Shown one piece after another: positions 1 to 64,000 of a DNA stretch of 64,000 nt. Source of the stretch: an archaeon. Lineage in GTDB: Archaea; Nanobdellota; Nanobdellia; SCGC-AAA011-G17; VGLX01. The position numbers and the translations under genes were made by a program. The stretch is from the NCBI GenBank assembly GCA_043810595.1, contig JBDRNX010000032.1, positions 38,219 to 102,218 of the forward strand, read 5' to 3'. How positions within the stretch are numbered: the first letter of the stretch is position 1; the number at the start of each line of letters is the position of its first letter. The notes beneath the pieces were generated by a model, which worked only from the letters and a program-made list of their open reading frames with translations, made no database searches and was not told where the DNA came from.

Positions 1-7
1 CTCCTGT

Positions 8-1699
8 ATGCCTGAGCTCGAAGCTAATGGTTTCAGGGGTACTTATTTCTTGACTGAAACAGATACGTATAGCCCCTCTCTGTGGAGTGAGTTTGCTGCA
101 GGGTTCAATAAGGGTCACGAGCTTGGTACTCATATGCAGGATCATTTGTGTTATGAAGTATCTGATTCAGTATTTTACAACAACATAGAGTATAACATCC
201 GGGATATAATAAGCAATACGAATGCCAAGAGGGATGACATAATAACCCATGCCTACCCTTGCGGGTTTGTCGGTCAAAACTATAAGGATATACTGAGCAA
301 CAACTGGAACTTCCTCTCAGCCAGGGGTTATTACTTCAACCAGCTTGAAGCCACAACACCGATTGACCCCTTTAACTTAAAGAGCTTAAACAGTCACGGA
401 TATCCGGGTGGCCAGTGGGAACCACCAGACTATTTCACTACTGTTGACAATGCTGAAAGCCAAGGTAAGTGGGCAAACCTGGTTTTCCACAACGAGTGCA
501 GTGATGACGGGGTAATAAACTACTTGCCTTCAAAGAATGTTTGGGTGGACACGATTGGGAATGTTATGAGGTACATCAAGTTGAGGGATGCTTCAGAAAT
601 ATACAACTATGCTGAGGTTGGTAATGAGATAAGGTTTAACGTTAGGGTTAAGGATGATACGATGAACGCCTCTTACTACAGGCAGAACCTTACGATGTGG
701 GTCCCTGTTGGCTCTAGCCAAGTAACTCAGGTGAACGTGAACAATCAACTAGCGCAGTACTTATTCGGTGAAGGCAACCAGACAAATTATGTTATATTTA
801 ATATACCCTACCCGATAAGCGCAGACGTCGTGGTAACTTTGAATTCATCATACAATATGTCAGATGATCCCTGTTTAGGAATTATCTGTAGTGATAGTAG
901 TGTGACTTGTCCTGATGGTTTTGTTAGTACATGTAGTAATACTTGTAGTGATGGTGTTTGTTCTCAGTGTACACCTAGTTGTGTTGGTCATGATGGTGAT
1001 ACAAGACCTATTGTGATAGTACAGCTTGACGACGTACAAGCTTGGTGGCTTGAAGATGTAGCTACACAAGTTGTTAACCTGCACATACAGAAAGGTATAC
1101 CGATAACATTGGGGGTCGTACCAGAAGCTCTCATGGAGAGGAATGGCATTTCAGGAAGCATCACTGAGAACCTGAAAAAATGGGCCAGGGATAACAGTGA
1201 TGTTATAGAAAGCGCAGTCCACACCTACAAACACGATGACTACACTACATGGACACTGCAACAGCAAACAGACGACATCAAGAAAGGAAAGGCTGTATTT
1301 GACACATTAGGTATTCAAACATGGATTTTTGTTCCTGCATACAACTGGGGCAACGAGTATACGCCGCAAGCTATAGTTAACGCAGGATTGTTGATAGGCA
1401 TTGATGCCTTGGAAAATGGGTATATAAATAGCATGAAAGATCCTATGATTATAGAAAACGGAGCATGGTATGGTGGAGGTTATAGTTCATTAAGTTACAG
1501 TACGGTAAGTACGATGATAGACAACAATATAAACACAACAGGCAAGGATTATTTTGTGTTAGGCTACCACCAACAGGACTTCCAAACAACTGTAAGGGTA
1601 ACGGAGCTTTCCACACTACTTGACGAGTTGAAAGCATCAGGAAAATATCGTTTCATGACCGCAAAGCAGTATTACAATTACAAGAATGGAAGTAATTAA
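8..1699 (+). CDS. Hypothetical secreted protein. Two polysaccharide-deacetylase-like halves are joined by a Cys-rich linker. The 5' end may lie outside the window.
   Basis: No in-frame stop before position 8. Second half carries an LDDVQAWW motif resembling DUF2334/NodB-type deacetylases. Linker is Cys-rich (CLGIICSDSSVTCPDG...CSQCTPSC). Confidence 0.4.
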   Translation: MPELEANGFRGTYFLTETDTYSPSLWSEFAAGFNKGHELGTHMQDHLCYEVSDSVFYNNIEYNIRDIISNTNAKRDDIITHAYPCGFVGQNYKDILSNNWNFLSARGYYFNQLEATTPIDPFNLKSLNSHGYPGGQWEPPDYFTTVDNAESQGKWANLVFHNECSDDGVINYLPSKNVWVDTIGNVMRYIKLRDASEIYNYAEVGNEIRFNVRVKDDTMNASYYRQNLTMWVPVGSSQVTQVNVNNQLAQYLFGEGNQTNYVIFNIPYPISADVVVTLNSSYNMSDDPCLGIICSDSSVTCPDGFVSTCSNTCSDGVCSQCTPSCVGHDGDTRPIVIVQLDDVQAWWLEDVATQVVNLHIQKGIPITLGVVPEALMERNGISGSITENLKKWARDNSDVIESAVHTYKHDDYTTWTLQQQTDDIKKGKAVFDTLGIQTWIFVPAYNWGNEYTPQAIVNAGLLIGIDALENGYINSMKDPMIIENGAWYGGGYSSLSYSTVSTMIDNNINTTGKDYFVLGYHQQDFQTTVRVTELSTLLDELKASGKYRFMTAKQYYNYKNGSN

Positions 1700-1707
1700 C
1701 AATAAAA

Positions 1708-2622
1708 ATGAAAAGAACAACATTGACCTTGATTATTTTTCTTATTTTGTTTTTGATACTTCTTGTTACCTTTGTTATTTTTTCTAATCCTGTTGAAGAA
1801 GAGGGACCTGTAGTTTACAATAAAACAATTATGCTCGAGCCTGGCAACGGTGCTGTGATTAACATCTGGATAGACAGCTTTTCAAGATTTGATAAGCTCA
1901 AGGATCATGGTGTCAGGTATCTTTTTGTTGATGTTGGTGATACAGGAAAGGATGGTAAGATAAAAACACCTGAAAGTGAGATAAAAGATTTTTTGGATTT
2001 TATTGGCAGGTATGAGTCTGAAAACAATTACGATTTCATCATCCTTCCCTACAGCGAGGTTATCGCAGAAGACTGTGACATATCTTCTGAATCTTTCAAG
2101 AATAATTTTGTTTGGGACTATACACGTCTCGATAGCTTGGGTTTTGACGGCATACTCGTTGATATAGAAGGCATACCCCTTGCTGAGAGGGCAGGTTATC
2201 TTAGCTTGTTAGAAAGGCTTAGGGAAAGATTACAAAAAAATTCAATAATATCGGTTTATGCTGGCGCCCTATCTGATTCCCATAATGAGTGGGAGTGGAA
2301 TTATGATTTTTATAAGTCAGTTTCTGAGCGTGTTGATTTGGTTTCTGCCAGCGGCTACGATTCAGATATAGCTGATGCTGCTGAATACAAAACTTACATA
2401 AGGGATCAGGTTGCTCTTCTTTCTTCACAGAATTTTAATACCTACTTCTTGTTTGCAGTGCCTACGCATAAGGACTATCCTGAAACGATAGATAATGCTT
2501 TGTCTGCTTACACTTCTGAAGTTAAGAAGTATCCTGAGAATAAGTTTTTGGGTATTTGCATATTTGCCGAATGGACTGTTAATGAGGATGAATGGAAAGT
2601 AATTGATAGGTTTATATATTAG
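1708..2622 (+). CDS. N-terminally membrane-anchored TIM-barrel glycosyl-hydrolase-like protein
   Basis: Hydrophobic N-terminus (LTLIIFLILFLILLVTFVIF). Motif FDGILVDIEG is reminiscent of the GH18 DxxDxDxE signature, although the middle Asp is missing. Confidence 0.35.
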   Translation: MKRTTLTLIIFLILFLILLVTFVIFSNPVEEEGPVVYNKTIMLEPGNGAVINIWIDSFSRFDKLKDHGVRYLFVDVGDTGKDGKIKTPESEIKDFLDFIGRYESENNYDFIILPYSEVIAEDCDISSESFKNNFVWDYTRLDSLGFDGILVDIEGIPLAERAGYLSLLERLRERLQKNSIISVYAGALSDSHNEWEWNYDFYKSVSERVDLVSASGYDSDIADAAEYKTYIRDQVALLSSQNFNTYFLFAVPTHKDYPETIDNALSAYTSEVKKYPENKFLGICIFAEWTVNEDEWKVIDRFIY

Positions 2623-2641
2623 TTGCTTATCATTTCAGGCC

Positions 2642-3376
2642 ATGATAGCTGTTGTTTTATGTGCGGGTTATGCAACCAGGTTATATCCACTTACTGAGAA
2701 CAAGTCTAAGGCTCTTCTCCCCATTGAGGGAAAACCTCTGCTCGATTACACCATAGAAAAAGTAGGGCAGATTGTTGATGTTGATATGATATACGTTGTT
2801 ACCAATGACAAATTTTATAAAGATTTTCTAAACTGGAAAAAAATAAACAGCTTCGGCGAAAAAATAAGGGTTTTAAATGATAAAACAACATGCAATGCAG
2901 AGAGGTTAGGGGGTATAGGCGATTTGCATTTTGTAATAAAAAAGGAAAATATCAATGATGATATTCTGGTTGTGCTGGGGGATACCATTTTTAATTTTGA
3001 TTTGAGGCTAATGGTGGATTCTTTCAAAAAGACTAATTGTACCACTTTAGGTGTTTATAGGTTACAGGATTTTAAGCAATCTCAGATTTTGGGTTTGGTA
3101 TTAGTTAAAGATGGGAAAGTTTTGTCAATTAAAGATGGTCTTGTGACAAAAGAGTCAAATATTATCTTTACAGGTATACACATATTCATTAAGTCTGATA
3201 TAAAAAGGATAGAAAAGTACATGAAAACTGATAAGCCAAAGGAAGGCCCAGGTTACTTGATTATGGAATGGCTTTCTTCAAAAGAAGTACGTGCTCACGT
3301 CTTTGAAGGTCGGTGGTTTGATATAGGTACAAAAGAAACCTATGATGAGGTTAATCATCTGTTCAGTGAGAGATAA
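2642..3376 (+). CDS. Sugar-phosphate nucleotidyltransferase (GlmU/RmlA-like)
   Basis: N-terminal MIAVVLCAGYATRLYPLT...KALLP motif typical of NTP-transferases. Internal ATG at 2642 chosen as start. Confidence 0.7.
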   Translation: MIAVVLCAGYATRLYPLTENKSKALLPIEGKPLLDYTIEKVGQIVDVDMIYVVTNDKFYKDFLNWKKINSFGEKIRVLNDKTTCNAERLGGIGDLHFVIKKENINDDILVVLGDTIFNFDLRLMVDSFKKTNCTTLGVYRLQDFKQSQILGLVLVKDGKVLSIKDGLVTKESNIIFTGIHIFIKSDIKRIEKYMKTDKPKEGPGYLIMEWLSSKEVRAHVFEGRWFDIGTKETYDEVNHLFSER

Positions 3377-3936
3377 GCTTTCATTATAATCCAGTCTGTC
3401 TGTCCATCAAACATATCTTTCCTCGAGTCTAATACATTTCTGACAGCCTCTTCAAGGGGGATTCTTACAAGTTTTATTCTTTCTGTTGATTCTTGGTTTG
3501 TACTTCCAAGTTCTATATCTCTCGCTATGAACATGTGTTGGGGGCAATCGATAACGCCGGGTACTGGTCTGAACAAGCCAGCATACTCAACTTTTCTTGC
3601 TTTTATGCCCAGTTCTTCAGCAAGTTCTCTGATTGCTGTCTCCATGTGTGAACTGTCACTTTCTTCTATTGCTCCTCCGGGTGCGAATAACCTTTCCACC
3701 CCTCCTGCATACGAGAAAGTTCTTGCAAGGTAAATCTGCTTTTGTTCGTCTATAGGTAGAATTGCAGCCCCCGGTTTTGGCTGTACCCACTCGTAAACTC
3801 CTTCTTTTCTATCAGGTCTTATTACCTTGTCCTTATGAACCTTTAATCCATATCTTCCTGTCCACGTCTCTCTTTCTAGAATAATCCAAGTTCCGTGGTT
3901 CATGGGGAATCCTTTTGTTTCTTTTATCCATTCCAT
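3355..3936 (-). CDS. NUDIX hydrolase (ADP-ribose pyrophosphatase-like)
   Basis: Nudix box GGAIEESDSSHMETAIRELAEELGI. Confidence 0.75.
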   Translation of the reverse strand: MEWIKETKGFPMNHGTWIILERETWTGRYGLKVHKDKVIRPDRKEGVYEWVQPKPGAAILPIDEQKQIYLARTFSYAGGVERLFAPGGAIEESDSSHMETAIRELAEELGIKARKVEYAGLFRPVPGVIDCPQHMFIARDIELGSTNQESTERIKLVRIPLEEAVRNVLDSRKDMFDGQTDWIIMKAYLSLNR

Positions 3937-3957
3937 GGTTTTAGTTATGATAGCACT

Positions 3958-4557
3958 TCAGCAATGTTTTTCGATGTAGTGGTTTACCTTCAGGATCAAG
4001 CTTGTTGTTTGTCCATCAAATATCGTTCCATCCATAACTTTGTTAACTGCTTCTTCTAAGCTTATCTTTACTAACTTTATGTTCTCTCCTGCTTCAAGCT
4101 CTTGTTCTCCGAATGTTAGGCCCTTTGCCATGTACAAGAATTGGTTGCTGTTTACTACTGCTGTTGATGAGTTGAACTGTCCAAGGTAAATCCATTCTTT
4201 TGAGGTTATCCCCAGTTCTTCTTTGAGTTCTCTCTTTGCAGCTTCAAGGTGGGTTTCACCTGGATTTATACCCCCGCTAATCGCCTCCAGACTAATCTTC
4301 CCTATTGCATACTGGAAATCTTTGCCTAGGTAAACATTGCCTTTTTCATCTACAGGTAACACTGAAACTCCCGGGTTTAATGAGACCCATCCGTACACTC
4401 CTTCTTTTCCGTCAGGCCTTATTACCTTATCTTCAAAAACCTTTAGGCCAAACCTGTTTGCGTATTTTTCCGCCCTTTCAACTACGGTCCAGGGACCGTT
4501 TTTTATTAATTCCTGCTTTCCCATTTGTATACCCCCTGTTGCCGCTTTTTCGGGCAT
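3958..4557 (-). CDS. NUDIX hydrolase, tandem paralog of the preceding gene
   Basis: Nudix box GGINPGETHLEAAKRELKEELGI. The N-terminal region is similar to its neighbour (FGLKVFEDKVIRPDGKEGVY versus YGLKVHKDKVIRPDRKEGVY). Confidence 0.75.
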   Translation of the reverse strand: MPEKAATGGIQMGKQELIKNGPWTVVERAEKYANRFGLKVFEDKVIRPDGKEGVYGWVSLNPGVSVLPVDEKGNVYLGKDFQYAIGKISLEAISGGINPGETHLEAAKRELKEELGITSKEWIYLGQFNSSTAVVNSNQFLYMAKGLTFGEQELEAGENIKLVKISLEEAVNKVMDGTIFDGQTTSLILKVNHYIEKHC

Positions 4558-4655
4558 CTCACTGCTGTCTTGATATATAAATTTTGCCTAATTCGAGGTT
4601 TTGTCTATACCAAAATATACAAATTTTTAAATAGGGTCATTATAACCAACGCAGC

Positions 4656-5867
4656 ATGAAAGGTCCTTTTTCGATATGGTGCTTCTTCGGGCTCACCCTC
4701 ACAATTGATGTGCTAACTCTTGGCTATCATAAGGTAAGGGGTAGTAAGCTTAAGAGAGTAAACCCTTACAATCCGATTAGGGGGGTTTCTGTAATAATTC
4801 CTGCTCACAAGGAGGGTAAGCACATAGAGAAGACCATTCGCTCTTTGTATGCTGAGAGTTACCCTTTGAAGAACGTTATCGTTTGTTCTGATGCCGAATC
4901 TAGTAAAACGAAGGAGTTTGTTGACGCTTTATGTTCTGAATATGATAACCTTTACTATATCGAGTGCCCTTACATTTCAAAATCGAGGAAGATTAATTAC
5001 GTTGTTAAAACCGTGGCTGACGTTCTGGGGGAGTTTGTTTATGTTCGCGACGCTCGTGTCACAGGTAATCCTAATTGTATAGAGAAAATGGTTTCTTATT
5101 TTTCTGATGATACCGTTGCTGCCGTGACCTCTTATGGTCGGTTGAGTATTCCTAAGAATTTTTGGTCCAGAGCTTACTACTATGGTAAGTCATGGATTAA
5201 TGAGGTTGGAAGATTCAGGAAGAGGGCTCAGGAGAAGCGTGATGCTTTGTTTGTTATTTGTGGGGCCTCAACAATGTACAGGACTTCTGTTTTGAATTAC
5301 ATTTTCATACCTCACGGAACTAAGACAGAAGACACGCATTACACTTGGAGGCTTCAGACTGCTGGTTATAGGATTAGGGTTGCCGATGATGCTGTTGTTT
5401 CTGCTCCTGAGATTGATGGTAGGGATTGGGATGGTATAAAGGGTCAGTTGAGGCAGGCTTACCGCTGGAGTTCTGGAACAATTCAATGTTTTTACAAGGA
5501 GGGTCATAACATCCCTTACAACAAGAGATTGTTTTTTACCACTGTGTTGCCGGGTTTCTTGGAAGCCATAACCTATTCCATACCACTTGTTATACTTCCC
5601 CTCCTGATAATTTTTTATCCTTTTTACGGGTGGGGGTTTTTGATTGGCGACACCGTTTTTTCTTTGGTGGGTACTCTTGTTTTTCTTCCTAGAAAGTTTT
5701 TCAAGACATTGGTGCATTATCACCAAGTTTTCTTTTTCAAGTATCTGAACGCTTTGGTTTTTCTCTATGCACTTGTTCGTGTTACTGCTGATGCTATAGA
5801 TGGCAACACAAAAAGGTGGCATAATGAGTGGGTCCCTCTGCAGACGGACTACGTCGTTGCCAAATAA
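4656..5867 (+). CDS. Family 2 glycosyltransferase, integral membrane
   Basis: VSVIIPAHKEG...SL motif of GT-A fold GT2 enzymes. C-terminal hydrophobic segments present. Confidence 0.6.
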   Translation: MKGPFSIWCFFGLTLTIDVLTLGYHKVRGSKLKRVNPYNPIRGVSVIIPAHKEGKHIEKTIRSLYAESYPLKNVIVCSDAESSKTKEFVDALCSEYDNLYYIECPYISKSRKINYVVKTVADVLGEFVYVRDARVTGNPNCIEKMVSYFSDDTVAAVTSYGRLSIPKNFWSRAYYYGKSWINEVGRFRKRAQEKRDALFVICGASTMYRTSVLNYIFIPHGTKTEDTHYTWRLQTAGYRIRVADDAVVSAPEIDGRDWDGIKGQLRQAYRWSSGTIQCFYKEGHNIPYNKRLFFTTVLPGFLEAITYSIPLVILPLLIIFYPFYGWGFLIGDTVFSLVGTLVFLPRKFFKTLVHYHQVFFFKYLNALVFLYALVRVTADAIDGNTKRWHNEWVPLQTDYVVAK

Positions 5868-6082
5868 TTATTATTGTTTAGTATTCACTCCAAAATATAT
5901 CTTCCAGCCACTAGACATCCCGACACTTGTGCACAAATTGTTTATAAGCAACCTAGTCTACTGCTATATTACCTCGTGAAACAAGTTCCGAAGAGGGGGG
6001 TAAAGATGATAAAAGATGTGTGCAACACAAAAGGCTCATTCTTACCTGAAATAAAATGCGAAAGCAAAGGAGGTATTTGAAA

Positions 6083-6367
6083 ATGGCAGATAGGCCTATA
6101 GAAAAGTGGAGGATCGGCAACATAGAGGCCGCCCTCTGGGAAAATAGGAGGACCATGAACGGTGATGAAGTCACCTACTGGACTGTCTCGTTGGGCAGAA
6201 GCTTTAAAAAGAAGGACGAAGGCATATGGCGTAACGAAGTGATAAACAACCTGAGGAGGAATGATATACCAAAGCTGATTGCAATCCTTCAGAGGGTTCA
6301 GGACCACTTGTATTTTAATCTAAACAAAGACAAAGAAGCCAAGGAAGAAGTTGAGGATGAGGAGTGA
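6083..6367 (+). CDS. Hypothetical small protein
   Basis: ORF preceded by GGAGGTATTTGAAA ribosome-binding site. No recognisable family. Confidence 0.4.
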   Translation: MADRPIEKWRIGNIEAALWENRRTMNGDEVTYWTVSLGRSFKKKDEGIWRNEVINNLRRNDIPKLIAILQRVQDHLYFNLNKDKEAKEEVEDEE

Positions 6368-6376
6368 GGTGGAAGC

Positions 6377-7405
6377 ATGAAAGATGAAAAGGTGGTGAAG
6401 GAAGAGGTTGTTGAGGAAATTTCTGAAGCTCCAAAAAAAGAGAGGAAAGAAAAGAAGAAGAAGGAAGAACTGACAATCTATAACCTTCCAGGTGTTGGTG
6501 CTGCTACTGCGGAAAAGCTTTTGGAATCTGGTTACAGCGATTTGCTTTCTATTGCCGTTTCCTCTCCCGGAGAGCTTGTTGAGGTTGCTGGTGTGGGTGA
6601 GGCTGCTGCTAGGAAGATGATTAACTTTGCAAGGAATTCTTTTGATATGGGTTTTGAGTCAGGAGATGAACTTCTTAGAAAAAGAGAGAACATAGTTAAG
6701 ATAAGCACGGGAAGCAAGACTTTTGATGGGTTGCTCGGCGGCGGCTTTGAATCTGGTTCCATCTCAGAATGTTTTGGTGAGTTTGGTGCAAGCAAGTCAC
6801 AGATTGCTCACGCGCTTGCTGTTAACGTTCAGTTGCCCAGAGAAAAAGGTGGTGCTGAGGGTACAGCAGTCTTCATAGACGGCGAGTCAACCTTCAGGCC
6901 TGAGAGGATAGTGCAGATTGCTAAGGCAGCCGGTATTGATTCCAATCAGGCGTTGAAGAACATTAAAGTGGCTCGTGCTTTTAACAGCGATCATCAGATG
7001 TTGCTTGCTGAGAAGACTGAAGAGTTGATTAAGGAAAACAACGTTAAGTTGATAATTATAGATTCCTTGACATCCCACTTCAGGGCAGACTTCGCAGGCA
7101 GGGGCCAGCTTGCTGATAGGCAGCAGAAGTTGAACAAGCACATGCATACGTTGATGAGGTTGGCTTATAAGTACAACATCTGTATCTATGTTACCAACCA
7201 GGTGATGGCAAGGCCTGATGTTTTCTTCGGAGACCCTACTGCTGCTATCGGAGGTAACATAGTTGGGCATAACTCTCAAACAAGAATTTACCTGAGGAAA
7301 GGTAAGAAGGGTACTAGGGTTGCTAAGCTTATAGACAGTCCCCACCTTCCTGACGGCGAAGCTGTATTTATGGTCACTGAGGGAGGCATCAGGGACATTG
7401 ACTAA
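6377..7405 (+). CDS. radA: DNA repair and recombination protein RadA
   Basis: N-terminal HhH domain ([20 protein letters not shown]). RecA core with [37 protein letters not shown] and [27 protein letters not shown] motifs. The Walker A is atypical (GEFGASKS). Confidence 0.9.
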
Positions 7406-7418
7406 ATTTTTTCTTTTT

Positions 7419-7904
7419 TTATTTTTTTTCTCTGTTCATTCCCCACAGTAGTGTTGGCAATCCCAAACTGAGAAGCACAAGTCCCAAGGTTTCGTGGCTT
7501 GCTATGTCCGCAACATCAAAGAAAGTGCCATATTTTATCAGTTGAAGCAAAAACACTACCAGCCCTGCTACTATGAATGCCATCCCTATATGCTTGATTT
7601 TTACCCTGTCAAATATCCAGCCGCTGTCTTTTTGTTTGTTTTTGAATTTTCCAGGAGGTTGTCTCCTTACTGCTTTGTATATTTCTGTGGTGAACCTTTC
7701 CAAGGTTGCTGCTGACAGCATTATTAGTATTATGCTTTGGCCGGGAAGTGATAGTAGCAAAACCAAGTACCAGAATTCTGTTAGAAGCGGGCTTCTGAAG
7801 AATTTTATTATCTTGAACTTCTCGAAAAGGGTGTCTTTCCAAGCTCCTGTTATTGCAATTATGAATCCGACAAAGAATCCGTAGAAGTATTCTATCACCA
7901 TCAT
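7419..7904 (-). CDS. Hypothetical membrane protein
   Basis: Several hydrophobic helices. No family recognised. Confidence 0.4.
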   Translation of the reverse strand: MMVIEYFYGFFVGFIIAITGAWKDTLFEKFKIIKFFRSPLLTEFWYLVLLLSLPGQSIILIMLSAATLERFTTEIYKAVRRQPPGKFKNKQKDSGWIFDRVKIKHIGMAFIVAGLVVFLLQLIKYGTFFDVADIASHETLGLVLLSLGLPTLLWGMNREKK

Positions 7905-7971
7905 TGTTTGAGCCTCCGTTTTTTCTTCTTAATCTGGAGGCTTATGGCTTTTTAAAATTTTTTATTGTAGC

Positions 7972-8265
7972 CTAGCTCTTAGGCAGGGCATACTCTGCTT
8001 CTAGTTTTTTTGCGTTTAGCAAGAACCTTAACCTGTACATTTCGTGGTTATTTTTTTCTTCGAGTAGTTTTTCTGCTATGTAGTCTCTTAGCTGTTTGTG
8101 TGGTAAGGACCTGTTTATTTTTTCGTAAATGAGTATTAATTGTAGTTTTTCTTCCATCTTTTTTGTGTCCCAGTCTTCGTTGAGGAAGCTGTGTACCAGA
8201 TCTTCTATGCCTCCCACGTCCTCTTCTGACAGTTTATCTATTTTTAAGAAGTTTCCATAACTCAT
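7972..8265 (-). CDS. Hypothetical protein, second gene of the unit
   Basis: ORF. The internal Met (MSYGNF...) gives a 4-nt ATGA overlap with the upstream gene. Confidence 0.35.
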   Translation of the reverse strand: MSYGNFLKIDKLSEEDVGGIEDLVHSFLNEDWDTKKMEEKLQLILIYEKINRSLPHKQLRDYIAEKLLEEKNNHEMYRLRFLLNAKKLEAEYALPKS

Positions 8266-8657
8266 TTTTTCCTTATCCCTATCCCCCACTTCGTCAAGTA
8301 TTCTTTATCTAACTCCTGTTTTTCCCTTAATCCCATCAATGTGTAGAGTGTTGGCCTGTCCATCACCAGGAAGCCTATAGTGTCTCCTGCTTTGAGTTTT
8401 TGATTGACAAAATCTTCTATGTTCCTGCTCCATGCTTTAGAATATGATGTGAGGTTTGCGTCTTCACTGTAGTTTGATATTCCGTTGTTTTCTTGTTTTA
8501 TTACCCACTCAAGGAAACCGTCTTTGTACAGAACGTAGATTTTATCTTCTTTATCTTTTGGCAGGGCTGTGGTTGTTATCAGCAATGCTCCTTCATAAAG
8601 GGTTCTTATTATGTCAGATCTCCTGTCAAACCTGTCCCTCCCTTCTAATTGCTGCAT
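8262..8657 (-). CDS. Hypothetical protein, first gene of an overlapping two-gene unit
   Basis: ORF. Its stop overlaps the start of the downstream gene as ATGA. Confidence 0.4.
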   Translation of the reverse strand: MQQLEGRDRFDRRSDIIRTLYEGALLITTTALPKDKEDKIYVLYKDGFLEWVIKQENNGISNYSEDANLTSYSKAWSRNIEDFVNQKLKAGDTIGFLVMDRPTLYTLMGLREKQELDKEYLTKWGIGIRKK

Positions 8658-8751
8658 GGTGCTTTTTTGTTGTGGTAAGGCTTATAAACCTTTTCAAAAA
8701 CACGGCTGGGTATGGAATTAGAAGAGTTAAGGAATCTGGTGAAGTAGTAGT

Positions 8752-9159
8752 TTATAACCTATACCTTATTATGAGAAGTGCTATCAGAATAAAGTAAGTT
8801 ATGATTATGAATTTCTTGTTTTTCCAGTAGAACGGTCCGCTTTTTATCTTTCTTTTTGTGAAAGGGTAAAGGTATCTGGATCCTTCTTCTCTGTGCACGA
8901 ACAAGTCTGTAATTATGTGTGTTCCATAACCGTAACCGAAAAGCATCATGTGATTGCTGTGTATTATTAAAGCTGCTAATACTATTAGAGGGGCTAGGAA
9001 TATGGAATGTAGGTATTCCCCCAAGAGGTGTATCCTCTTGTTTTTCTTGTGCAAGTATGCTAGCACATACAGGAAGTCTGGAGCTATCACCCCAAATAGA
9101 AGGAATAACGAAAAGCCGAATAAGGCCCCTGTAAGTAGTAGGTGGCCTATAAGTTCCAT
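8752..9159 (-). CDS. Membrane-bound metal-dependent hydrolase-like protein (DUF457/YdjM-like)
   Basis: N-terminal MELIGHLLLTGALFG and several His residues in TM helices. Internal Met chosen as start. Confidence 0.35.
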   Translation of the reverse strand: MELIGHLLLTGALFGFSLFLLFGVIAPDFLYVLAYLHKKNKRIHLLGEYLHSIFLAPLIVLAALIIHSNHMMLFGYGYGTHIITDLFVHREEGSRYLYPFTKRKIKSGPFYWKNKKFIIITYFILIALLIIRYRL

Positions 9160-9226
9160 TATAGAACAGTAAATATTAAATACTTTATTAAGTTTTTTAT
9201 GGTAAAAATGATTGGAGGTTTTGAAA

Positions 9227-9490
9227 ATGAATGAGTGGGGGTTTGTGGTTTTTCTGTTGATTATTGCTGGGATTTGGAGCATAATCTGGAAAGGGATTGC
9301 TCTTTGGAAATCCGCTAGGTATGGTCAGAAGGCTTGGTTCGTTGTACTGCTGATTGTTAATACAGTTGGTTTGTTGGAGATAATCTATTTGGCCTTCTTC
9401 CAGAAGAGACCTGTTAGACCTATCATGAAACCAGCAGCTAAGGCTACCACTCCTATGCCTAAGAGGCCTGTTGTTAGGAAGAGAAAATAA
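9227..9490 (+). CDS. Small membrane protein
   Basis: Two predicted TM helices. GGAGGTTTTGAAA ribosome-binding site before the ATG. Confidence 0.4.
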   Translation: MNEWGFVVFLLIIAGIWSIIWKGIALWKSARYGQKAWFVVLLIVNTVGLLEIIYLAFFQKRPVRPIMKPAAKATTPMPKRPVVRKRK

Positions 9491-9542
9491 TTTTTTATTA
9501 TTTTTATTAAAGGATTTCTTGAAAGTTTACAATGAGGGTATA

Positions 9543-9634
9543 TGCCCCCGCTGGGATTTGAACCCAGGCCACAAGCTGTTTGCATATAGATTATTCCGCA
9601 AGCTCGCATACTATCCAGGCTATACTACGAGGGC
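9543..9634 (-). tRNA. tRNA-Arg(GCG) with ~18-nt intron at the canonical 37/38 position
   Basis: Hand-folded. Acceptor GCCCTCG/CGGGGGC. T-arm CTGGG-TTCAAAT-CCCAG. Anticodon stem CGAGC/GCTTG with loop TTGCGG plus insertion AATAATCTATATGCAAAC. A TTTAAAA box lies about 30 nt upstream. Confidence 0.65.
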
Positions 9635-9681
9635 GTATTTTTTAGTTCTCTTTCTCGGCTTTTAAATCTATTGCTGCAGAA

Positions 9682-10560
9682 TTAGATCAGTCTCTTCTTT
9701 ATTCTCTCTTTTATCTTGTGATTGTTCTCTTTTATTATTCTCTTGCCTTCTTTTATCCAGTATATCGGGTGCCTCATGTGTTTTTTTATAGTTATTCCAT
9801 GGGGGCCTATTCTTGCTGCCATGTTCAGGTTTTTGCCTATCACGTAGCTTCTTCTTTTTATCAGCTCTTCAAGGAATTGTTCTTTGTTGCTCACCAGGTC
9901 GGTATATGTCAGCACTTTCCCTATTTCCACTGCTGTGTGCCCGTCACTTCCTCCTGTTATTCCCTTTCTGAGTCTGTTTGCCAGCACAGCTGCTTTTATG
10001 TCATACCTTTTTAGGTTTTGTCCGTTTATCACTTCGATAAGTTTGATGCTGTTCATTATGCCTGGGTTGATTCTTCCTTTTTTTATTGATTTGATTATGC
10101 CCCCCCCACCCCCTCTTGAGAACGGGTGTGGTGCGCACGTTATTGCGTTGTATTTTTTTGCTTCTTCTATTATTTCATTTATTCCGATTCTTAGTGACCT
10201 CATGGGGTCTCTCGGTCTGTTGTTTTTTACTTTTTTCAGGTAGAATTCTTCTAGGTCTTTCGTGCTGTAGAAATAAAGTAGTAGGTGTGACTTCTCTTTT
10301 ACTCCGATTTCTATGCCTGGGATAGTCATGACTCCCTTGAATCTTGATGCCAGTAGGCTTCCCCTTACGTCATTGTGGTCTGTTATGGATATGCCCACTC
10401 CCTTTTTTCTGCATCTCTTCATTACTTTGACTATTTTTACCCGGCCATCACTGTATCTTGTGTGGTAATGCATATCAACGTAAGAGAATTCTTTTGGGTT
10501 TATCAGCCCCGGTTTTTTGAACACCACCTTGTCAATCATCGCGTTATTTTTGAATTTCAA
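9682..10560 (-). CDS. PHP-domain metal-dependent phosphoesterase
   Basis: VDMHYHTRYSDG and ISITDHND PHP motifs. Confidence 0.7.
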   Translation of the reverse strand: MKFKNNAMIDKVVFKKPGLINPKEFSYVDMHYHTRYSDGRVKIVKVMKRCRKKGVGISITDHNDVRGSLLASRFKGVMTIPGIEIGVKEKSHLLLYFYSTKDLEEFYLKKVKNNRPRDPMRSLRIGINEIIEEAKKYNAITCAPHPFSRGGGGGIIKSIKKGRINPGIMNSIKLIEVINGQNLKRYDIKAAVLANRLRKGITGGSDGHTAVEIGKVLTYTDLVSNKEQFLEELIKRRSYVIGKNLNMAARIGPHGITIKKHMRHPIYWIKEGKRIIKENNHKIKERIKKRLI

Positions 10561-10589
10561 AAGCTTTATAAATATTTGTAATCTCGCTT

Positions 10590-10766
10590 ATGCTGATGAA
10601 GAAACTTATTTGCAGCTCTTGCGACAAGGAAACTATTAACGAGAAGGGTTCTGTTATGTTCAAATGCCCTAGCTGTGGTCAGTCTGATATAATTAGGTGT
10701 TTGCATTGCAGGAAGATTGGGGCTAGGTACAAGTGTCCTGTTTGTGAGTTTGAGGGTCCTAACTAA
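10590..10766 (+). CDS. Zn-ribbon protein (COG2888-like), 58 aa, missed by the ORF track
   Basis: Hand translation. MLMKKLICSSCDKE...KCPSCGQSD...CLHCRKIGARYKCPVCEFEGPN has four CxxC pairs. It sits directly upstream of aEF-1beta, the conserved archaeal arrangement. Confidence 0.6.
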   Translation: MLMKKLICSSCDKETINEKGSVMFKCPSCGQSDIIRCLHCRKIGARYKCPVCEFEGPN

Positions 10767-10767
10767 G

Positions 10768-11043
10768 ATGGCTACTGTTTTTGTGACTCTTAAGGTGATG
10801 CCTAAAACTACCGATGTTGATCTTAAGGTGTTGGAAGAAAAGGTTAAGGAAAAGATTAAGGATTTTGGTGGTGAGGTGGCCGGTGTTGAAATTCAGCCAG
10901 TTGCTTTCGGCTTGAATGCCCTTTTGATAAGTTTCTTGATGGACGAAAGCAAAGGCAGTCCAGATCCTCTGGAGGAGAGCGTTTCTGAACTTGAGGATGT
11001 TGCGAGCGCCACAGTGATTGATGTTAGAAGGACTCTTGGTTAA
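10768..11043 (+). CDS. ef1b: Elongation factor 1-beta (aEF-1beta)
   Basis: MATVFVTLKVMPKTTDVDL...GGEV...IQPVAFGLNALL is typical of archaeal EF-1beta. Length ~91 aa. Confidence 0.8.
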   Translation: MATVFVTLKVMPKTTDVDLKVLEEKVKEKIKDFGGEVAGVEIQPVAFGLNALLISFLMDESKGSPDPLEESVSELEDVASATVIDVRRTLG

Positions 11044-11081
11044 TCGAAAGTTTTTTATTGCTTCTAATTTATTTGGTTCTT

Positions 11082-11621
11082 ATGGATAGTGATGTAGACC
11101 TTAACAACGTGCCTTATGAGGTGGGGTTAGGTGAGGCTCAGCCTGAAGCTCCAAGCTGTCCTTTCTGTTTGATTGCTGAGGGCAAGATAGAGGCTAAGAT
11201 AGTTTATAGCGATGATCGCTTTTTGGGGATTCTTGACATTAATCCAGCTAACCTGGGTCATATTCTGCTCTTTCCGAAGTTTCACTACGTTTCCCTTGCT
11301 GGCATGAGTGACGATTTGGCTTCCAGCATGTTTGTTACCGCTAAGAAGCTTTGTGCCGTTCTCGTTGAGACCTTGCATGCCAAGGGCTTTAACATCTTTC
11401 TTGCTGAGGGCCAGGTTGCAGGTCAGAACGTCCCCCACATTTTGCTTCATTTGATTCCGAGGTATGACCAGGATGGTTTGAGTTTTTTCTGGAAGGCGAA
11501 ATCTCTTTCTGAAGATGAAATGAAGAATGTTGCTGATTTGATAAAGTCTTTTTCTTTCAAGAAGGAGGAGCCTGCTGAGCAGTACTTTTTTGAGTTTGAC
11601 GAAGAGGAGAGAATCGCTTAG
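11082..11621 (+). CDS. HIT-family (histidine triad-like) hydrolase
   Basis: CPFCLIAEGKIEAKIVYSDDRFLGILDINPANLGHILLFPKFHY and VPHILLHLIPR. The triad is HxxxHx rather than the canonical HxHxH. Confidence 0.55.
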   Translation: MDSDVDLNNVPYEVGLGEAQPEAPSCPFCLIAEGKIEAKIVYSDDRFLGILDINPANLGHILLFPKFHYVSLAGMSDDLASSMFVTAKKLCAVLVETLHAKGFNIFLAEGQVAGQNVPHILLHLIPRYDQDGLSFFWKAKSLSEDEMKNVADLIKSFSFKKEEPAEQYFFEFDEEERIA

Positions 11622-12460
11622 GCAAGGCTGAGTATTATATTGCCGAAGATTAACGTCACTATTGTTGCTATTAGGAATGGTGGCACGAAAGGTATTCCCT
11701 CCTTTACGAGCACTTTTTTTATTTTTGCTTTTCTGAGTTCTTCTATCTGTTCTTTTTCAAGGCCAAGGTCTTTCGGCCCGCATATCACCCTTCCGTTCGC
11801 TTTCACTTCCTCTGCTACCCAGTCCCCTTCTGTCAGTTTGTTCACTTCGACGTGTTTGTACATGCATGCTTTGTCAACAGCTCTCATCAGGGTTATTAGG
11901 TAGACGTACATTATTAGGAATATTGTGGGTATGCCTAACATAAGTTTTGTTAGGTTGTCTTGTATAAGGAATACTGCTACGAGTACAGCTACTCCGATAA
12001 GTAGGGTTATCATCCTTAATTTTCTGTGTTTTATCATGGTTTTTTTTGCTTCTTCCTTGAATTCTTTCCAGTGTTTTATTGCCAGAACTACTCCCATGAA
12101 TATTCCGTATGCTGCTCCTATTATCAGTATGTTGATGAATAAGTCCAGCAGGAAGAAATTTTTTGTTCCCACAGTAGCGAATATTACTCCGAGTGCTGCT
12201 ATTAGCTTTGTGTCTCCTCCGCCCCACTGTTTTGTGTAGTACATGAGAACTCCTATGACAAACATAACCCCAAAGCCTACCGCGCCGTATAAGAAGTAGT
12301 TCCACTGGTTTGTTATCAGGGAATTTATGAGTCTGAGGCCGAAGCCGGATGCTATCATGCTGTAGCTTATCCAGTCGGGAACCTCTCTTTTTTTTATGTC
12401 TACGACGGTGGCTATGACTAGGCCTGTTATCCCTACCGCGATCAATAGAAGATCTATCAT
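11618..12460 (-). CDS. Type IV prepilin/preflagellin peptidase (A24 family, FlaK/PibD-like)
   Basis: Polytopic membrane protein carrying both catalytic Asp motifs, VVDIKKREVPDW and KQWGGGDTKLIAALG. Confidence 0.75.
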   Translation of the reverse strand: MIDLLLIAVGITGLVIATVVDIKKREVPDWISYSMIASGFGLRLINSLITNQWNYFLYGAVGFGVMFVIGVLMYYTKQWGGGDTKLIAALGVIFATVGTKNFFLLDLFINILIIGAAYGIFMGVVLAIKHWKEFKEEAKKTMIKHRKLRMITLLIGVAVLVAVFLIQDNLTKLMLGIPTIFLIMYVYLITLMRAVDKACMYKHVEVNKLTEGDWVAEEVKANGRVICGPKDLGLEKEQIEELRKAKIKKVLVKEGIPFVPPFLIATIVTLIFGNIILSLA

Positions 12461-12538
12461 TTATTTATCCCTTGTTTTATGAGGTTTAAAAATTTTTTTA
12501 TCAAAACTCTTATAAATTTTCTCCCCAGTTGTGCTTCT

Positions 12539-13612
12539 ATGATATCCATAATAGGCGCAGGTCCTTCCGGTGCTCACGCTGCTTCGCTGCTTGCTAAGCA
12601 TGATAGGGTTGTTATTTTTGAGGAGCATGACAGGGTTGGCTTTCCTGTCCAGTGTACTGGCATAACCACAGGTTATCTTTCTACTCTCCTCCCTGTTAAG
12701 AGGGAGTTTCTTGTTAATAAGGTTTCAAAGGTAAGGGTTTTTTCTCCTAACGGCAATTTTGTTGATTTTAACCTGAAAAACCCGAATCTCGTTCTCGACC
12801 GTGCTGCTTTTGACCGTTCTATGGTTAGGAGGGCTCTCGACCGGGGTGCTGAGCTTCTGACTAATCATCGTTTCATCCGTTCAAGGCAGGAGAAGGGGAA
12901 AATTGTCATTGATTTGAAGGGTAAGTACAAAAAAGTTCATGCTGACGTTTTGATTGGTGCCGATGGTCCTTTCTCCCTCGTCGCTCGTTCTAACGGGATG
13001 TATGGTAAGCGTCGTTTTGTTGTTGGTGTGCAGGCAAGGGTTAACCTACAAGTAAACCCAGACCTTGTTGAGTTTCACCTGAATAAGGATTTCATGGGGT
13101 GGGTTGTTCCTGAGTCTCATAAGGTTGCAAGGGTTGGCATAGCTTCTTACTCCAATCAAAATGTTTTTTTCAAGGATTTCATGAATAAGCGTGTTGGCCA
13201 CCCCAAGGTTCGCGAGTACCAGTCCGGTTTCATCCCCACTTTCAATCCTTACTTGAAAACCCAGAAGGGTAAAGTTTATCTTGTCGGTGACGCAGCCACG
13301 CAAGTTAAGGCAACTACTTATGGGGGTATAATTCAGGGTATGATGGCTGCTGAGGAGCTTGCCAAGGCTCACACAAAGGGTTTGAGTTATGAAAGGCTTT
13401 GGAGGAGGAGAATTGGCAAGGATTTGTGGCTTGGTCTTATGATAAGGAAGAAGCTTGATACTTTTTCTAATGAGCATTATAACAAGTTGGTTAGGATGGT
13501 TAAGAAAGGTGACATTAAGAGGCTTATAGAATATTATGACCGTGATTTTCCTTCCAGGTTTGTTTTGAAGTTGTTGCTTAGAGAACCTAGGTTTTTGAGA
13601 TTCTTAATATAA
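12539..13612 (+). CDS. Geranylgeranyl reductase family FAD-dependent oxidoreductase
   Basis: IIGAGPSGAHAAS FAD-binding motif. Typical length. Confidence 0.7.
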   Translation: MISIIGAGPSGAHAASLLAKHDRVVIFEEHDRVGFPVQCTGITTGYLSTLLPVKREFLVNKVSKVRVFSPNGNFVDFNLKNPNLVLDRAAFDRSMVRRALDRGAELLTNHRFIRSRQEKGKIVIDLKGKYKKVHADVLIGADGPFSLVARSNGMYGKRRFVVGVQARVNLQVNPDLVEFHLNKDFMGWVVPESHKVARVGIASYSNQNVFFKDFMNKRVGHPKVREYQSGFIPTFNPYLKTQKGKVYLVGDAATQVKATTYGGIIQGMMAAEELAKAHTKGLSYERLWRRRIGKDLWLGLMIRKKLDTFSNEHYNKLVRMVKKGDIKRLIEYYDRDFPSRFVLKLLLREPRFLRFLI

Positions 13613-14677
13613 TTTATATCTCAATATGGCTCCTATGCCTGTTATTCCTTGTAGCTTTTTTCCGCCTTCGTGCTCATCGCTTATTATTATGATTGTCCCT
13701 TTGTTTTTTTCCACCAGCTTCATTACGTATTCAAGGTCTTTGTATTTTTCTTCTGCCCTCGTGTTTTGGAGGTACTTGTTTGTTATGAGTAATGTCTTTA
13801 TGGCTCCTGCTTCTGCAGCTTCCCTTGTTTGTTTTATTCCGTAAACTCCCACGTCCCCTTTCCTTATTTCCCCAAGCAGCTCCTCAACAAGGTTTGTTTC
13901 CCTCACAACCCTGTCGTGTTTGAGCACTTGTTTTACCTCATCTCTTTTCAGAACTTCGTTTATTGCATTCTTGCCGAAGGAGTTACAAGTTGCTAGTGTT
14001 ACTTTTTTTGCTGTATCTTGGTCTTTTTTCTTGAGTTCTTTGTAAAGTTCGTCTTTCCAGAATGCAGGGGATGCTATTATGAGGTATTCTATCTTGTGCC
14101 TCTTTACGTATTCCTGGATCTTTTTTATGAGGTCTTCGTAGAATTCTTTTTCTTTTACTGTTTTGTCTTGCACTCTTTTTTTCTGTACTCTCCCTTCTAT
14201 CTCTCCCAAGTACTCGTATCCGTATTTTTTCATTATGGCAAAGCATGCTTCGTTTCTGTCCATCGCTACTATCAGTATGTTTGATAGTTTTTCTTTTGTT
14301 GCCTCTTCCAGTTTTTCTATTTGGAAGTTGAGCCATTCTTCCTTTGTTATTTTTATTGTTGAACCTTCGTTTACGTCTATTGTGTGGTAGGAGCCCCTCT
14401 GTATGTCTTCAGGCCCTTCTTTTATAGTTCCAGAAACCCTTAGGGAGTTTGTGTACTTATGGAATTCTACTTTTTCAACCTCTATTGTTAGCGTTACCGG
14501 TTTTCTTACTATGGCTTGGCTTCTTTCTTCTTCATTCCCTATCTTTATTTTTCTGAAGGTCTGTCCTTTCACCAAATCTCTTGGGTCTATGACCTGGCTG
14601 AGCGTCCAGAGGTCTTCTGCTGTGTTTACTTTTATTTTTGCGTAGCCTTTTTTGAAGTCAGAATTTACGATTCGCAT
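13604..14677 (-). CDS. pelA: Protein pelota (Dom34 homolog)
   Basis: N-terminus MRIVNSDFKKGYAKIKVNTAEDLWTLSQVIDPRDLV. Internal ATG at 14677 chosen as start. C-terminal eRF1-like domain. Confidence 0.8.
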   Translation of the reverse strand: MRIVNSDFKKGYAKIKVNTAEDLWTLSQVIDPRDLVKGQTFRKIKIGNEEERSQAIVRKPVTLTIEVEKVEFHKYTNSLRVSGTIKEGPEDIQRGSYHTIDVNEGSTIKITKEEWLNFQIEKLEEATKEKLSNILIVAMDRNEACFAIMKKYGYEYLGEIEGRVQKKRVQDKTVKEKEFYEDLIKKIQEYVKRHKIEYLIIASPAFWKDELYKELKKKDQDTAKKVTLATCNSFGKNAINEVLKRDEVKQVLKHDRVVRETNLVEELLGEIRKGDVGVYGIKQTREAAEAGAIKTLLITNKYLQNTRAEEKYKDLEYVMKLVEKNKGTIIIISDEHEGGKKLQGITGIGAILRYKLY

Positions 14678-14714
14678 CTCTCCTAAATAAAAAACTTTAT
14701 ATATTAATAAAGTT

Positions 14715-16064
14715 ATGTTTTCTCCTATGTTTAAAAAGAGGGGAAAGACCGCCACTCCGGTTGCTACTTTGATATTTCTGATAGCTCTTTTCATTATTTT
14801 TTATGTCCTTCTAATTCCCGAGGAGACTCGTAAGGAGCTCCTGGGCGAGGAATTCACTAAAGGTAATGTTCCCCCTCCTGGTAAGGGTGTTTCTGATTCT
14901 GGTAAGGTTTTGCTTACAGCGTCTCCTGGGAAGGTTTATGCCCTTGAACGCGGCCTTTACGTTCTTCCTTTGACAGCTGCTCGTTTGTATGTGAAGGGTC
15001 AGGATCAGGCTATAGATCTTGCTGACAGGATTACTATTTCCAAAGGTTTGTTTACTGAAGACCCTGAAACTTTGTATTTCAGGATTGACGATACTTCCTC
15101 TGTTACTGCTTTGAACCTTTTCTTTTTTGTTGCTGAGCCGGTCTCGATTTATGTTGAGCTTAACGGGAATCGTGTTTTTGAGGGCAAAGTTGAGTCTGCT
15201 GACATCCCGATAAACATGCCTGTGAAGTTTTTGAGGAAGGATAATACTTTGAAGATAGGGCTTACTGGGACTTATGTTCTTACTAAGAGTGTTCAGCTTA
15301 CCTCACTCTCGCTTAAGAAGGCTTACACTGCTGAGAACAGGGTTGCTAAGCGCAACTTCGTTCTTTCCGCTTCTGAGCGTTCTGGTTTGAAGGCTGCTCA
15401 TCTTAATTATTTCATCAATTGCTTTACCATAGATCCGAAAAATCAGGGTGAAGTTTCAATTTCTTTGAACGGTAGGGTTTTGTTCTCCGACTTTGTTGTT
15501 TGCGATGCGGGTCCGCAGGTGGTCAGGCTTGACCTTAACGATATAAGGAGTGGTACTAACATTATCACTTTCGAGATAAGCAAGGGAGACTATTCATTTG
15601 AGAGTATGGAGTTGGTTTTTGAAATAACAGAGAAATTCTATCCCCAGTACAGCTTTGACATCAGCGATGATGATTATGAAGATTTGAAGGGTTTGTGTGA
15701 TTCTCGTGATTATGATGACTGTGCTTACGAGTGTAACTTTGATTGCAGGGACACTTGTAGGGGTTATTCAAACTACAATAGCTGCTACAACGATTGTTTT
15801 GATGCTTGCGAGAATGATTGCTTCGATTATTATTGCAGCGGGGGGAAGAAGCTTATAATGCAGCTTGAGTTTCCAAACGCGAGGGACAGGAAGATAGCTT
15901 CGATTACGATTAATCGTGATTTGCTTAACATGGATACGACAAGCGATGTTTTCTTCAGGGACATTTCGATATCTGCCAACAGGGGCGCTAACTACATAAA
16001 AATTGTTCCGAAGAATGATTTCGAGATTTCAACGCTGGTTGTTTCTATCGAACCGCAAACTTAA
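14715..16064 (+). CDS. Secreted or surface protein with a pilin-like class III signal peptide and a Cys-rich segment
   Basis: N-terminus MFKKRGKTATPVATLIFLIALFIIF. Cys cluster CDSRDYDDCAYECNFDCRDTCRGYSNYNSCYNDCFDACENDC. Confidence 0.4.
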   Translation: MFSPMFKKRGKTATPVATLIFLIALFIIFYVLLIPEETRKELLGEEFTKGNVPPPGKGVSDSGKVLLTASPGKVYALERGLYVLPLTAARLYVKGQDQAIDLADRITISKGLFTEDPETLYFRIDDTSSVTALNLFFFVAEPVSIYVELNGNRVFEGKVESADIPINMPVKFLRKDNTLKIGLTGTYVLTKSVQLTSLSLKKAYTAENRVAKRNFVLSASERSGLKAAHLNYFINCFTIDPKNQGEVSISLNGRVLFSDFVVCDAGPQVVRLDLNDIRSGTNIITFEISKGDYSFESMELVFEITEKFYPQYSFDISDDDYEDLKGLCDSRDYDDCAYECNFDCRDTCRGYSNYNSCYNDCFDACENDCFDYYCSGGKKLIMQLEFPNARDRKIASITINRDLLNMDTTSDVFFRDISISANRGANYIKIVPKNDFEISTLVVSIEPQT

Positions 16065-16091
16065 TAAAGTTCCGAGGTGTAAAATTAGGTT

Positions 16092-17045
16092 ATGAAAAGA
16101 GGTGTTGTGATTTTTTTGGCGTTGCTGTTAATCGTTTCTGTATTTTTTATGGGTTGTCAGGAAAAGAATGAAAAAGTTAGGAAGCTGACCAACTACATAG
16201 GGGGCGATGACGGCTTGGGTATTAAATTTACTAAGAATGCGCCTCCTGACACAGTTTTGGATGAGAAGCAGGAGGATTTTGACGTAAGTCTTGATTTGGA
16301 GAATATGGGTGAATACACGATGGCACCTGGTGAAATTCTTGCTACGCTGAGTGGTATTGATCGCGAGGCTTTCAACCTTCCCTCCCTTAATGCCAAGAAC
16401 GCTTTCCAGTTGGAGAGAAGGATTAACGATAGGGGTGTTGTTAGGGAAGGGGGAAGGAATGACTTGCCTTTCGGGCTGGCTACTTTCACCCAGGATCTTG
16501 CTGCTGACTTTACCACAGATGTTATTGCTGACGTCTGTTACAAGTATCGTACCGTTGCTGTTGCGGCAGTTTGCCTTAAGCGTGATACCTTGCAGCTTAA
16601 GACAACCGATGCCTGTTTGATAGATAACGATAAGGTTGAGTTCGAGAATTCTGGAGCTCCCATCCAGGTTACGAATGTTGAAACCAGGAAGGCGGGTAGG
16701 AATAGCGTTAAGGTTACTTTCACTGTTGAAAACAAAGGTGATGGTGAGGTTTACCTGTCAGGAACCTTCACAGATTCTTGTTCCGGTCACGAGAAGGACG
16801 AGGCAAAGCTCCGTGTTATAATGGATTCTCCTTCCCCGAGGATTAACTTCAGGTGTGACTTGTTTAACGGAGCTGCCCAGGGTGATGTTAAGCTTTATGA
16901 TAAGACGAGGCAGGTTAGTTGTACTATAGACACGGGCAGTTTGCAGGAAACGGCTTACGAGGCTCTGGTGAACATACAGATTGATTATGTTTACAGGAAC
17001 GCTGTTGTTCAGGAGATAACAATTGAGAACACCAACGTTCTCTGA
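16092..17045 (+). CDS. Secreted lipoprotein-like hypothetical protein
   Basis: Signal peptide ending FFMGC. Confidence 0.4.
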   Translation: MKRGVVIFLALLLIVSVFFMGCQEKNEKVRKLTNYIGGDDGLGIKFTKNAPPDTVLDEKQEDFDVSLDLENMGEYTMAPGEILATLSGIDREAFNLPSLNAKNAFQLERRINDRGVVREGGRNDLPFGLATFTQDLAADFTTDVIADVCYKYRTVAVAAVCLKRDTLQLKTTDACLIDNDKVEFENSGAPIQVTNVETRKAGRNSVKVTFTVENKGDGEVYLSGTFTDSCSGHEKDEAKLRVIMDSPSPRINFRCDLFNGAAQGDVKLYDKTRQVSCTIDTGSLQETAYEALVNIQIDYVYRNAVVQEITIENTNVL

Positions 17046-17088
17046 TTTTTTCAATACTTTTATAAATTTTCTTTAAGTCTTAATTCTT

Positions 17089-18321
17089 ATGATTATTGCT
17101 GATTTGCACATACACAGCAAGTATTCTAGGGCTTGCAGCACAAGTCTTGATATTCCGAGCCTTGAGAAGTATGCCAAGATAAAAGGTTTGCACCTGCTCG
17201 GTACAGGTGACTTTACCCATCCCAAATGGATTAAGGAATTAAAAGAGAATCTCGTTGAGAACGATGATGGCATTCTCAAGACAAAGTCAGGTTTCAGTTT
17301 TGTTTTGCAGAGTGAGATCTCTCTTATTTATTCTCAGGGTGGTAAGGGTAGAAGGGTGCATAACGTTGTTCTCGCTCCGAGTTTTGATGTTGTTTCTCAG
17401 ATTACTGAAGCCTTGGGGAAAAGAGGGAGGTTGGATTATGATGGCCGACCTATATTCAACATTCCCTGCCCCGAGTTTGTTGATATGATGGTGGGCATTT
17501 CTAAGGATATTGAGGTTATTCCCGCTCACGCTTGGACTCCCTGGTTTTCTCTTTTCGGTTCCAACTCAGGTTTTGATTCTCTGAAGGATTGTTTTCAGGA
17601 CAAATCAAATTATATCCACGCTATAGAGACCGGTTTGAGTTCCGATCCTCCTATGAACTGGCGTCTTTCTCAGCTTGATAACGTTTCTATCGTTAGTTCT
17701 TCTGATTCGCACAGCTTTTGGCCTTGGCGTCTCGGCAGGGAGGCAACGCTATTTGATTGCTCGCCTTCTTACAAGAATATTTTGAAGGGTATAAGAACGA
17801 GAGACGGTTTGAACTCTACTGTAGAGGTCGATCCCAATTTTGGTAAGTACCATCTGACAGGTCATAGGCTTTGTAATGTCAGGCTTACCCCTAAAGAGTC
17901 TTTGAAGAGCAATAACATATGTCCGAAGTGCGGTCGTCCTCTGACTGTTGGTGTTTTGCAGAGGGTTGAGCAGCTTGCAGACCGTGAGGAAGGTTTCAGG
18001 TCGAAAAATGCTAAGCCTTTTTATTCTGTCATCCCACTTTCTGAGATTCTCGCTTCGATTCTTGGTAAGGCTGTTTCAACGAAGGTTGTTTGGCAGGAAT
18101 ACAATAAGCTTATTGGTAGTTTCGGTTCGGAATTTAATGTTTTGTTGTTCACCCCTTTGGAGGATTTGAAGAAGGTTACTGATGAAAAGATTGCTGATGT
18201 TATAACCCGGAATAGGAATCACGAGATTGAGATTTCTCCAGGTTATGATGGTGTTTATGGCGAGCCTGTTCTTGGTGGTGTTGGGGTAAAAAAGAATCAG
18301 AAGAACCTTCTTGATTTTTAG
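17089..18321 (+). CDS. endQ: Endonuclease Q (PHP domain plus Zn ribbon)
   Basis: DLHIHSKYSRA, GTGDFTHPKW, IPAHAWTPWFSLFG, SSSDSHS...RLGRE, GKYHLTGHRLC and CPKCGRPLTVGVLQRV match archaeal EndoQ along the whole length. Confidence 0.8.
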   Translation: MIIADLHIHSKYSRACSTSLDIPSLEKYAKIKGLHLLGTGDFTHPKWIKELKENLVENDDGILKTKSGFSFVLQSEISLIYSQGGKGRRVHNVVLAPSFDVVSQITEALGKRGRLDYDGRPIFNIPCPEFVDMMVGISKDIEVIPAHAWTPWFSLFGSNSGFDSLKDCFQDKSNYIHAIETGLSSDPPMNWRLSQLDNVSIVSSSDSHSFWPWRLGREATLFDCSPSYKNILKGIRTRDGLNSTVEVDPNFGKYHLTGHRLCNVRLTPKESLKSNNICPKCGRPLTVGVLQRVEQLADREEGFRSKNAKPFYSVIPLSEILASILGKAVSTKVVWQEYNKLIGSFGSEFNVLLFTPLEDLKKVTDEKIADVITRNRNHEIEISPGYDGVYGEPVLGGVGVKKNQKNLLDF

Positions 18322-19100
18322 CCTATGTAGTTTGTGTCTGGTCTCTTGCCTGTTTTTTGCAAATCCTTTCTCTTTTGCTGCTGTAGCTTTGTTATCTGTT
18401 CTTTCTTTGTTTTTATTTCCGTGTCTACCTGTTGTATTTCCACGTCCAGGTGTGCCAAGTCCAGTCCGAGTTTTAGTTTTTTGTCCAGTACCGTCAGTAT
18501 CGCTCTTGCTCCCTTTATCCCTACGTATGTAGGGTGCCCGAATGTTTCTGCTAACATCGCTATGGACGGTATGTCTCTGTACTTTGCTAGTCCAACTAGC
18601 AGGCCTGATACCCCCATTATTGGTCCGACTATCCCGTAAATGTCGCATTTGAGGTTTGGTGATTTGTATTTTTGTATTATTTGTTTGCTGTTTCCTGTGC
18701 AGTAAACTTGCGGGTTTTCCGGCACGTTTTGTAGTCCTATCCCTCCAAGGGTTATCACTTCTTTGACTTTCATGTCCTGTACTATGTCCAGTACCTTGTT
18801 GCAGAACTCGTAACATGACGCTTCGTCGATTGGCTGCACATCTCCTGCTAGGAAGAGGAAGTCTTTGTCTTTTATTTTTTTGTGGAATATCCTTATTGTT
18901 GGTAGGTCAACTAAATTTTGTTCGTTTACAAAAACAGCATGAGGGAATCCGTCTGAGTGTATTTCGAATATCTTTTTTGGTTTCAAGGAATCTACCATGT
19001 AGTCCATTGCTATCTTGCCTACGTTGCCTATTCCAGGCAGCCCTTCTATCAGAATTGGGTTTTTTATTTTCACATCCTCTATTTTTCTTACGTTGTGCAT
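18318..19100 (-). CDS. PAC2-family (COG1938) proteasome-assembly-chaperone-like protein with a C-terminal coiled coil
   Basis: LIEGLPGIGNVGKIA motif. Start MHNVRK overlaps the Nop10 stop by 1 nt (TGATG). Confidence 0.6.
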   Translation of the reverse strand: MHNVRKIEDVKIKNPILIEGLPGIGNVGKIAMDYMVDSLKPKKIFEIHSDGFPHAVFVNEQNLVDLPTIRIFHKKIKDKDFLFLAGDVQPIDEASCYEFCNKVLDIVQDMKVKEVITLGGIGLQNVPENPQVYCTGNSKQIIQKYKSPNLKCDIYGIVGPIMGVSGLLVGLAKYRDIPSIAMLAETFGHPTYVGIKGARAILTVLDKKLKLGLDLAHLDVEIQQVDTEIKTKKEQITKLQQQKRKDLQKTGKRPDTNYIG

Positions 19101-19267
19101 CAGATAATCCCTTGTTCCTTTTTTGCCTTTCTTCTCCACTCGCCCCACTTGTCCTGCGGGCTGAACCTTGCTGGTTTTGGGCTGAGTGTTTTTTCACCGC
19201 ACTTTGGGCAGCTCTCTTTTAATGTGTATGTATTGCATTTGGAGCATTTAAGTATTTCTCTGTTCAT
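19100..19267 (-). CDS. nop10: H/ACA ribonucleoprotein subunit Nop10, 55 aa, missed by the ORF track
   Basis: Hand translation. MNREILKCSKCNTYTLKESCPKCGEKTLSPKPARFSPQDKWGEWRRKAKKEQGII. Start overlaps the aIF2alpha stop as ATGA. Confidence 0.8.
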   Translation of the reverse strand: MNREILKCSKCNTYTLKESCPKCGEKTLSPKPARFSPQDKWGEWRRKAKKEQGII

Positions 19268-20052
19268 TTTTTGAGGAGTTCCCCTTCGCCTCCTTCTTTT
19301 TTTATGACTTCTATCGCCTTGTTTGCTACTTCTTGTATTTCTTTTTCTCCTGTTTTGTAATCGCTTGTTGTTAGAACGAGTCTGTATTTCGGTGCGCTTA
19401 CGTAGCTTATTTCAAGCTCGTATTTCTTTTCTTTTGCTACCTTTTCAGCTTCTTTCAAGGCTTTTTTTATCAGCTCTATCCCTTCTGGTGATTCGCTTGT
19501 GAGCATTAACGATGTTTCTATCTTTACTTTTATTGGTTTTATCTTGTCTTTTAGTATTTCTTCAAATGTTTTTTGGTATTTTTTTGGTACCTTTGCTTTT
19601 TCCATTGTTGTCGTGCCTGCTATGAATTCCTGGAAGAACGTGTTGAAGTTTCCGTACTCTTCCACTATGCCTTTGCCGAATTCGTTGTAAATTTCTTGCA
19701 CAGTTGTTTTTGTTTTTTGTGCCAACCCTTCAAGAATCTTTTCTGCTCTCTGCTCCTGTTTGTATTCCTCGTTTTTGTGTTTTTTTACTGATAAGGGTAC
19801 TCTTCTTAGAGAGAGGTCTATCTGTCCTTTTTCTTTGTTTATCCTTAAAACCTTGCACACGAGTTTTCTTCCTTCTTTTACGAAATCTCTTATGTTTCTT
19901 ATTCTTCCCGGTGAGATTTCCGATATGTGTATCATCGCTTCCTTGTTTTCGTACTCGTCCAGGTCAACAAAAACTGAGTGTGGGAATATTTTCTTGACTG
20001 TGCAGATTACGAATTCTCCTTCTTCCGGTATTCCTGATTTCTTGTAGAACAT
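19264..20052 (-). CDS. eif2a: Translation initiation factor 2 alpha subunit (aIF2-alpha)
   Basis: N-terminal S1 domain (GEFVICTVKKIFPHSVFVDLDEYENKEAMIHISEIS). Sits in the conserved L44e-S27e-aIF2a-Nop10 operon. Confidence 0.85.
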   Translation of the reverse strand: MFYKKSGIPEEGEFVICTVKKIFPHSVFVDLDEYENKEAMIHISEISPGRIRNIRDFVKEGRKLVCKVLRINKEKGQIDLSLRRVPLSVKKHKNEEYKQEQRAEKILEGLAQKTKTTVQEIYNEFGKGIVEEYGNFNTFFQEFIAGTTTMEKAKVPKKYQKTFEEILKDKIKPIKVKIETSLMLTSESPEGIELIKKALKEAEKVAKEKKYELEISYVSAPKYRLVLTTSDYKTGEKEIQEVANKAIEVIKKEGGEGELLKK

Positions 20053-20095
20053 CTTTATTTTTTATGAAAAGGTTTGTTTTTAAGGTTTTCTATGT

Positions 20096-20284
20096 TTACT
20101 CGAGAACTTCCAGTATTCTTGCCTTTATTCTTCCCTTGCCGCCTGTTGGGTCACTGAGGGCTTTGTCGCATACTAGGCATTTTACTACACTACTTGCTTT
20201 GCCGAATATTATCTGTTCGTTTTTGCACTTCGGGCATCTTACCTTAATGAATTTGCTTTTTGATTCCTTTGGTTGTTCTTCCAT
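20096..20284 (-). CDS. rps27e: Ribosomal protein S27e
   Basis: C4 zinc finger (KVRCPKCKNEQIIFGKASSVVKCLVCDKAL). Confidence 0.85.
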   Translation of the reverse strand: MEEQPKESKSKFIKVRCPKCKNEQIIFGKASSVVKCLVCDKALSDPTGGKGRIKARILEVLE

Positions 20285-20285
20285 T

Positions 20286-20594
20286 TTACTTGAACTCCGT
20301 CCTCTTTGCCCTTATTCCTGCTTTTTGAACATGTGTTTTGCCGCAAACTTTGCACTTGAACCTCAAGTCTGTCTTCTTGCTTGATTTTACTCCTGACATC
20401 TTTGGTTTTGTTGGCTTTGAGCCGTACTTTCCCAAGTTTCCAAAACCTCTTCCTTTGCCCCTGTACCTGGCTCTCGCTATGGATCCCCTCTTGAGGCTTC
20501 CTCTCTTGCCTCCCCTCTTTGCCATTGCCACGCTGTGTTCCGTGTGTTTTTTGCAAAACGGGCAGTATCTTTTCTTTGCTTTTGGCAGTTTCAT
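20286..20594 (-). CDS. rpl44e: Ribosomal protein L44e
   Basis: KRYCPFCKKHTEHSV...KCKVCGK. Confidence 0.85.
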   Translation of the reverse strand: MKLPKAKKRYCPFCKKHTEHSVAMAKRGGKRGSLKRGSIARARYRGKGRGFGNLGKYGSKPTKPKMSGVKSSKKTDLRFKCKVCGKTHVQKAGIRAKRTEFK

Positions 20595-21208
20595 TTTATT
20601 TGTTCTACTCGATTTTTCTTTATCAGCACGTTAGCAACCTTTGTTGGTAGGGCTGCCATGTCCTCTTCGTCGTAAGGTCCGTAAACATTCAGGTCATCAC
20701 CGATGAACTTCGGTGTGGGGCTAATGAACCTCACTAATTTTGTTTCTAACTTTTTGTCGCTTTTTAACTCTTTCGGTTTTTCGGGTTCTTCTATTTTCGG
20801 GTGGTTAACTTGCAGGATGTTATTCAGCACCCCTTTTCTGTATCTTAGCATCGTGTCTCTTACCTCCCTGAATAGCCCCTTTTCTTCAGGCAGTATTTCT
20901 GGCAGCTCTGCTGTCTCTCCCATCAATGCTGCCACTCTCGCAAGTTGTATTATCTTGCTCTCCCTCTTTTCGTACAGTTCTTTCAGTATTTTCTTTACGT
21001 TTTCGACTGTTTTCTGGGTCTTTTGGAGTTCTGCTGAAGCGAATATGCTTGTTTTGCTCTGTTGGGATTCTAATAGGCTTGTTTTTTCTGCCAGGTATTT
21101 TACGACGTCTGAGTAGAATGTCGGTTCGAGCTGTTGGAGCTCGTTTTTGTATTTCTCCCTCCTGAGGATCTCATAGAGGGTTTCGAAAACTATCTTCACC
21201 TCTGTCAT
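20591..21208 (-). CDS. GINS-subunit-like protein (Gins51/Gins15-like, A then B domain order)
   Basis: N-terminal helical LYEILRREKYKNELQQLEPTFYSDVVKYL. C-terminal VRFISPTPKFIGDDLNVYGPYDEEDMAALPTKVANVLIKK resembles the GINS B-domain. Assignment by eye only. Confidence 0.4.
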   Translation of the reverse strand: MTEVKIVFETLYEILRREKYKNELQQLEPTFYSDVVKYLAEKTSLLESQQSKTSIFASAELQKTQKTVENVKKILKELYEKRESKIIQLARVAALMGETAELPEILPEEKGLFREVRDTMLRYRKGVLNNILQVNHPKIEEPEKPKELKSDKKLETKLVRFISPTPKFIGDDLNVYGPYDEEDMAALPTKVANVLIKKNRVEQIK

Positions 21209-21316
21209 ATTTAGTCTGATTTTTGTTTTATTAAAAAAGTTTTGTGTTTTGTAATGGTTATTTTTTCAAAGGTTAGATTTAAATACCTTTCTTGGTAAGG
21301 AAAAACGGGGGTTTTT

Positions 21317-23023
21317 ATGCAATCTAGGGTCAGGAAAGAAGATAATCTTGCTATTTTGAAGCGTAATGATACTTACATGAAGGATGATGTTTTGAGGGTT
21401 CTTGAGCCTTCTTACCTCACTCCGGGCAGGGGAGTTACTCGCAGGATAGATTCTTTTATAGGGGGTTTGGACGGAAAGCCTGTTACCGGTACGGATATTC
21501 ACAATTTTTATCGTAAGACCTTGAATTGGGAAAAGCTTTATGACGTAGCCAATTCTGCGGGGGTTTCCAGTTCTATAGTTAACGATTTTCTGGGGAAGCA
21601 TCCTAATTACGGTATTAAGGTTTTTACAGGAGTTCAGAATTTTGTTATTTGCAACCCCTTGGTTGTTAAGGAGTTGGGCGGTCCTGTCAAGAAGTTTTCA
21701 AAGCGTCTCAGTCAGAGCATAAGCAAGAAGCTGGAATTGATTTGTGGTGATGTTTTTGTTAAGTTTGATGATATGAAGTCTAAAGATATTGATTACTGGA
21801 AGCTTAAGCCTTTTTTTGATAGTCACGTTAAGAGTTTCAAGGGGGATTTTATTCCTGCTTCCCGGGTTGTTTTGCGTGACGGTAAGTCTGAAGGTGTGGC
21901 TTACTTCAACAGGGAGTTTTATAACATACTTGTTAAGAGCTCTTACAACGGCATAACAATAAACAAATACCCTGAGCCGAGTCAGAGGTTTGATATGTCA
22001 GACCTTTTGAAAGAGCCAACTATCTACAATTTTCCAAAAGAACGAAGGCTCTTGACTCGTGAGGAGGAAGTTGAGTTGAGTAATAAATTCTTAACCATTT
22101 TGGGTAAGATAAGGAAGGTAGAGTCTAGGATTGGTTTGTCATCTGTTGGTATTAAGCGTGTTGCAAAATTGATGGGTGATGCTTATTCTTATGTTTCAAC
22201 GGATAAGAAGAGGTTTAGTAAGGGGGCTCTTGATGCAGCTCTTAGTAAGATTTCTGAACTTGAGGACCATGCTAATTATTATGGTTCCATAATGTTGTGG
22301 CATAATCACGGTTTAATAAGGAAGCGTGCTATTCATTTCGCGAGTTATGCTAAATCTATTACGAGGGATGAGTTGGAACAGGAGGGGAGGCTTGGTGTGA
22401 TGCGTGCATTTAAGAAGTTTGATCCTTCAAAAGGTTATAAGTTCTCTACTTATGCTTCTTGGTGGATCGATCAGGCCATGATCCGGGAGATAATTGATAG
22501 GGATAATCTGATTAGGGTGCCAGTTTACTTGAACGAGTTGATTAATAAGACAAATAGGGTTATGAGAAAGTTTTTTGCTGAGAATAATCGCATCCCTGAC
22601 GATGAGGAGGTTTCAAGTATGATTGGTCTCCCTGTGGAGTATGTTAAGCGGAGCCGTGATGCTTGTGCGGTTAGGAAAACATCTTCTTTGAATAGGGTTG
22701 TTGTTGAGGACGGTGACTCAGAATTGGAATCGTTGGTTGTTTATGATAAGTATAGTAATCCTGAAGAGGAGATTATAGCTAGAATAGACCAGAGCAGCAG
22801 GTCTAAGGAGATTGATAGAATCCTTTCCATTTTGTCTTTTAGGGAGGCGGATATTCTGAAGAAGAGGTTTGGTATAGGCTGCAAAAGTGAGTTAACTCTT
22901 GCAGAGGTGGGTAAAAGTTATGTGCTCACCAGGCAGCGTATAAAGCAGATTGAAGAAGATGCTTTGAACAAGTTGAAGAAAAAATACGGGGATAAGCCTG
23001 AAATCAGGTCTTTCCTACAGTAA
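21317..23023 (+). CDS. Bacterial-type sigma-70 family RNA polymerase sigma factor with a ~235-aa N-terminal extension of unknown function
   Basis: Region 1.2 ([15 protein letters not shown]). Region 2 ([14 protein letters not shown]...[52 protein letters not shown]). Region 3 ([37 protein letters not shown]). Region 4.2 HTH ([50 protein letters not shown]). Confidence 0.8.
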
Positions 23024-24121
23024 TTTTAGCAGTTCTCTTCCGTAAATTTTCATTCCCTTCTTGCATTCTTTTTCGCTGAAGTTTTTTGCTTTGCTTTTCT
23101 CTTTTCCGTAAATCAGGAAAGGTACTGGAAGTTTTGAGTGTGCTTTCAGTTTGCATTCTGTTGAGTGGTCTCCTGTTACGCATATGACTGCGTTTAATTT
23201 TTTTACTCTACTTATGAATTCCCTGTCTATTTTCTCTATGGCTTTCACTTTCCCTTTGACATCTCCTTGGTGCGCGTATGTATCAGGTCCTTTTATCTGC
23301 AGGTAGAAGTTGTCGTATTTGTTGAAGTTTTTCTTTATCGTTTCAAAAGTTTTTTTGAGGTCTGGGCTTTTTGACAGTATCTTCATTCCGGCTAGTTTTC
23401 CTACACCAATTTCTACTGGCATGTCAGCAAGCAAAGCCCACTTTCCCTTAAGCTTTTTCAGTTTTGGCAGTCTATTCCCACAGCCCCTCATTATTATTGT
23501 TTTGTTTTTCAGGGCTTTTTCTACCTTTTTTGTGAATTCGTTGATTGTCCTGGCTGTTTCTTCTGCATTTTTTTCTAATGCCTTGCACCTCAGCACCCTT
23601 AACTTTCTTCCTCTTATAGGTAGTGCTGTTGAGACGTAGTTTTTTGCTATCCTGTACCCTGGGTGGGTGTTCGTTACTCTAGGCGAGCTTTTTGTTTTTA
23701 TTTTCATTATAGCCCTGTAATCTACTGTGGGTATTATCTTTATTTTTTCATCGCTGAATTTTTTTGCATATCTTTTTACCTGTTTTTCTGTTGCTCCCTG
23801 TATCCTTGTTATTATCCCTTTTTTTGTTTCGGAGAAGTTGCACCGTGCCACAGCTCCGTCTATTTTTATCCCCGCTCCGTGTGCTTCGATCACGCCTCTT
23901 CCTGTGTGCACTTTGAACGGGTCAAATCCCAGAAGCGTTATCATTGCTTCGTCAGATTCTGGTGCTATGTTTTTTGCTATTACCGTAATCATCCCCACTT
24001 TCCCTTCTCTTGCCATGAAGTCCATGTGGGGTGTTTTTGCTTTTTCTAGCGGTGTTTTGTTTCCCAGTTCTTTGTATTTGGAATCCCCGAGTCCGTCTAG
24101 CAGTACTATTATTTTTTTCAT
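23015..24121 (-). CDS. apgM: Cofactor-independent phosphoglycerate mutase, archaeal type (ApgM)
   Basis: [14 protein letters not shown]...[17 protein letters not shown]-terminus of the metalloenzyme-superfamily archaeal PGM. Confidence 0.7.
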
Positions 24122-24432
24122 AGTGTTTTTATTATTGTAAACAGAAGCAGCATACCTATCAGGATGAATATTACTCCTACATATTTGTTAACTTCTCTCT
24201 TTTTTTGTTCATTTACCGGAACGCCCATGCTGAACATTACCTTGTGTTTTATTGCCACGTAACCTGTTGTGATGAAGAATCCTCCGAAGAACAAAAGGAA
24301 TAGCATCCCTTGGAAGCTTTTCACTCCTGCTCTTGTGAAATACCCCCAAAGTGCTGAAAGAACGCACAGCATCAAAAGGTAGTTTGCGTACCAGTTGACT
24401 TTTTTAACATTACCCTTCTCTTTTTTTGCCAT
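24118..24432 (-). CDS. Small membrane protein
   Basis: Three predicted TM helices. Its stop overlaps the apgM start. Confidence 0.4.
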   Translation of the reverse strand: MAKKEKGNVKKVNWYANYLLMLCVLSALWGYFTRAGVKSFQGMLFLLFFGGFFITTGYVAIKHKVMFSMGVPVNEQKKREVNKYVGVIFILIGMLLLFTIIKTL

Positions 24433-24508
24433 GTTAATAACCTTCTTTTGAAAATATTTAAAACTTTCTAACCATAATTTTAAATAACTTCTTGTTTACT
24501 TCAATTTC

Positions 24509-25486
24509 ATGTACCTGATAAAGCAGCTTCCCGAGGATTTTATCGTAGAGGAGATTCCAAAAATCAAGTTAGGTAATGGTCCTTACACCTACTTCATCCT
24601 CGAGAAAAGGCTGTGGAATACTAACGATGCTATCAAGGCCATAGCTTCTAGGGTGAATGTTAAGGAAAAATACTTTAACGTTGCAGGCATTAAGGATAAG
24701 CAGGCTGTCACAAAGCAGTATGTTTCTGTGCTTAACGTTTCGAGGCAAAGGTTGGAGTCTTTGAAAATAAAAGACATTAAGATTAAGGTTGTTGGCAATG
24801 GCACTGAGAGGTTGAAGCTTGGTCAGCTTAAGGCCAATCATTTCAAGGTAATAGTCAGGAACCTTGAGAAGGAGTATGATAAGATTTCTTTTATTGAGAA
24901 TTATTATGACGATCAGAGGTTTGGGGGAAGGAATGCTATTCTCGGTAAGGCGTTGGTTAAGGGCAAGTATAGGAAGGCTTGTTATACGCTTCGTCTGAGG
25001 TGGGATAAGTCTGATTATCTTGGTTCGTTAAGAAAGCTTGGCAAGAAGTTGTTGAGGCTTTACGTTAATGCCTACCAGAGTTTACTGTTCAACCAGGCTT
25101 TGGCAGCCTACCTTAAGTCTAAATACAAGAAGTATTACACAGTTGATTATTCTAAAGGTGAGTTTGTTTTTTCGAATGAGAAGTTGAAGAATGGTACTTT
25201 TCCCATACTTGGCTTTTTGACGGATTTCAAAAACAAGGAAATTGCTAATATCTATGAAGATTTGATGAAGAAGGAAAAGTTGAGGAAAGAAGACTTCATA
25301 ATGAAGAGCACTCCTGAGTTGAGTTCTGAGGGTAATGAAAGGAAGATGTTTGTTACCGTCGATGATTTAAAGCTTTTATACTCCAAAGACGAGCTTCACA
25401 AGGGCAAGCTAAAGGCAGTTCTTGACTTTAAGCTTCCGCCCGGCAGCTATGCAACCTTGGTTATCAAAAAAATGTTTAATAAATAA
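24509..25486 (+). CDS. truD: tRNA pseudouridine(13) synthase TruD
   Basis: EDFIVEE and AGIKDKQAVTKQ motifs of the TruD family. Confidence 0.7.
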   Translation: MYLIKQLPEDFIVEEIPKIKLGNGPYTYFILEKRLWNTNDAIKAIASRVNVKEKYFNVAGIKDKQAVTKQYVSVLNVSRQRLESLKIKDIKIKVVGNGTERLKLGQLKANHFKVIVRNLEKEYDKISFIENYYDDQRFGGRNAILGKALVKGKYRKACYTLRLRWDKSDYLGSLRKLGKKLLRLYVNAYQSLLFNQALAAYLKSKYKKYYTVDYSKGEFVFSNEKLKNGTFPILGFLTDFKNKEIANIYEDLMKKEKLRKEDFIMKSTPELSSEGNERKMFVTVDDLKLLYSKDELHKGKLKAVLDFKLPPGSYATLVIKKMFNK

Positions 25487-25572
25487 CTATCAATTAGTAG
25501 TTACAAACAAAAGGTTTATAAATAGGTTAATAAGCTATTTTTTATACCTCGTCTAGGTATTTTGGGGGTTGT

Positions 25573-26430
25573 ATGTATCTGTTTCCATTTCAGGTTGGAA
25601 AGCGTAAGGATGGTCATATACTATCAACTGCTGATACAGATAGGGAAACCTATGATTTGTTGTCAAAATTCGGTTTCAAAACCTTCTACATCAATCCTGA
25701 AAACAGGACTCACGACGGAAAATCAAAGTTTTACATTCAATACGAGAACCTGAACCCTCCGATGGCTGCCATGAAGGTTTTTACTCCTTCCGGCAATAAG
25801 TTGGCCTGGCACCAGCAAGACGACCCAAAGTTTCAGCATTTCAAATGTGCTTGTTACGTCGGTGTCTTTGGCCTACCTGTACCCGATACGAAGTTGGATG
25901 ATAAACCTAGGTCTATGATCGAGGCGTTTAGGACCTTAAGAACTAAGTATAGCAATTTGGAAGAAATGGAGTTTGATGAAAAAGAGATGTCAACTATACC
26001 TTACACTAAATTGCTTCCTGACAGGAATTTCTTTGGCTACAGAATTGGTAAGGATAGAGCTGGTCATATTTTAAGGTCAAAATATCTTGAAAGTGAAATA
26101 GAGCTTTACCTCACTAATTTTGATGTGAGAAAACATTATGTAGATCCCGAGAATAAGACCCTGGACGGTTTTATGAAGGTCTATACGCAGCACCAATTAA
26201 TTGGTGGGGGTTTGAGTGTTTTTACTGTAAGGACACCTGACGGAAACATGTTAGACTTTTATGATAGGAAAGGCGAGTTAATTAAGTGTGGATGCTTAGT
26301 TGGATTCATAGGACTCCCCCCTGATGAGAAGAAGGAGAAGGGTAAGGAACTGCTTCAAATGTTTAGGAATATGATAAAGAAATATCATAAAGGTCTTGAA
26401 GACGTGGTTATAGGAGAAGAAAAAAGCTGA
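25573..26430 (+). CDS. Hypothetical protein built from two tandem ~135-aa repeats
   Basis: Repeat 1 (GKRKDGHILSTADTDRETYDLL...YINPENRTHDGK...KCACYVGVFGLPVPD) and repeat 2 (GKDRAGHILRSKYLESEIELYL...YVDPENKTLDGF...KCGCLVGFIGLPPD) are clearly homologous. Confidence 0.4.
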   Translation: MYLFPFQVGKRKDGHILSTADTDRETYDLLSKFGFKTFYINPENRTHDGKSKFYIQYENLNPPMAAMKVFTPSGNKLAWHQQDDPKFQHFKCACYVGVFGLPVPDTKLDDKPRSMIEAFRTLRTKYSNLEEMEFDEKEMSTIPYTKLLPDRNFFGYRIGKDRAGHILRSKYLESEIELYLTNFDVRKHYVDPENKTLDGFMKVYTQHQLIGGGLSVFTVRTPDGNMLDFYDRKGELIKCGCLVGFIGLPPDEKKEKGKELLQMFRNMIKKYHKGLEDVVIGEEKS

Positions 26431-26494
26431 TTTCATTGTAATGCATCTGTCTTTTTGACAATATTTATAAACCTTATTCATACCCCTTTTTTCT

Positions 26495-27658
26495 ATGTTT
26501 AAGTTTTTGAAAGACAAGCTTGCAGGAGCCCTCTCTAAGTTCACAAAGAAAGTGGAGGAAGCTCCTGAGGTCAAGGAAGAAAAGCCTGAATTAGTTGAGA
26601 AAGTAGAAGAAAAAATAGAGAAAAAGCCGGAAGTTGTTAAAGAAGAAATTCCTGAAAAGGTAGAAGAAAAAGAAGAAATTCCTGAGGTGAAGGAAGAGCC
26701 ACCCAAAATTGAAGAGAAGAAGGAAGTTGTAAAAGAAGAGCCCAAGGTAGAAGAGAAGAAACCTGAAAAAGTTGAAAAGAAGAAGGGTTTCTTTGCTAGG
26801 CTGACGGAAAAGGTCACAACGACAAAGATTTCTGAAAATAAATTTAACGAATTGTTCTGGGATTTGGAAGTTGTCTTAATGGAGAACAACGTGGCTGTTG
26901 AAGTGATTGATAAGATAAAAAGCGATTTGAAGAAGGATCTTGTTGAAGTTCCGATAAAGCGTTCGGATGTCAAAGAAGTTATAGTTAAGAGCTTGAAGTC
27001 GAGCATAGAGGATTTGTTCAGGGAGCCTGATTTTGATTTGGTTGCTGAAATAAAAAAATCTGAGAAGCCTTATGTTATTGTTTTCGTTGGCATTAACGGT
27101 TCTGGAAAGACGACTACCATCGCTAAGTTCGTTCAGTACTTGAAGAATAATCATCTTACTTCTGTGATCGCAGCTTCTGACACTTTCAGGGCTGCTGCCA
27201 TCCACCAGCTTGAGGAGCACGGAAGTAAGCTTGGTGTTAAGGTTGTCAAGCACGACTACGGTGCTGACCCTGCGGCTGTTGCTTTTGACGCTGAGAAGTA
27301 TGCCAAGGCTCATAACATAGATGTTGTTCTGATAGATACTGCCGGCAGGATGCACAGCAACGTTAACCTTATTAATGAGATGAAGAAGATCATGAGGGTT
27401 GCTAAGCCGAACCTTAAGATTTTTGTTGGTGAAGCTATCACTGGTAACGACTGCGTTGAGCAGGCTAAAACTTTTAACGAGGCCGTAACACTTGACGGTA
27501 TAGTTCTTGCTAAGGCAGACATAGATGAGAAAGGCGGTGCAGCTATTTCTGTTAGTTACATTACTGGTAAGCCGATAATGTTCTTGGGTGTAGGTCAGGG
27601 GTATGGTGATCTGGAGAAGTTTGATAAGTACAAAATAATTAAGTCGATAGGACTTTAA
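26495..27658 (+). CDS. ftsY: Signal recognition particle receptor FtsY
   Basis: Lys/Glu-rich N-terminal A domain. NG domain with VIVFVGINGSGKTTTIAK, DTAGR and GKPIMFLGVGQ. Confidence 0.9.
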   Translation: MFKFLKDKLAGALSKFTKKVEEAPEVKEEKPELVEKVEEKIEKKPEVVKEEIPEKVEEKEEIPEVKEEPPKIEEKKEVVKEEPKVEEKKPEKVEKKKGFFARLTEKVTTTKISENKFNELFWDLEVVLMENNVAVEVIDKIKSDLKKDLVEVPIKRSDVKEVIVKSLKSSIEDLFREPDFDLVAEIKKSEKPYVIVFVGINGSGKTTTIAKFVQYLKNNHLTSVIAASDTFRAAAIHQLEEHGSKLGVKVVKHDYGADPAAVAFDAEKYAKAHNIDVVLIDTAGRMHSNVNLINEMKKIMRVAKPNLKIFVGEAITGNDCVEQAKTFNEAVTLDGIVLAKADIDEKGGAAISVSYITGKPIMFLGVGQGYGDLEKFDKYKIIKSIGL

Positions 27659-27691
27659 TTTTAAAAAATAGTAACTTTTTTATACTCGCCT

Positions 27692-28375
27692 TTGTTAACA
27701 CTTTCTATGGTTAAAAAATGGTGTCCTCTTATTATTTTATTACTTAGTTCTCTTTTTCTTGTTTTTTTGTTGGCTGGTTGTCAACAACCAGTTAAGTATG
27801 TTTGTTCTGACGGATCTGTAGTTAGTGACGCTTCGCTGTGTCCGATAGAAGAGGAAGAGACTGAGATTCCAATAACTACACCAGAAATAACCCCTACAGA
27901 TACCTTTGTTATGAAGATTAGTGAGTCTGTGGATTTTGAAGGCAAGACAATTAAGCTGTTGGATGTTTCAAATGATGGTAAGACTTTGGTGGATGTTTCT
28001 GGGGTTACCCGTGAGATTATGTCCACCAAGCAGGTGGAGATTGTTAATGGCTTGGAGGTTGTTGTGCTTAGCATAAATTACGTTAACACAGATCCCGATT
28101 CTAGCATGGCTACTCTGAAGTTTAGTCCGCTAACTCTCGGCTATGACGAGTACTTGTTTTACGTAGACAAGCCCCAGTCTATCGAGGGCATTGAGGTCAC
28201 TCTTACAGGTGTCGCGTCTTCTTATATACTAATCGACACGGATGATGTGTCTGGTATGAAAATCTACCCTGGAAGCTCTAAGATTGTTTCTGGCTTGAAC
28301 ATAACAAACTTCAAGGCTTTCCCTCGCGGCGTGAGAGCAGAGGACTATGCTATTCTGATAATTACTAAAGCTTAA
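27692..28375 (+). CDS. Lipoprotein-like secreted hypothetical protein
   Basis: Signal peptide with lipobox-like LAGC. Confidence 0.4.
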   Translation: MLTLSMVKKWCPLIILLLSSLFLVFLLAGCQQPVKYVCSDGSVVSDASLCPIEEEETEIPITTPEITPTDTFVMKISESVDFEGKTIKLLDVSNDGKTLVDVSGVTREIMSTKQVEIVNGLEVVVLSINYVNTDPDSSMATLKFSPLTLGYDEYLFYVDKPQSIEGIEVTLTGVASSYILIDTDDVSGMKIYPGSSKIVSGLNITNFKAFPRGVRAEDYAILIITKA

Positions 28376-28540
28376 TGTTTTTTATCCATTCTTTTATTTT
28401 ATTTTCCAATTTTATCTCTCTTGCCAGAATTTCTGCTGCCCTCTTCGTTGTCCCGGTTCTAGAGTAGAATACAACCAGTTTTTTCATGTATTTCTTTAAA
28501 AACCCCAAATTTTATAAATTTAACCTCTCTCAGCCTTATT

Positions 28541-29893
28541 ATGTTAGACAAGCTTGGAGATTCGTTGAAAGGTACGCTGAAAAAGATAGCCCAAAGTCTC
28601 TTTGTTGACGAGCGTTTGATTGATGAGCTTGTTAAGGATATTCAGCGTGCTTTGCTCTCTGCTGACGTTAACGTCAAGCTCGTTTTTGACCTTTCCAAGT
28701 CGATTAAGGAGCGTGCCTTGAAGGAGGAGCCTCCGAAGGGCATGACCAAGAAGGAGTACCTCATTAAGATTGTTTACGATGAGCTTGTGAAGTTTTTGGG
28801 TGAGGAAAAGGCTGAGATTGTTATAACAAAGAAGAGGCCTTTCAAGATTATGATGGTTGGTTTGTTCGGTTCTGGTAAAACAACCAGTATCGGCAAGCTT
28901 GCTAAGTATTATTCAAAGCGCGGCTATAAGGTTGCTGCCCTTGGTTTGGATGTTCACAGGCCTGCTGCCATGGATCAGCTCGAGCAGGTTGCTAAGCACG
29001 CTCAGATTCCTTCTTTCATCGAGCGTAAGGAAAAGGACCCTGTTAAGATTTACAAGAGGTTTGAGCAGGATTTGAACAAGTATGACTTGGTTATTATCGA
29101 TACCGCTGGTCGTGACGCTCTTTCCAAGGATTTGGTTAAAGAGATTGAAACTCTCAACAAGGTAATAGGTCCTGATGAGAACCTGCTTGTTATTTCCGCT
29201 GACATAGGCCAGGCAGCGCAGAAGCAGGCGCAGCAGTTTCATGATTCCTGTCACATTACCGGCATAGTTGTTACCAAGATGGACGGTACTGCCAAGGCAG
29301 GTGGCGCTTTGTCTGCTTGTGCCGTTACTCAAGCGCCTATCAAGTTTATTGGCGTTGGCGAGAAGATTGATGACTTAGAGGAGTTTAATCCCAAAGGTTT
29401 TGTTTCTCGCTTGCTCGGCATGGGCGACCTTGAGGCTTTGTTGGAAAAAGCTAAGGAAGCCATGAGTGAGGAGCAGGCAAAGGACTTAAGCAAGAAAATG
29501 CTTAAGGGTGATTACAATTTTATCGATTTGTATGAGCAGATGCAGGCCATGAAGAAGATGGGTCCTCTTTCTAAGGTTGTTGATCTTATTCCGGGCATGG
29601 GGAATCTTAACATTCCGAAGGACATGTTGAAGGTTCAGGATGAGAAGCTTGAGAAGTGGAAGCATATTTTTAATTCTTGCACAAGGGAGGAGTTGGAGAA
29701 CCCTGATATCATCACAAGGTCGAGGATTGATAGGATTGCTAAGGGTGCTGGTGTTTCTACAGTTGATGTTCGTGAGTTGTTGAAGATGTACAAGCAGAGT
29801 AAGAAGCTTATGAAGTTGATGTCTGGTAAGGGTGCTCCTAAGGACCTTAACAAGTTGGTTAAGAAGTTTAAAGGCAAGAAAATGAAGTTCTGA
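28541..29893 (+). CDS. srp54: Signal recognition particle protein SRP54
   Basis: IMMVGLFGSGKTTSIGKLA, DTAGR and a Met-rich M-domain at the C-terminus. Confidence 0.9.
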   Translation: MLDKLGDSLKGTLKKIAQSLFVDERLIDELVKDIQRALLSADVNVKLVFDLSKSIKERALKEEPPKGMTKKEYLIKIVYDELVKFLGEEKAEIVITKKRPFKIMMVGLFGSGKTTSIGKLAKYYSKRGYKVAALGLDVHRPAAMDQLEQVAKHAQIPSFIERKEKDPVKIYKRFEQDLNKYDLVIIDTAGRDALSKDLVKEIETLNKVIGPDENLLVISADIGQAAQKQAQQFHDSCHITGIVVTKMDGTAKAGGALSACAVTQAPIKFIGVGEKIDDLEEFNPKGFVSRLLGMGDLEALLEKAKEAMSEEQAKDLSKKMLKGDYNFIDLYEQMQAMKKMGPLSKVVDLIPGMGNLNIPKDMLKVQDEKLEKWKHIFNSCTREELENPDIITRSRIDRIAKGAGVSTVDVRELLKMYKQSKKLMKLMSGKGAPKDLNKLVKKFKGKKMKF

Positions 29894-29927
29894 ACAGAAA
29901 GATTTATATTCTGTTATTTGTCTTAAT

Positions 29928-30524
29928 TTGTATATGCAAAAAAAGGGTCAGCTTACTATATTTATTATTATAGGAATAGTTATTCTTTTTGTTTTGGCAG
30001 TTGTTTATTTCACTGTGTATGCTCCTAAGCGGCCTGAGATACCTCCTGAGCAGTTTTCTGATGTCCAGAAGTATGTTGATTCTTGTGTTGAGCAGACCTT
30101 GCGTGACGGCGTCACGAGGCTTGGCAGGGGTCCTAACCCTGACTATGAAGGAGCTCTTGCTGATTACGTAAAATCTTACCTTGTTTATTGTCCTAATTTT
30201 ACCGCTGACTTTCCTGAATTGGTTGTTAAGCCGAAAGATATAGTTTCTGTTAACACTACTCTCACTTCTGATAAGTCTATGGTCAGTGCTGTTGTCATCT
30301 ACCCCATAAGCATTTCTAAGGGGGCTTATACTAAGAACCTTGAGAGGTTTTATGCTGAGTACAGTCTTGTTGAACGTGGTTGTGCCTCTGTTCCTGTTAA
30401 CGTTAATTGCAGGTACACAGGGAGTAGTACTGTTACGGTCAAGGTTACTGGAATAACCTTCACCTTTAATCCAGGAGACTTTGTTGGCATAGGTGGTGTT
30501 TGCATAGCTTGTAAGATAGGATGA
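29928..30524 (+). CDS. Pilin-like protein with class III signal peptide
   Basis: MYMQKKGQLTIFIIIGIVILFVLAVVYF. A KKG|Q site is followed by a 22-aa hydrophobic stretch. First gene of a surface-protein operon. Confidence 0.45.
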   Translation: MYMQKKGQLTIFIIIGIVILFVLAVVYFTVYAPKRPEIPPEQFSDVQKYVDSCVEQTLRDGVTRLGRGPNPDYEGALADYVKSYLVYCPNFTADFPELVVKPKDIVSVNTTLTSDKSMVSAVVIYPISISKGAYTKNLERFYAEYSLVERGCASVPVNVNCRYTGSSTVTVKVTGITFTFNPGDFVGIGGVCIACKIG

Positions 30525-32197
30525 GAAAAAATTTATTTTTTGGAATCTGCATAGTCTCTTTATTTATTCTTATGTCTTTTTCCGTGGATTCTTTCTCCGC
30601 TATTAACTCGTGGGTTTGTAAGGAGATAAGCGCAGAGGGCAATTTTGATGACGAGAATTTTTTGCAGACCGTTATAATAAATTGCGATGTAGAGTCTTAT
30701 CAATTCACTACAGACGATTCTACTGTTTTTTTCGTAGCCAACTTCAATATAGATGGGGGGGATAACTTAACCTTTCAGATTGAGGGTCCCAGCGGTGTTG
30801 TTTACAGGGAAGAGGAAGGGGTAATTCCAGTTTCCATGCCAAACAGGTATGGTTTTTATTCTATGGATATAGCTGGCAAGGCCCCCGGAACATATCATGC
30901 AAAGCTTTTCAATAACGAAACAGTTGTTATCGATAAAATGTTTAGGGTAGCTGTTCCAGATTATACTTGCGAGACTAACGGATTTTTCTGCTGCCCCCTG
31001 GATAAGATGTGTATTAACAGGGTTGATTCAAGGTATGTTTGTAATTCTGGTGGTGTTTGTTGCAAGCCTCTTGGTTGTGTTACTCCTGTTTCTGGTGAGT
31101 TGACTGTTACCATAGTCCCTGATTGTTCTGCTGAAGGGCTTGAGGAGTGCGACAGGGTGATCGGCAACGTTTACGATTACAGTATTCACGGTCCTTTGGA
31201 AAATCCTCAGATGATAGAGCTTTTCTTCCGTGATATTGACGTTGATTGTTTCAATAAGGTTAACGTTGTTGTTGCTGTTTATGATGAGTTGGGTCTCAAC
31301 GAAGATAGTGCGTGGAATACTTATGAGAGTACTGTTACTCAGCTTTCTGGAAGTTATTACAGTGTTTCTGCTCAGATAGATTACATTGGTTACATTGCCG
31401 TTATTAAGAACAACAAGTGTGTTCCTACCGATTGTTTCATACCAGGTTTCAACACAGTTCCGTTTGATGGGTTGGTTCTTGCCGGCGATCCTATCCAGCT
31501 TGGTGTTTGTCAGGTGACTAAAGAGTGTGATGCTTCTGCAGGGGATATTTGTAACCGTAAATGCACTCAAAATCTCGATCCGGATTGTGGTACATTAATT
31601 TGTACCAGCCAGATGAATGATTGCTGCAACCCCGAGTATGATAAGGTTTGTGATTTGGATTGTGCAATTCGTATGGATCCAGACTGTGCTGATGAGACAT
31701 ATTTGGGTGGTTTGTGTTATCCAAGCAGTCCTGAGAGGCGCGGCTTTGCTTCATGTGATATTCACTGTACAGGGGCTGATCCTAATTGTGGGTCGCCAGG
31801 TTGTAATCCAGTTACTGATGACACCTGTGATCCTAACTGTCCTAAGCTCTCTAACAGAGTGGGTTATCTTGATATCGATTGTTGCAGCGAACATGGTATT
31901 CCTGTAACTGATGCAGGCGGTGATTGTTGTAACAGTGTTGAGAACGGCGTTTGTGACCCTGACTGTGTGCCTGGTTTGGATCGTGATTGTAATAAGCCAA
32001 TAACCTGCAATCCGAATGGTGTTAAGGAGTCGTTTGAGCAGTGTGACGGAACCGATTTCGGCATTTATGCAGGTTGTGCTTCATACATGGGCGAGGGTTG
32101 CGAGGGTAACTTGACGTGCACCTCAGCTTGTAAGATTGATAGTAGTGAATGTCAGTGCACTGATGATAATGGTGATGGTAATGGTAATGGATGGTGA
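30521..32197 (+). CDS. Secreted cysteine-rich protein with repeated Cx(n)DPDC/DPNC motifs
   Basis: N-terminal signal peptide. C-terminal half has about 40 Cys with recurring DPDC (CTQNLDPDCG, IRMDPDCAD, GADPNCGSPGC, CDPNCPK, CDPDCVPGLDRDC). Confidence 0.45.
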   Translation: MRKNLFFGICIVSLFILMSFSVDSFSAINSWVCKEISAEGNFDDENFLQTVIINCDVESYQFTTDDSTVFFVANFNIDGGDNLTFQIEGPSGVVYREEEGVIPVSMPNRYGFYSMDIAGKAPGTYHAKLFNNETVVIDKMFRVAVPDYTCETNGFFCCPLDKMCINRVDSRYVCNSGGVCCKPLGCVTPVSGELTVTIVPDCSAEGLEECDRVIGNVYDYSIHGPLENPQMIELFFRDIDVDCFNKVNVVVAVYDELGLNEDSAWNTYESTVTQLSGSYYSVSAQIDYIGYIAVIKNNKCVPTDCFIPGFNTVPFDGLVLAGDPIQLGVCQVTKECDASAGDICNRKCTQNLDPDCGTLICTSQMNDCCNPEYDKVCDLDCAIRMDPDCADETYLGGLCYPSSPERRGFASCDIHCTGADPNCGSPGCNPVTDDTCDPNCPKLSNRVGYLDIDCCSEHGIPVTDAGGDCCNSVENGVCDPDCVPGLDRDCNKPITCNPNGVKESFEQCDGTDFGIYAGCASYMGEGCEGNLTCTSACKIDSSECQCTDDNGDGNGNGW

Positions 32198-32231
32198 TAT
32201 TAAGTATGCAGATGAAGAGTGGTGATAAGGT

Positions 32232-35200
32232 TTGAAAAAATCCACTAAAAAGGTGATATACTTTATTTCTATAGCTATTTTGCTCATTTTTTTGGTAGTT
32301 TTAAGCTCTTCGTGTGACGATGATAAAGACGATTATTGTAGGGCCCCGAAGACTATTATGGGCTATTGTCACACAGAATGCGGTTCTCCTGCTGAATGTC
32401 ACCTTGCATACCCTGGTGATATAGGTACTGGTTGCAAGTTCGGGCAAGTATGTAATGATAATTGTCAGTGTGAGTGGGTGGACCAGGATTTAGATGGTTT
32501 TCCTTCCAAGAACATAGGATACATGCATTATACCAAGGATTGTGACGATAAAGACCCCACTGTTTTCCCTGGTGCTCCTGAGATTTGCGACAACAAGGAT
32601 AACGATTGTAATAATAAGGTTGACGTAGATGAGGGCGGTGTTTGTGATAAGCATGTTTATTTCTGTAAGTCTGATAACTTTAATACCCCCCTTGAAAGTT
32701 GTACCGATGGTCTGTGGTGTTCTGCTGAAACCATTAATACTTCAGCTGCTTGCAAATACACCACCACAATTGGGGATATAGGCACTCAGCCAGTTAAGAC
32801 TTTTGTTTGTGACAACTTCTTCCAGGACGGTGACTACGGTTGTTACAAGTTCGTTAACGGAGCGTTTAGTGTTGTGACTAGTTGCGATAACGATAACGAG
32901 CTTGATGAAACTGAAGAATGTGACGGCACTAATCTCGATGGTAAGAGTTGTGAATACTTCGGTTATTTAGGTGGAACTCTGAAGTGTGACAGGTGTACTT
33001 TTGACTTTGATGATTGTACAGGTGTTGTTTGCGATCATGATAATTTCAAGGATCCTGGTGAGGAATGTGACGGCACCGATTTGAACGGTAAGACTTGTCA
33101 GTATTTCGGTTTGCCTGGAAACGTCTTGACTTGTAACGATGTTTGCTTGTTTGATAAGAGGGGCTGTACAGGTGGTGTTGCTGAGTGTGGTAATAACGTT
33201 GTTGAAGCTGGTGAGACTTGTGACGGCTTCAACTTGAACGGTATGACTTGCAGTGATTTCGATTCTTACACAGGGGGCACTTTGGTTTGTAATGCGCCAG
33301 GTACTGTTAAGGAATGTCATTTCAACACAGCCAGTTGTACTCCTGATAATCCAGGCATCTGTGGTAATAATCAGATAAATGATGGTGAGGAGTGTGACGG
33401 CATGAATCTTGATGGTAAGAGCTGTACAGACTTTGATAATTTCATCAGCGGTTCTTTGAGTTGTTATCCTCAGGGTAACGCTCTTGCTTGTCTACTTGAT
33501 ACAAGTCAGTGTGTCGCTCCTCAGCCCGTCTGCGGTAACGCAATAGTGGAGTCTGGTGAGGAGTGTGACGGTTCAAATCTGAACGGTCAGTCTTGTACCT
33601 CTATGGGCTTTGCTGGTGGTACTTTGTTGTGTGAGGTTGATTGCAGCTATGATTACAGCAGCTGTGAGAGCGTATCTTGTGATAACGATAACGCTGCCGA
33701 GCCTGGCGAGGCTTGTGACGGTACGGATCTCGATGGCAGGATTTGTCAGTTCTTCGGCTTTACTGGCGGAACTCTTGAGTGCAGTAATAATTGTGAGTTT
33801 AATTTCACTAAATGTAATAATTATGTATGTGATAATGATGGGGTTGCTGAGCCTGGCGAGGTTTGTGACGGTGATGATTTGAGGGATTGGACTTGCAATG
33901 ACTTGGACATGTTCACGGGAGGCCTGTTGCAATGTACTGATCTGTGTATGTTTGACAGGAGTGAGTGCAGTTTGATTTGTGATAACAATAACGTCGCTGA
34001 ATCTGGTGAGGAGTGTGACGGCAGTGACTTGAGAGGCAAGGACTGCAGTAACTTCGGAAGGTTCGGCGGATTCCTTCTTTGTAGCTTGTCATGTAAGTAT
34101 GACCTGGGCAGTTGCGGTCCTTCCTGTTTGGAGGATTGGGATTGTACTGCTTGGACGAACTGTTCCAAGATGTCCGATAACACAACTAGGGTTTGTACAG
34201 ACTTAACTGGTTGTGGTACTGAATATTCGAAGCCTAACGAGTTGAAGCCTTGTGACCCCGCAGTATGTGTAGATGATGATAACGATGGTTATTGTGCTTG
34301 CTTCGGTGATGCTGTTGGTTGCGATTGTGATGATACCCTTGCTGCGATACATCCTGACGCTAATGAGCTTTGCAACGGTGAGGATGATAATTGTGATGCC
34401 ACGATTGATGAGGGATGCCCTTGCGAGTTTAACACCACACGTATTTGCGGTGTTGATGAGGGTTTGTGCAGGGAAGGCATCCAGCGCTGCTTGAACGGCT
34501 TCTGGAGTTTCTGTAGCAGTAACTACATAGGTCCAAGACCGGAAGTTTGTGATAACGGTTTGGATGAGGATTGTGATGGTTATCCTGATGATGGTTGTAT
34601 CTGTGAGAATAATGCCACGCAGGAATGCGGCACAGATGTTGGTGAGTGTGAGAAGGGTACTCAGATTTGTTTCGGAGGTAACTGGACTGCTTGTTCAGGT
34701 GCCAAGACTGAAACTGCTGAGGTTTGCTCAGGTAAGAAGGATGAGGACTGTGATACTTTAATAGATTGTGATGATGATTCTTGCTTGATCAGCTCGGTTT
34801 GTGAAGATGGCGGTCCGGGTGGGCCAACTCCAACCTGCTTTGATAAGACTAAGAACCAGGGTGAGGAGGGCGTTGATTGTGGAGGTCCGTGCCCTGCTTG
34901 TCAGGAACTTTGTGGTTATGGCGAGATAACTTCCGAATGTTTGTGCGAAAGCGTTAAGAGAACTTCGGGTTACTGTTGCGGCGGCAATAGGTATCAGATT
35001 AATTCTTGCACATCTGGTTGTACAGATTCTGATGGGGATACTTTGTGTGATGAGGATGAGATACGTGACGGTACAGACCCGAACAATCCCGATACTGATG
35101 GTGATGGAATTAACGATAATGAGGACAGCTGGCCTCGCTGCAACCAGGACGGGAAGTGTGACTCTTCAAAAGATTACCCTGAAGACGCTGATAACTGTCC

Positions 35201-35615
35201 GGACGATTGTGGAGGTAAGAAAAAAGGTGGTGGCCTTGGCCTGTTGTGGTGGATTATTATAATACTTCTAATCTTGATAGTGTGTGCTATTACCGCTTAC
35301 TTTTTGATAAAGAAGGATATAATCAAGTTGAAGAAGAAAAAGAAGGAAGAGCCCAAGGTTGTTTTGGGTAAGCCTATGATGAAGTTCGGTGCCGGTACCA
35401 TTCAGCCGATTACCACTAAGAAGCCGGTGAGGGATGTTTCAAAGCTTGTTTCTTACATTGGGGGTTCTATAAAGAAGGGTGAGTCAAGGTTGAAGTTGAG
35501 GGAGTCTGCTTTGAAGGCCGGCTGGGGTAACGAGGAGATTAACAAGGCTTTCGAAAGCATAGATAAGGGTAGGAAGCAGTCCAACAAGAAGTTCTTCAGC
35601 CTGTTCAAGAAATAA
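32232..35615 (+). CDS. Giant (1127 aa) cysteine-rich repeat surface protein with C-terminal TM anchor and basic cytoplasmic tail
   Basis: Signal peptide. Eight ~45-aa repeats of form C(G/D)N..(E/P)GEECDG.(N/D)L.G..C..FG...G(T)L.C...C.FD...C, reminiscent of Myxococcus-type Cys-rich repeats. TM helix LGLLWWIIIILLILIVCAITAYFLI near the C-terminus. Lys-rich tail. Confidence 0.6.
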   Translation: MKKSTKKVIYFISIAILLIFLVVLSSSCDDDKDDYCRAPKTIMGYCHTECGSPAECHLAYPGDIGTGCKFGQVCNDNCQCEWVDQDLDGFPSKNIGYMHYTKDCDDKDPTVFPGAPEICDNKDNDCNNKVDVDEGGVCDKHVYFCKSDNFNTPLESCTDGLWCSAETINTSAACKYTTTIGDIGTQPVKTFVCDNFFQDGDYGCYKFVNGAFSVVTSCDNDNELDETEECDGTNLDGKSCEYFGYLGGTLKCDRCTFDFDDCTGVVCDHDNFKDPGEECDGTDLNGKTCQYFGLPGNVLTCNDVCLFDKRGCTGGVAECGNNVVEAGETCDGFNLNGMTCSDFDSYTGGTLVCNAPGTVKECHFNTASCTPDNPGICGNNQINDGEECDGMNLDGKSCTDFDNFISGSLSCYPQGNALACLLDTSQCVAPQPVCGNAIVESGEECDGSNLNGQSCTSMGFAGGTLLCEVDCSYDYSSCESVSCDNDNAAEPGEACDGTDLDGRICQFFGFTGGTLECSNNCEFNFTKCNNYVCDNDGVAEPGEVCDGDDLRDWTCNDLDMFTGGLLQCTDLCMFDRSECSLICDNNNVAESGEECDGSDLRGKDCSNFGRFGGFLLCSLSCKYDLGSCGPSCLEDWDCTAWTNCSKMSDNTTRVCTDLTGCGTEYSKPNELKPCDPAVCVDDDNDGYCACFGDAVGCDCDDTLAAIHPDANELCNGEDDNCDATIDEGCPCEFNTTRICGVDEGLCREGIQRCLNGFWSFCSSNYIGPRPEVCDNGLDEDCDGYPDDGCICENNATQECGTDVGECEKGTQICFGGNWTACSGAKTETAEVCSGKKDEDCDTLIDCDDDSCLISSVCEDGGPGGPTPTCFDKTKNQGEEGVDCGGPCPACQELCGYGEITSECLCESVKRTSGYCCGGNRYQINSCTSGCTDSDGDTLCDEDEIRDGTDPNNPDTDGDGINDNEDSWPRCNQDGKCDSSKDYPEDADNCPDDCGGKKKGGGLGLLWWIIIILLILIVCAITAYFLIKKDIIKLKKKKKEEPKVVLGKPMMKFGAGTIQPITTKKPVRDVSKLVSYIGGSIKKGESRLKLRESALKAGWGNEEINKAFESIDKGRKQSNKKFFSLFKK
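32877..34125 (+). repeat. Eight tandem ~135-nt coding repeats (Cys-rich modules) inside the 1127-aa gene
   Basis: Recurrent GEECDG / GETCDG / GEACDG / GEVCDG cores at ~45-aa spacing. Confidence 0.6.
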
Positions 35616-35646
35616 GTTTTTAAACTGTTCTTTTTTCTTTCTCATC

Positions 35647-36264
35647 ATGAAGAAGGTTATTGGCCGCGGTGCAGAAGCCATACTTTATCTTGAAGATGGT
35701 AAAGTGGTTAAACAGAGAGTAAGGAAGGGTTACCGTCATCCAGAAATAGACATGAGGATCAGGAAGTTTTGTACTCGTCGTGAGAATAAGCTTCTTTTTT
35801 CAGCGTCTTCTCTCATTAACGTTCCCAAGGTTTTTGAGTTTTCCGATTCAGATATGAGGATAGTTATGGAGTTCGTTGAAGGCGATACTGTGAGGGATGT
35901 GCTCGATGATATGCCCAAAGCTAAGCGTCTCGAGCTCTGCCGTGAGCTTGGCAAGTCTGTTGCTCTGTTGCACGATGCTAACATAATCCATGGCGATTTG
36001 ACAACTTCTAACTTCATACTCAAGGGGGGTAAGATTTTTTTCATAGATTTCGGTCTCGGTTTTTTTTCGAACAAGGTTGAGGACAAGGCCGTTGACTTGC
36101 ATCTCCTCAGGCAGGCCTTGGAGAGTAAGCATTACAGGCATTTCGAGGAGTGTTTCGACGCTGTCTTGGAAGGTTACAGGGATACCGGATTGAATGCCGA
36201 GGCTGTTCTTGATCGTTTTGTTGTTGTTGAGAAGAGAGGTAGGTACAAGAGGAAGGGCAGTTGA
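35647..36264 (+). CDS. bud32: KEOPS complex kinase Bud32 (Kae1-associated kinase)
   Basis: GAEAILYL, IHGDLTTSNFIL and FIDFGLG atypical RIO-like kinase motifs. ~205 aa. Confidence 0.8.
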   Translation: MKKVIGRGAEAILYLEDGKVVKQRVRKGYRHPEIDMRIRKFCTRRENKLLFSASSLINVPKVFEFSDSDMRIVMEFVEGDTVRDVLDDMPKAKRLELCRELGKSVALLHDANIIHGDLTTSNFILKGGKIFFIDFGLGFFSNKVEDKAVDLHLLRQALESKHYRHFEECFDAVLEGYRDTGLNAEAVLDRFVVVEKRGRYKRKGS

Positions 36265-36334
36265 GAAAATTTTTTAAAGGCTATCTGATTTATCATGCCA
36301 AGAGGTGATTTTATGGCTGGTTCATGTTGTGGCT

Positions 36335-37192
36335 CTAAGAAGAAAAAGAAGAAACAAATTTTATTTTTCTTTTTTTATAATAAACTGCTATTATTATCGC
36401 TGCTTCTATTAAGAATACGTAGATGATGATTGGCCATATCGTTCTTGACAGTTCAGCGTTTGAAAAAACGAGTATAAGCGCAAAGATGTAATACGCCGCT
36501 CTTGACAATACCGCCAGGGTTAGGTATTTTGTTTTGATCTCTTCTTTCTGTTTTAGTTTCCATAAAGCCAATGTCGCTATGAGCATTGAGATTATTATGA
36601 ACCATATCAGGTAAGTGTATTGGCTTGGATCAATTCCCAGCATGTCCACTATGAATGCCTCTCCTGTTGCAATTAAAACAAAGAGTATGTATGCAACTAT
36701 CGGCACGGCCCATTTTTCTTCGAGTTCATCGTAGCAGAATACCAGCGCCAGGGTTATCAGCATCCAGGATATGAAGTTGCTTGCAGGCACTCCGAACAGT
36801 CCTTGTGTTGCATCATAACCGATCCACGTCCAGTACCCTTGTTTTACTGCGAAGAATTCAAGTGCGAAGTCCACGAGCAGGACCAGTATTGGTGTTAGGA
36901 ATATCCTTCCGACTTTGTTTGTGAGTTTTGTTGCGATTAAGTACGCGTTTAATATTATTATTCCCCATGACAGTATCACGAAGAGTGGTGTTTTGTATAT
37001 GAAGAGGAGGAATTGTTCGCTGTAGTAGTATCCCCCGACCTGGTTTTGGAATAGTATTACATGCAGGTTCTCGAACAGGGCTGCAAATACGGTAGCTATT
37101 ATGAGCAGGTCTAATTTTTTTGTTTTCTTCGCTATGTATATGTTGAAAATGAATAGTAATATTATGCCTAATTCTACAAATAGATGGAACAA
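36335..37192 (-). CDS. Polytopic membrane protein, unknown function
   Basis: Seven to eight hydrophobic helices. Confidence 0.4.
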   Translation of the reverse strand: MFHLFVELGIILLFIFNIYIAKKTKKLDLLIIATVFAALFENLHVILFQNQVGGYYYSEQFLLFIYKTPLFVILSWGIIILNAYLIATKLTNKVGRIFLTPILVLLVDFALEFFAVKQGYWTWIGYDATQGLFGVPASNFISWMLITLALVFCYDELEEKWAVPIVAYILFVLIATGEAFIVDMLGIDPSQYTYLIWFIIISMLIATLALWKLKQKEEIKTKYLTLAVLSRAAYYIFALILVFSNAELSRTIWPIIIYVFLIEAAIIIAVYYKKRKIKFVSSFSS

Positions 37193-37367
37193 TTTTTCAC
37201 CTCTTAATCATTTATTCCAGCCAATTTTCTACTTTCTTTTTACTGAGTAAAATATAATTTATAAAACTTCTTGTTTTACCTTTCTAATTTATTATATACC
37301 TTAAGGTATAAGAAGTCACGACAAGTATGCGCGCAGCCTTAATAAACCCATCTAAATTATTTTAATT

Positions 37368-38000
37368 ATGGAGATAAATCCTGAAATAGCTGAGCTTTGT
37401 GGCATCATTTTAGGAGATGGTCACTTACATAATACTGAGAACAGGATTACCATAACTGGTTCTGTAGATGACTTACATTACTACAAAGGATATGTCATAC
37501 CTTTATTTCAGAAAAACTTTGGAGAAACTCCAAAGTTAGTGCCAGTCAAAGATAAAAATGCGTGGAAATTAGTATTACAAAATAAGGTGGTTTTTATGTT
37601 TTTTATTAATGAACTGGGTTTAGTGAGAGGTAGGAAGACAAATATAAAAATTCCGACAAGGATATCCTGCTCTAGAGAACTGCTAATCCCTTTCATGAGA
37701 GGGTTATTTGATACGGATGGTTACCTAAAATTTGCTAAACAAAACAGAGATGTTAATTATTACCCTCGAATGAGGCTTACTTTGTATAAAAATGAACTTT
37801 CGCTTAGTCTGTCTAAAGTTTTTAAAAAGTTAAATTTTAACTTTAATAAATGTGTAGATAGAAGATATAACACAATATGCTATGAAATCTCTGGGTCTAT
37901 GATGTTAAATAGGTGGATGGAAATGATAGGTACTTCTAACCCTAAACACCTTGTCAAATACTTTCTTTGGAAAAGACAAGGTTACGTATCTATTATATAA
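37368..38000 (+). CDS. LAGLIDADG homing endonuclease, two-motif monomeric type, free-standing
   Basis: Motif 1 LCGIILGDGHL and motif 2 FMRGLFDTDGYL. Own AT-rich upstream region with TTTATAAAA. Confidence 0.7.
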   Translation: MEINPEIAELCGIILGDGHLHNTENRITITGSVDDLHYYKGYVIPLFQKNFGETPKLVPVKDKNAWKLVLQNKVVFMFFINELGLVRGRKTNIKIPTRISCSRELLIPFMRGLFDTDGYLKFAKQNRDVNYYPRMRLTLYKNELSLSLSKVFKKLNFNFNKCVDRRYNTICYEISGSMMLNRWMEMIGTSNPKHLVKYFLWKRQGYVSII

Positions 38001-38052
38001 AAAGAAATGTTTATAAACAAATTTTATTGCTAATTCTCAAGGATAGCCCTAT

Positions 38053-38168
38053 AGCCCCGTAGAAGAGAAAAAACTCTGCGGAATGTAGCGGCCAAATTAG
38101 GTCAAAACTAAGGCGATTCATTCCGCCCTTTGGAGGCGGAGACGGAGGTTCAAATCCTCCCGGGGCTA
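38053..38168 (+). tRNA. tRNA gene with a ~44-nt insertion. Identity uncertain; possibly Gln(UUG) with an intron between the D-arm and the anticodon stem.
   Basis: Hand-folded. Acceptor AGCCCCG/CGGGGCT. T-arm GGAGG-TTCAAAT-CCTCC. Candidate anticodon arm CCGCC-CTTTGGA-GGCGG. 8-bp hairpin GCGGAATG/CATTCCGC. Tandem ATAGCCC duplication at the 5' end. Confidence 0.45.
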
Positions 38169-38216
38169 TCCTTTCTTTTCACAATCTTTATATATTTATT
38201 CTCCTTACAATTGTTT

Positions 38217-38519
38217 ATGCCTGCACCTATTGTTAAAATTTTATTTTTGTTAATTACTCTTGTATTTCTGTTGTTTAGCGGATGCGTGCAGCAAGGAAAA
38301 GATATAAAATCCATCTGTTGTGAACAATGTGTAGAGGCAGGTGAGGGTGATGTTCGTGGTTTTGACACCAGTTCTGAAACCTGCTCATATTATAGGGATG
38401 TTCCAGTATTTGAAAACGGGCTTCCTACCGATAGGAAACTATTTAGTTCTGAATGTGTGACTTATTTTAATAACAGTCCTATGACAGTTAGAGAATGTAA
38501 GGCAACCTTAGGAGAATAA
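38217..38519 (+). CDS. Small Cys-containing lipoprotein-like protein
   Basis: Signal peptide ending LFSGC. Overlaps the tRNA 3' end if the longer ORF start is used, so the internal Met at 38217 was taken. Confidence 0.35.
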   Translation: MPAPIVKILFLLITLVFLLFSGCVQQGKDIKSICCEQCVEAGEGDVRGFDTSSETCSYYRDVPVFENGLPTDRKLFSSECVTYFNNSPMTVRECKATLGE

Positions 38520-38575
38520 CCTAAGTTTGATTAATTTCACAATATTTATATACTTATTTCACTTAGTACCCTTTT

Positions 38576-38854
38576 ATGCCAAGACCTAAAAAAACTGAAT
38601 CTAGCGGACCAGTGCAAGTTGGTGAGGTTTTCACCTACTTTTCAAAGGTGGGTGTAGCGGGGATTAAGTTGACAGGTACCTTGAACGCAGGCGACAAGAT
38701 TCACATAAGGGGTGCAACAACTGATTTCGAACAGGCTGTTGCCTCTATGCAAATTGACCGTCAGCCTGTTCAGAGCGCCAGTAATGGCGACTCTATAGGT
38801 GTGAAGGTCAATGATGTTGTGAGACCTGGTGACAAGGTTTACAAGGTAGCATAA
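38576..38854 (+). CDS. Small beta-barrel protein resembling EF-Tu domain 2
   Basis: GEVFTYFSKVGVAGIKLTGTLNAGDKIHIRG...GDSIGVKVNDVVRPGDKVYKV pattern. Confidence 0.35.
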   Translation: MPRPKKTESSGPVQVGEVFTYFSKVGVAGIKLTGTLNAGDKIHIRGATTDFEQAVASMQIDRQPVQSASNGDSIGVKVNDVVRPGDKVYKVA

Positions 38855-38947
38855 GATTTATAAATCCTTTAAAATCAAGACTTTTGAGGATAGGTCGGTT
38901 TCGGCTTACCTATACCAGAAATAGTGGAACTATTTCTGTGTTTTAAA

Positions 38948-39403
38948 ATGGCAAGGATGTATTCAAGAAGGAAGGGTAAGGCTGGTAGTAAGAAGCCGGT
39001 CAAGAAAGTTAAGCCAATCTGGATTAGGTACGCTGCAAAGGAGATAGAGCAGCTTGTTGTTAAGCTTGTCAAGGCTGGTAAGAGCGCTTCTGAGATAGGT
39101 GTTATCCTCAGAGATACTTACGGCGTTCCTAATGTTAAAACTCTCACTAAGAAAAAGATTTCTAAAATTCTTGAGGAGAACAAGGTCGGGCCCAAGTTGC
39201 CCTATGACCTGGTTGCCCTTATCAAGAGGGATATTGCCATCATGAAGCACCTTGACACCAACAAGAAGGACATGACCGCAAGGCGTGGTTTGATGCTTAC
39301 AGAATCGAAGATTAGGAGGCTTACCAAGTATTACAAGAGAATTGGCAAGCTTCCGTCTGATTGGTCTTACGATAGGAGTAAGGCTAAGTTGTTGATTGAG
39401 TAA
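38948..39403 (+). CDS. rps15: Ribosomal protein S15 (S13e)
   Basis: MARMYSRRKGKAGSKKP N-terminus. ~151 aa. Confidence 0.85.
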   Translation: MARMYSRRKGKAGSKKPVKKVKPIWIRYAAKEIEQLVVKLVKAGKSASEIGVILRDTYGVPNVKTLTKKKISKILEENKVGPKLPYDLVALIKRDIAIMKHLDTNKKDMTARRGLMLTESKIRRLTKYYKRIGKLPSDWSYDRSKAKLLIE

Positions 39404-39423
39404 TTTTTTGTTTTTTTGATAAA

Positions 39424-40818
39424 ATGGGGTACGAGGAGTTTTTGGGGGGTGTGAAGAGTTCTGTCAATGCTTTCAAGAGATTGGAGAAGAATCCTATAAG
39501 GATTATATCCCATCTAGATTCAGATGGTCTTGCCTCCTGTTCTATACTGATTCGTGCTTTTGAGCGTGAGGATTACCCCTTCTCGATTTCAATCGTGAGG
39601 CAGCTTGATGCTTCTGTTTTGGAAGAGTTGAGTAGGGAGGATTACAAGATTTATTTTTTTACAGATTTGGGTTCTGGCTGTCTGAGTTTGATCCAGGAGA
39701 AGTTGCCTAAGCGCTCTATTTTTGTTTTGGATCATCACAAGCCTGAAGAATTCAAGCCTTCTTTCTTTCACGTGAATCCTTTGCTTTATGGTGTTGACGG
39801 TGATTGGGAGGTTTCCGGTGCTGGAATCACTTACCTTTTTGCCAAGGCCCTTAATGAGAACAATAAGGACATGGCTCACATAGCTATCGTTGGCGCCATC
39901 GGTGACATCCAGGAGAAGAAGGGTTTCATCGGCTTGAATAGTTACATCTTGGAAGATGCTGTCGACTCTGGTAAGATGGAAGTGAAGCAGGGTTTGTCCA
40001 TGTTTGGTATGCAGACGAGACCTCTGCACAAGGTGTTGGAATTTAGTACCGACCCTTACATTCCAGGTGTTACTGGCAATGAGGCTGGCGCGGTTCAGTT
40101 TTTGCAGGAGTTGGGTATTGAGATCCATGATAAGCACGGCTACAAGAAGCTTATTCATCTTGACGAGAAGGATATGAAGAAGTTGGTTACCGGTATTATC
40201 CTTAAGCGTCTGGGTTCTGAGAAGAATCCCGATGATGTTTTGGGTCCTATTTTCATTTTGAGGGAGGAGGCTGAGGGCAGCCCTACTAAAGATGCTAAGG
40301 AGTTTTCCACTTTGTTGAATGCCTGTGGCCGTTTGAATAAACCCTCTTATGGGGTTGGCGCTTGTCTCGGTAGTAAGAACATAAGGGAGAAGGCCGTCAA
40401 CCTGATGGGGGATTACAAGGGCGAGATAATAAAGTCTCTTAACTGGTTCTACGCTAACAGGAAAACTGAAAGCGTTATCGAGAAGGAAGGCTATGCTATC
40501 ATAAATGCCGAAGACCACGTCCCTGAACGCTTGATTGGTACTCTCGCTTCTATAATCTCAAGGACTAACATTTATCCTGCGCACACTATTTTGATGTCGA
40601 TGGCTCATACGGTTGATGGGAACACAAAGGTTAGCATGAGGATGGTGGGTTTTGACTCTAAGATTGATTTGAGGAATATTGTAAATGCGATTGTTAAGCA
40701 TACCGGTGGTCAAGCTGGCGGTCATCGCCTCGCTTGCGGCTGTTTGGTTCAGCAGGAGAAAGAGCTGGAATTTATCAAGATAGCCGATGAGGTTCTTTCA
40801 AAACATTTTTCTAAATAG
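39424..40818 (+). CDS. RecJ-like DHH-family ssDNA exonuclease (GAN/Cdc45-like)
   Basis: DHH motifs (ISHLDSDGLAS, DHH at VLDHHKP, GGH at GGQAGGH). Conserved position next to rps15. Confidence 0.7.
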   Translation: MGYEEFLGGVKSSVNAFKRLEKNPIRIISHLDSDGLASCSILIRAFEREDYPFSISIVRQLDASVLEELSREDYKIYFFTDLGSGCLSLIQEKLPKRSIFVLDHHKPEEFKPSFFHVNPLLYGVDGDWEVSGAGITYLFAKALNENNKDMAHIAIVGAIGDIQEKKGFIGLNSYILEDAVDSGKMEVKQGLSMFGMQTRPLHKVLEFSTDPYIPGVTGNEAGAVQFLQELGIEIHDKHGYKKLIHLDEKDMKKLVTGIILKRLGSEKNPDDVLGPIFILREEAEGSPTKDAKEFSTLLNACGRLNKPSYGVGACLGSKNIREKAVNLMGDYKGEIIKSLNWFYANRKTESVIEKEGYAIINAEDHVPERLIGTLASIISRTNIYPAHTILMSMAHTVDGNTKVSMRMVGFDSKIDLRNIVNAIVKHTGGQAGGHRLACGCLVQQEKELEFIKIADEVLSKHFSK

Positions 40819-40857
40819 AAAGTTTTATTAACCCTGTTTTTTGAAATTTCTGTTACG

Positions 40858-41418
40858 ATGGCCCAATTGGTTGTTAAGAAGAAAAAGAAAGTTTGGTTTA
40901 ATATAATCTCTCCTAAAGAGTTTGGAGAATTTACTATTGCGGAGACTCTTGCTTCAGAGCCTAACCTGCTGGTTGGCAGGTATGTCAAGGCTAGCTTGAT
41001 GGACCTAACAAACGACCCTAAGAAGCAGAACGTTCAGATTACTTTCAAGATTACCTCTGTTAAGGAGAATGCTGCTGACACAGAGTTGGTTCGTTACGAG
41101 TTGATGCCTTCTTACATAAGGCGTTTGATGAGGAAAGAAAGGGACAAGGTTGAGGATTCTTTTGTCGTTCAAAGCAAAGATAATGTGAAGGTTAGGATTA
41201 AGCCTATTATAATTACCAAGGGTAAAACACAGAATTCTGTTCTAACAGCAATAAGGAAAAAGACTCAGGAGGTTATCTCCGAGGTTTTGAAAGAGCAGAA
41301 CTATTACGATTTCGTTTCTGAGGCCATCTCAACCAAGACTCAGAAATCTTTGAGGGAACAGTTGAAAAAGATTTACCCCATTGCTGTGTTGGAGTTCAAA
41401 GTTGTTGAAAAGGTGTGA
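40858..41418 (+). CDS. rps3ae: Ribosomal protein S3Ae (S1e)
   Basis: KKKKKVWFNIISPKEFGEF and following S3Ae-family sequence. Confidence 0.85.
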   Translation: MAQLVVKKKKKVWFNIISPKEFGEFTIAETLASEPNLLVGRYVKASLMDLTNDPKKQNVQITFKITSVKENAADTELVRYELMPSYIRRLMRKERDKVEDSFVVQSKDNVKVRIKPIIITKGKTQNSVLTAIRKKTQEVISEVLKEQNYYDFVSEAISTKTQKSLREQLKKIYPIAVLEFKVVEKV

Positions 41419-41609
41419 CGATGCCTAAGCCGGTTGTGGATAAAAAGAAGTGTAAAGGTGACTTTCTCTGTGTTGAGGTTTGTCCTGTTTCGGTTTTTGA
41501 AAAAGACGAAAAAAATAAAAAAGTTAAAGTAGTTAAACCCAATGATTGTATAGGTTGTAGGGCATGTGAAGTCCAGTGCCCTGAGGGCGCAATAAAAATC
41601 GAGGATTGA
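41415..41609 (+). CDS. 4Fe-4S ferredoxin
   Basis: Two CxxCxxCxxxCP clusters (CKGDFLCVEVCP, CIGCRACEVQCP). Confidence 0.7.
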   Translation: MTMPKPVVDKKKCKGDFLCVEVCPVSVFEKDEKNKKVKVVKPNDCIGCRACEVQCPEGAIKIED

Positions 41610-41680
41610 AGTGATATGTGTTATTGGTCAGGTTGAAAATAGAACTTTTTCTTATGTGAGTAATCTTATTTTTTTAGGAG

Positions 41681-42064
41681 GTGATAAACTTGTTTGAGAT
41701 TGATACTTTGCACTTGATCATAGACGGCAACGGTTGTAATGTTGACAGCTTGGGGGATTTGGAAGGAGTTTACGACTTTCTTGATGAAATCCCTTTAAGG
41801 ATAGGTATGACAAAGATGATACAGCCTTACGTTGTAAAATGGAAGGATAAAGGTTCTGCTTTGGAGGGTGTTACCGGTTTTGTTACAATAGCCGAGTCCC
41901 ATATTTCTGTGCATACCTTCCCTGATAATGCTAGGGTTTACGTCGATATTTTTTCATGCAAGCATTTTGATAAGGAGAAAGTTCTTCAGATATTCAAGGA
42001 GCATTTTGAGCCTGAGAAGGTAGAGTTTAAGGTTGTCAGGGAACACGAAGGGGTAATCCCCTGA
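41681..42064 (+). CDS. speH: S-adenosylmethionine decarboxylase proenzyme (SpeH-type)
   Basis: FVTIAESHISVHTFPD processing and active-site motif. GTG or downstream TTG start after AGGAGGT. Confidence 0.65.
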   Translation: MINLFEIDTLHLIIDGNGCNVDSLGDLEGVYDFLDEIPLRIGMTKMIQPYVVKWKDKGSALEGVTGFVTIAESHISVHTFPDNARVYVDIFSCKHFDKEKVLQIFKEHFEPEKVEFKVVREHEGVIP

Positions 42065-42070
42065 TCAGTA

Positions 42071-42694
42071 TTAGGTTGTGTTATTTCTTCTTTTTAAGTA
42101 ATTTTTGTATATCCTCCATGCATAATAGGTCACTGCAGCAAGTATTATTATTATAAGCACCAAGTCTATTTTTGTTGAATACTTTTGTATTAACTGCCAA
42201 TTTTCTCCTAACTTTAAGCCAGCGTACATAAGTATGCTGTTCCACATCAAAGATCCGATAAAGGTATATACTGAGAATTTTGTGATGTTCATCTTTCCAA
42301 TGCCTGCTGGTATGGATATGAAGTGTCTTACTATCGGTATGAATCTGCTGATGAATATGGTTTTTTCTCCGTATTTGTTGAACCATCTTTCCGTCCACTT
42401 GAGATGCCCCTCGTCAAGCAGCAAGTATTTTCCTACTTTCTTCACAAGTATATTCCCTCCGTAGTACCCCATGTAGTATGATATTAGTGCCCCGATTAAA
42501 CATCCTACCGCGCTTACTATCGCTGCTGTAAAGAATGAGAATTTTCCTTGTGCTACTAAGTAGCCTACGAACGGCATTACAGCTTCTGAGGGCACAGGGG
42601 TAAGCATGCTTTCCAGCGCCATCAGTATCGCTATCCCGGGGTAGCCTATTGCGGTTATTACGCTTGTTATTATGTCTACTAACTGTTGTATCAT
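42071..42694 (-). CDS. DedA-family (SNARE-associated) membrane protein
   Basis: VPSEAVMPFVGYL motif. Polytopic. Confidence 0.65.
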   Translation of the reverse strand: MIQQLVDIITSVITAIGYPGIAILMALESMLTPVPSEAVMPFVGYLVAQGKFSFFTAAIVSAVGCLIGALISYYMGYYGGNILVKKVGKYLLLDEGHLKWTERWFNKYGEKTIFISRFIPIVRHFISIPAGIGKMNITKFSVYTFIGSLMWNSILMYAGLKLGENWQLIQKYSTKIDLVLIIIILAAVTYYAWRIYKNYLKRRNNTT

Positions 42695-42798
42695 CTTCTC
42701 TTAAAAAATTTTGTTCGGTTTATAATTGTTTCTAAAAGGAAAAGTTTATATATTAGTTATGAATATATATTCATTATAAACATGGGAGGTATTTGAAA

Positions 42799-43047
42799 AT
42801 GCCAGCATTTGATGGAACAGGACCTTATGGAACCGGACCTGTTGGGTTAGGCCTTGGACCATGCGGTAGGGGCTTAGCTTTCAGGAGGGGTTATGGAAGA
42901 GAGTTTGGTTGGAGACACTGGCGTAGGCTTCCGATTGAAGAAGTAACCTTGACCAAAGAAGAAGAAAAGAAGATATTAGAAGCTGAGATGAAAGAGATTG
43001 AAGCTGAAAAAGAATCTATCGAGAAAAGACTTGAAGAGTTGAAATAA
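42799..43047 (+). CDS. Gly/Pro-rich coiled-coil small protein (DUF5320-like)
   Basis: GTGPYGTGPVGLGLGPCGRG N-terminus. Stop abuts the start of the next gene (TAAATG). Confidence 0.4.
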   Translation: MPAFDGTGPYGTGPVGLGLGPCGRGLAFRRGYGREFGWRHWRRLPIEEVTLTKEEEKKILEAEMKEIEAEKESIEKRLEELK

Positions 43048-43509
43048 ATGCCGAGACCGAGGATTTGCAGAAGAGTTCATTTCCAACCTAATGTAACCTA
43101 TTTCAAGCCAGCAGGAGTGAGGCTTATTCACTTAGATGAATCTGTAATTAGCATCGATGAATTAGAGGCGGTTAGGCTAAAAGATTTGCTTCAGCTTGAT
43201 CAGGAAATTGCAGCAAAAAAGATGAATATCTCACAGCCAACATTTCACCGCCTTGTAACTTCTGCTAGGAAGAAGATAGCTGATGCCATAATAAATGGAA
43301 AGGCAATAAGAATAGAAGGAGGTAATTTCAAGATGGTAGAACTGCCCAAAAGAAAATTTAAGTGTTACGATTGCGCTTACGAATGGACATTGCCTTATGG
43401 AAGCGGAAGGCCACCAGCATGCCCCAAATGCGGATCTAAAAATGTTCACAGACACCCCGAGGACAGGGGTCCACAAAGAGGTCGCGGTATGAGAATGGGA
43501 AGGCCTTAA
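43048..43509 (+). CDS. DUF134/UPF0251-family putative DNA-binding protein with C-terminal Zn ribbon
   Basis: MPRPRICRRV...YFKPAG...LDESVISIDELEAVRLKDLLQLDQEIAAKKMNISQPTFHRLVTSARKKIADAIING. CxxC...CPKCG at the C-terminus. Confidence 0.55.
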   Translation: MPRPRICRRVHFQPNVTYFKPAGVRLIHLDESVISIDELEAVRLKDLLQLDQEIAAKKMNISQPTFHRLVTSARKKIADAIINGKAIRIEGGNFKMVELPKRKFKCYDCAYEWTLPYGSGRPPACPKCGSKNVHRHPEDRGPQRGRGMRMGRP

Positions 43510-43541
43510 CTTTTTCTTTTTTTTATTTGTAGTAGAAAAGC

Positions 43542-43548
43542 TTTTAAA
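43542..43548 (+). promoter_or_regulatory. Putative archaeal TATA box for the tRNA pair
   Basis: TTTTAAA centred about 28 nt upstream of the first tRNA 5' end. Same spacing as the TTTAAAA elements upstream of the other four tRNAs (9660-9667, 52478-52484, 52987-52995). Confidence 0.4.
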
Positions 43549-43572
43549 CGATTTTCTTAACTTTTTTAGTAT

Positions 43573-43686
43573 GCCTCAGTAGCTCAGTCAGAAGAGCGAA
43601 AAATTCACTTGATGGATTTGCTCAGCTGCCTTGTAACTGAGCCGGAAAGCAGTAGGTCGGGGGTGCGAATCCCTCCTGAGGCTCCA
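43573..43686 (+). tRNA. Intron-containing tRNA with genomically encoded CCA. Anticodon tentatively UGU (Thr); one or two introns.
   Basis: Hand-folded. Acceptor GCCTCAG/CTGAGGC. D-arm GCTC-AGTCAGAA-GAGC. T-arm GGGGG-TGCGAAT-CCCTC. 3' TCCA. ~38 extra nt between the D-arm and the variable loop. A TTTTAAA box lies about 28 nt upstream. Confidence 0.55.
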
Positions 43687-43687
43687 T

Positions 43688-43759
43688 GGGCTCGTAGTCT
43701 AGTGGTATGACGTCGCCTTGACATGGCGGAGGTCGGGTGTTCGATCCACCCCGGGCCCA
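43688..43759 (+). tRNA. tRNA-Val(GAC)
   Basis: Hand-folded. Acceptor GGGCTCG/CGGGCCC. Anticodon arm TCGCC-TTGACAT-GGCGG. T-arm GGGTG-TTCGATC-CACCC. Only 1 nt separates it from the preceding tRNA. Confidence 0.75.
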
Positions 43760-43814
43760 TTTTTCTCCTTTAATAAAGAAAGGTTTTTATATACCAAAAT
43801 TGTTATTTTTTATC

Positions 43815-45809
43815 ATGCGAAAAAGAGGTCAGGTGACCGCCTTTATCATCCTCGGCGTCATCATAGTTGCTTTGGTTGCCATCGGTATCTACTATCGAGA
43901 TTCTTTAATGGAGTCTCTTTCTTCTATTGGGGTCGTTGGCGGTGTAAAGGTTCCCGAGGAATTCCAAGAGATTAATTTTTACGTTGAGGATTGTGTTAAT
44001 GATATTTCCGAGGATGGCATAAGATTGTTGGGCTTGCAGGCTGGCTATCTTTCTATTCCAGAAGATTCTATTCCTGCCGGCCCAGCAAATCTTTTTTCCA
44101 ACCGATTGGGTGTTTTTCCCAACGGACATATGGAGGTGCCTTACTGGTTTTACGTTACAGCCAATAACATACCTAGGGACGCAACTCCTTCCATAGGTTC
44201 TATGGAACAAGGCCTTGCTACTTACATAGATTCCAATTTAGATGATTGTATCGATAATTTCACCGAGTTTGACAGGTTCAAAATAGCTCCGAGGAATCAT
44301 AAGACTTCTGTGAAGATTAAGAAGGATGCTGTTGATGTCGAAGTTTCATTCCCTATAACTGCGGAGCTGGATGATAAGGTTTACAACTTCAAAGAGTTCA
44401 AGGTTGAGGTTCCTGCTGCTCTGGGCAAGCTTTACAGCATGGCTTTGCAGATACAAGATAGTGAGAACACAGATTATTTCCTTGAGGATAAGACTTATGA
44501 CGTTCTTGTTTTGTATGAGGAGATTCCCTTATCTGAGACTGACTTTAGTTGTTCCCCTAGGATTTGGTCTAAGACTAAGGTTACTGAGGATTTCAAGAGA
44601 TTTCTCTCCTATAACGTTCCTGCGATAAAGGTGAAGGGTGCTGATTATAACATGTTGCCGGGTCGTAAGTACTTTGAGTGGGGTGCTTTGGAAACTTCTT
44701 ATCCTGACACGAGTGTTAATTTCATGTATTCTAGCTCTTGGCCCATCTACCTTGATGTCGTTCCTGCTGAGGGCGATGTTCTTAAGGGCGATGAGTTCTT
44801 GAGGGAGAATGCAGGTGAGGCACTTTCCTACCTCTCGTCTTTTGTGTGCATTAACCAGTATCATTTTATTTACGACATCAAGCATCCTGTTCTGGTTGTT
44901 TTACACGATGACGAATCTTTCGGTGGCCGGGGTTTGGACTTCCAGTTTGCTACCATGGTTGTTATCGATAACAATCAGCCTAGGGAGAACACGGCTCAAG
45001 ACTTGGGAATACCGGATGACGTTACTACCAATGAGATTTGCAAGTATGCGAGTTCAAAAATCACGATTAATGTTTTGAGACCTTCCTTTGGTGCGTTTGT
45101 TCCTGTTCCTGATGCGGATGTTTCTTACAAGTGTATCACCTCCCTTTGTGACATCGGTAAGACAGGCTCAGACGGTTCCATCACTGCCAACTTCCCTGCT
45201 TGTATTAACGGTGCTGTCATCGCCAAGAAGGACGGCTTCCATCAGGGTAAGACAACTCTTTCGACTAACGAGCCTGCAAGCACGTCTGTTATTATCGAAC
45301 CTTATTATGATTTGAATGTTGATGTTAGGGTTTTGAGTCCCTCTCCGAGAATTCCTTTGGCTACCGAGAAGATTGTTTTTAACTTCGTCAACGAGGAGGC
45401 TGGCTACTCGACCTCTTTCATCTATCCTGATGATAAAAAACTTAAGCTTATTTCAGGAGACTATGAGGTTACCTCCTACGTGGTTGAGGAAAGTCCGTTT
45501 GAGATCACGATACAAGGTCAAGATGTGGAGCACTGCACCACGGTCCCTAAGGGTATTTTGGGGATATTTGGTGTTGAGGAAGAGAAGTGTTCAAGTGTTA
45601 ACATCCCACCTACCAAGCTGAAGACTCTTATTAAGGGCGGAGCTAACTTTAAGTTCACTGTTAACAGGAATGATTTGGCGTCAGCCACTAGGGTAGTGCT
45701 TTACACAGTTTCTGAAAAAACGCCTAGTACCTATGAAGAGCTTGCTGACGTTTATTCAAGTCTTCAAGAGCAAAAGTCATATTTCATTTATCCGAGGTTT
45801 GAAAGATGA
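43815..45809 (+). CDS. Large (664 aa) secreted protein with pilin-like class III signal peptide
   Basis: MRKRGQVTAFIILGVIIVALVAIGIYY (KRG|Q then hydrophobic stretch). The longer ORF start would overlap tRNA-Val, so the ATG at 43815 was taken. Confidence 0.45.
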   Translation: MRKRGQVTAFIILGVIIVALVAIGIYYRDSLMESLSSIGVVGGVKVPEEFQEINFYVEDCVNDISEDGIRLLGLQAGYLSIPEDSIPAGPANLFSNRLGVFPNGHMEVPYWFYVTANNIPRDATPSIGSMEQGLATYIDSNLDDCIDNFTEFDRFKIAPRNHKTSVKIKKDAVDVEVSFPITAELDDKVYNFKEFKVEVPAALGKLYSMALQIQDSENTDYFLEDKTYDVLVLYEEIPLSETDFSCSPRIWSKTKVTEDFKRFLSYNVPAIKVKGADYNMLPGRKYFEWGALETSYPDTSVNFMYSSSWPIYLDVVPAEGDVLKGDEFLRENAGEALSYLSSFVCINQYHFIYDIKHPVLVVLHDDESFGGRGLDFQFATMVVIDNNQPRENTAQDLGIPDDVTTNEICKYASSKITINVLRPSFGAFVPVPDADVSYKCITSLCDIGKTGSDGSITANFPACINGAVIAKKDGFHQGKTTLSTNEPASTSVIIEPYYDLNVDVRVLSPSPRIPLATEKIVFNFVNEEAGYSTSFIYPDDKKLKLISGDYEVTSYVVEESPFEITIQGQDVEHCTTVPKGILGIFGVEEEKCSSVNIPPTKLKTLIKGGANFKFTVNRNDLASATRVVLYTVSEKTPSTYEELADVYSSLQEQKSYFIYPRFER

Positions 45810-48800
45810 GAACAGAGTTGATTGCATTTTTCTGTATGGCTTTAGTAATTTGCATTCCCCTGACTTTGGCTGCTGATACTCAGGAGGTACTTAAAGGGGC
45901 TGAGCCTGAATTCAAGAGTATCGATGTTGATGAGTTTGAGGAGCGTGAGACAGGGGAGTCTATAGTTGTTGAGGTTAAGTCTTACGAGCCCCAAGTTTTG
46001 GTAGCTTCTGCCATAGAGCAGGATGATGTTCCTGTGTTTGTTTTCTTGACAGGTACCACCCTCGGCAGTTACAAAGGACCGGAGTTTGTCAGTGAGGGCA
46101 GGCTTACTGTTGTTAAGGAGGGCGACATATTCTATGGTGTTCCCCCTATCAAAAACGTTTACATAAGCGAGCGTGATTATGATAGCAAGTACGTTCGGTC
46201 TGTTACCTACAAAAAACCTAAGAACAGTTTGTATTCTCTTGACAACCTCGGTTACTTGATTGTTAATCTCAAGCAGATTCCCAAGGAAGCCGACGTTCCT
46301 AACATTATAGATGCTAACATGACTGTCAGGATTGAGTTTGATATGGAAAGGAGTTATGGTATCGGTAGGCAGACTTTGATATTGAGTGAGGAGGCTAACG
46401 AGAAGACTTTCCTCAACAAGGTTGACTTAAGGGATAACATGGTTTTCTCCGGTAATGCTTATGTTCGTGCTGTTAAGATTTCTGACGATTCTGTTGACAT
46501 TATGGTTTATGACACTGCGTTGAAAGGTCTTGGTAGCAGGACTAACCTTAAGGTGGGACAGATTTCCAGTGCTATAACTTTGCGTGGTACTCATTCCAAC
46601 CTTGTCCAGGATCAGTTCAGGTTGCAGGTTGATTCTATCGTTGATCCTCAGCGTGAGTACGCTGAGGTCGAGGTCAGCATTGACGGTTCGTTGCCTGAGA
46701 AGAAGATTCTTTACAAGGGCTCTACTTTGTATCCTGGCTCTAGTGTGACAGTTTCTGATGTTAGTAAGATTGCATCAGGTAAGGAGATTATAGAGTCTGT
46801 TAGGGTAGCAGCAACTTCAGGAACTTACATAGCAAGCCGTAATTACACCAGCAAGTATAACATCCTTAATGCCGAGATGAATAAGGAGGCTTATGAAAAT
46901 AAGATTTATAAGAATGGTGCTGATCTTCAGGAGGTTCTTAAGATTAGTAACTTCAAGTTTGATGATTTGAAGAATGCTTTTGGATTTGATAGCATAACGT
47001 TTGATCCGATAACAGTTAATGCTTTGACGGTCGATCAGGATTACAAGCCGACTACAGTTACTGGGAAGGTTAAGACTCTTGCTAGTGTTCTTTCTGACTT
47101 GAAGCTTTCCCCTGAGATAGTTTTTGATGAAGCGAACAAGAAGGTGATAATAAAGATTTTCAAAATCGCAGAGAGGGAGCTTGCTGATCCTTGCACGAGC
47201 CAGGATTTGGTTTACACCCAGACTGCTTATTATAATGAGGCTGCCAGGAAAACCTTAATGGGCTTTTTTGATAAGGAGGGCAAGCTGTCCAATCAGGAGA
47301 AGAAGCGTTTGCTTTGTTCCGCTATTGATGTTTTCAAGAGGGTTTCTGCTTCTTATGGCAATGAGATGGACGAGAATAATAAGGTTCGTTACGGTGCCGA
47401 AGCTGATTACATGATCGGCAAGGGTTATGATGAGCTTTCCAAATTGGACGACATAGTTAATGGTGAAGTTGCTTCGACAAATGCATTGAATTATTATAGG
47501 CGGGCTCAGTCTGCGGGTTTCATAACTTCTGATATTCAAACTAAGATAGAGGAGTTCAGCACCAATTTGGTAACTGGTGTTGAGGGTCACGACATAGTTG
47601 TTGATGATAACGGTCACGAGGTTATTATACACTTGTTGCAGGTTGTTGATAAGACAGGAGCCCAACTTGATGCTTCTGCCCGCATTTCAGTAAACAACAA
47701 GGCTGCTACTGTTTTCAGGACAGGTGAATCTTTGTTCCCCGGTGAGCCTAAGGATATGGACAGATGCAGGATTAAGGAGATTAAGAGTTCCAGCGTTATC
47801 GTTGAAAACTGTCCTAAGCATGATAAAGATGGGAACACATTGAAGGATACTGCCCTGCCTGATATCACTTTGAAGGAAAACGTTCTCACTACAATTGAGA
47901 ATTACAGGGTGATACTTCTGGGTACTGAGATTAACAAGCAAGCAACAGTTACAGTGTTGCCAGGTTCTGGTAAGTCTATGTTCTCTGAATCAAGTTTCAT
48001 GTTGCACATACCTGTTGAGAAGCGGGCTATCAAGTTGAATCCTGATAAGATTGACGATAAGATTAACAAGACTGAAGAAACTATTAAAAAACTGAATGAG
48101 ATTATAACAAATCTTGATAAGCTTATCAAGTCCTGGAAGGCTGTCTGCCTTGCCACTTTTGCTTTCCTTACCATAAAGAATTCTTTCGGCTTATTCGGCG
48201 GAGGTGCTGCTAGGGTCAGGGCTAGGGAGAGAGTTATGGTTGACAGTGGTTGGAGGAAGTATTGTGAGACGGATTCCGGTCCTGGCAAGACCTACAAGAG
48301 TTATGACGAGTGTATTTTTGAGCATGCTGATAAGATCAATCAGAACATCGATGCTGTTCAGAAGGCTCTTGAGTCTGCTGATAATAGTTACGCTAAAGGT
48401 TCTGATAATGCAGCAGGTGTTGACATAAAGGGGATTAAGGATTTCCAGAAGTCTAGCGGCGAGGAGCTTTATTCCGAAGAGAATTTCAAGAATCTTGTTT
48501 ACCTGAAGGAGTTGAATGATGCCTGTTCCAGCGGCGTGGGAAGTTTTGGTAACGACGCTAAGGGCAAGCCTTACCCGAACACGTGTGCCGATGTTTCTAA
48601 GAAGTACTCTGATGCCTTGTTTGAGATTCAGAGCGCTAATACCAACCTTGGTGGTGCTCTTACCGAGTTTAAGGATAAGAAGCTTGACAGCTTCGAAGCT
48701 TGGAAGAAGGAGCATAAGGAAGGTGCTCTTGCTGATTTCCTTAACGAGAGAACTTCTGAGGTTAACAAGTTGAAGTCAGAATCTCAATTCAAGACTTATG

Positions 48801-51586
48801 TTGGTCGGACTTATAACTCTTTCACTACACAGAACAAGGCGGTGCCTGCTGAAGTGATAAAAGCCAGTGATAACAATTACTATTGGGTTACACCTTACGG
48901 TACTGCTAAGGTTGTTCCTGAAGCTGATGGAAAAACGTACACTTACACTTACGACAACAATCAAATTAAGTTGAGCCCAACCCCGCAGACAGCTGATAAG
49001 ACCTTGAAGGTTTCTTCTGTTATTTGGGATGCGAGTAAGACTACCGGTACCGCTTACAATCCTGATGGCATTTCCTATAAGGTTGCTGCAGATTCCAAAG
49101 GTAGGCCCCAGATTCAGGATGGACCTTTCAAAGATTACGTGGCAACCACTTATAACGAGGCTGCTCTTGGTGACTATGCTGGTTTGAGGCAGACTTACAG
49201 TGCTGGCGCATCTTATGAGTGTTATGAAGATAACAGGCCGTACTGCATTCCATTGAGCAAGGGTAACTTTGTCAAGGTTTTGGAATTTTACAAGGATGGC
49301 AGTCCGAAGACCATGAACATTTGGAATGTCGGTCCTGACGGCAGGCTTTGCACCGAAGATGACGTTCCTGCTGCCGGTGATCCCAAGTACAGCACTTGTG
49401 CTCACACTTCTGCTCTGATGACGAATTCTGACTGCAGCAGAGTTCTTTCTGAGGTTCAGTCTAAGATTAACTCTGCTACTAGGTACTGTCAGAGTAAGAA
49501 TCCTTTGCGTTCTGAAGACGGTCACACTTTTAAGCACAGCATTTCATCAGCTGCTCAGGAGTCTTATTCAAAGGCTGGTCATTGTGAGGATGCTATGGAG
49601 ATTGAGGATTGTAAGTTGATGTTTGCTGTTTGCGACCCTGTGATGTGTCCTCCTTCGAGGTTTAACCTTGCTGGTAACTGGCAGGTGGATGATGTTACCA
49701 AGACTGGAATAATCGGTTCCATCGTGCTTGGTTTGCCTAACTTCCCGACAGATCCCATACCAATATGCCTTACCGGTATTTCTGCTGGTTTGAAGAACAT
49801 AAGGTCTGTCTTCGAGGCTTACAGGGACTGTTTGGTTACGATGAAGGTGGAGGGTAAGTCTGTTGGTATTTGTGATAAGATCAGGTCTGTTTACATATGT
49901 CAGATTTTGTGGCAGGAGGCAATTGCTATTTTCAAGGTCAAGGGTGGGTTGCTTGACGTTGTAGGCGGTATGTTTGGTAATGCTGCTGGCGGTGGTGAGT
50001 ATTTCAGCTTTAGCGATAACTTTGCTAACGTCGAGAAGTCTGTTAATTATTTCACTCAGAGTTATGCTAGCTCTGTTTTCGCTGCTCATAAGGGTAAGTC
50101 TCTTGATGAGGTTGGCACAGAGATTTGTAAGTCTGCTGTGTACGGTCAGTTCCCAGGTTTGGGTGAATACTTTGATCATCTTACTGAGCCGGAAAACCCT
50201 CCGCAGTTTACTGCCTTGTTTGAGGAGATGCCTTATTCCGAGACTGAGAAGAAGTCGCAGTATTCTGTTTACTATCACATTTATGCGGGGACTGATGTTG
50301 AGGTTCAGTATTCTGTCTACTTGAAGAGTCCGACTAATAGGAAGTATTACGTTACCGAGCAGTGTGAGCGTCGTAACAGGAAGATTGAGAAGGGAAGCTT
50401 TGCTGATTACAGCATTACTTGCGTTACAGATACGGGTTATACTCAGATTTGTGTTGAGATTAACGGCAAGGAGGATTGCGGCTTCGGTAAGGTTAGCACT
50501 GCTTTCAGCTTGAATTATTTGAACGATATGGTGGTTAGTGATGAGGCAAAGAGGCAGATTACCAAGGCTGAGGATTGCGTTCCGGAATCCCCGAGGACTA
50601 GCCCTTCTCTCGGCTCTGTTGCTCTTCCAGGGCAGGTTAGTTTGCTCAGGACAGGTATTGTTAGGGTTTGCAGCTTTGACAATCCGGGCAAGGGTGCTAA
50701 TTACAGGAACTGGCAGCAGGTAGGTACCTGCATAGACAAGGACGGTAAGAGTTGGGGTAGCTGTTGGATGGACATGTCTACCGTTGACATTACGTCTGTT
50801 AGTGAGCGTTCCGAACTTCAGAAGGAACTTGAGAGTAGGGGTATACAGCTTGATGCTACGAAGAAGGGAATTCCCGAATCTGCTTTGCTGAAGGCTGATG
50901 CCAGCAAGGAGAAGATTCAGCAGGCTTACGATTCGATGTTGCTGAAGACTTGGCCGGATTACTTGAAGTCTCTTGCCCTGTTGCAGGAGGTTGTTGACCT
51001 CTCAATAGATCCTAACTCAATTGCTGATGCTTTGTACAAGATAGGTGTTATCTACTATGAGCTTGCTTTGACCACTCCAACAGCTGCGGAGTTGAAAGAG
51101 GCTGCTCAGGTTGTGCCTCCTAGCACTTCCACTATTACGACAACAACTCCTGAGGTTAAGAAAGAGGCTGAGATTTGTTACGATAAGAAGGATAACGACG
51201 GTGACGGTTGGTATGATTGTGAAGACCAAGATTGTGACGGCAAATATGCCGTGGAGTGCACTGACGCTAGTGATTGTGTTAACGCTCCTGTATGTAATTA
51301 TGAGAGGCGTAGTGCTTGCGTATGTACTTCTGGTCTTTGTTGTGATTTGGAAAACTGTGATTTCTACTCTAGTATTAACGTTTGTGATATTCAGTCTGCG
51401 TATGAGTGCCGCATGAGACAGAGCGGTGATGAGATACACAGGACTCTTACTATGACGTATTGTACTGGTAAGAGCAGTCAGTGTGATGGCGATACAGTTG
51501 TGGGTGAGCCTGAATTGTTTAAGACCTGTGGCTTAAATGAGGAGTGTAGGAGAGGGGAACCGGAGTGTTACCCCCTTTCAAAGTGA
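45806..51586 (+). CDS. Giant (1926 aa) surface protein with N-terminal signal peptide, one internal hydrophobic segment and a C-terminal Cys-rich domain
   Basis: ATGA overlap with the upstream gene. Hydrophobic AVCLATFAFLTI near aa 770. C-terminal ~130 aa has about 24 Cys (CYDKKDNDGDGWYDCEDQDCDGKYAVECTDASDC...). Confidence 0.5.
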   Translation: MRTELIAFFCMALVICIPLTLAADTQEVLKGAEPEFKSIDVDEFEERETGESIVVEVKSYEPQVLVASAIEQDDVPVFVFLTGTTLGSYKGPEFVSEGRLTVVKEGDIFYGVPPIKNVYISERDYDSKYVRSVTYKKPKNSLYSLDNLGYLIVNLKQIPKEADVPNIIDANMTVRIEFDMERSYGIGRQTLILSEEANEKTFLNKVDLRDNMVFSGNAYVRAVKISDDSVDIMVYDTALKGLGSRTNLKVGQISSAITLRGTHSNLVQDQFRLQVDSIVDPQREYAEVEVSIDGSLPEKKILYKGSTLYPGSSVTVSDVSKIASGKEIIESVRVAATSGTYIASRNYTSKYNILNAEMNKEAYENKIYKNGADLQEVLKISNFKFDDLKNAFGFDSITFDPITVNALTVDQDYKPTTVTGKVKTLASVLSDLKLSPEIVFDEANKKVIIKIFKIAERELADPCTSQDLVYTQTAYYNEAARKTLMGFFDKEGKLSNQEKKRLLCSAIDVFKRVSASYGNEMDENNKVRYGAEADYMIGKGYDELSKLDDIVNGEVASTNALNYYRRAQSAGFITSDIQTKIEEFSTNLVTGVEGHDIVVDDNGHEVIIHLLQVVDKTGAQLDASARISVNNKAATVFRTGESLFPGEPKDMDRCRIKEIKSSSVIVENCPKHDKDGNTLKDTALPDITLKENVLTTIENYRVILLGTEINKQATVTVLPGSGKSMFSESSFMLHIPVEKRAIKLNPDKIDDKINKTEETIKKLNEIITNLDKLIKSWKAVCLATFAFLTIKNSFGLFGGGAARVRARERVMVDSGWRKYCETDSGPGKTYKSYDECIFEHADKINQNIDAVQKALESADNSYAKGSDNAAGVDIKGIKDFQKSSGEELYSEENFKNLVYLKELNDACSSGVGSFGNDAKGKPYPNTCADVSKKYSDALFEIQSANTNLGGALTEFKDKKLDSFEAWKKEHKEGALADFLNERTSEVNKLKSESQFKTYVGRTYNSFTTQNKAVPAEVIKASDNNYYWVTPYGTAKVVPEADGKTYTYTYDNNQIKLSPTPQTADKTLKVSSVIWDASKTTGTAYNPDGISYKVAADSKGRPQIQDGPFKDYVATTYNEAALGDYAGLRQTYSAGASYECYEDNRPYCIPLSKGNFVKVLEFYKDGSPKTMNIWNVGPDGRLCTEDDVPAAGDPKYSTCAHTSALMTNSDCSRVLSEVQSKINSATRYCQSKNPLRSEDGHTFKHSISSAAQESYSKAGHCEDAMEIEDCKLMFAVCDPVMCPPSRFNLAGNWQVDDVTKTGIIGSIVLGLPNFPTDPIPICLTGISAGLKNIRSVFEAYRDCLVTMKVEGKSVGICDKIRSVYICQILWQEAIAIFKVKGGLLDVVGGMFGNAAGGGEYFSFSDNFANVEKSVNYFTQSYASSVFAAHKGKSLDEVGTEICKSAVYGQFPGLGEYFDHLTEPENPPQFTALFEEMPYSETEKKSQYSVYYHIYAGTDVEVQYSVYLKSPTNRKYYVTEQCERRNRKIEKGSFADYSITCVTDTGYTQICVEINGKEDCGFGKVSTAFSLNYLNDMVVSDEAKRQITKAEDCVPESPRTSPSLGSVALPGQVSLLRTGIVRVCSFDNPGKGANYRNWQQVGTCIDKDGKSWGSCWMDMSTVDITSVSERSELQKELESRGIQLDATKKGIPESALLKADASKEKIQQAYDSMLLKTWPDYLKSLALLQEVVDLSIDPNSIADALYKIGVIYYELALTTPTAAELKEAAQVVPPSTSTITTTTPEVKKEAEICYDKKDNDGDGWYDCEDQDCDGKYAVECTDASDCVNAPVCNYERRSACVCTSGLCCDLENCDFYSSINVCDIQSAYECRMRQSGDEIHRTLTMTYCTGKSSQCDGDTVVGEPELFKTCGLNEECRRGEPECYPLSK

Positions 51587-51587
51587 T

Positions 51588-52364
51588 ATGAAAAAGCCTA
51601 AATTTGTAAATTTTTTGAAGAAGAAGTTTGTTAAGGTTTACGTAGCTGATTTGTTGTTCTTTTCTCTGCTTCTCTGGTTTTTGGTTTATGCTCGCAATCG
51701 CATCTTTTCTTACTTGGTTGTAATTCAGCAGTTTACCCCTCAGCTTAACGATATCTACTCTTCGTTGAACATGGAAGATCCTGCGAGCGTTGCTCAGCTT
51801 GATGCGCTTTTGAAGGTGATAGAGCCAATAGTTACTGAGGCTAATTTTTTCATTTACTTTGTTGTTCCTGTTATGGTTTTCTTGATCTGGGTTTTTTTCC
51901 AGGGTCTCAGTTGGGGTTTGTTGAAGGAGGATTCTTTTAAGAAATCGCTTTACATACATTTTTACGTTAAGTTTGCCTTGCTCAGCATCCCTTTTTTTGT
52001 GGTTCTGTTTTTCTTGTTGAGGGGTTTCTTGGAGCTTACCGAGACTGTTAACCTTACCAAGTCCGTTATAATCTGGATTGTCTTGTTTATAGTGTTTTAT
52101 TTCACGTTGATTTCTTATCTGGTTATGAAAAAGAAGAAGCTGCTGTTTGACATCTTTGAAGTGGGTATTAAGAGGGCCAAGGTTTTTTTCCCTGCCTTCC
52201 TCCTTTTTATTGTTCTCTTCCTTATAGTTTTCGTGCTGTTCTTCAACGCTTACATCTCTGCCCTTTCCCTTGTGATGCCTTCTGCTTCGTCGATTATCTT
52301 GTTGTTGTTTTTTGTATTGCTGTTTAGTTCTTCTAAATGTCTTCTAGAATTTCTTTCAAAGTAG
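51588..52364 (+). CDS. Polytopic membrane protein, last gene of the giant-protein operon
   Basis: Six to seven TM helices. Starts 1 nt after the stop of the 1926-aa gene. Confidence 0.4.
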   Translation: MKKPKFVNFLKKKFVKVYVADLLFFSLLLWFLVYARNRIFSYLVVIQQFTPQLNDIYSSLNMEDPASVAQLDALLKVIEPIVTEANFFIYFVVPVMVFLIWVFFQGLSWGLLKEDSFKKSLYIHFYVKFALLSIPFFVVLFFLLRGFLELTETVNLTKSVIIWIVLFIVFYFTLISYLVMKKKKLLFDIFEVGIKRAKVFFPAFLLFIVLFLIVFVLFFNAYISALSLVMPSASSIILLLFFVLLFSSSKCLLEFLSK

Positions 52365-52367
52365 AGA

Positions 52368-52451
52368 TGCGGGAGACAGGATTTGAACCTGTGCAGGCAC
52401 TAAGCCACACGGCCCTGAACCGTGTTCGTTTGGCCGCTCCGACACTCCCGC
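52368..52451 (-). tRNA. tRNA-Leu(CAG), type II with long variable arm
   Basis: Hand-folded. Acceptor GCGGGAG/CTCCCGC. Anticodon arm CACGG-TTCAGGG-CCGTG. Variable arm GGC-TTAGT-GCC. T-arm ACAGG-TTCAAAT-CCTGT. A TTTAAAA box lies about 30 nt upstream. Confidence 0.75.
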
Positions 52452-52559
52452 ATATGTAGTATTGAGAAAACTTGGTCTTTAAAACTTTTTGTAAAGTCAT
52501 GATAAAACTTATTTTGTAGAATAATAATACTTTTAAATTGGTTATTCGCTAAATATTTT

Positions 52560-52823
52560 ATGACGTTAACAGATTTAGTTGTTTTGCAGTTTTCATCTAA
52601 CCCTTGCTACGTTGAAGTTGTTTCTCCAAAAAAAGTTAAGGGTTTAACAGTTTCAAAAACAAGTTATAGTTTTGGTAATTACAAAAATATTCCAATTGGC
52701 AAGGCTATTCATACTGATTCTGTTATTGGGGTTTATAACAGAAATAAAATAAGTCATTTGGATAGTATGGTACGCACTGCGACTGAAACTGTACATGTCT
52801 ATCATTCTCGTTTAGATGATTAA
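52560..52823 (+). CDS. Hypothetical small protein between the two tRNA-Leu genes
   Basis: ORF only. No ribosome-binding site noted. May be non-coding. Confidence 0.2.
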   Translation: MTLTDLVVLQFSSNPCYVEVVSPKKVKGLTVSKTSYSFGNYKNIPIGKAIHTDSVIGVYNRNKISHLDSMVRTATETVHVYHSRLDD

Positions 52824-52876
52824 TTTCTACGTGATTCGTGCAACTTGTGGTCTTATTAAAAGAATATGATAAAAAC

Positions 52877-52960
52877 TGCGGGAGACAGGATTTGAACCTG
52901 CGTAGGCACTAAGCCACACGGTCCTAAGCCGTGTCCGTTTGGCCGCTCCGGCACTCCCGC
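52877..52960 (-). tRNA. tRNA-Leu(UAG), type II
   Basis: Same scaffold as the CAG isoacceptor, with anticodon loop CTTAGGA. A TTTTAAAAA box lies about 30 nt upstream. Confidence 0.75.
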
Positions 52961-53010
52961 ATCAACTAAGAATTAGGTTTTTGTTGTTTTAAAAAGGTTT
53001 TGAAATAGAA

Positions 53011-53175
53011 TTATTTTTTCATCCAGTTGTAATGCCTCATCTTGCTGGATTTTCCGAAACCGCAGCTTGAGCACTTCTTCTTTCTTATGTGGTACGTGCG
53101 CTTTCCGCATCTCCTGCATCTGATGAAGTTCTTTTTGCCAGACTTCAAACCCATCGAAGCTGTTCCCTTTACCAT
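53011..53175 (-). CDS. rpl37e: Ribosomal protein L37e, 54 aa, missed by the ORF track
   Basis: Hand translation. MVKGTASMGLKSGKKNFIRCRRCGKRTYHIRKKKCSSCGFGKSSKMRHYNWMKK, a C4 zinc ribbon. Located immediately downstream of the Sm gene, as in most archaea. Confidence 0.8.
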   Translation of the reverse strand: MVKGTASMGLKSGKKNFIRCRRCGKRTYHIRKKKCSSCGFGKSSKMRHYNWMKK

Positions 53176-53182
53176 TTTTGCC

Positions 53183-53413
53183 TCAAGCTTGTGATATCAG
53201 AACTATCATGTCTCCTCTTACGAAGACATTGCCCAACTTTCTTTTCAGTTGTCCCTCGACATATTCCTCTGCGTCCATCACTACTACGTTTATGTGTATG
53301 TCGAATGCTTTCAACGTTCCAATTATCTGTTTCTGGTTCTTCAGCTCTATTATTACTCTCTTGTTCCTTGCAGCGTTTAATGCATCCAACGGTCTTTCTG
53401 GTTCCATAATCAT
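53183..53413 (-). CDS. Sm-like archaeal protein (SmAP/LSm)
   Basis: Sm1 and Sm2 motifs (VIIELKNQKQIIGTLKAFDIHINVVV...GNVFVRGDMIVLI). Confidence 0.8.
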   Translation of the reverse strand: MIMEPERPLDALNAARNKRVIIELKNQKQIIGTLKAFDIHINVVVMDAEEYVEGQLKRKLGNVFVRGDMIVLISQA

Positions 53414-53508
53414 TTTAGGTAATGCAGTTCTTTTTAAATCTTTCTAAAATCTTCTCGATGGAGTTTGAACCAAAAGTTATTTAAAGCCCTCATTTTTAGT
53501 TTGTATTT

Positions 53509-53889
53509 ATGGTTATCACTCAGCACAGAGCTAGGAGAAAAAGGTCTGGCGGTAGGTATAAGGCCTGGAGGAAGAAAAGGTTGAGAGAGTCAGGCAACAT
53601 TCCGGCTTATACGAAACTCGCTAAGAAAGTTGTTAAGTCTCACAGGACCGTTGGTAATAAGAGGAAGATTTTCCTTCTTTCTGCCGAGACTGCCAACGTT
53701 TATGATCCTAAGACTAAGAAGTATGAGCAGTTGAAGATCGGGACTATCGTTGAGAATCCTGCCAACAGGCATTTCATAAGGAGAAGCATAATCACTAAGG
53801 GTACTATAATAAAGACAGAAAAAGGAAATGCTCGTGTTATGAACAGGCCGGGTCAGGAAGGCGTTATCAACGCTGTTCTTGTTTCTTAG
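53509..53889 (+). CDS. rps8e: Ribosomal protein S8e
   Basis: RKRSGGRYKAWRKKR...NPANRHFIRRSIITKGTIIKTE...RPGQEGVINAVL. Confidence 0.8.
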   Translation: MVITQHRARRKRSGGRYKAWRKKRLRESGNIPAYTKLAKKVVKSHRTVGNKRKIFLLSAETANVYDPKTKKYEQLKIGTIVENPANRHFIRRSIITKGTIIKTEKGNARVMNRPGQEGVINAVLVS

Positions 53890-53948
53890 TTTCTAGTTGT
53901 TTTGAAGTTTTGGATAATTTTAAATAACATAAGATTTTATGCTATCAT

Positions 53949-54245
53949 ATGAAAGCTTGGTTTTTATTGCTCTGTTTTTTGGCTTTGTTTTTTGTAGGCT
54001 GTAGTCTGGATCAGCATCCTCAGCAGAGTAACTATGTTTTTGACAAGTCGAAGTTCTGTCCTGATTATGGTAACTGTCAGGATACCGGTGAGGATTCTAG
54101 GTTGTGTGAAAGTTCGGAAGATTGTACTGCCACTTGCGCTTATGGCTGTGTAAGTAAGAATTGGATGATAGGAAGGGGCGACTGCGAAGCGTTAGTGGGT
54201 TATACCTGTGAATGTGTTGATGGATTCTGTCAGGTTAAGAAATAG
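53949..54245 (+). CDS. Small secreted Cys-rich protein
   Basis: Signal peptide ending FFVGC. 12 Cys in 98 aa. Confidence 0.35.
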   Translation: MKAWFLLLCFLALFFVGCSLDQHPQQSNYVFDKSKFCPDYGNCQDTGEDSRLCESSEDCTATCAYGCVSKNWMIGRGDCEALVGYTCECVDGFCQVKK

Positions 54246-54246
54246 T

Positions 54247-55962
54247 TTATCTGTGGTGTTCGTTCTTTGGGTGCTCGTGACCCATCTGTTTTCTTTTCTT
54301 GATGTATTCTCTGTGTTTTTTTCCTTCGTCTACAAATCTGTCAAAGCTGAATCCGTATTCGTCTATCATGCTTGATGCGTATTGCCCTCCGAGGAAGTGT
54401 GGCATCAAGACGTAGGTTGCACCTTTTTTGTACAGCATGCTTGCCTCATCAAGTTGGTGTGAAATAACCATTATTATTGCTCTTTTGTTTGTATGTCTTA
54501 TTTCGCCTATAAGCAGCATGTTGGTTTCGAAGTTCGGTATGGTTGAGACCGCTATTTTTATGTTCTTTAGGTTTAGTCCGTTGAGGAATTCGGAGTCGTC
54601 AACGTCTCCGTATTCACAGCGTAGACCTTTTTTTGACAGGTCTTCTATGGTTCTTGGGTTGTAGTCTACCACCAGAACTTTTTTGCCCATCTTTTTGAAA
54701 ACCTCTAAGAAGTCATACCCTATCCTGTTGTATCCGAATAATATAGCATCATATATTTCAGGTTTGTAATGTTTGTCTTTTTTTGCACCCTTCTTTTCGA
54801 ATATGGAGAGGTATTTAGAGAGGTGCGGGTAGATCTTGTCTGAGTAAAGTATGAGGTATGTTGAGCCTGCTATCGTTATTAAGCCGACGATGGTTACGAG
54901 TGCTAGTATTTCACTTGAGAGGTGTCCGACTCTTATGCCCAGCAGGATTAGGATTAGGGAGAACTCGCTTATCTGTGCTACTGTGAGGCCTGCTAGGAAG
55001 CCGTTTCTTTTGCTGTATCCCATCAAGCCCATGAGTATCATGACTATCAGCGGGTTTCCTATTAGTATAAACAACGAGAAGATTATTGCTGGTATAAAGT
55101 ATCTGCTTATGTCCGCTATTACCATTTGTGATCCTAGGAAGATGAAGAATAAGATGATGAAGAAATCTCTAAGGGGTTTCATCTTTGAGCTGATTTCGTA
55201 GTTGTACGGTGATAATGAGAGAGTTACTCCTGCGATTAGCGCACCTATTTCTATCGAGAAGTTTAAGTAGTTGAAGAGGGCGGCCAAACCAAGGCCCCAC
55301 CCGATAGAGAAGAGGAATAAAAACTCTTGTGAGGACGCAAAGAACCTGCACAGTTTTGGTAGTACATAAATGCTTATTAAAATAAGCAGTCCTACGAGGA
55401 TAACTCCTTTTATTAGGGTGATTAAAGCTACACTCACTATGTTGAGACCGTTTGAAAATGAGGATATGATCACTAAGATGAGTACTGCTATTATGTCCTG
55501 TACCAGCAAGAATCCTATGGATATTTTTCCGTAGAGCGTTTCAAGGTCTTTCTTGTCTGAGAGCAGCTTCATAATTATTATTGTGCTGCTGAATGTTAGT
55601 GCAATGGAGATGTATAAAGAGGCAGTGACGGAAAAACCTAGCATCCTGCTTATGAAAAAACCTATTATTGAGGTGAAAACTACCTGCCCCACCCCTGTAA
55701 TTAGTGAAACCTTACCAACTTCTTTTATTACCTTCGGGCTTAGGTTCAGACCAACAATAAAGAGAAGGAGCGCCACCCCTATAGTGGAGAACGTGGCGAT
55801 GGTATCAACAGACTGTACTATGTTTAGGAGGTATGGACCTACGAGTAAACCAGTTAGTATGTAACCTATTATTAGGGGTTGCTTAAGTAATCTTACTACG
55901 GCTACTATCACCGCAGTTATTGCGATTATGACTGCCAACTCTACAAATACTTCTATAGCCAC
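54247..55962 (-). CDS. CPA2-family cation:proton antiporter with C-terminal TrkA-N (RCK) domain
   Basis: Kef-type N-terminus (IIGYILTGLLVGPYLLN). C-terminal Rossmann motif VLVVDYNPRTIEDLSKKGL. Confidence 0.7.
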   Translation of the reverse strand: MAIEVFVELAVIIAITAVIVAVVRLLKQPLIIGYILTGLLVGPYLLNIVQSVDTIATFSTIGVALLLFIVGLNLSPKVIKEVGKVSLITGVGQVVFTSIIGFFISRMLGFSVTASLYISIALTFSSTIIIMKLLSDKKDLETLYGKISIGFLLVQDIIAVLILVIISSFSNGLNIVSVALITLIKGVILVGLLILISIYVLPKLCRFFASSQEFLFLFSIGWGLGLAALFNYLNFSIEIGALIAGVTLSLSPYNYEISSKMKPLRDFFIILFFIFLGSQMVIADISRYFIPAIIFSLFILIGNPLIVMILMGLMGYSKRNGFLAGLTVAQISEFSLILILLGIRVGHLSSEILALVTIVGLITIAGSTYLILYSDKIYPHLSKYLSIFEKKGAKKDKHYKPEIYDAILFGYNRIGYDFLEVFKKMGKKVLVVDYNPRTIEDLSKKGLRCEYGDVDDSEFLNGLNLKNIKIAVSTIPNFETNMLLIGEIRHTNKRAIIMVISHQLDEASMLYKKGATYVLMPHFLGGQYASSMIDEYGFSFDRFVDEGKKHREYIKKRKQMGHEHPKNEHHR

Positions 55963-56062
55963 TTGTCCACCTCTTTTCTTTTTTATAAAGTTAGACTCTA
56001 TCTTTATAAATTTATTCTCGATTACAATAAATCTTTAATATATCAACTTTTTAGCATTTTTT

Positions 56063-56608
56063 ATGTTATCTCAAATAGAAGCAAGGTCTGGTGATGTTGG
56101 GGTTAGTTTTGCGGTTCCTGATCTTGAGGAAATTCTTAGGAAGGCTCCTAAGGAAGTGGTTTATGAGCCTAACAATAATGGCTTTAAGCTTGTTAACGAG
56201 GTTGTAAGGATTGGCTATACAGATATTTTTTTCGGTGGCAGTGATGGTGTGGAGTTGGATTTCCTAAAAACCTACCCTGAGATAAGGCTTGATGCCCATC
56301 ACGTCGGTGGTTACCCTTGTGTTGACATGGAAAGGTTGCCCTCTAGTTTGGTTTGTGAGATGATTAGAGCCCAAACGTCGGATAAGGATAGGGTGGAGGT
56401 GTACAGCCGTCCCAGCCATTGGGCTTCTGACCTGTTGATAGGTTCTCCTGAATGGTTTGACAGGGCTTCTGGCATTATGAGGCAGGCTGCTGTTAAATAT
56501 GATCTTAAGCATTGGTACCATGTTTATAGGGGTAAGGAAGGTATGGTTGAGTCTCCAATCCCGAGGCCAAGCCTTTCATCCCGCATTAGGCGTTTGCTGC
56601 CTTCTTAG
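56063..56608 (+). CDS. Hypothetical protein
   Basis: ORF. No family recognised. Confidence 0.35.
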   Translation: MLSQIEARSGDVGVSFAVPDLEEILRKAPKEVVYEPNNNGFKLVNEVVRIGYTDIFFGGSDGVELDFLKTYPEIRLDAHHVGGYPCVDMERLPSSLVCEMIRAQTSDKDRVEVYSRPSHWASDLLIGSPEWFDRASGIMRQAAVKYDLKHWYHVYRGKEGMVESPIPRPSLSSRIRRLLPS

Positions 56609-56763
56609 GCTTTTTACCTCGTTCTTTACGTTTGGCAAATTAGGGTAAAACGAAAGCTTTATATAGTGGAGAGGGGGTATAATTTTAAAAAGTTTATTAT
56701 TACCCTTTCAAAGTAATAAGAAACTTTTATAAAAGCCTCTTTCGCGCAAAGGAGTCCTGAAAA

Positions 56764-57678
56764 ATGCCAACGTATATCAAAAAATGCCCCGAATGTGGGG
56801 GAATAAACTTAATTCTTAACAAGGATAAGGGAGAAGTAATCTGTAAAGATTGTGGTCTAGTTATTGAGGAGAAGATGATTGATTTCGGCCAGGAGTGGCG
56901 TGAGTTTGACCACGACCAGGCTGATAAGCGTCGTAGAACAGGTGCTCCGATGACTTATACCAAGTATGACAAGGGATTGGGTACTGACATAGGTCAGAAA
57001 GGCGATGTTTACAAGCTTTCTGGCAAGGAGCGTAATAAGTTTTTCAGGTTGAGGAAGTGGCAGTACCGGATTTCAACTGCCATAGAGAGGAACTTGAAGC
57101 TTGCGCTTGCTGAATTGAAAAGAGTTTCTTCATATTTGAAGCTTCCCAAGTCTGTCGAGGAGGAATCAGCTAGGATTTACACAATGGCTGTTCAGCGTGG
57201 CCTTGTAAGGGGTCGTTCGATGGAGTCAGTGGTTGCGGGTGCTGTTTATGCTGCCTGCAGGCGTCATGAAGTGCCTAGAACGCTTGACGAGCTTTCAGAA
57301 GCTTCTGGCATTGACAAGAAGGAGATAGGAAGGACTTACAGGTTTGTTACTAGAGAGCTTGGTATCAGGATTTTGCCGAGCAACCCTGTGGATTACCTGC
57401 CAAGGTTCGCTTCAGCTTTGAAACTTTCTGCTGAGACTCAAAGTAAGGCTGTTGAGATTCTCGAGCAGGCTCAGAGGTCTGAGCTTACCTCAGGAAGGGG
57501 TCCGACTGGTATTGCTGCAGCTTCACTTTACGTTGCTGCCTTGATCAACAACGAGAAGAGAACGCAAAGGGAAGTTGCTGACATAGCAGGGGTTACAGAG
57601 GTTACGATTAGGAACAGGTACAAGGAGTTGCTTAAGAAGCTTAAGCTTAAGGATAAGATCAAGGTCAAGAAAGAATAA
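56764..57678 (+). CDS. tfb: Transcription initiation factor IIB (TFB)
   Basis: N-terminal Zn ribbon (CPECGGINLILNKDKGEVICKDCG), B-finger and two cyclin repeats. Confidence 0.9.
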   Translation: MPTYIKKCPECGGINLILNKDKGEVICKDCGLVIEEKMIDFGQEWREFDHDQADKRRRTGAPMTYTKYDKGLGTDIGQKGDVYKLSGKERNKFFRLRKWQYRISTAIERNLKLALAELKRVSSYLKLPKSVEEESARIYTMAVQRGLVRGRSMESVVAGAVYAACRRHEVPRTLDELSEASGIDKKEIGRTYRFVTRELGIRILPSNPVDYLPRFASALKLSAETQSKAVEILEQAQRSELTSGRGPTGIAAASLYVAALINNEKRTQREVADIAGVTEVTIRNRYKELLKKLKLKDKIKVKKE

Positions 57679-57702
57679 AAGGGGTTCTTTGAAGGTGTTT
57701 GA

Positions 57703-58005
57703 ATGGCGAAAGATAACGATAAGAATGTGGAACCCTCTAAGGATGTATTACTTGCATACATAAAGGGTGAGGATTGTCATTTCTTCCTGGAGTTTGTTGA
57801 GGGTATAGGTGTGCTGAGGGTTGAGAACGAGAGAGGTGACACGATTGGAAGGCTTGTTCTCGGTAACAAGAGGTCCATAGATTTGCTGGAGCAGCGCCTG
57901 GTTTTTCTTAAGAAGCTTATCTTCAAATCCAGTCATGTTTCTTCTGATGATGTTGTAGAGGATTTGCTTTCTGAGCAGGATTTTGTTGGGAGGTTGATTG
58001 AATGA
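57703..58005 (+). CDS. Hypothetical protein
   Basis: ORF. ATGA overlap with the next gene. Confidence 0.35.
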   Translation: MAKDNDKNVEPSKDVLLAYIKGEDCHFFLEFVEGIGVLRVENERGDTIGRLVLGNKRSIDLLEQRLVFLKKLIFKSSHVSSDDVVEDLLSEQDFVGRLIE

Positions 58006-58334
58006 GTCTTGCGGAAAACGTTCAGGTTTGGTTCAAGAAGAATGCAGCTTCACTTGCCTTGAAGATTCAGGGTTATGAAGTTAAGAGGTCCAATTGTACT
58101 GTTCATGTTTTTGATAGGAATTTTGAGGTTTGTCGTGTTCAGAGGAAAGAGTATGTCATTGTTAATGATATGCCTTTGGACGATAAGTTTTCTTTGGGTG
58201 CTTACCTGTTTTCAGAGGACAATTATCCCAAGATGGAGCGTGTTTTCAAAGTTTTGAGGATTCCGGTGAACCGTCCGGACTATTTCACGGACTCCGAGGG
58301 TAACCTTCGCATAATTTCTAACGTCTCTCATTAG
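58002..58334 (+). CDS. Hypothetical protein
   Basis: ORF translationally coupled to the preceding gene. Confidence 0.35.
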   Translation: MSLAENVQVWFKKNAASLALKIQGYEVKRSNCTVHVFDRNFEVCRVQRKEYVIVNDMPLDDKFSLGAYLFSEDNYPKMERVFKVLRIPVNRPDYFTDSEGNLRIISNVSH

Positions 58335-58368
58335 AAAGGTTTTTAACCCCTTTTTTCCATCGGTATTT

Positions 58369-59220
58369 TTGATGTATAGAGAGGTTTTTTGGAAATCTAT
58401 TAGGAATCTAAGGCTATCGTTGTTCATTCCAGACCTATATCTCCTTCTGGTAGAGATGGTACTCGCTTTTCTCTTTTTCAAGTTTACCGGCTTAGCTGCC
58501 CTACTCACCGATCCCGTTTTCGTTGCTGCCAGCATAGAGGACAAGATCCCCCTGTTAAGGCTTTTCATTTCCGAGAATACGCTTGGTTTGCTTATTTACT
58601 TCCTGATTTTCGTGCTAACATCTTTCATATTGGGTGCTAGTCTGAATTCTATGCGTTATGGCATGATAAGGGATGTTGTTTTTGGCGATAGGTATTCCTT
58701 CAAGCAGGTTATGAATTATGGAGTTAGGTTCTGGCCCATAGTCGTTGTTAGGTTGATAATTTTTGTTTTTGGTATAGTCACATTTCTTTTTGTTCTTGGT
58801 TGTTATTCTATCCTCGAAACTTATTACCCTATCCCTGTAACCTTGTTTATCGTTACCTTTCTTGTTGTGGCGGCAATTCTATTCCTCAAGTTTTTGTTTC
58901 TTTTTACGTACGCGATAATGTTTCTTGACCATAAGGGTGCTTTGGCTTCTGTTATCAATTCTTTTGCTTACTTCTTGCGTAACAAGTGGTATGTCTTTAA
59001 GGTCTTCCTGCTGATTCTTGTTTTAAGCGCTGTTTTGCTCCCTTTCGAGTTGATATTTAACTATTATCAGAATGCTTTGGGTTTGTTGAGTTTTTACACG
59101 ATACTTTTCTTTGTGGTCAGGGGTGCTGCGTCTGCTTTTTACAACGTATGGTCAGAAGTCCTTATATTCTATTCTTATGCTGCTAGACTGTTATTTCCAT
59201 CAGGTCCTTCGCAGCTGTAG
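58369..59220 (+). CDS. Polytopic membrane protein
   Basis: Six or more TM helices. Confidence 0.4.
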   Translation: MMYREVFWKSIRNLRLSLFIPDLYLLLVEMVLAFLFFKFTGLAALLTDPVFVAASIEDKIPLLRLFISENTLGLLIYFLIFVLTSFILGASLNSMRYGMIRDVVFGDRYSFKQVMNYGVRFWPIVVVRLIIFVFGIVTFLFVLGCYSILETYYPIPVTLFIVTFLVVAAILFLKFLFLFTYAIMFLDHKGALASVINSFAYFLRNKWYVFKVFLLILVLSAVLLPFELIFNYYQNALGLLSFYTILFFVVRGAASAFYNVWSEVLIFYSYAARLLFPSGPSQL

Positions 59221-60073
59221 TTTCTTTGAATACTTCTTTCGCTTCTTTTTCCAGCTTCTTCGAGTCTTTGTATCTCTGGCTGAAGTGCGTTATCACTAAC
59301 CTTTTTGCTTCTGCTTCTTTTGCCAGCTCTGCCGCTTGCTTGGTTGTGAGGTGCTTGTACTCTTCTGTTTTCTCTCTGAGTTCGTCGAGGAGCGTTGCTT
59401 CGCACACCAGCAGGTCTGAGTTTCTTGCTAGCTCAACTGCATCTTTCGTGTATGCTGTGTCGAGTATGAATGTTACCTTTTTTCCCTTTCTTACTGTTGT
59501 GGCGTCCTCAACCCTTATCCTCTGACCTTTCCATGTTATGCTTTTTCCTTCCTGGAGCTCTCTGAGTATGGGGTGCCTTGTCAGTCCGAATTTTTTTGTG
59601 TAGTTTACGTTCACGTTTCTCTTTTCTCCTTCTATGAAGCTATAACCAAAACACGGGGAGGAGTGTTTGAGCATTTTTGCTTCTAGCGAGAAGTCTTTGT
59701 TTTTGAAGAACACTCCCTCGTTTATCTCGTTGATTCTCATCTTTATCCTGAATTCGTTGATGAATCCTTTGAACATGTTTGTTATGAATTCCCTGCTCCC
59801 TCTAGGCCCATAGATGTCTAATACCTTGCTGTATTCGTTGGCTCCTAGTGTTTGTATCAGTCCCGGAAGCCCTAAGACATGGTCTCCGTGCCAGTGTGTT
59901 ATCAAAATTTTTGTTATTTTTGTGGGTGATATCTTTGCCACTCTTAGCTGTCTCTGTGTTCCCTCGCCGCAGTCTATCAGTATATTCTCGTTCTGGTAGT
60001 TAAGTAAGATTGCCGTGTGGTTCCTAGTTGGTGTGGGTACCATCGAACCGGTTCCAAGGAATGTTATTTTCAT
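59183..60073 (-). CDS. rnz: Ribonuclease Z (tRNA 3' endonuclease)
   Basis: Metallo-beta-lactamase motif ILITHWHGDHVLGLPGL. ~296 aa. Confidence 0.8.
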   Translation of the reverse strand: MKITFLGTGSMVPTPTRNHTAILLNYQNENILIDCGEGTQRQLRVAKISPTKITKILITHWHGDHVLGLPGLIQTLGANEYSKVLDIYGPRGSREFITNMFKGFINEFRIKMRINEINEGVFFKNKDFSLEAKMLKHSSPCFGYSFIEGEKRNVNVNYTKKFGLTRHPILRELQEGKSITWKGQRIRVEDATTVRKGKKVTFILDTAYTKDAVELARNSDLLVCEATLLDELREKTEEYKHLTTKQAAELAKEAEAKRLVITHFSQRYKDSKKLEKEAKEVFKETTAAKDLMEITV

Positions 60074-60125
60074 GAAAATTAGTCAAGGGAAAAGCTTTTT
60101 AAATAATTTGCTATTCTATCTTGTC

Positions 60126-60659
60126 ATGGTTAAGGAGGCCAAGGTTAAGATTGAGCTTGGCAGGGAGCATCTAGTTGTTGATGAGACTCCTGACGTACGT
60201 GCTTTGTATGACCAAAGCAGGTTCGGTGAGCTGAAGGAGGATAAGATCCACTTCTCCCTTGTCGAGGGCTTGTATCTTTTGGAAAAGGGTAAGATTGAGG
60301 TAAAAACGCCTAGTGGCAAGAATGTTGATTTTGATGGTTATGTGAAGAAGGCCCGCAAGGTTGAGCCTAATTTCTGGGTTCGTTACTGCGTGTTTAGGGA
60401 TTTGAGGCAGCGTGGTTACATAATTAAGACCGCTCTTAAGTTCGGTGCTGATTTCCGTGTTTATGACCGGGGTGTTAAGCCCGGCGAGGACCATGCTAGA
60501 TGGATTGTTTATCCCGTTTATGAGGGTGAGACACTAACGTGGTATGAGTGGGCTGCTAAGAATAGGGTTGCCCATTCTACTAAGAAGAGACTTCTTTTGG
60601 CTGTTGTGGATGATGAGGGTGAAGTTAGCTATTGGGAGTCTAAGTGGGTTAGGCCTTGA
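60126..60659 (+). CDS. endA: tRNA-splicing endonuclease EndA
   Basis: Catalytic C-terminal domain with KFGADFRVY...H...K pattern. N-terminal EndA-like fold (EVKTPSGKNVDFDGY). Internal ATG at 60126 chosen as start. Confidence 0.65.
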   Translation: MVKEAKVKIELGREHLVVDETPDVRALYDQSRFGELKEDKIHFSLVEGLYLLEKGKIEVKTPSGKNVDFDGYVKKARKVEPNFWVRYCVFRDLRQRGYIIKTALKFGADFRVYDRGVKPGEDHARWIVYPVYEGETLTWYEWAAKNRVAHSTKKRLLLAVVDDEGEVSYWESKWVRP

Positions 60660-60716
60660 ATTGTTATCAACTGGATTACATAAAAACTTTTAAACTTTCA
60701 TCTCTTGGTTCTTTTT

Positions 60717-61655
60717 ATGGCTGAGAGTGCTTTGAAATTGGGGAATGATGTTCTTAATTTTGTCCGTACTAAGGGACCTGTCCTGCCTGTTCACGTGGGT
60801 GAGCGTTTTGGTTTCAATACAATAATCTCTTCTGCTGTTCTCTCTGACCTTGTTTCTAAGGGGGTTATCAGATTTTCTAACGCCAAGATAGGTGGCAGCC
60901 CTGTTTATTTTGTTTCGGGGCAGGAGGCCAAGCTTCAGATGCTTTACAAGTACCTTGGTGAGAAGCCGAGGAAGATTTTTGACATGTTGCGTGATTCTGG
61001 TGTTCTTCGCGATAAGGTTCTTGAGCCTTGGCAGCGCGTTGCTGTTCGTGAGATTAAGGATTTTTCTGTCATGCTTCGAGTTAATTATGCTGGCAATGAG
61101 GAGATTTTCTGGAAGTGGTATATTCTTTCTGATGATGATGCTAAGAAGCTTATTGCTGATATAATTAAGAGCGAGTTGAAGCCTGTTGTTGAGGAGAAGG
61201 TTGAGGAAAAGGTTCCTGAGCCTGTTAAGGAAGTTCAGAAAATTGTTGAGCTGGAGCCTGAGCCTGTGAGTGAAATTCCTAGGTTTGAGGAGAGAAAAGT
61301 TGAGAAGCCCAAGAAGGTTAAGAGGCACAAGTCGAACATCGATTTTTATGAGATGGTTAAGAAGTATTTTGCTGACAGCAAGATTAGTATCTTGGAAGAG
61401 AACATCATCAGGAGGAATACGGAGTTTAATTTTGTTGTTAACGTTCCTTCTTCAGTGGGCCCTTTGAGGTTTTTTGTGGTTGCTAAGAATAAGAAGACGA
61501 TAAATGATGCTGATTTGTCTGTTGCCTACAGCCAGAGTCAGCTTAAGAAGCTTCCTGTTCTTTTTTTGAGTAGCGGTGAGATTTCCAAGAGGGCATCTTC
61601 TTATCTGGATGCGAACCTTAAGGGCTACCTGTCTTTTAAGAAGATAGGTCTTTGA
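60717..61655 (+). CDS. Winged-helix protein with acidic/Lys-rich linker and C-terminal PD-(D/E)XK-like region
   Basis: N-terminus resembles wHTH (VLNFVRTKGPVLPVHVGERFGFNTIISSAVLSDLVSKGVIR). Function unknown. Confidence 0.3.
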   Translation: MAESALKLGNDVLNFVRTKGPVLPVHVGERFGFNTIISSAVLSDLVSKGVIRFSNAKIGGSPVYFVSGQEAKLQMLYKYLGEKPRKIFDMLRDSGVLRDKVLEPWQRVAVREIKDFSVMLRVNYAGNEEIFWKWYILSDDDAKKLIADIIKSELKPVVEEKVEEKVPEPVKEVQKIVELEPEPVSEIPRFEERKVEKPKKVKRHKSNIDFYEMVKKYFADSKISILEENIIRRNTEFNFVVNVPSSVGPLRFFVVAKNKKTINDADLSVAYSQSQLKKLPVLFLSSGEISKRASSYLDANLKGYLSFKKIGL

Positions 61656-62613
61656 ATCTTTCCGAGTATTTTTTTGCTATGTTCTTGTCCTCTATTATCA
61701 TTATGTTTTCGTCGTTTCTCTTGTCCGCGTTCTCGGTTGGGTTGTAAGATCCTGTTATGACTATGCTTTCATCGATTACAAAAACCTTGTCATGAAGTTT
61801 GTATTTTTTCTCGTACCACTTTACATCTACTCCCCCCTCCTTCAGTTCTTCGTACTGGTCGTACTGGCTTTTCTGCGTTTCTTCTATCATACCCTGCACT
61901 TTCTTTCCCTCTTTGTGTTTCTTTATCAGCACTTCAGCAACTTCCTTGTCTGTGAAGCTGAATGTGAAGAAGGTTATGCTTTCGTTTGCTGCTTGAAGTT
62001 TTTCTATTACTCTCTTGCTGCACTCATCTTCCGGGCAGAAGTAGTTCTCGACTCTCTTGTTGTTTAGGTATATTACCGGGTTTTTCACCCTTTCTCCTTT
62101 TCCGAATTGCTTGTTCCACAGTTCGTTGAATTCCTGCTCGTAGTTTTCTGCTATGTAGTTTGATTTTATTATCAGTATGTTGTTGGTGTTGTTTGCTTCG
62201 CTTTTTGTCGGGTTGTAAGATCCGGTGATTACCTCCTTTCCGTCGATTATGCAGAACTTGTTGTGCATCAGCTGGTTTGTGTTGTAGTTCTTTACTGTTT
62301 TTATTCCTGGTATGGGTCTTATGTTGGCCCTGTCGGTTACAAATTCTACCTCTTCCTTTTTTTCTTTTAGTATGTTTGTTATTTCTTCTTCGTTTAGGTT
62401 GTATACCGCGCAGTGTATTGATTGCTCTGCTTTGCTTAGTTCGTTTGAAATCTTTCCTGTGCAGTCGTCTTCGGGGCAGAAGTACACGTCCATGCTTCCT
62501 TTCTCGTATACTGCTTTGCCTGTGTATTTTATATCGCTGTACTGCACTAGTATTATTATCAGTCCGGTTAGTCCGACCAATAGCGCTGCTTTGAGTAAGT
62601 TTTTTACTTTCAT
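61636..62613 (-). CDS. Phospholipase D-family protein (two HKD motifs) with N-terminal signal anchor
   Basis: HNKFCIIDGKEVITGSYNPT and HDKVFVIDESIVITGSYNPT. Confidence 0.7.
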   Translation of the reverse strand: MKVKNLLKAALLVGLTGLIIILVQYSDIKYTGKAVYEKGSMDVYFCPEDDCTGKISNELSKAEQSIHCAVYNLNEEEITNILKEKKEEVEFVTDRANIRPIPGIKTVKNYNTNQLMHNKFCIIDGKEVITGSYNPTKSEANNTNNILIIKSNYIAENYEQEFNELWNKQFGKGERVKNPVIYLNNKRVENYFCPEDECSKRVIEKLQAANESITFFTFSFTDKEVAEVLIKKHKEGKKVQGMIEETQKSQYDQYEELKEGGVDVKWYEKKYKLHDKVFVIDESIVITGSYNPTENADKRNDENIMIIEDKNIAKKYSERFKDLSS

Positions 62614-62709
62614 GCTCTCTTTTTTTACTCCCCTTTTTATTAACGCTCTTGTCCTTTCTCCATAAATCTTCCGATACCTTTTAAAACTTATTTCTTTATG
62701 TTTTTAGTT

Positions 62710-63789
62710 ATGGAATACATGTTTATTTTAGGCCGAGATTCTGAACTCTCTCTTTTGGAGTTGGTTTCTTATTTCAAGAATAATAACATCGGCTATCATT
62801 TTGTTAAGCGTTTCGGTGAGGCTGCTGTTTTTTCTCTTCCCGAGCTTGATTTCAAGAAGTTGGTTATGCAGCTTGGCGGCACTGTGAAGATTGGTGTTGT
62901 TTTGGATGTTGATGATTTGTATTTTGAGAGCAACAGGATCAGGTATGCAGTAAGCGCTTACGGCAAACAGGATGTTTCTCATCTTAAGAAGGAGATTAAG
63001 GAATGTTTTAAGCATCAGCACGTTCGGGCTTTTATGAAGAAGCCTAAGCAGGGTACTACCTTGATGCCTTCTGATGTTTTGAGGCACGATTTGATTGATA
63101 ATGGTTATGAGTTTTTGCTTGCTGGTGATTTTGTTGCTCGCACGATTGCTGTTTTCAATCCCTCTGAGCATGAAACTCGTGATGAGAAGCGTCCTGAAAA
63201 TGATTACCTGAGGACTATTTCCATTAGGCTTGCCAAAATTTTGATTAACCTGAGTCAGTCTAAGCATACTTTGCTCGATCCTTTCTGTGGGTATGGTACG
63301 ATCTTGCAGGAAGCTCTTCTAATGAACATTGATGTTTTTGGTATTGATTCTGATTCAAAAGCTGTTGCTGCTTGCAAGAAGAATCTCATCTGGTTGCAGA
63401 ATAATTACAAGTTCAACGCTAAGTGGCGTGTTTTCAATAACGATGCGAGGAATGCCAGCAAGATTATCACGAGTGTTGATTCTGTTGCAACGGAGCCTTA
63501 CTTGGGTCCTTATCTAAAAAAGCTTCCTACTAAAGATGATGCTCTTGCCATAGTTGGTGATTTAGAGCCACTTTATTCTGATATGTTGAAGGATTTGAGG
63601 AAGATTGTGAAAGGAAAGGTTGCTATCGTTGTCCCCAGGTTTAGGACTAGGGCTAATGATCTTATCCAGCTTCAGTTTGAGAAGATTGCTAAGGATTCTG
63701 GTTTCAGACCTGTTAATTTTTCTGAGGTTAAGCTTCCTGTTCTTTACTTGACTGGTAAGATTGAGCGTGAGATTTGGGTTTTGGAATAG
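62710..63789 (+). CDS. THUMP-associated class I SAM-dependent RNA methyltransferase (Trm-G10/Trm11-like)
   Basis: Motif I LDPFCGYGTILQEA. Length and domain order fit archaeal tRNA m2G methyltransferases. Confidence 0.5.
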   Translation: MEYMFILGRDSELSLLELVSYFKNNNIGYHFVKRFGEAAVFSLPELDFKKLVMQLGGTVKIGVVLDVDDLYFESNRIRYAVSAYGKQDVSHLKKEIKECFKHQHVRAFMKKPKQGTTLMPSDVLRHDLIDNGYEFLLAGDFVARTIAVFNPSEHETRDEKRPENDYLRTISIRLAKILINLSQSKHTLLDPFCGYGTILQEALLMNIDVFGIDSDSKAVAACKKNLIWLQNNYKFNAKWRVFNNDARNASKIITSVDSVATEPYLGPYLKKLPTKDDALAIVGDLEPLYSDMLKDLRKIVKGKVAIVVPRFRTRANDLIQLQFEKIAKDSGFRPVNFSEVKLPVLYLTGKIEREIWVLE

Positions 63790-63825
63790 AAATCCATAAA
63801 TATTTTGTTCTTTTACAAAAAGGCT

Positions 63826-64000
63826 ATGAGGGTCACTGTAATTGGCTGTGGCGATGTTACCAAGATTCATCGCTTTGCTGGCATGTCCGAGTCAGAGGCT
63901 TCTGACTTAGTTGACAAGGTTGGCAAACTTCTTGCTGAAAGCGGTGTTGAAATTGTTTTGGTTCCTGCTCGCGGTATCCCTTATGAGGTTGCTAAGGCTT
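63826..64000 (+). CDS. Rossmann-fold protein (LOG/TIGR00725-like), 3' truncated by window end
   Basis: MRVTVIGCGDVTKIH...VEIVLVPARG. Confidence 0.3.
   Translation, partial: MRVTVIGCGDVTKIHRFAGMSESEASDLVDKVGKLLAESGVEIVLVPARGIPYEVAKA

Follow-up and report, generated by a model that had tools for sequence, protein, structure and literature searches.

The recombinase gene in the window, as the whole 64-kb stretch of archaeal DNA that was analysed is called here, raises the question of how a RadA protein with an otherwise canonical sequence can carry serine in place of the second glycine of its Walker A motif. The glycine that precedes the Walker lysine (position K-1) is among the most conserved residues of P-loop proteins, and here a whole clade carries Ser, occasionally Ala. 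The P-loop of the window protein reads GEFGASKS (aa 134-141; 6776-6799, + strand; ggt gag ttt ggt gca agc aag tca), and codon AGC at 6791-6793 (+) specifies Ser139, the K-1 residue, which is Gly in the canonical GxxxxGK[ST]. A first-pass annotation of the same DNA had both the letters and the coordinates of this substitution exactly right; on the Ser at K+1 it overstated the case, since GKS occurs regularly in place of GKT.

On sequence criteria, the ORF is an archaeal RadA ortholog, canonical save for the P-loop residue. The coding sequence runs from 6377 to 7405 on the + strand (342 aa plus stop), as given by the ORF list, NCBIfam, Pfam and the PDB match, and a Shine-Dalgarno-like GAGGTGG, read from the sequence at 6366-6372 (+) and presumably functional, lies 4 nt upstream of its ATG. 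The assignment is founded on equivalog scores that pass both RadA cutoffs (NF003301, 471.4 bits, cutoff 259; TIGR02236, 464.7 bits, cutoff 361.15) and stay under those for RadB (TIGR02237, 125 bits versus 172.4), eukaryotic Rad51 (330 versus 478 bits) and Dmc1 (332 versus 448 bits). It draws further on a helix-hairpin-helix (HhH) domain (Pfam HHH_5, aa 36-86, E 1.3e-10; 6482-6634, +) followed by the Rad51/RecA core (Pfam Rad51, aa 102-340, E 4.7e-94), with which the secondary structure predicted by AlphaFold2 is consistent, and on full-length alignment to the RadA structures 1pzn, 2bke and 1t4g (E 1e-101 to 1e-118), among which 1pzn, the P. furiosus protein, is the top PDB match (E 3.4e-118). 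The relatives of the window RadA are labelled Woesearchaeota, Nanoarchaeota or Nanoarchaeia, which makes its source a DPANN archaeon.

The remaining landmarks are in place, as the first-pass annotation had reported for the HhH domain, Walker B, the L1 and L2 regions and the C-terminal block ([27 protein letters not shown]). The linker motif G-F-E-S (aa 92-95; 6650-6661, +) lines up with FKSG in M. voltae RadA, its G92 and F93 do not vary in alignment A1, and we take it to be the counterpart of the FxxA/G polymerisation motif of RadA/Rad51, with that putative role. The catalytic Glu170 closes a strand that reads I-D-G-E (aa 167-170; 6875-6886, +), which is IDTE in canonical RadA/Rad51; Walker B is LIIIDS (aa 225-230; 7049-7066, +); and T-N-Q-V (aa 273-276; 7193-7204, +) holds the conserved Gln that opens the DNA-binding loop L2. 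Invariant in alignment A1 are K140, D168, E170, D229, T273, N274, Q275, V276, H298 and D320. Glu170 is kept in 119 of 120 relatives, and D229, E170, Q275, H298 and D320, along with loops L1 and L2, are matched when the protein is aligned with the solved RadA structures. These invariant catalytic residues, with the equivalog scores and the domains, bear out the description of the protein as an otherwise canonical RadA.

An AlphaFold2 model, with a 55-sequence alignment as input, places the P-loop in a confident core (pLDDT by block: aa 131-140, 87; aa 141-150, 97) and predicts the L2 loop (aa 278-297) to be disordered, as expected without DNA. The Lys/Glu-rich N-terminal tail of ~33 aa that the annotation had singled out (aa 1-33; 6377-6475, +) is indeed present, but it is not unusual: it is predicted to be disordered, with pLDDT below 35 (27-34 over about residues 1-30), its length varies among relatives, RadA homologs span 314-353 aa, and the P. 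furiosus protein, aligned from residue 4 of 1pzn, has a similar extension.

Measured against the strict pattern GxxxxGK[ST], the Walker A motif has Ser at the second Gly and keeps Lys and Ser/Thr; the deviation is common to the clade, and hence is a matter of motif definition, not of orthology. The dN/dS of the window radA against its 89%-identical relative L081 is 0.054, which indicates strong purifying selection. Within the window the Gly-to-Ser change is specific to RadA, since the two SRP GTPases, FtsY-type (GINGSGKT) and SRP54 (GLFGSGKT), keep GxxGxGKT; a genome-wide loss of the P-loop glycine is ruled out by the same two canonical motifs.

The distribution of Ser139 was traced in three sets of sequences that differ in breadth. 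The closest set holds 120 clusters at 90% identity, drawn from NCBI, JGI, ENA and Logan assemblies and 69-93% identical to the window RadA. The first-pass annotation had allowed for a lineage-specific P-loop and had suggested aligning related RadA proteins; that alignment confirms a lineage-specific GxxGxSK[ST], the K-1 residue being Ser in 100 clusters, Gly in 17 and Ala in 3. Sampling the group more widely, 80 GTDB species-representative loci at 59-75% identity have Gly in 56, Ser in 22 and Ala in 2. In these loci Ser is encoded by AGC (5), AGT (1), TCA (9) and TCT (7), and Ala by GCA and GCT. Among the nearer relatives, the P-loop DNA of L081 (JGI) is GCA AGC AAG TCT, and that of L082, one of two separate Logan runs (L082 and L083, both at 82% identity; the DNA was read for L082), is GCG TCA AAA AGT, again Ala-Ser-Lys-Ser. 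At least two nucleotides must change to turn AGC into TCA or the reverse, which means that the codon was replaced with Ser retained.

The broadest comparison came from a search of 1.84 billion representatives at 50% identity, from which 71 RadA/Rad51 representatives of normal length were aligned. Gly stands at K-1 in 62 of them, the exceptions being four Ser, one Ala, one Cys and three fragments; one of the four Ser representatives, P0240, has an aberrant motif in which the Lys is missing too. Among the Ser, Ala and Cys outliers of the 50%-identity representatives, one Ala-type protein comes from a Diapherotrites MAG. Judged from these representatives, K-1 is almost always Gly in RadA/Rad51 outside this DPANN group. 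At positions that are at least 80% conserved, the clade majority differs from the broad RadA/Rad51 set only by T130S, G139S and E238D, and on this alignment G139S is, for the window's clade, the one radical change to a strongly conserved position.

To reconstruct the history of the residue, Fitch parsimony was applied to a neighbour-joining tree that comprised 270 sequences and had the Rad51-like group as its root. Gly is placed at the root, with about 23 changes within the DPANN group, a count that is indicative only, the procedure being crude. The window RadA sits in a clade of about 115 tips, almost all Ser, within which is nested a 13-member Gly subclade that probably arose by reversion; the 'GQYGSSKT' group is a second, separate group with Ser. 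The codon data agree with such alternation between Gly (GGN), Ala (GCN) and Ser (AGY or TCN). By this reconstruction, position 139 in these archaea switches between Gly, Ala and Ser, all of them small, with Ser predominating in the window's clade.

A screen for compensation, in which position 139 was compared with all other columns by mutual information and cross-tabulation, found T130S, T169G and E238D to be associated with Ser139. At least 10 GTDB loci combine Ser139 with the canonical residues at all three positions (T130/T169/E238), and S130/G169/D238 persist in the Gly revertants. Read on the tree, the association is phylogenetic, not obligatory, and an obligatory compensatory partner of Ser139 was dropped as a candidate on both of these counts. 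Of the 120 relatives, 98 have Gly at position 169, 13 have Ser and 9 have Thr; the broad representatives mostly have Thr there. The IDGE that replaces the near-universal IDTE at aa 167-170 arose after the P-loop Ser and persists in the Gly revertants.

Taken with orthology, clade-wide distribution, purifying selection, the conservation of the other catalytic residues and a precedent, at motif level, among the MCM proteins, this pattern makes it very probable that the window encodes a working RadA with a clade-specific P-loop variant that is tolerated or mildly favoured. With all but residue 139 canonical, ATP-dependent filaments on single-stranded DNA are to be expected, as for other RadA proteins. 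The HhH domain and the core would polymerise on single-stranded DNA via the F93 motif, and ATP would be bound at the subunit interface, in the P-loop of aa 134-141. Lys140 and Ser141 would hold the beta and gamma phosphates and Mg2+, Glu170 would activate water, Asp229 of Walker B and Gln275 would complete the ATP site, and L1 and L2 would bind DNA. The backbone amides of the P-loop would, we infer, still bind phosphate, and the Ser139 side chain would be positioned where it is sterically tolerated, as in MCM4 (GDPGTSKSQ), so that ATP hydrolysis would be retained.

Human MCM P-loops, as read in PDB chains, are GDPGTSKSQ in MCM4 and GDPGTAKSQ in MCM2. Both proteins are active ATPases, and since they share Ala or Ser before the Lys, the change need not impair catalysis. 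The window RadA ([12 protein letters not shown]) follows the MCM-type pattern G-x-x-G-x-[A/S]-K-S-Q, a resemblance of motif only in a protein that has no MCM domain. From this precedent, the most likely reading is that the protein works as an ATPase and that its P-loop variant is tolerated or mildly favoured by selection, and nucleotide affinity or turnover would most likely be changed modestly at most. An MCM gene was sought in the related loci for comparison within the lineage, and none was found there.

It is unlikely that Ser139 goes beyond a tolerated substitution and tunes the motor adaptively, slowing or altering ATP turnover. The idea gains from the near fixation of Ser in the window's clade and its retention across the switch of codon family, and from the later changes near the ATP site in that clade, T130S, T169G (IDTE to IDGE) and E238D. 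In a survey of P-loop structures, Gly at K-1 and Gly at K-6 let the loop bend, and the K-1 Gly normally contacts the alpha-phosphate, one of whose oxygens it stabilises (PMC9599734). For RecA of E. coli, G66, G71, K72 and T73 are given as the conserved motif residues (PMC5240526, citing Konola et al. 1994). The conservation of RecA Gly71, the role of the K-1 Gly and its near-universality elsewhere make some functional cost or change conceivable. The site nevertheless reverts, with the ~23 changes of the neighbour-joining and parsimony analysis and the nested Gly subclade; Ala intermediates exist; Ser first appeared on a fully canonical T130/T169/E238 background; and the patterns fit near-neutrality equally well. 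More stable filaments, Dmc1-like or like those of Ca2+-Rad51, in these small-genome archaea would be one example of such an improbable tuning, and it is doubtful that Ser139 was selected and alters the ATP cycle of RadA across a large DPANN clade, where it might act with the small protein encoded upstream of radA. If true, this RadA would be a naturally occurring recombinase whose P-loop is of the MCM type and whose filaments differ in their dynamics.

Much less probable than such tuning is that the gene is an accessory or degenerating paralog, RadB-like or ATPase-dead, while a canonical RadA elsewhere does the work. The genome is known here from 64 kb only, which leaves room for another copy; in those 64 kb tblastn of RadA found no second RadA or RadB gene, and the window holds no second RecA-like ORF. 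Of the 80 related loci, 16 do carry a RadB-type gene with canonical GPAGSGKT, at a distance of 2-7 kb from radA and on the other strand (~235 aa, ~27% identical to RadA; for example L009 9432-10130, L064 15355-16059 and L071 11341-12075, all on the - strand, plus 13 other loci), yet the second RecA-family genes at these loci are only ~25-30% identical, the one copy tested, that of L071, scores as RadB (220 bits on TIGR02237, cutoff 172), and RadB adjoins both Gly-type and Ser-type RadA. Within 10 kb of radA, no RadB was found in loci of the window's own clade. The RadB-like paralog raised by the first-pass annotation is contradicted also by the window protein itself, which scores 471 and 465 bits as RadA against 125 as RadB (cutoff 172), has the HhH domain that is absent from RadB, and is under strong purifying selection. 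The weakest alternative, also raised there, that a true GGC was misread as AGC at the Ser139 codon, a single G-to-A difference in a contig from a metagenome-assembled genome, has next to no probability, and sequencing error is excluded as the source of Ser139 by the same Ser in 100 of the 120 closest relatives, assembled in independent projects, and by TCA-encoded Ser in the Logan relatives, which one error in GGC cannot yield.

The gene neighbourhood of radA is itself conserved in part. Directly upstream lies a small gene (6083-6367, +; ~94 aa from ATG 6083), for which the alignment suggests the start at 6083, the mechanical ORF beginning at 6056; its stop codon comes ten bases before the radA start. 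The C-terminal tail of the protein is acidic, and it matches no family in Pfam or NCBIfam. With a profile built from a 38-sequence alignment, 78 of 82 related loci prove to have a homolog that precedes radA on its strand, and searches seeded with two remote members of this small family land beside radA each time, including beside an intein-containing radA. In several loci a gene of ~325 aa lies ~1.5-2.5 kb upstream of the pair formed by the small ORF and radA (L084 and L085, 1544-2530; L087, 562-1527); its faint OB-fold matches (tRNA_anti-codon, Rep_fac-A_C) suggest that it possibly encodes an RPA-like ssDNA-binding protein. The pair is shared by many TPA MAGs that carry the name 'uncultured Methanosarcinales archaeon' (L011, L018, L019, L025, L035, L037, L038 and others) and whose RadA clusters inside the Woesearchaeota/Nanoarchaeota group; the Methanosarcinales labels on these records are probably wrong.

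Inteins are present in many RadA representatives, which are 600-1390 aa long (P0125-P0270, for example P0129, P0130 and P0150; L087 4257-6737). They often sit directly after the P-loop Lys (GK/C, the slash marking the junction), and some of the intein-bearing hosts have Ser or Ala before that Lys (YASAK/C, YGSSK/C, FASSK/C), one of them from a Diapherotrites MAG. Elsewhere in the window, a Cys-rich module, EECDG(T/M)(N/D)L(D/N)GK(S/T)C, is repeated at least three times at ~32925-33420 (+), inside an ORF of 1128 codons, and mimics the GK[ST] pattern. Rfam reports two tRNAs that ARAGORN does not, at 9543-9634 (-; 92 nt) and 43573-43683 (+; 111 nt), which may be intron-containing archaeal tRNAs, and the tRNA-Leu that ARAGORN places at 52366-52452 is missing from the Rfam gathering list.

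In the literature on RadA, DPANN, Woesearchaeota and Walker A, no description of a Ser-type RadA P-loop was found, and the variant is apparently undescribed so far, though precedented. A 2026 preprint on the diversity of archaeal recombinases, with 621 DPANN RadA sequences, treats the DNA-binding loops, not the P-loop, and removed sequences 'missing Walker A/B motifs'; strict Walker A filters in pipelines would wrongly drop Ser-type RadA. That a whole clade of otherwise textbook RadA proteins, under strong purifying selection, carries the variant shows that the RecA fold tolerates Gly-to-Ser or Gly-to-Ala before the Walker Lys, and the natural Gly, Ser and Ala variants of RadA offer a test set for the part of this residue in ATP binding, hydrolysis and filament turnover. 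The value of the finding is modest, since active ATPases with Ala or Ser at K-1 are already known from the MCM proteins.

Among known systems, the closest likeness is to the archaeal RadA proteins of P. furiosus (1pzn), S. solfataricus (2bke) and M. voltae (1t4g), with the same architecture and length. Shared with them are the HhH domain, the F-motif linker, Walker B, the catalytic Glu, TNQ, L1, L2 and the C-terminal LRKG...DSPHLP; the window RadA differs in having GEFGASKS for GEFGSGKT and IDGE for IDTE, and in the conservative T130S and E238D. Archaeal RadB (TIGR02237) has the RecA-family core in common with it but lacks the HhH domain, is ~235 aa long and ~27% identical, and keeps GPAGSGKT. 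The P-loop of E. coli RecA, GPESSGKT, belongs to the same fold, and its Gly71 is homologous to the Ser139 found clade-wide here. The MCM helicases have the same G-x-x-G-x-[S/A]-K-S-Q pattern and, as P-loop ATPases, fall into the same broad class (ASCE), but they belong to a different superfamily: MCM is an AAA+ hexamer, whereas RadA forms a RecA-fold filament, and there is no homology between the two beyond the P-loop fold: the resemblance of their P-loops is convergent, and lies at the level of the motif only.

What the first reader, a model, noticed from the sequence alone, without database searches (positions are those of the whole stretch)
21317..23023. Complete bacterial-type sigma-70 factor with a novel N-terminal domain in an archaeal chromosome
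The C-terminal ~330 aa carries every hallmark of a group 1/2 sigma-70. Region 1.2 is [14 protein letters not shown]. Region 2.1-2.4 is [52 protein letters not shown]. Region 3 and the region 4.2 helix-turn-helix ([29 protein letters not shown]) are also present. The first ~235 aa match nothing I recognise. The gene sits between a GINS-like/L44e-S27e-aIF2alpha operon and archaeal apgM, so it is chromosomal rather than on an obvious foreign island. Archaeal transcription uses TBP/TFB, and tfb is present at 56764, so a sigma factor has no cognate core enzyme here. It may be a horizontally acquired gene repurposed to bind another partner. It may target the RNA polymerase of a bacterial associate. 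The N-terminal domain may confer a new function. This is the strongest candidate in the window for an undescribed system.
Basis: partly seen in the sequence, partly recalled or inferred. Interest (0 to 1): 0.85.

Follow-up and report, generated by a model that had tools for sequence, protein, structure and literature searches.

The report
Fast-evolving bacterial-type sigma factor in archaeon
A small symbiotic-type (DPANN) archaeon carries a real, natively expressed copy of the bacterial transcription-start protein sigma-70 with an unknown DNA-binding-like front end; such genes were already noted in these archaea, but this one changes 5-8 times faster than its neighbours and what it does is unknown.

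Summary
ORF 21317-23023 (+, 568 aa) scores above Pfam's thresholds for sigma-70 regions 2, 3 and 4. Its model matches primary sigma-A structures. The flanks and the rest of the window are archaeal, of the Woesearchaeota/Nanoarchaeota (DPANN) type.

It is not an assembly chimera or a recent import. Related genes sit in archaeal core-gene neighbourhoods in eight related loci (12 contigs). Seven of those loci have the same convergent apgM downstream. GC3 matches the neighbours, and every copy has an archaeal TTTAAATA/TTTATATA box.

The unexpected result is speed. Neighbours are 70-95% identical between these genomes, the sigma only 30-45% (dN 0.50-0.81 against 0.03-0.17). The -35-reading residues and the core-binding residues Q406/E407 still persist.

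Sigma-70 genes in DPANN were reported by Castelle et al. 2021, so the class is known. I read this as a new variant, most likely an accessory DNA-binding regulator. That mechanism is inferred, not shown.

The parts
21317..23023 (+). Whole gene: 568-aa sigma-70-derived protein. It is identical to the NCBI entry 'MAG: sigma-70 family RNA polymerase sigma factor [archaeon]' (P0001).
   Evidence: ORF; Pfam r2/r3/r4 above gathering scores; identical database protein on a 104,973-bp contig; AF2 model pLDDT 77.8 matching primary sigma-A chains in holoenzyme structures over ~340 columns at 26-31% identity.
21317..22042 (+). Family-specific N-terminal domain (residues 1-242). It is basic (pI 9.4, net +10) and is predicted to hold two winged-helix-like modules (about residues 71-125 and 126-212). 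It takes the place of acidic region 1.1.
22043..22303 (+). Region 1.2 remnant ([15 protein letters not shown], residues 245-259) followed by a ~70-aa non-conserved-region-like insert (residues 260-329).
   Evidence: Sigma70_r1_2 sub-threshold, 15.4 bits against gathering score 22, residues 244-257. tblastn alignments to bacterial RpoD begin at residue 245. Alignment to the E. coli sigma-70 NCR C-terminal part. Long helices 248-272 and 302-329 in the model.
22304..22531 (+). Sigma region 2 (residues 330-405): the core-binding 2.2 surface and the -10 melting / non-template-strand 2.3-2.4 surface.
   Evidence: Pfam Sigma70_r2 49.1 bits. E. coli-numbered residues conserved in the family: D403 7/9, Q406 8/9, E407 7/9, T429 8/9, Y430 8/9, W433 6/9, W434 6/9, Q437 7/9. 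T440 is kept in only 1/9.
22535..22771 (+). Sigma region 3 (residues 407-485), including the 3.2 linker ('finger'). This is the least conserved sigma part.
   Evidence: Pfam Sigma70_r3 37.7 bits, detected in 8/9 members. Mean 29% identity within the family. H455 kept in 2/9 and E458 in 4/9. pLDDT below 50 for residues 453-491.
22823..22981 (+). Sigma region 4 (residues 503-555) with the 4.2 helix-turn-helix. This is the best conserved functional surface of the family.
   Evidence: Pfam Sigma70_r4 47.7 bits, detected in 9/9 members. R584, E585, R586 and R588 each 8/9. Q589, T572, L573, E591 and R562 each 9/9.
21272..21285 (+). Archaeal promoter of the sigma gene. A GTTAGA upstream element sits at the position of a BRE, followed by the TATA box TTTAAATA (21278-21285), whose 5' edge is 39 nt before the ATG.
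   Evidence: Sequence. TTTAAATA or TTTATATA lies at the equivalent place before all nine family genes. TTTAWATA occurs 17 times in the window, 6 of them 19-39 nt upstream of gene starts. Assignment as TATA/BRE is inferred from established archaeal promoter architecture.
21239..21255 (.). Conserved intergenic element GTTTTGTGTTTTGTAAT between the divergent Gins51-operon and sigma promoters. Its function is unknown. It is possibly an extended upstream element of the Gins51 operon promoter or a regulator site.
   Evidence: Alignment of five loci. It does not recur in the window beyond chance.

Best explanation
The gene encodes a genuine descendant of a bacterial primary (group 1, RpoD-like) sigma-70. 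An ancestor of a Woesearchaeota/Nanoarchaeota-type DPANN lineage acquired it. It became fixed next to the Gins51-L44e-S27e-aIF2alpha operon and apgM, and it has been inherited vertically since.

Shown:
- It is transcribed from a canonical archaeal TATA promoter.
- It has lost acidic region 1.1 and gained a basic ~240-aa N-terminal domain that looks like two winged-helix modules.
- It evolves 5-8 times faster than its neighbours while staying intact.
- Even so, it keeps the sigma-4.2 residues that read a TTGACA-type -35 element, the region 2.2 residues that dock on the RNA polymerase clamp helices, and (in the window's clade) the region 2.3 aromatic residues.

Inferred:
- It is no longer a general initiation factor. 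It works inside the archaeal cell as an accessory, sequence-specific DNA-binding transcription regulator.
- Region 4.2 and the N-terminal winged-helix modules bind DNA.
- Region 2 possibly contacts the clamp coiled-coil of the archaeal polymerase. That is the universally conserved site used by sigma region 2 in bacteria and by TFE and Spt5 in archaea.
- Release from the bacterial constraint of co-evolving with one core enzyme and thousands of promoters explains the acceleration.
For: Identity:
- Pfam r2, r3 and r4 are above their gathering scores.
- In NCBIfam the best match is RpoD (179.7 bits), ahead of RpoS (140.8), FliA (96.9) and RpoH (83.7).
- The model matches primary sigma-A chains in holoenzyme structures.

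Archaeal host:
- The window has RadA, eRF1-type factors, SRP54/FtsY, TFB, GINS, L44e, S27e and aIF2alpha.
- Its TFB is in a 90% cluster with Woesearchaeota/Nanoarchaeota TFBs.

Vertical inheritance, not a chimera:
- Members lie in archaeal core-gene neighbourhoods in eight related loci.
- GC 0.404 and GC3 0.429 are within the neighbours' range.

Native expression signals.

Functional constraint despite speed:
- Nine of nine ORFs are intact at 539-593 aa.
- There is a tandem duplicate in L003.
- Omega is about 0.28-0.41, below 1.
- Residue table: Q589, T572, L573, E591 and R562 9/9; R584, E585, R586 and R588 8/9; Q406 8/9; Y430 8/9.

Not a housekeeping sigma:
- Sigma2-4 identity is 29-38% within the family, while RpoD from E. 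coli, Bacilli and Sumerlaeota is 65-70% identical.
- Sigma-70-type promoter motifs are not enriched: 37 found against 35.2 +/- 5.3 expected.
- The RpoD equivalog cut-off is missed by a wide margin.

N-domain as a DNA-binding module:
- pI is 9.1-9.6 in 8/9 members.

Literature: sigma-70 genes occur in DPANN alongside TBP, TFB and TFE, with no anti-sigma factors (PMC8204110).
Against: - No target DNA motif, regulon or protein partner was found. The conserved intergenic element does not recur and no TTGACA-type site is enriched.
- Contact with the archaeal polymerase is pure inference. The polymerase genes are not in the window, and no complex prediction was possible.
- The conserved sigma residues are also the most conserved ones in all sigma-70 proteins. 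Some (W434, L573) are partly structural, so their retention does not prove retained activity.
- The four most divergent members have lost W433/W434, so melting activity is at best clade-specific.
- Very fast evolution fits a conflict-type role at least as well as a relaxed regulator.
Confidence: 0.45

Rival explanations
1. Cross-domain effector. The protein is a sigma mimic that acts on the RNA polymerase of a bacterial partner or neighbour of this DPANN archaeon, redirecting or blocking its transcription in the way phage-encoded sigma factors do. An arms race with that partner drives the rapid evolution.
For: - The surfaces needed to use a bacterial core enzyme and bacterial promoters are the ones retained: Q406/E407/D403, Y430/W433/W434 in the window's clade, and R584-Q589.
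- dN is 5-8 times that of the neighbours and divergence is star-like. Both are typical of conflict genes.
- The specificity residue T440 is variable, kept in only 1/9.
- DPANN are predicted symbionts (PMC8204110).
Against: - There is no signal peptide or hydrophobic segment (max Kyte-Doolittle 19-aa mean is at most 1.43).
- No secretion or delivery genes are adjacent.
- From my own knowledge, the demonstrated DPANN hosts are archaea.
- The basic N-domain has no known delivery function.
- The melting residues have decayed in 3-4 members.
Confidence: 0.12
2. Conflict or defence factor within the archaeon. The protein is a sigma-derived DNA or polymerase binder involved in virus or mobile-element conflict, comparable in spirit to the sigma-like MzaA protein of the MZA anti-phage system. 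Viral counter-measures drive its fast evolution.
For: - The second-best NCBIfam match and the only PADLOC match is MzaA (177 and 110.6 bits).
- The evolutionary rate is extreme and there is a tandem duplication.
- The N-domain sub-modules resemble phage excisionase/MerR-type wHTH.
Against: - The MzaA match covers only the generic sigma2-4 part (residues 346-556) and lies far below the curated cut-off of 800 bits.
- No Mza partner or other defence genes flank any of the loci.
- The locus is a housekeeping neighbourhood, not a defence island.
- There are no relatives on viral contigs.
Confidence: 0.1
3. Decaying relic. The gene is a horizontally acquired sigma with no function in the archaeon, drifting under relaxed selection.
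For: - Sequence divergence is very high relative to the neighbours.
- W433/W434, H455 and T440 are lost in several members.
- No partner or target was identified.
Against: - At the neighbours' dS of about 1-2, a neutral 1.7-kb ORF would be broken. Yet 9/9 are intact with similar length, and one genome keeps two copies.
- Omega is below 1.
- The strong archaeal TATA box is conserved before every copy.
- Residues are invariant in both the N-domain and region 4.2.
Confidence: 0.06
4. Canonical sigma serving a bacterial-type RNA polymerase encoded elsewhere in the same genome, or an assembly or binning chimera of bacterial and archaeal DNA.
For: Only 64 kb of the genome could be inspected, so a bacterial core enzyme elsewhere cannot be formally excluded.
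Against: - The gene is embedded between archaeal genes on 12 contigs from NCBI, ENA, JGI and Logan.
- Its archaeal promoter and its GC3 are native.
- None of the window ORFs scanned against Pfam is a bacterial polymerase subunit.
- Castelle et al. excluded mis-binning and report only the archaeal transcription apparatus in DPANN.
Confidence: 0.02

Closest known systems
Bacterial primary (group 1) sigma-70 factors, RpoD/SigA
   Same: - Regions 2, 3 and 4 are present, with the same order and fold.
- There is a region 1.2 remnant and an NCR-like insert.
- The -35 reading residues R584/E585/R586/R588/Q589 and the clamp-helix-binding residues Q406/E407 are kept.
- The best-scoring curated family is RpoD.
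   Different: - The host is an archaeon with TBP/TFB-type transcription.
- Acidic region 1.1 is replaced by a basic ~240-aa domain.
- The RpoD equivalog score is one third of the cut-off.
- Identity between close relatives is 30-45%, whereas bacterial RpoD is 65-70% identical across phyla.
- The specificity residues T440, R436, H455 and N409 are changed.
- Sigma-70-type promoters are not enriched.
Sigma-70 genes of DPANN archaea reported by Castelle et al. 2021 (protein family fam00359, prevalent in Woesearchaeota; PMC8204110)
   Same: - It is a sigma-70 family protein encoded in a Woesearchaeota/Nanoarchaeota-type genome.
- It is not a binning artefact.
- No anti-sigma factor is nearby.
- The mechanism is unknown.
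   Different: As far as the text and the held supplements show, the paper gives no domain architecture, locus, promoter or rate analysis. I could not verify whether this N-domain subfamily is part of fam00359. Only 9 clusters carry the N-domain, so it is probably one sub-lineage of the reported set.
MzaA, the sigma-70 family protein of the MZA anti-phage system
   Same: It is a sigma-70 C-terminal half preceded by a long non-sigma N-terminal extension. It is the second-best NCBIfam hit and the only PADLOC hit.
   Different: - The match is confined to the sigma2-4 part.
- It scores 177 bits against a cut-off of 800.
- The N-terminal regions are unrelated.
- No Mza partner genes are present in any locus.
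Archaeal TFB / eukaryotic TFIIB, the native functional analogue of sigma
   Same: It is a promoter-recognition factor with an HTH that reads an upstream element. The window's own TFB even scores Sigma70_r4 at 25.5 bits.
   Different: There is no zinc ribbon and there are no cyclin repeats. The protein is a true sigma by regions 2 and 3. TFB is present separately at 56764-57678.

Membership tests
Sigma-70 family (Pfam clan; regions 2 and 4 as the minimal definition) | Region 2 and region 4 profile matches above the curated thresholds | tested here: met
   Sigma70_r2 49.1 bits against 24 and Sigma70_r4 47.7 bits against 24.1. Both are found in 9/9 family members.
Group 1 (primary) sigma, RpoD/SigA | Region 3 present | tested here: met
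   Sigma70_r3 37.7 bits against 25.3; found in 8/9 members.
Group 1 (primary) sigma, RpoD/SigA | Region 1.2 present | tested here: inconclusive
   PF00140 scores 15.4 bits against a gathering score of 22 at residues 244-257, in 2/9 members. However, alignments to bacterial RpoD start at residue 245, and the model matches sigma-A chains from region 1.2 onward.
Group 1 (primary) sigma, RpoD/SigA | Acidic region 1.1 (PF03979) | tested here: not met
   There is no PF03979 hit. The N-terminal 242 aa have pI 9.4 and net charge +10, against pI 4.1 and net -20 for E. coli region 1.1.
Group 1 (primary) sigma, RpoD/SigA | Curated RpoD equivalog score | tested here: not met
   NF004208 scores 179.7 bits against a cut-off of 555. 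TIGR02393 scores 172.7 against 354.
Group 1 (primary) sigma, RpoD/SigA | Works with a bacterial core RNA polymerase encoded in the same genome, and is essential for housekeeping transcription | not testable with these tools
   Only a 64-kb window is available. None of the window ORFs scanned against Pfam is a bacterial polymerase subunit. The literature reports only the archaeal apparatus in DPANN.
Group 1 (primary) sigma, RpoD/SigA | Very slow evolution (high cross-phylum conservation of sigma2-4) | tested here: not met
   Identity is 29-38% within the family, against 65-70% between E. coli, Bacilli and Sumerlaeota RpoD. dN is 0.50-0.81.
DPANN sigma-70 genes (Castelle et al. 2021) | A sigma-70 family gene on a contig whose other genes are phylogenetically DPANN archaeal | tested here: met
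   The context is archaeal. The TFB is in a 90% cluster with Woesearchaeota/Nanoarchaeota proteins. Members lie in archaeal core-gene neighbourhoods in eight related loci.
DPANN sigma-70 genes (Castelle et al. 2021) | Membership of their protein family fam00359 | not testable with these tools
The term is absent from the held supplements.
MzaA (MZA anti-phage system) | Full-length match above the curated cut-off | tested here: not met
   NF041931 scores 177 bits against 800, and only residues 352-556 align to profile positions 504-704. PADLOC gives 110.6 bits over residues 346-555.
MzaA (MZA anti-phage system) | Adjacent MzaB-E partner genes | tested here: not met
   The neighbours are Gins51/L44e/S27e/aIF2alpha/PAC2 and apgM/TruD/FtsY in the related loci.
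Phage- or virus-encoded sigma factors | Encoded on a viral genome or provirus | tested here: not met
   There is no relative of the N-domain on 2.9 million viral contigs. There is no viral structural match. No phage genes flank the locus.

The most novel reading that the evidence does not exclude
A bacterial sigma has been domesticated into archaeal transcription. Region 2 would dock on the clamp coiled-coil of the archaeal RNA polymerase, the site normally used by TFE/Spt5. Region 4.2 and the new winged-helix N-domain would read DNA. That would give a hybrid bacterial/archaeal initiation or regulation route.

Alternatively, the protein is a cross-domain effector that reprograms a bacterial partner's polymerase.

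Either reading would make this the first sigma factor with a function outside bacteria, their phages and plastids.
Probability: 0.2. Interest if true: 0.9.

Novelty: new variant of a known kind. Interest (0 to 1): 0.6.

Why it matters
Sigma factors and TBP/TFB are textbook markers of the bacterial and archaeal-eukaryotic ways of starting transcription. A sigma that an archaeal lineage keeps intact, expresses from an archaeal promoter and duplicates raises a direct question. Can a sigma module work with, or next to, an archaeal polymerase, whose clamp coiled-coil is the universally conserved docking site? Or is it used against other organisms?

The family defined here has nine divergent members. 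It has a fixed locus, a defined promoter, a new basic N-domain and a clear map of which sigma residues survive rapid change. That makes it a small, concrete test set for experiments on a gene whose presence had been noted in the literature but, in what I could search, not analysed further.

The rate contrast is 30-45% identity against 70-95% for the neighbours. This is also a useful marker of what a sigma loses when it is freed from a bacterial core enzyme and promoter set.

Tried and rejected
1. Word-index search with the N-terminal 245 aa found nothing, not even the identical database entry. I treat this as a tool limitation, not as evidence. The exhaustive HMMER search replaced it.
2. The genome-contig scan with the family alignment was saturated by bacterial RpoD, because one pattern was the generic region 2.3 motif. 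Taxonomy came from the TFB cluster instead.
3. The profile search with all nine members again returned only P0001-P0003 plus bacteria.
4. Metagenome and viral contig scans with N-domain patterns found no relatives. The pattern hits were chance matches.
5. The afdb50 fold library was unavailable.
6. The PAS-domain hint from the PDB profile search (E 0.02) was rejected, because the region is predicted mostly helical.
7. My early idea that the ~40% identity meant deep vertical inheritance across distant lineages was wrong. The neighbours are 70-95% identical, so the genomes are close and the gene is fast.
8. Hidden paralogy as the full explanation of the divergence was rejected. Copies that share the same promoter type and position (window, L001, L003a, L088) are still only 31-40% identical. 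It may still contribute, because L084 looks like a survivor of the second tandem copy.
9. A regulon search with the conserved intergenic element and the promoter motif found no recurrence beyond chance.
10. There is no enrichment of sigma-70-type promoters.
11. The supplement search for fam00359 or 'sigma' in Castelle et al. found nothing.
Full report

Yes. The window has an ATG-initiated ORF at 21317..23023 on the + strand, encoding 568 aa.

Pfam finds three sigma regions, all above their gathering scores:
- Sigma70_r2, residues 330-394, 49.1 bits.
- Sigma70_r3, residues 407-485, 37.7 bits.
- Sigma70_r4, residues 503-555, 47.7 bits.

Among NCBI's curated models the order is RpoD (179.7 bits), MzaA (177), RpoS (140.8), FliA (96.9) and RpoH (83.7). 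All are far below their equivalog cut-offs.

An AlphaFold2 model built on the family alignment has mean pLDDT 77.8. It matches primary sigma-A chains from Thermus, Streptomyces, Mycobacterium and E. coli holoenzyme structures over about 340 columns at 26-31% identity.

Region 1.2 is a remnant. PF00140 gives 15.4 bits against a gathering score of 22 at residues 244-257. tblastn alignments to bacterial RpoD begin at residue 245. Region 1.1 is absent.

**2. Is the context archaeal, and is the contig sound?**

The neighbours are Gins51, L44e, S27e, aIF2-alpha and PAC2 on the minus strand upstream. Downstream are apgM (convergent, with a 9-nt overlap of the 3' ends) and TruD. Elsewhere the window encodes RadA, eRF1-type factors, SRP54, FtsY, S3Ae and TFB.

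The window's TFB belongs to a 90%-identity cluster whose named members come from 'Candidatus Woesearchaeota', 'Nanoarchaeota' and 'Nanoarchaeia' MAGs. The organism is therefore a DPANN archaeon of that type. The exact protein is already in NCBI as 'MAG: sigma-70 family RNA polymerase sigma factor [archaeon]' on a 104,973-bp contig.

Relatives lie in archaeal core-gene neighbourhoods on 12 contigs from NCBI, ENA, JGI and Logan, which represent eight related loci:
- Seven of the eight related loci have apgM immediately downstream, in convergent overlap.
- Four of them (L001, L003, L084, L088), like the window, have the Gins51-L44e-S27e operon upstream.
- The most divergent member lies between L44e-S27e-aIF2alpha and PAC2, next to the Rpo6-exosome-proteasome superoperon.

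GC (0.404) and GC3 (0.429) are within the neighbours' range. An assembly chimera, a binning error and a recent island are all excluded.

**3. Expression signals**

A TTTAAATA box lies at 21278-21285, with its 5' edge 39 nt before the ATG. It is preceded by GTTAGA. All nine family genes have TTTAAATA or TTTATATA at the equivalent place. For two genes this holds once over-long annotated starts are corrected.

In the window TTTAWATA occurs only 17 times on both strands. Six of these are 19-39 nt upstream of gene starts, including TruD and the apgM operon. The sigma gene is therefore driven by the genome's ordinary TBP/TFB-type promoter. The assignment as a TATA box follows established archaeal promoter architecture.

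By contrast, sigma-70-type promoter motifs are not enriched. There are 37 in 20 kb against 35.2 +/- 5.3 in shuffles.

**4. The N-terminal domain**

A profile of residues 1-243 was searched with HMMER against 1.84 billion representative proteins. It found eight real matches. All are 539-593 aa long and all carry the sigma part. The two weaker hits are repeat proteins.

With the window protein this gives a nine-member family (alignment A3). The domain never occurs on its own or in another architecture.

It has no significant match anywhere else:
- Pfam: nothing.
- PDB sequences: best E 0.02, a PAS domain inconsistent with the predicted helices.
- Viral structures: no E <= 0.001.
- Viral and metagenome contig scans: nothing.

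The domain is basic, with pI 9.1-9.6 in eight of nine members. E. coli region 1.1 has pI 4.1 and net charge -20. There is no signal peptide or transmembrane segment.

So the autoinhibitory acidic DNA mimic of primary sigmas has been replaced by something that looks like extra nucleic-acid-binding modules. That functional reading is an inference.

**5. The unexpected property: rate**

Between the window and the related loci the neighbouring proteins are 70-95% identical:

| Protein | Identity to the window ortholog |
|---|---|
| PAC2 | 77-85% |
| aIF2alpha | 75-83% |
| Gins51 | 79-89% |
| apgM | 70-83% |
| TruD | 75-81% |
| FtsY | 72-86% |
| Sigma | 30-45% |

These ranges leave out the most rearranged locus, L086. 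There PAC2, aIF2alpha, L44e and S27e fall to 42-75%, and the sigma is 31%.

Nei-Gojobori dN is 0.50-0.81 for sigma, against 0.03-0.17 for seven neighbours in the same genome pairs. The neighbours have dS of about 0.9-2 and omega of 0.03-0.16. Where dS is computable, sigma has omega of about 0.28-0.41.

Within sigma2-4 the family members are 29-38% identical to each other. That is no more than they are to bacterial RpoD (25-40%). RpoD of E. coli, a Bacillus-class organism and a Sumerlaeota bacterium are 65-70% identical to each other. This is a star-like divergence that keeps only the universal sigma consensus.

My earlier reading, that 40% identity meant deep vertical inheritance, was therefore wrong. 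The genomes are close relatives and the gene is fast.

Hidden paralogy may contribute. L003 carries two tandem copies that are 35% identical, and L084 looks like a survivor of the second copy. It cannot be the whole explanation, because copies with the same promoter type and position are still only 31-40% identical.

Nine of nine ORFs are intact, and omega is below 1. Simple decay is therefore unlikely.

**6. What is kept**

Counts below use E. coli numbering across the nine members.

| Region | Residues and counts |
|---|---|
| 4.2 (the -35 readers) and region 4 scaffold | R584 8/9, E585 8/9, R586 8/9, R588 8/9, Q589 9/9; T572, L573, E591, R562 9/9 |
| 2.2 (beta-prime clamp-helix contact) | D403 7/9 (E in the other two), Q406 8/9, E407 7/9; N409 only 2/9 |
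| 2.3 (capture of the flipped -11 base, and melting) | T429 8/9, Y430 8/9; W433 and W434 6/9 |
| 2.4 (-12 specificity) | T440 1/9 |
| 3.0 (extended -10) | H455 2/9 |

W433 and W434 are both kept in the window's clade and each is lost in three of the four most divergent members. Region 3 is the least conserved part, at a mean of 29%.

The roles assigned to these residues come from the established sigma-70 structure-function literature, recalled from my own knowledge.

The pattern says that DNA reading by the 4.2 helix-turn-helix and the clamp-helix surface are still under selection. Promoter-specificity details are free to change.

**7. Most likely mechanism, and its rivals**

I favour an accessory regulator, with confidence about 0.45 for the whole statement. 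The identity and history part is near certain. The mechanism is inferred.

In this reading the protein is a sigma-derived, sequence-specific DNA-binding protein acting inside the archaeal cell. Region 4.2 and the winged-helix N-domain would bind DNA. Region 2 would possibly dock on the clamp coiled-coil of the archaeal polymerase, which is the universally conserved site used by sigma region 2, NusG/Spt5 and TFE. Freed from co-evolution with a bacterial core enzyme and a genome-wide promoter set, it evolves quickly.

Against this reading, I found no target motif, no regulon and no partner. The polymerase contact could not be tested.

The rivals are:
- A cross-domain effector acting on a bacterial partner's polymerase (0.12). 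This fits the retained surfaces and the arms-race-like rate. However, there is no export signal, no delivery genes and no known bacterial host.
- A conflict or defence factor in the spirit of MzaA (0.10). The MzaA similarity is confined to the generic sigma part, and no partner genes are present.
- A decaying relic (0.06). This is contradicted by the intact ORFs, omega below 1, the conserved promoter and the duplication.
- A canonical sigma with a hidden bacterial polymerase, or a chimera (0.02).

**8. Comparison with what is known, and novelty**

Castelle et al. 2021 (PMC8204110) reported sigma-70 genes in newly reconstructed DPANN genomes, 'particularly prevalent in Woesearchaeota'. They ruled out mis-binning, found no anti-sigma factors and stated that the mechanism is unclear. 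Four further literature searches found no functional or structural follow-up.

The following appear to be new:
- The definition of this N-domain subfamily.
- Its fixed locus beside apgM and, in the window and four related loci, the Gins51 operon.
- Its archaeal promoter.
- The replacement of region 1.1 by a basic winged-helix-like domain.
- The 5-8-fold rate acceleration with selective retention of the 4.2 and 2.2 surfaces.

I rate it a new variant of a known kind, with interest 0.6. The most novel reading not excluded is a sigma working with an archaeal polymerase, or acting across domains. It would be of high interest (0.9), and I give it about 0.2 probability.

**9. Limits**

- Only nine sequences support the N-domain model.
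- dS is near saturation.
- The host taxonomy rests on one protein cluster.
- The genome-wide gene content could not be inspected.
- Two of the large-database tools could not recover the divergent family members. The family may therefore be larger than seen here.

Noticed in passing
window 56764-57678 (+): The window's own TFB scores Pfam Sigma70_r4 at 25.5 bits, above the gathering score of 24.1, at residues 263-294. A 95-aa TFB fragment in its 90% cluster is named 'sigma factor-like helix-turn-helix DNA-binding protein' at NCBI (P0231). Some 'sigma' labels in archaeal MAGs may therefore be TFB fragments. The gene studied here is not one of them.
   Followed up: partly
window 21239-21255: A conserved intergenic element GTTTTGTGTTTTGTAAT (a direct GTTTTGT repeat) lies between the divergent Gins51-operon and sigma promoters. 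It is nearly identical in the window, L001, L003 and L084 and partly so in L088. It does not recur in the window beyond chance. Its function is unknown.
   Followed up: partly
L003 8188-9906 and 10001-11725: One relative carries two tandem copies of the sigma gene that are only 35% identical, each with its own TTTAAATA box. The upstream region of L084 looks like a fusion left after loss of the first copy.
   Followed up: partly
window 23015-23023, and the same junction in L001, L003, L084, L088, L089 and L091: The 3' ends of the sigma gene and the convergent apgM gene overlap by 4-20 nt in every locus where they are adjacent. The two transcripts must therefore be antisense to each other at their ends.
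   Followed up: no
window 43737-45809, 45806-51586 and 32232-35615 (+): Three very large ORFs have little or no annotation. The 690-aa and 1926-aa ORFs have no Pfam match. The 1127-aa ORF matches only a MopE-type metal-binding motif. They are possibly large surface proteins.
   Followed up: no
window 37001-38000: This is the lowest-GC patch of the window (0.32 against about 0.41). It contains an ORF at 37368-38000 with a sub-threshold LAGLIDADG_3 match, 21 bits against 22.5. It is possibly a remnant homing endonuclease.
   Followed up: no
window 43573-43683 (+), 9543-9634 (-) and 52877-52960 (-): The Rfam tRNA matches are 111, 92 and 84 nt long, longer than the 71-position model. They are probably intron-containing or long-arm archaeal tRNAs.
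   Followed up: no
window 25573-26430 (+): This 285-aa ORF between TruD and FtsY has no Pfam match. To the eye it has two similar halves (FGFKTFYINPENRTHDG... and FDVRKHYVDPENKTLDG...). The same slot holds different unannotated ORFs in L001, L003 and L088, so it is a variable spot in an otherwise conserved block.
   Followed up: no
P0004 (database protein, not in the window): The fourth-best database hit is a 579-aa bacterial sigma in which the segment from region 1.2 to region 3 is duplicated verbatim. This is probably an assembly artefact.
   Followed up: no

Follow-up and report, generated by a model that had tools for sequence, protein, structure and literature searches.

The best reading of the A-B-C region is a conserved cassette of three cell-envelope genes in a Woesearchaeota-type (DPANN) archaeon. 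Within the 64,000-nucleotide stretch of DNA that we analyzed (the window), A, B and C are adjacent open reading frames on the forward strand, at the positions given in an earlier note on this DNA (Table 1). The only change concerns A, for which the ATG is a likelier start than the TTG, since all orthologues begin M.K[KR]GQ. As reported before, the three genes are flanked by srp54 on one side and by a gene for a 205-aa RIO1/Pkinase-type (Bud32-like) kinase on the other. The order srp54-A-B-C-bud32 is retained in four related Woesearchaeota-type contigs, which have C proteins of 50-65% identity. This conserved order, together with the signal peptides, the acidic Cys-rich ectodomain and the basic tail described below, supports the surface-protein operon that had been proposed. 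The trio is real and conserved, yet it represents a variation on a known kind of protein rather than a new system. It comes from a Woesearchaeota-like archaeon of the tiny, symbiotic type.

The 4-nt ATGA overlap of A with B bears out the earlier reading, and 34 nt separate B from C. Boxes resembling the TATA-like box of A are seen near -30 of ftsY and of srp54; the 80 nt preceding B and the 80 nt preceding C hold none. The T-rich tract 3' of C also holds the sequence TTTAAA at -28 of bud32, a motif match only. The overlap, the short gap, the sole TATA-like box 5' of A and the oligo-T after C suggest that the three genes form a single transcription unit.

Table 1. Features of the A-B-C region (nt positions in the window; aa positions in the protein concerned)
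Feature	Position (nt)	Strand	Basis
Candidate archaeal promoter for A-B-C, TATA-like box TTTATA	29903-29908	+	31 nt 5' of the ATG of A; motif match only
Gene A, 196 aa from ATG (198 aa from TTG at 29928)	29934-30524	+	ORF call, orthologue alignment, AF2 model
Gene B, 558 aa, Sec-type signal peptide	30521-32197	+	ORF call, sequence features
Ninth, diverged six-Cys unit, C-terminal in B (aa 496-545)	32006-32155	+	HMM matches
Gene C, 1127-aa type-I membrane protein, TTG start	32232-35615	+	ORF call; GGTGAT Shine-Dalgarno-like motif upstream
Signal peptide of C (aa 1-27), with lipobox-like SSSC at its end	32232-32315	+	Hydropathy, orthologue comparison
MopE-type putative metal/Ca-binding motif 1 (aa 103-131), inside the N-terminal Cys-rich region of C (aa 28-214)	32538-32624	+	PF11617
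Array of eight six-Cys units in C (aa 215-633)	32874-34130	+	HMMs, Cys spacing
Unit starts in the array of C	32874, 33021, 33174, 33348, 33519, 33669, 33819, 33969	+	
Units 3 and 4 of C (57-58 aa, CGNN type)	33174-33518	+	Unit-by-unit identity matrix
Membrane-proximal Cys/Asp-rich stalk of C (aa 634-1000)	34131-35231	+	PF11617, TSP3_bac, motifs
Transmembrane helix of C (aa ~1003-1027)	35238-35312	+	Hydropathy window aa 998-1031, maximum 3.28
Basic cytoplasmic tail of C (aa 1028-1127), without Cys	35313-35612	+	Orthologue conservation
T-rich intergenic tract after C, GTTTTTAAACTGTTCTTTTTTCTTTCTC, possible archaeal oligo-T terminator	35616-35646	+	Sequence motif only

C contains 116 Cys residues (10.3%). 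In its NCBI record (P0001, 'MopE-related protein') the N-terminus is truncated, the protein being called from Met43. The TTG start is supported by the orthologues (50-65% identity), which open with the same MKKS...SSC signal peptide. This signal peptide was absent from the earlier note. Its lipobox-like end, SSSC, is non-canonical; canonical lipoboxes (LAGC, FMGC, FSGC) occur in other proteins of the window. Cys28 is kept in 6/6 orthologues. Signal peptides, lipobox and cleavage sites were assigned by visual inspection and hydropathy. The ectodomain of about 970 aa has 115 Cys residues, or 114, an even number, without Cys28. The signal with its conserved Cys, the single C-terminal transmembrane helix and the pI of the ectodomain (4.05) as compared to that of the tail (10.3) point to a type-I topology of C. 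The single helix, the basic tail and its KKFFSLFKK ending, all described before, were seen here too.

C had been said to carry eight tandem Cys-rich repeats of about 45 aa. The number stands, whereas the period is 49-58 aa; each unit, of 48-58 aa, contains exactly six Cys at fixed spacing (C-x10/11-C-x9-C-x11/12-C-x2-8-C-x6-C). Using an HMM made of 287 bacterial units alone, we obtained 43.7-69.2 bits for each of the eight units and 372 bits for the full array, as against -51 ± 12 for 200 shuffles, which rules out low complexity as the source of the repeat. TRF found no tandem repeat at the DNA level in the array, and pairwise identity among the units is 38-54%, indicating that they are old and diverged. 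An AF2 model of units 5-7 shows small beta-hairpin modules and is confident (pLDDT 92), with a pTM of 0.56; these values fit well-defined beads in a rod, the mutual orientation of which is uncertain. No structural homologue of the six-Cys unit was found in the PDB, and its function is therefore deduced from architecture alone.

The array varies in length among relatives, with eight units here and six in orthologues. By the identity matrix, units 1, 2, 5, 6, 7 and 8 of C pair with units 1-6 of P0002, P0004, P0005 and P0006. Units 3 and 4 are without positional counterpart in the six-unit orthologues, which suggests either that they were inserted in this lineage or that they were lost elsewhere. 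Evolution of the array is modular: positional orthology is kept while units are gained or lost.

The repeat had been assigned to the DUF4215/TIGR02232 class. The whole C protein gave no TIGR02232 or DUF4215 match at E ≤ 0.1, and isolated units stayed below both curated cut-offs (14.9-16.3 bits as against 27 for DUF4215; 18 bits as against 20.8 for TIGR02232), with matches confined to roughly the first 22 residues of a unit. What stood of the assignment is the kinship. Profile-profile comparison (hhalign) aligned only 19 columns, the opening ~19 residues, to the Myxococcus-type repeat (94.5% probability, E 8e-8). The long six-Cys unit is common to > 1,100 proteins, mostly from Myxococcota, in which it interleaves with true short myxo-type units; bacterial proteins built of 12 long units are likewise missed by TIGR02232 and DUF4215. 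Judged by sequence, the C unit is a longer, uncurated relative of the TIGR02232/DUF4215 repeat. Like the curated repeat (TIGR02232 myxo_disulf_rpt; DUF4215, PF13948), it is extracellular, acidic and arranged in tandem, and the two open with the half-motif CGNG..E.GE.CD(D/G).N. The curated repeat, in contrast, has ~30-38 aa and four Cys, and lacks the second half of the longer unit, GF.GG.L.C...C.FD.S.C.

The same unit as in C makes up arrays of Myxococcota surface proteins (e.g. P0008 'lamin tail domain-containing protein', P0014, P0037 'DUF4215 domain-containing protein') and of a protein from a Diapherotrites archaeon, P0117, with 35-42% identity to C over the full 8-unit array. Only ~7 of the best 120 matches to the C repeat are archaeal, consistent with the view that it is uncommon in archaea. 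Unlike these proteins, C combines its array with MopE/TSP3-type modules, a C-terminal transmembrane helix and a conserved cytoplasmic tail. The bacterial arrays (6-27 units) are fused to FG-GAP/VCBS, RCC1, SUMF1, SRCR, lamin-tail, PKD/CARDB, peptidase S8 and dockerin/cohesin domains; such fusion to many different extracellular domains suggests that the unit behaves as a spacer or stalk module. The opening of the C unit is also that of the ADAM disintegrin domain (VCGN..V.EGEECD). ADAM17 and ADAM22 were the best, non-significant matches (profile E 0.4, Foldseek E 6-10), covering the first 14 residues only, and we take the resemblance as a lead rather than as homology.

B holds 49 Cys residues (8.8%) and six D[PR][DN]C motifs, in agreement with the DPDC-type motifs noticed before. 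Its family is narrow (15 matches), and model scans gave no Pfam or NCBIfam match. The ninth six-Cys unit, at its C-terminus, was absent from the earlier note; the bacterial-only HMM gave it 24.2 bits (E 1.8e-9), and an HMM of the window units E 2e-5. By the former HMM, B orthologues have 0, 1 or 2 such units.

The operon had been called pilin-led, and of this claim the N-terminal motif of A was borne out. A starts with MQKKG|Q, then about 23 hydrophobic residues, and M.K[KR]G|Q[LV]T.F plus ~20 hydrophobic residues is almost invariant among 10 orthologues. It shares this short basic leader ending in Gly, followed by Gln and the hydrophobic segment, with archaeal class III signal proteins (type IV pilins and other PibD substrates), the charged leader of which is removed and the hydrophobic domain of about 20 aa retained (PMC4858521, PMC6098224). 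Next comes a Pro-rich linker, modeled by AF2 with low confidence between the transmembrane helix and the globular part, and then an alpha+beta domain with six conserved Cys (two helices plus a sheet in the model). The N-terminal 65-145 aa of A are a module common to 2,791 representative proteins of an unannotated family, with variable C-terminal parts and lengths up to 1,221 aa. A second gene of the window (ORF 43815-45809) encodes this module (E 3e-9) and stands 5' of a gene for a 1926-aa protein. In the window (two cases), in locus L006 and in locus L007 (two cases), an A-module gene stands before a gene for a large secreted protein; across the Woesearchaeota-type loci examined, most of the large proteins encoded directly 3' of A-module genes have a secretion signal.

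The near-invariant N-terminus, the variable C-terminal parts, as in pilins, and the second A-module gene ahead of that for the 1926-aa protein would fit a type IV pilus-like locus, in which A would be a pilin that a PibD-type peptidase cuts behind Gly and that polymerizes into a fiber, with B and C as adhesins at the tip or otherwise associated with the pilus. We consider such a locus unlikely. PibD also processes non-pilins (PMC4858521), and the conserved module of A runs well past the hydrophobic stretch, up to ~145 aa. A matched no Class_IIIsignal or pilin/archaellin N-terminal model, and its window paralogue reached 8.2 bits as against a cut-off of 23.7. The AF2 fold of A is without a continuous alpha-1 helix plus Ig-like domain, and Foldseek returned no pilin among the best 50 listed PDB hits. 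As to pilus machinery, neither a T2SSE-type ATPase nor TadC nor an A24 peptidase turned up in the window ORFs that were scanned or in the ±8 kb around the related loci L001-L004, L006 and L007. Finally, lengths of up to 1,221 aa are unusual for filament subunits.

On balance, A-B-C is probably an envelope adhesin or stalk cassette, with C as an adhesin or stalk at the surface. The acidic ectodomain of C would be exported by way of a Sec signal peptide, perhaps with a lipid attached to Cys28, and would be built wholly of small disulfide-locked modules; extensive disulfide bonding of C is our assumption for this probably anaerobic organism. The eight six-Cys units of about 50 aa would form a rod, held in the membrane by the one transmembrane helix, with the 100-aa conserved basic tail on the cytoplasmic side. 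B would be a secreted Cys-rich partner with one six-Cys unit at its end, and A a small protein kept in the membrane by its class III-like or signal-anchor N-terminus. A comes from a large DPANN family, the genes of which routinely lie just 5' of genes for large secreted proteins, and it probably anchors, assembles or presents its cognate secreted protein. The eight-unit array is most likely a rigid spacer that projects or forms a surface for binding, by which a host cell or substrate would be contacted.

The conserved cytoplasmic tail of C hints at something beyond a passive stalk. It is 100 aa long and conserved in orthologues, including a helical-looking ~40-aa motif (RD[IV]S.LV.Y...[IL]KKG.S..KL.E.ALK.GW..EEI..AF) and the terminal KKFFSLFKK. 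The distant type-I Cys-rich proteins P0024, P0027 and P0079, which have different ectodomains, carry the core motif in their tails too. With a protein kinase gene directly downstream, C might be a transmembrane receptor or signaling protein, its ectodomain sensing a ligand or contact and its tail relaying this to an intracellular partner. This is rather improbable, as the tail lacks a known signaling domain (no Pfam match at E ≤ 10), Bud32 is a housekeeping KEOPS-type kinase with its own TATA-like box, and tail conservation could equally reflect anchoring, sorting or cytoskeletal docking. No ligand-binding domain was recognizable in C.

We also see little chance that B and C are structural envelope parts (S-layer-like or wall scaffold) rather than adhesins. 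Both are large, acidic and secreted or membrane-anchored, the cassette keeps a fixed place in the chromosome beside housekeeping genes, and the positional orthology of units suggests purifying selection, not fast diversification. However, there was no S-layer domain match, the sequon density is low (0.7 per 100 aa), the unit number is variable, and the beads-on-a-string build does not suggest a lattice former.

That C handles copper or another metal like Methylococcus MopE, as its NCBI name suggests, is very improbable: C is very rich in Cys and Asp and passes the PF11617 cut-off (Cu-binding_MopE, 'putative metal-binding motif'; 53.6 bits as against 27, three stretches), the basis of that name, but PF11617 is a 30-residue motif distinct from the copper site of MopE, which is not evidenced in C, and spans < 10% of the protein, the Cys residues stand at fixed even-numbered positions per unit, as is typical of disulfides, and other metal-binding domains were not detected. 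In the adhesin or stalk that we favor, the MopE-type and TSP3-type Asp-rich loops would be Ca2+ sites. The TSP3-like loops lie in the stalk (aa 932-965, nt 35025-35126; TSP3_bac 18.5 bits, below the cut-off of 25), as do more MopE-type motifs (e.g. aa 698-727, nt 34323-34412; PF11617 33.7 bits in the stalk fragment). The stalk also bears G.C..G...C..G.W..C modules and a CGGPCPAC motif.

Three plus-strand genes, A, B and C, lie between srp54 and a gene for a 205-aa RIO1/Pkinase-type kinase of Bud32 size, and their reading frames were found exactly where the earlier note had placed them. A and B overlap in the tetranucleotide ATGA, and 34 nt separate B from C. The genes ftsY, srp54 and A each have a TTTATA box ≈ 30 nt before them, and no TATA-like box was found directly upstream of B or C. 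C is followed by an oligo-T tract, and bud32 has its own TTTAAA. At the level of motifs, this arrangement fits a single A-B-C transcription unit. A scan with bacterial-type promoter and terminator models, which are not applicable to archaea, gave background levels.

Features of the A-B-C locus and of a second cassette (window coordinates)
Feature	Position (nt)	Strand	Remarks
ftsY	26495-27658		upstream of A
Lipobox protein	27692-28375	+	227 aa; between ftsY and srp54
srp54	28541-29893		upstream of A
Gene A	29928-30524	+	198 aa from TTG; 196 aa from ATG at 29934
Gene B	30521-32197	+	558 aa; ATG start
Gene C	32232-35615	+	1127 aa; TTG start
Module ORF	43815-45809	+	664 aa; same K/R-G-Q module as A (E 3e-9)
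Signal-peptide protein	45806-51586	+	1926 aa; Cys-rich C-terminus, no Pfam match
Multi-TM protein	51537-52364	+	275 aa; third gene of second cassette

The motif M.K[KR]GQ opens 10 of 10 orthologues of A, which makes the ATG the likelier start of this gene. Orthologues of B support both the ATG at 30521 and the signal peptide of B. The NCBI entry for C (P0001, "MAG: MopE-related protein [archaeon]", 100% identity) is called from Met43. However, its relatives P0002 to P0006 (50-65% identity to C) all begin with a signal peptide running from a basic through a hydrophobic segment to S-S-C, and the TTG at 32232 has a GGTGAT motif ahead of it; we therefore prefer the long model, which includes the signal peptide. 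Compared with the orthologues, the NCBI models of both C (P0001, lacking 32232-32357) and B (P0132, 537 aa, lacking 30521-30583) are N-terminally short and have lost their signal peptides.

Elsewhere, the window encodes the archaeal markers RadA, aRF1, aIF2-alpha, TFIIB and a Cdc45/DHH-like protein. The nearest species-representative genome with a C orthologue is labelled Candidatus Woesearchaeota, and a second orthologue is labelled Candidatus Nanoarchaeia. A GTDB scan with the single C protein returned only the Woesearchaeota contig already found. The genome labels and the archaeal genes together identify the organism as a DPANN archaeon of the Woesearchaeota type.

C contains 116 cysteines, corresponding to 10.3% of its residues. 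Residues 215-633 form eight tandem units of 49-58 aa, and every unit has exactly six cysteines with the spacing C-x10/11-C-x9-C-x11/12-C-x2-8-C-x6-C. As an independent control, we used an HMM made from 287 units of bacterial proteins only. With this model, each of the eight units scored 43.7-69.2 bits (E 1e-15 to 1e-23) over profile positions ≈ 2-49, and the whole array scored 372 bits versus -51 ± 12 in 200 shuffles. The periodicity thus reflects homology and not composition. Low complexity, which the earlier note had named as the explanation that would do away with the repeat, is ruled out by the same two results, and the repeat is real. At the C-terminal end of B, the bacterial-only HMM picked up one more unit, the ninth, which is diverged (aa 496-545; 24 bits, E 2e-9); orthologues of B carry zero, one or two units.

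The units of C are 38-54% identical to one another, and TRF detected no DNA-level tandem repeat with a ≈ 150-nt period in the array; both observations indicate that the array is old. The gene order srp54, A-like (≈ 195 aa), B-like (≈ 500-550 aa), C-like (≈ 1000 aa), bud32 is kept in the related DPANN loci L001, L002/L003 and L004, where bud32 is followed by a carotenoid-synthase-like gene on the opposite strand. The number of units differs between genomes: there are eight in C and P0003, and six in P0002, P0004, P0005 and P0006. Variation in array length, for which a comparison of related genomes had been proposed, is thus present. In a unit-by-unit identity matrix, units 1, 2, 5, 6, 7 and 8 of C corresponded to units 1-6 of the six-unit proteins, so that units 3 and 4 (57-58 aa, CGNN type) represent either a lineage-specific insertion or a loss elsewhere. 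The distal part of the array is reshuffled in P0003. A recent tandem duplication at the DNA level, or an array prone to slippage, is ruled out by the TRF result, the divergence of the units and their positional orthology. L001, the closest Woesearchaeota contig, has an additional ORF of 357 aa (5415-6488) between the orthologues of A and B; this ORF has neither a signal peptide nor similarity to B, and is probably spurious or a small insertion.

The repeat had been likened to the TIGR02232/DUF4215 class. Full-length C did not match TIGR02232 or PF13948 (DUF4215) at E <= 0.1. The array alone scored 16.3 bits on PF13948 (cut-off 27 bits), and a single unit scored 14.9 bits on PF13948 and 18.0 bits on TIGR02232 (cut-off 20.8 bits). 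These sub-threshold unit-level matches span unit residues 2-23 only, corresponding to positions 4-26 of the 38 in the TIGR02232 profile. The curated repeat is a four-Cys unit ending in ...DGC..C..E, whereas the unit of C has six cysteines and a different second half. Full membership of the C unit in TIGR02232/DUF4215 is therefore ruled out at the curated cut-offs. The bacterial proteins P0014 and P0036 (12 such units) likewise escape both curated models, and the above-threshold DUF4215/TIGR02232 match in the Myxococcota protein P0037 falls on a genuine short unit at the end of the protein.

Genuine short four-Cys units (CGNG..E.GE.CDDGN...GDGC...C.VE), of which we extracted 32, are interleaved with long units in bacterial proteins (P0044, P0067, P0108, P0112 and others). 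Alignment of 20 genuine short units with the long units by hhalign gave a probability of 94.5% (E 8.3e-8) over 19 columns only, which constitute the half-motif CGNG..E.GE.CD.xN. The sub-threshold scores and this shared half-motif indicate that the unit is a longer, six-Cys relative and not a member by curated criteria. What stands of the proposed class assignment is the common N-terminal half-motif and the co-occurrence of the two types of unit; a match to the full profile does not.

The significant full-length match of the C units is to an uncurated family of long (six-Cys, ≈ 48-aa) units of Myxococcota and others. A search with C returned at least 1,146 proteins at E <= 1e-3, with C covered almost exclusively over its array (≈ 36%). 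The matching proteins have 6-27 units each, and most are labelled as coming from Myxococcota or Deltaproteobacteria. Among the best 120 of the at least 1,146 matches, ≈ 7 are archaeal, namely the six orthologues and a Diapherotrites protein (P0117). A literature search on DUF4215 gave a passing mention only, and no link between DPANN archaea and Cys-rich surface proteins was found in the literature searched.

An AlphaFold2 model of units 5-7, based on an alignment of 52 three-unit segments, had a mean pLDDT of 92 and a pTM of 0.56. The predicted units are small beta-hairpin modules, one of the three with a short helix. Such high local and modest global confidence fits rigid beads with an uncertain orientation relative to one another. 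In Foldseek (E >= 6) and PDB sequence searches (E >= 0.28), the unit resembled no solved structure. The top chance-level matches were the disintegrin regions of ADAM17 and ADAM22, which share the opening VCGN..V.EGEECD; we regard this likeness as a lead only. Bacterial arrays are fused to many unrelated extracellular domains, which suggests that the six-Cys array may act as a rigid, disulfide-locked spacer.

PF11617, a MopE-type putative metal-binding motif, was the sole Pfam family above threshold in C (53.6 bits versus a cut-off of 27, three stretches), and scored 43.4 and 33.7 bits in the two fragments flanking the array. A PDB sequence search matched no solved homologue for a putative copper site as in Methylococcus MopE. 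TSP3-like D.D.DG..D..D loops are visible at aa 932-965; the bacterial TSP3 model PF18884 scored 16.7-18.5 bits in C, below its cut-off of 25. By hydropathy, C has an N-terminal signal and one TM helix at ≈ 1003-1027, which separates an ectodomain of pI 4.05 from a tail of pI 10.3. The ectodomain has 115 cysteines, or 114 without Cys28, a parity that fits a lipid-modified Cys28 with the remaining cysteines paired. Cys28 lies in the lipobox-like site VLSSSC. In the orthologues, the corresponding sites read ISSC, ASSC, TSSC, SSSC and SFSC; the cysteine is kept in six of six and position -3 is mostly non-canonical. SSSC falls outside the canonical lipobox pattern, unlike the LAGC, FMGC and FSGC of other proteins in the window. 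Canonical lipobox signal peptides (LLAGC, FFMGC and LFSGC) are present in three plus-strand proteins, namely the 227-aa protein upstream of srp54 and those encoded at 16092-17045 and 38130-38519, and the archaeon therefore appears to make lipobox lipoproteins.

The 100-aa tail of C (35313-35612), including KKFFSLFKK, is conserved in six of six orthologues and matched no Pfam family. A tail motif of ≈ 40 aa, L..Y...[IL]KKG.S...L...L..GW..EE[IV]..A, recurs at the C-termini of P0024, P0027 and P0079, which are more distant, different type-I Cys-rich membrane proteins.

The locus had been described as pilin-led. The N-terminus of A reads MQKKG|QLTIFIIIGIVILFVLAVVYFTVYA, and the QLTIFIIIG... after the glycine is nearly invariant; M, K, G, Q, T, I, F, I, I and G are invariant across the 10 orthologues. 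Class III signals consist of a short basic leader ending in Gly or Ala, followed by ≈ 20 hydrophobic residues, at the extreme N-terminus (PMC4858521). The N-terminus of A agrees with this definition and with the general description of such signals (PMC4858521, PMC6098224). However, the substrates of PibD include non-pilins (PMC4858521). Among the class III signal and pilin N-terminal models of Pfam and NCBIfam, none matched A, and the N-terminus of a paralogue scored 8.2 bits on PF04021 (cut-off 23.7).

The AlphaFold2 model of A (pLDDT 81, alignment of 10 sequences, moderately reliable) has a helix at 5-30, a low-confidence Pro-rich linker, helices at 42-65 and 73-87, and then a beta-sheet. 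It differs from the pilin fold, in which a long continuous N-terminal helix packs on a beta-rich head. Foldseek against the PDB gave nothing at E <= 0.001 and no pilin among the best 50 matches listed; the best non-significant matches were alpha+beta folds of the ARC6, CaMKII-hub and VirB8 types. A pilin fold is thus unsupported by the model and the structure search. We looked for an assembly ATPase, a TadC-like protein and an A24 peptidase; the ≈ 40 window ORFs scanned included none of these, and neither did the Pfam lists for ± 8 kb in L001-L004, L006 and L007. Pilins may, however, be encoded away from their assembly genes. A literature search found no link of Woesearchaeota with class III signals. 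Thus, the class III-like N-terminus of A stands; curated models, fold and linked pilus machinery do not support the name, and "pilin" is not established for A.

An exhaustive profile search showed that residues 1 to 65-145 of A constitute a module that is found at the N-terminus of 2,791 representative proteins, which are 76-1,221 aa long. Those with names are all "hypothetical", one being from Woesearchaeota. The window contains a second cassette of this type, in which the gene for the 664-aa module protein overlaps and precedes that for the 1926-aa protein. L007 has two module genes, each followed by a gene for a large protein; the first of these large proteins (750 aa) has a clear signal peptide, and the gene for the second runs past the locus end. 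L006 has two module-bearing giants in tandem. These arrangements indicate that a class III-like leader gene with a large secreted protein is a recurrent cassette in the loci examined. More large surface-type genes occur near A-module or C-like genes in L006 (19601-19666, the gene running off the locus end) and L002 (12582-15524); their products are a 962-aa protein with MopE and CBM60 matches and one of 980 aa that has no annotation. Each genome appears to encode a sizeable set of such proteins.

The earlier observation was thus confirmed and extended, and its interpretation partly supported. C is already deposited in NCBI and is a modular, adhesin-like mosaic of familiar kinds of modules. Three elements are new: a distinct, long variant of the repeat; a large family of unannotated proteins that share the K/R-G-Q module, together with the pattern of gene pairs seen for it; and a cytoplasmic tail that recurs. 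The prevailing view is that DPANN archaea live attached to other cells; to our knowledge, the proteins making this contact are largely unknown. Judged from its sequence, A-B-C is most likely a cassette that provides a host-dependent DPANN archaeon with a surface stalk or adhesin. As a candidate for such contacts, the locus is conserved and easily spotted; it combines a Cys-rich stalk anchored in the membrane, a secreted partner in which the module of the stalk recurs, and a small protein of class III-like type.

A broader proposal, which we consider improbable as a whole, would combine a DPANN-specific K/R-G-Q display or assembly system with exchange of the unit and coupling through the tail of C. 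Beside each large secreted protein would be encoded a small membrane-retained protein, either class III-processed or signal-anchored, with an NTF2/VirB8-like head. Such an A-type protein might tether or assemble the product of the adjacent gene at the cell surface. The six-Cys unit of the stalk would have moved between Myxococcota and DPANN archaea, and C, through its conserved cytoplasmic tail, would link the surface stalk with a partner inside the cell.

Three uncurated families merit models: the six-Cys long unit (at least 1,146 proteins), the K/R-G-Q module (2,791 representatives) and the tail motif. Their curation would improve the annotation of many "hypothetical" surface proteins of DPANN archaea and Myxococcota and allow a proper test of inter-domain transfer.

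Two other genes in the window deserve mention. A 568-aa ORF (21317-23023, plus strand) matched Sigma-70 regions 2, 3 and 4 with 49, 38 and 48 bits, all above the Pfam cut-offs; it is a sigma factor of the bacterial type, on a contig that is archaeal in other respects, and its N-terminal ≈ 320 aa have no assignment. A free-standing 210-aa ORF (37368-38000, plus strand) with a weak match to LAGLIDADG_3 (E 4e-4, 21 bits versus a cut-off of 22.5) may be a homing-endonuclease-like gene, with no obvious host gene around it.
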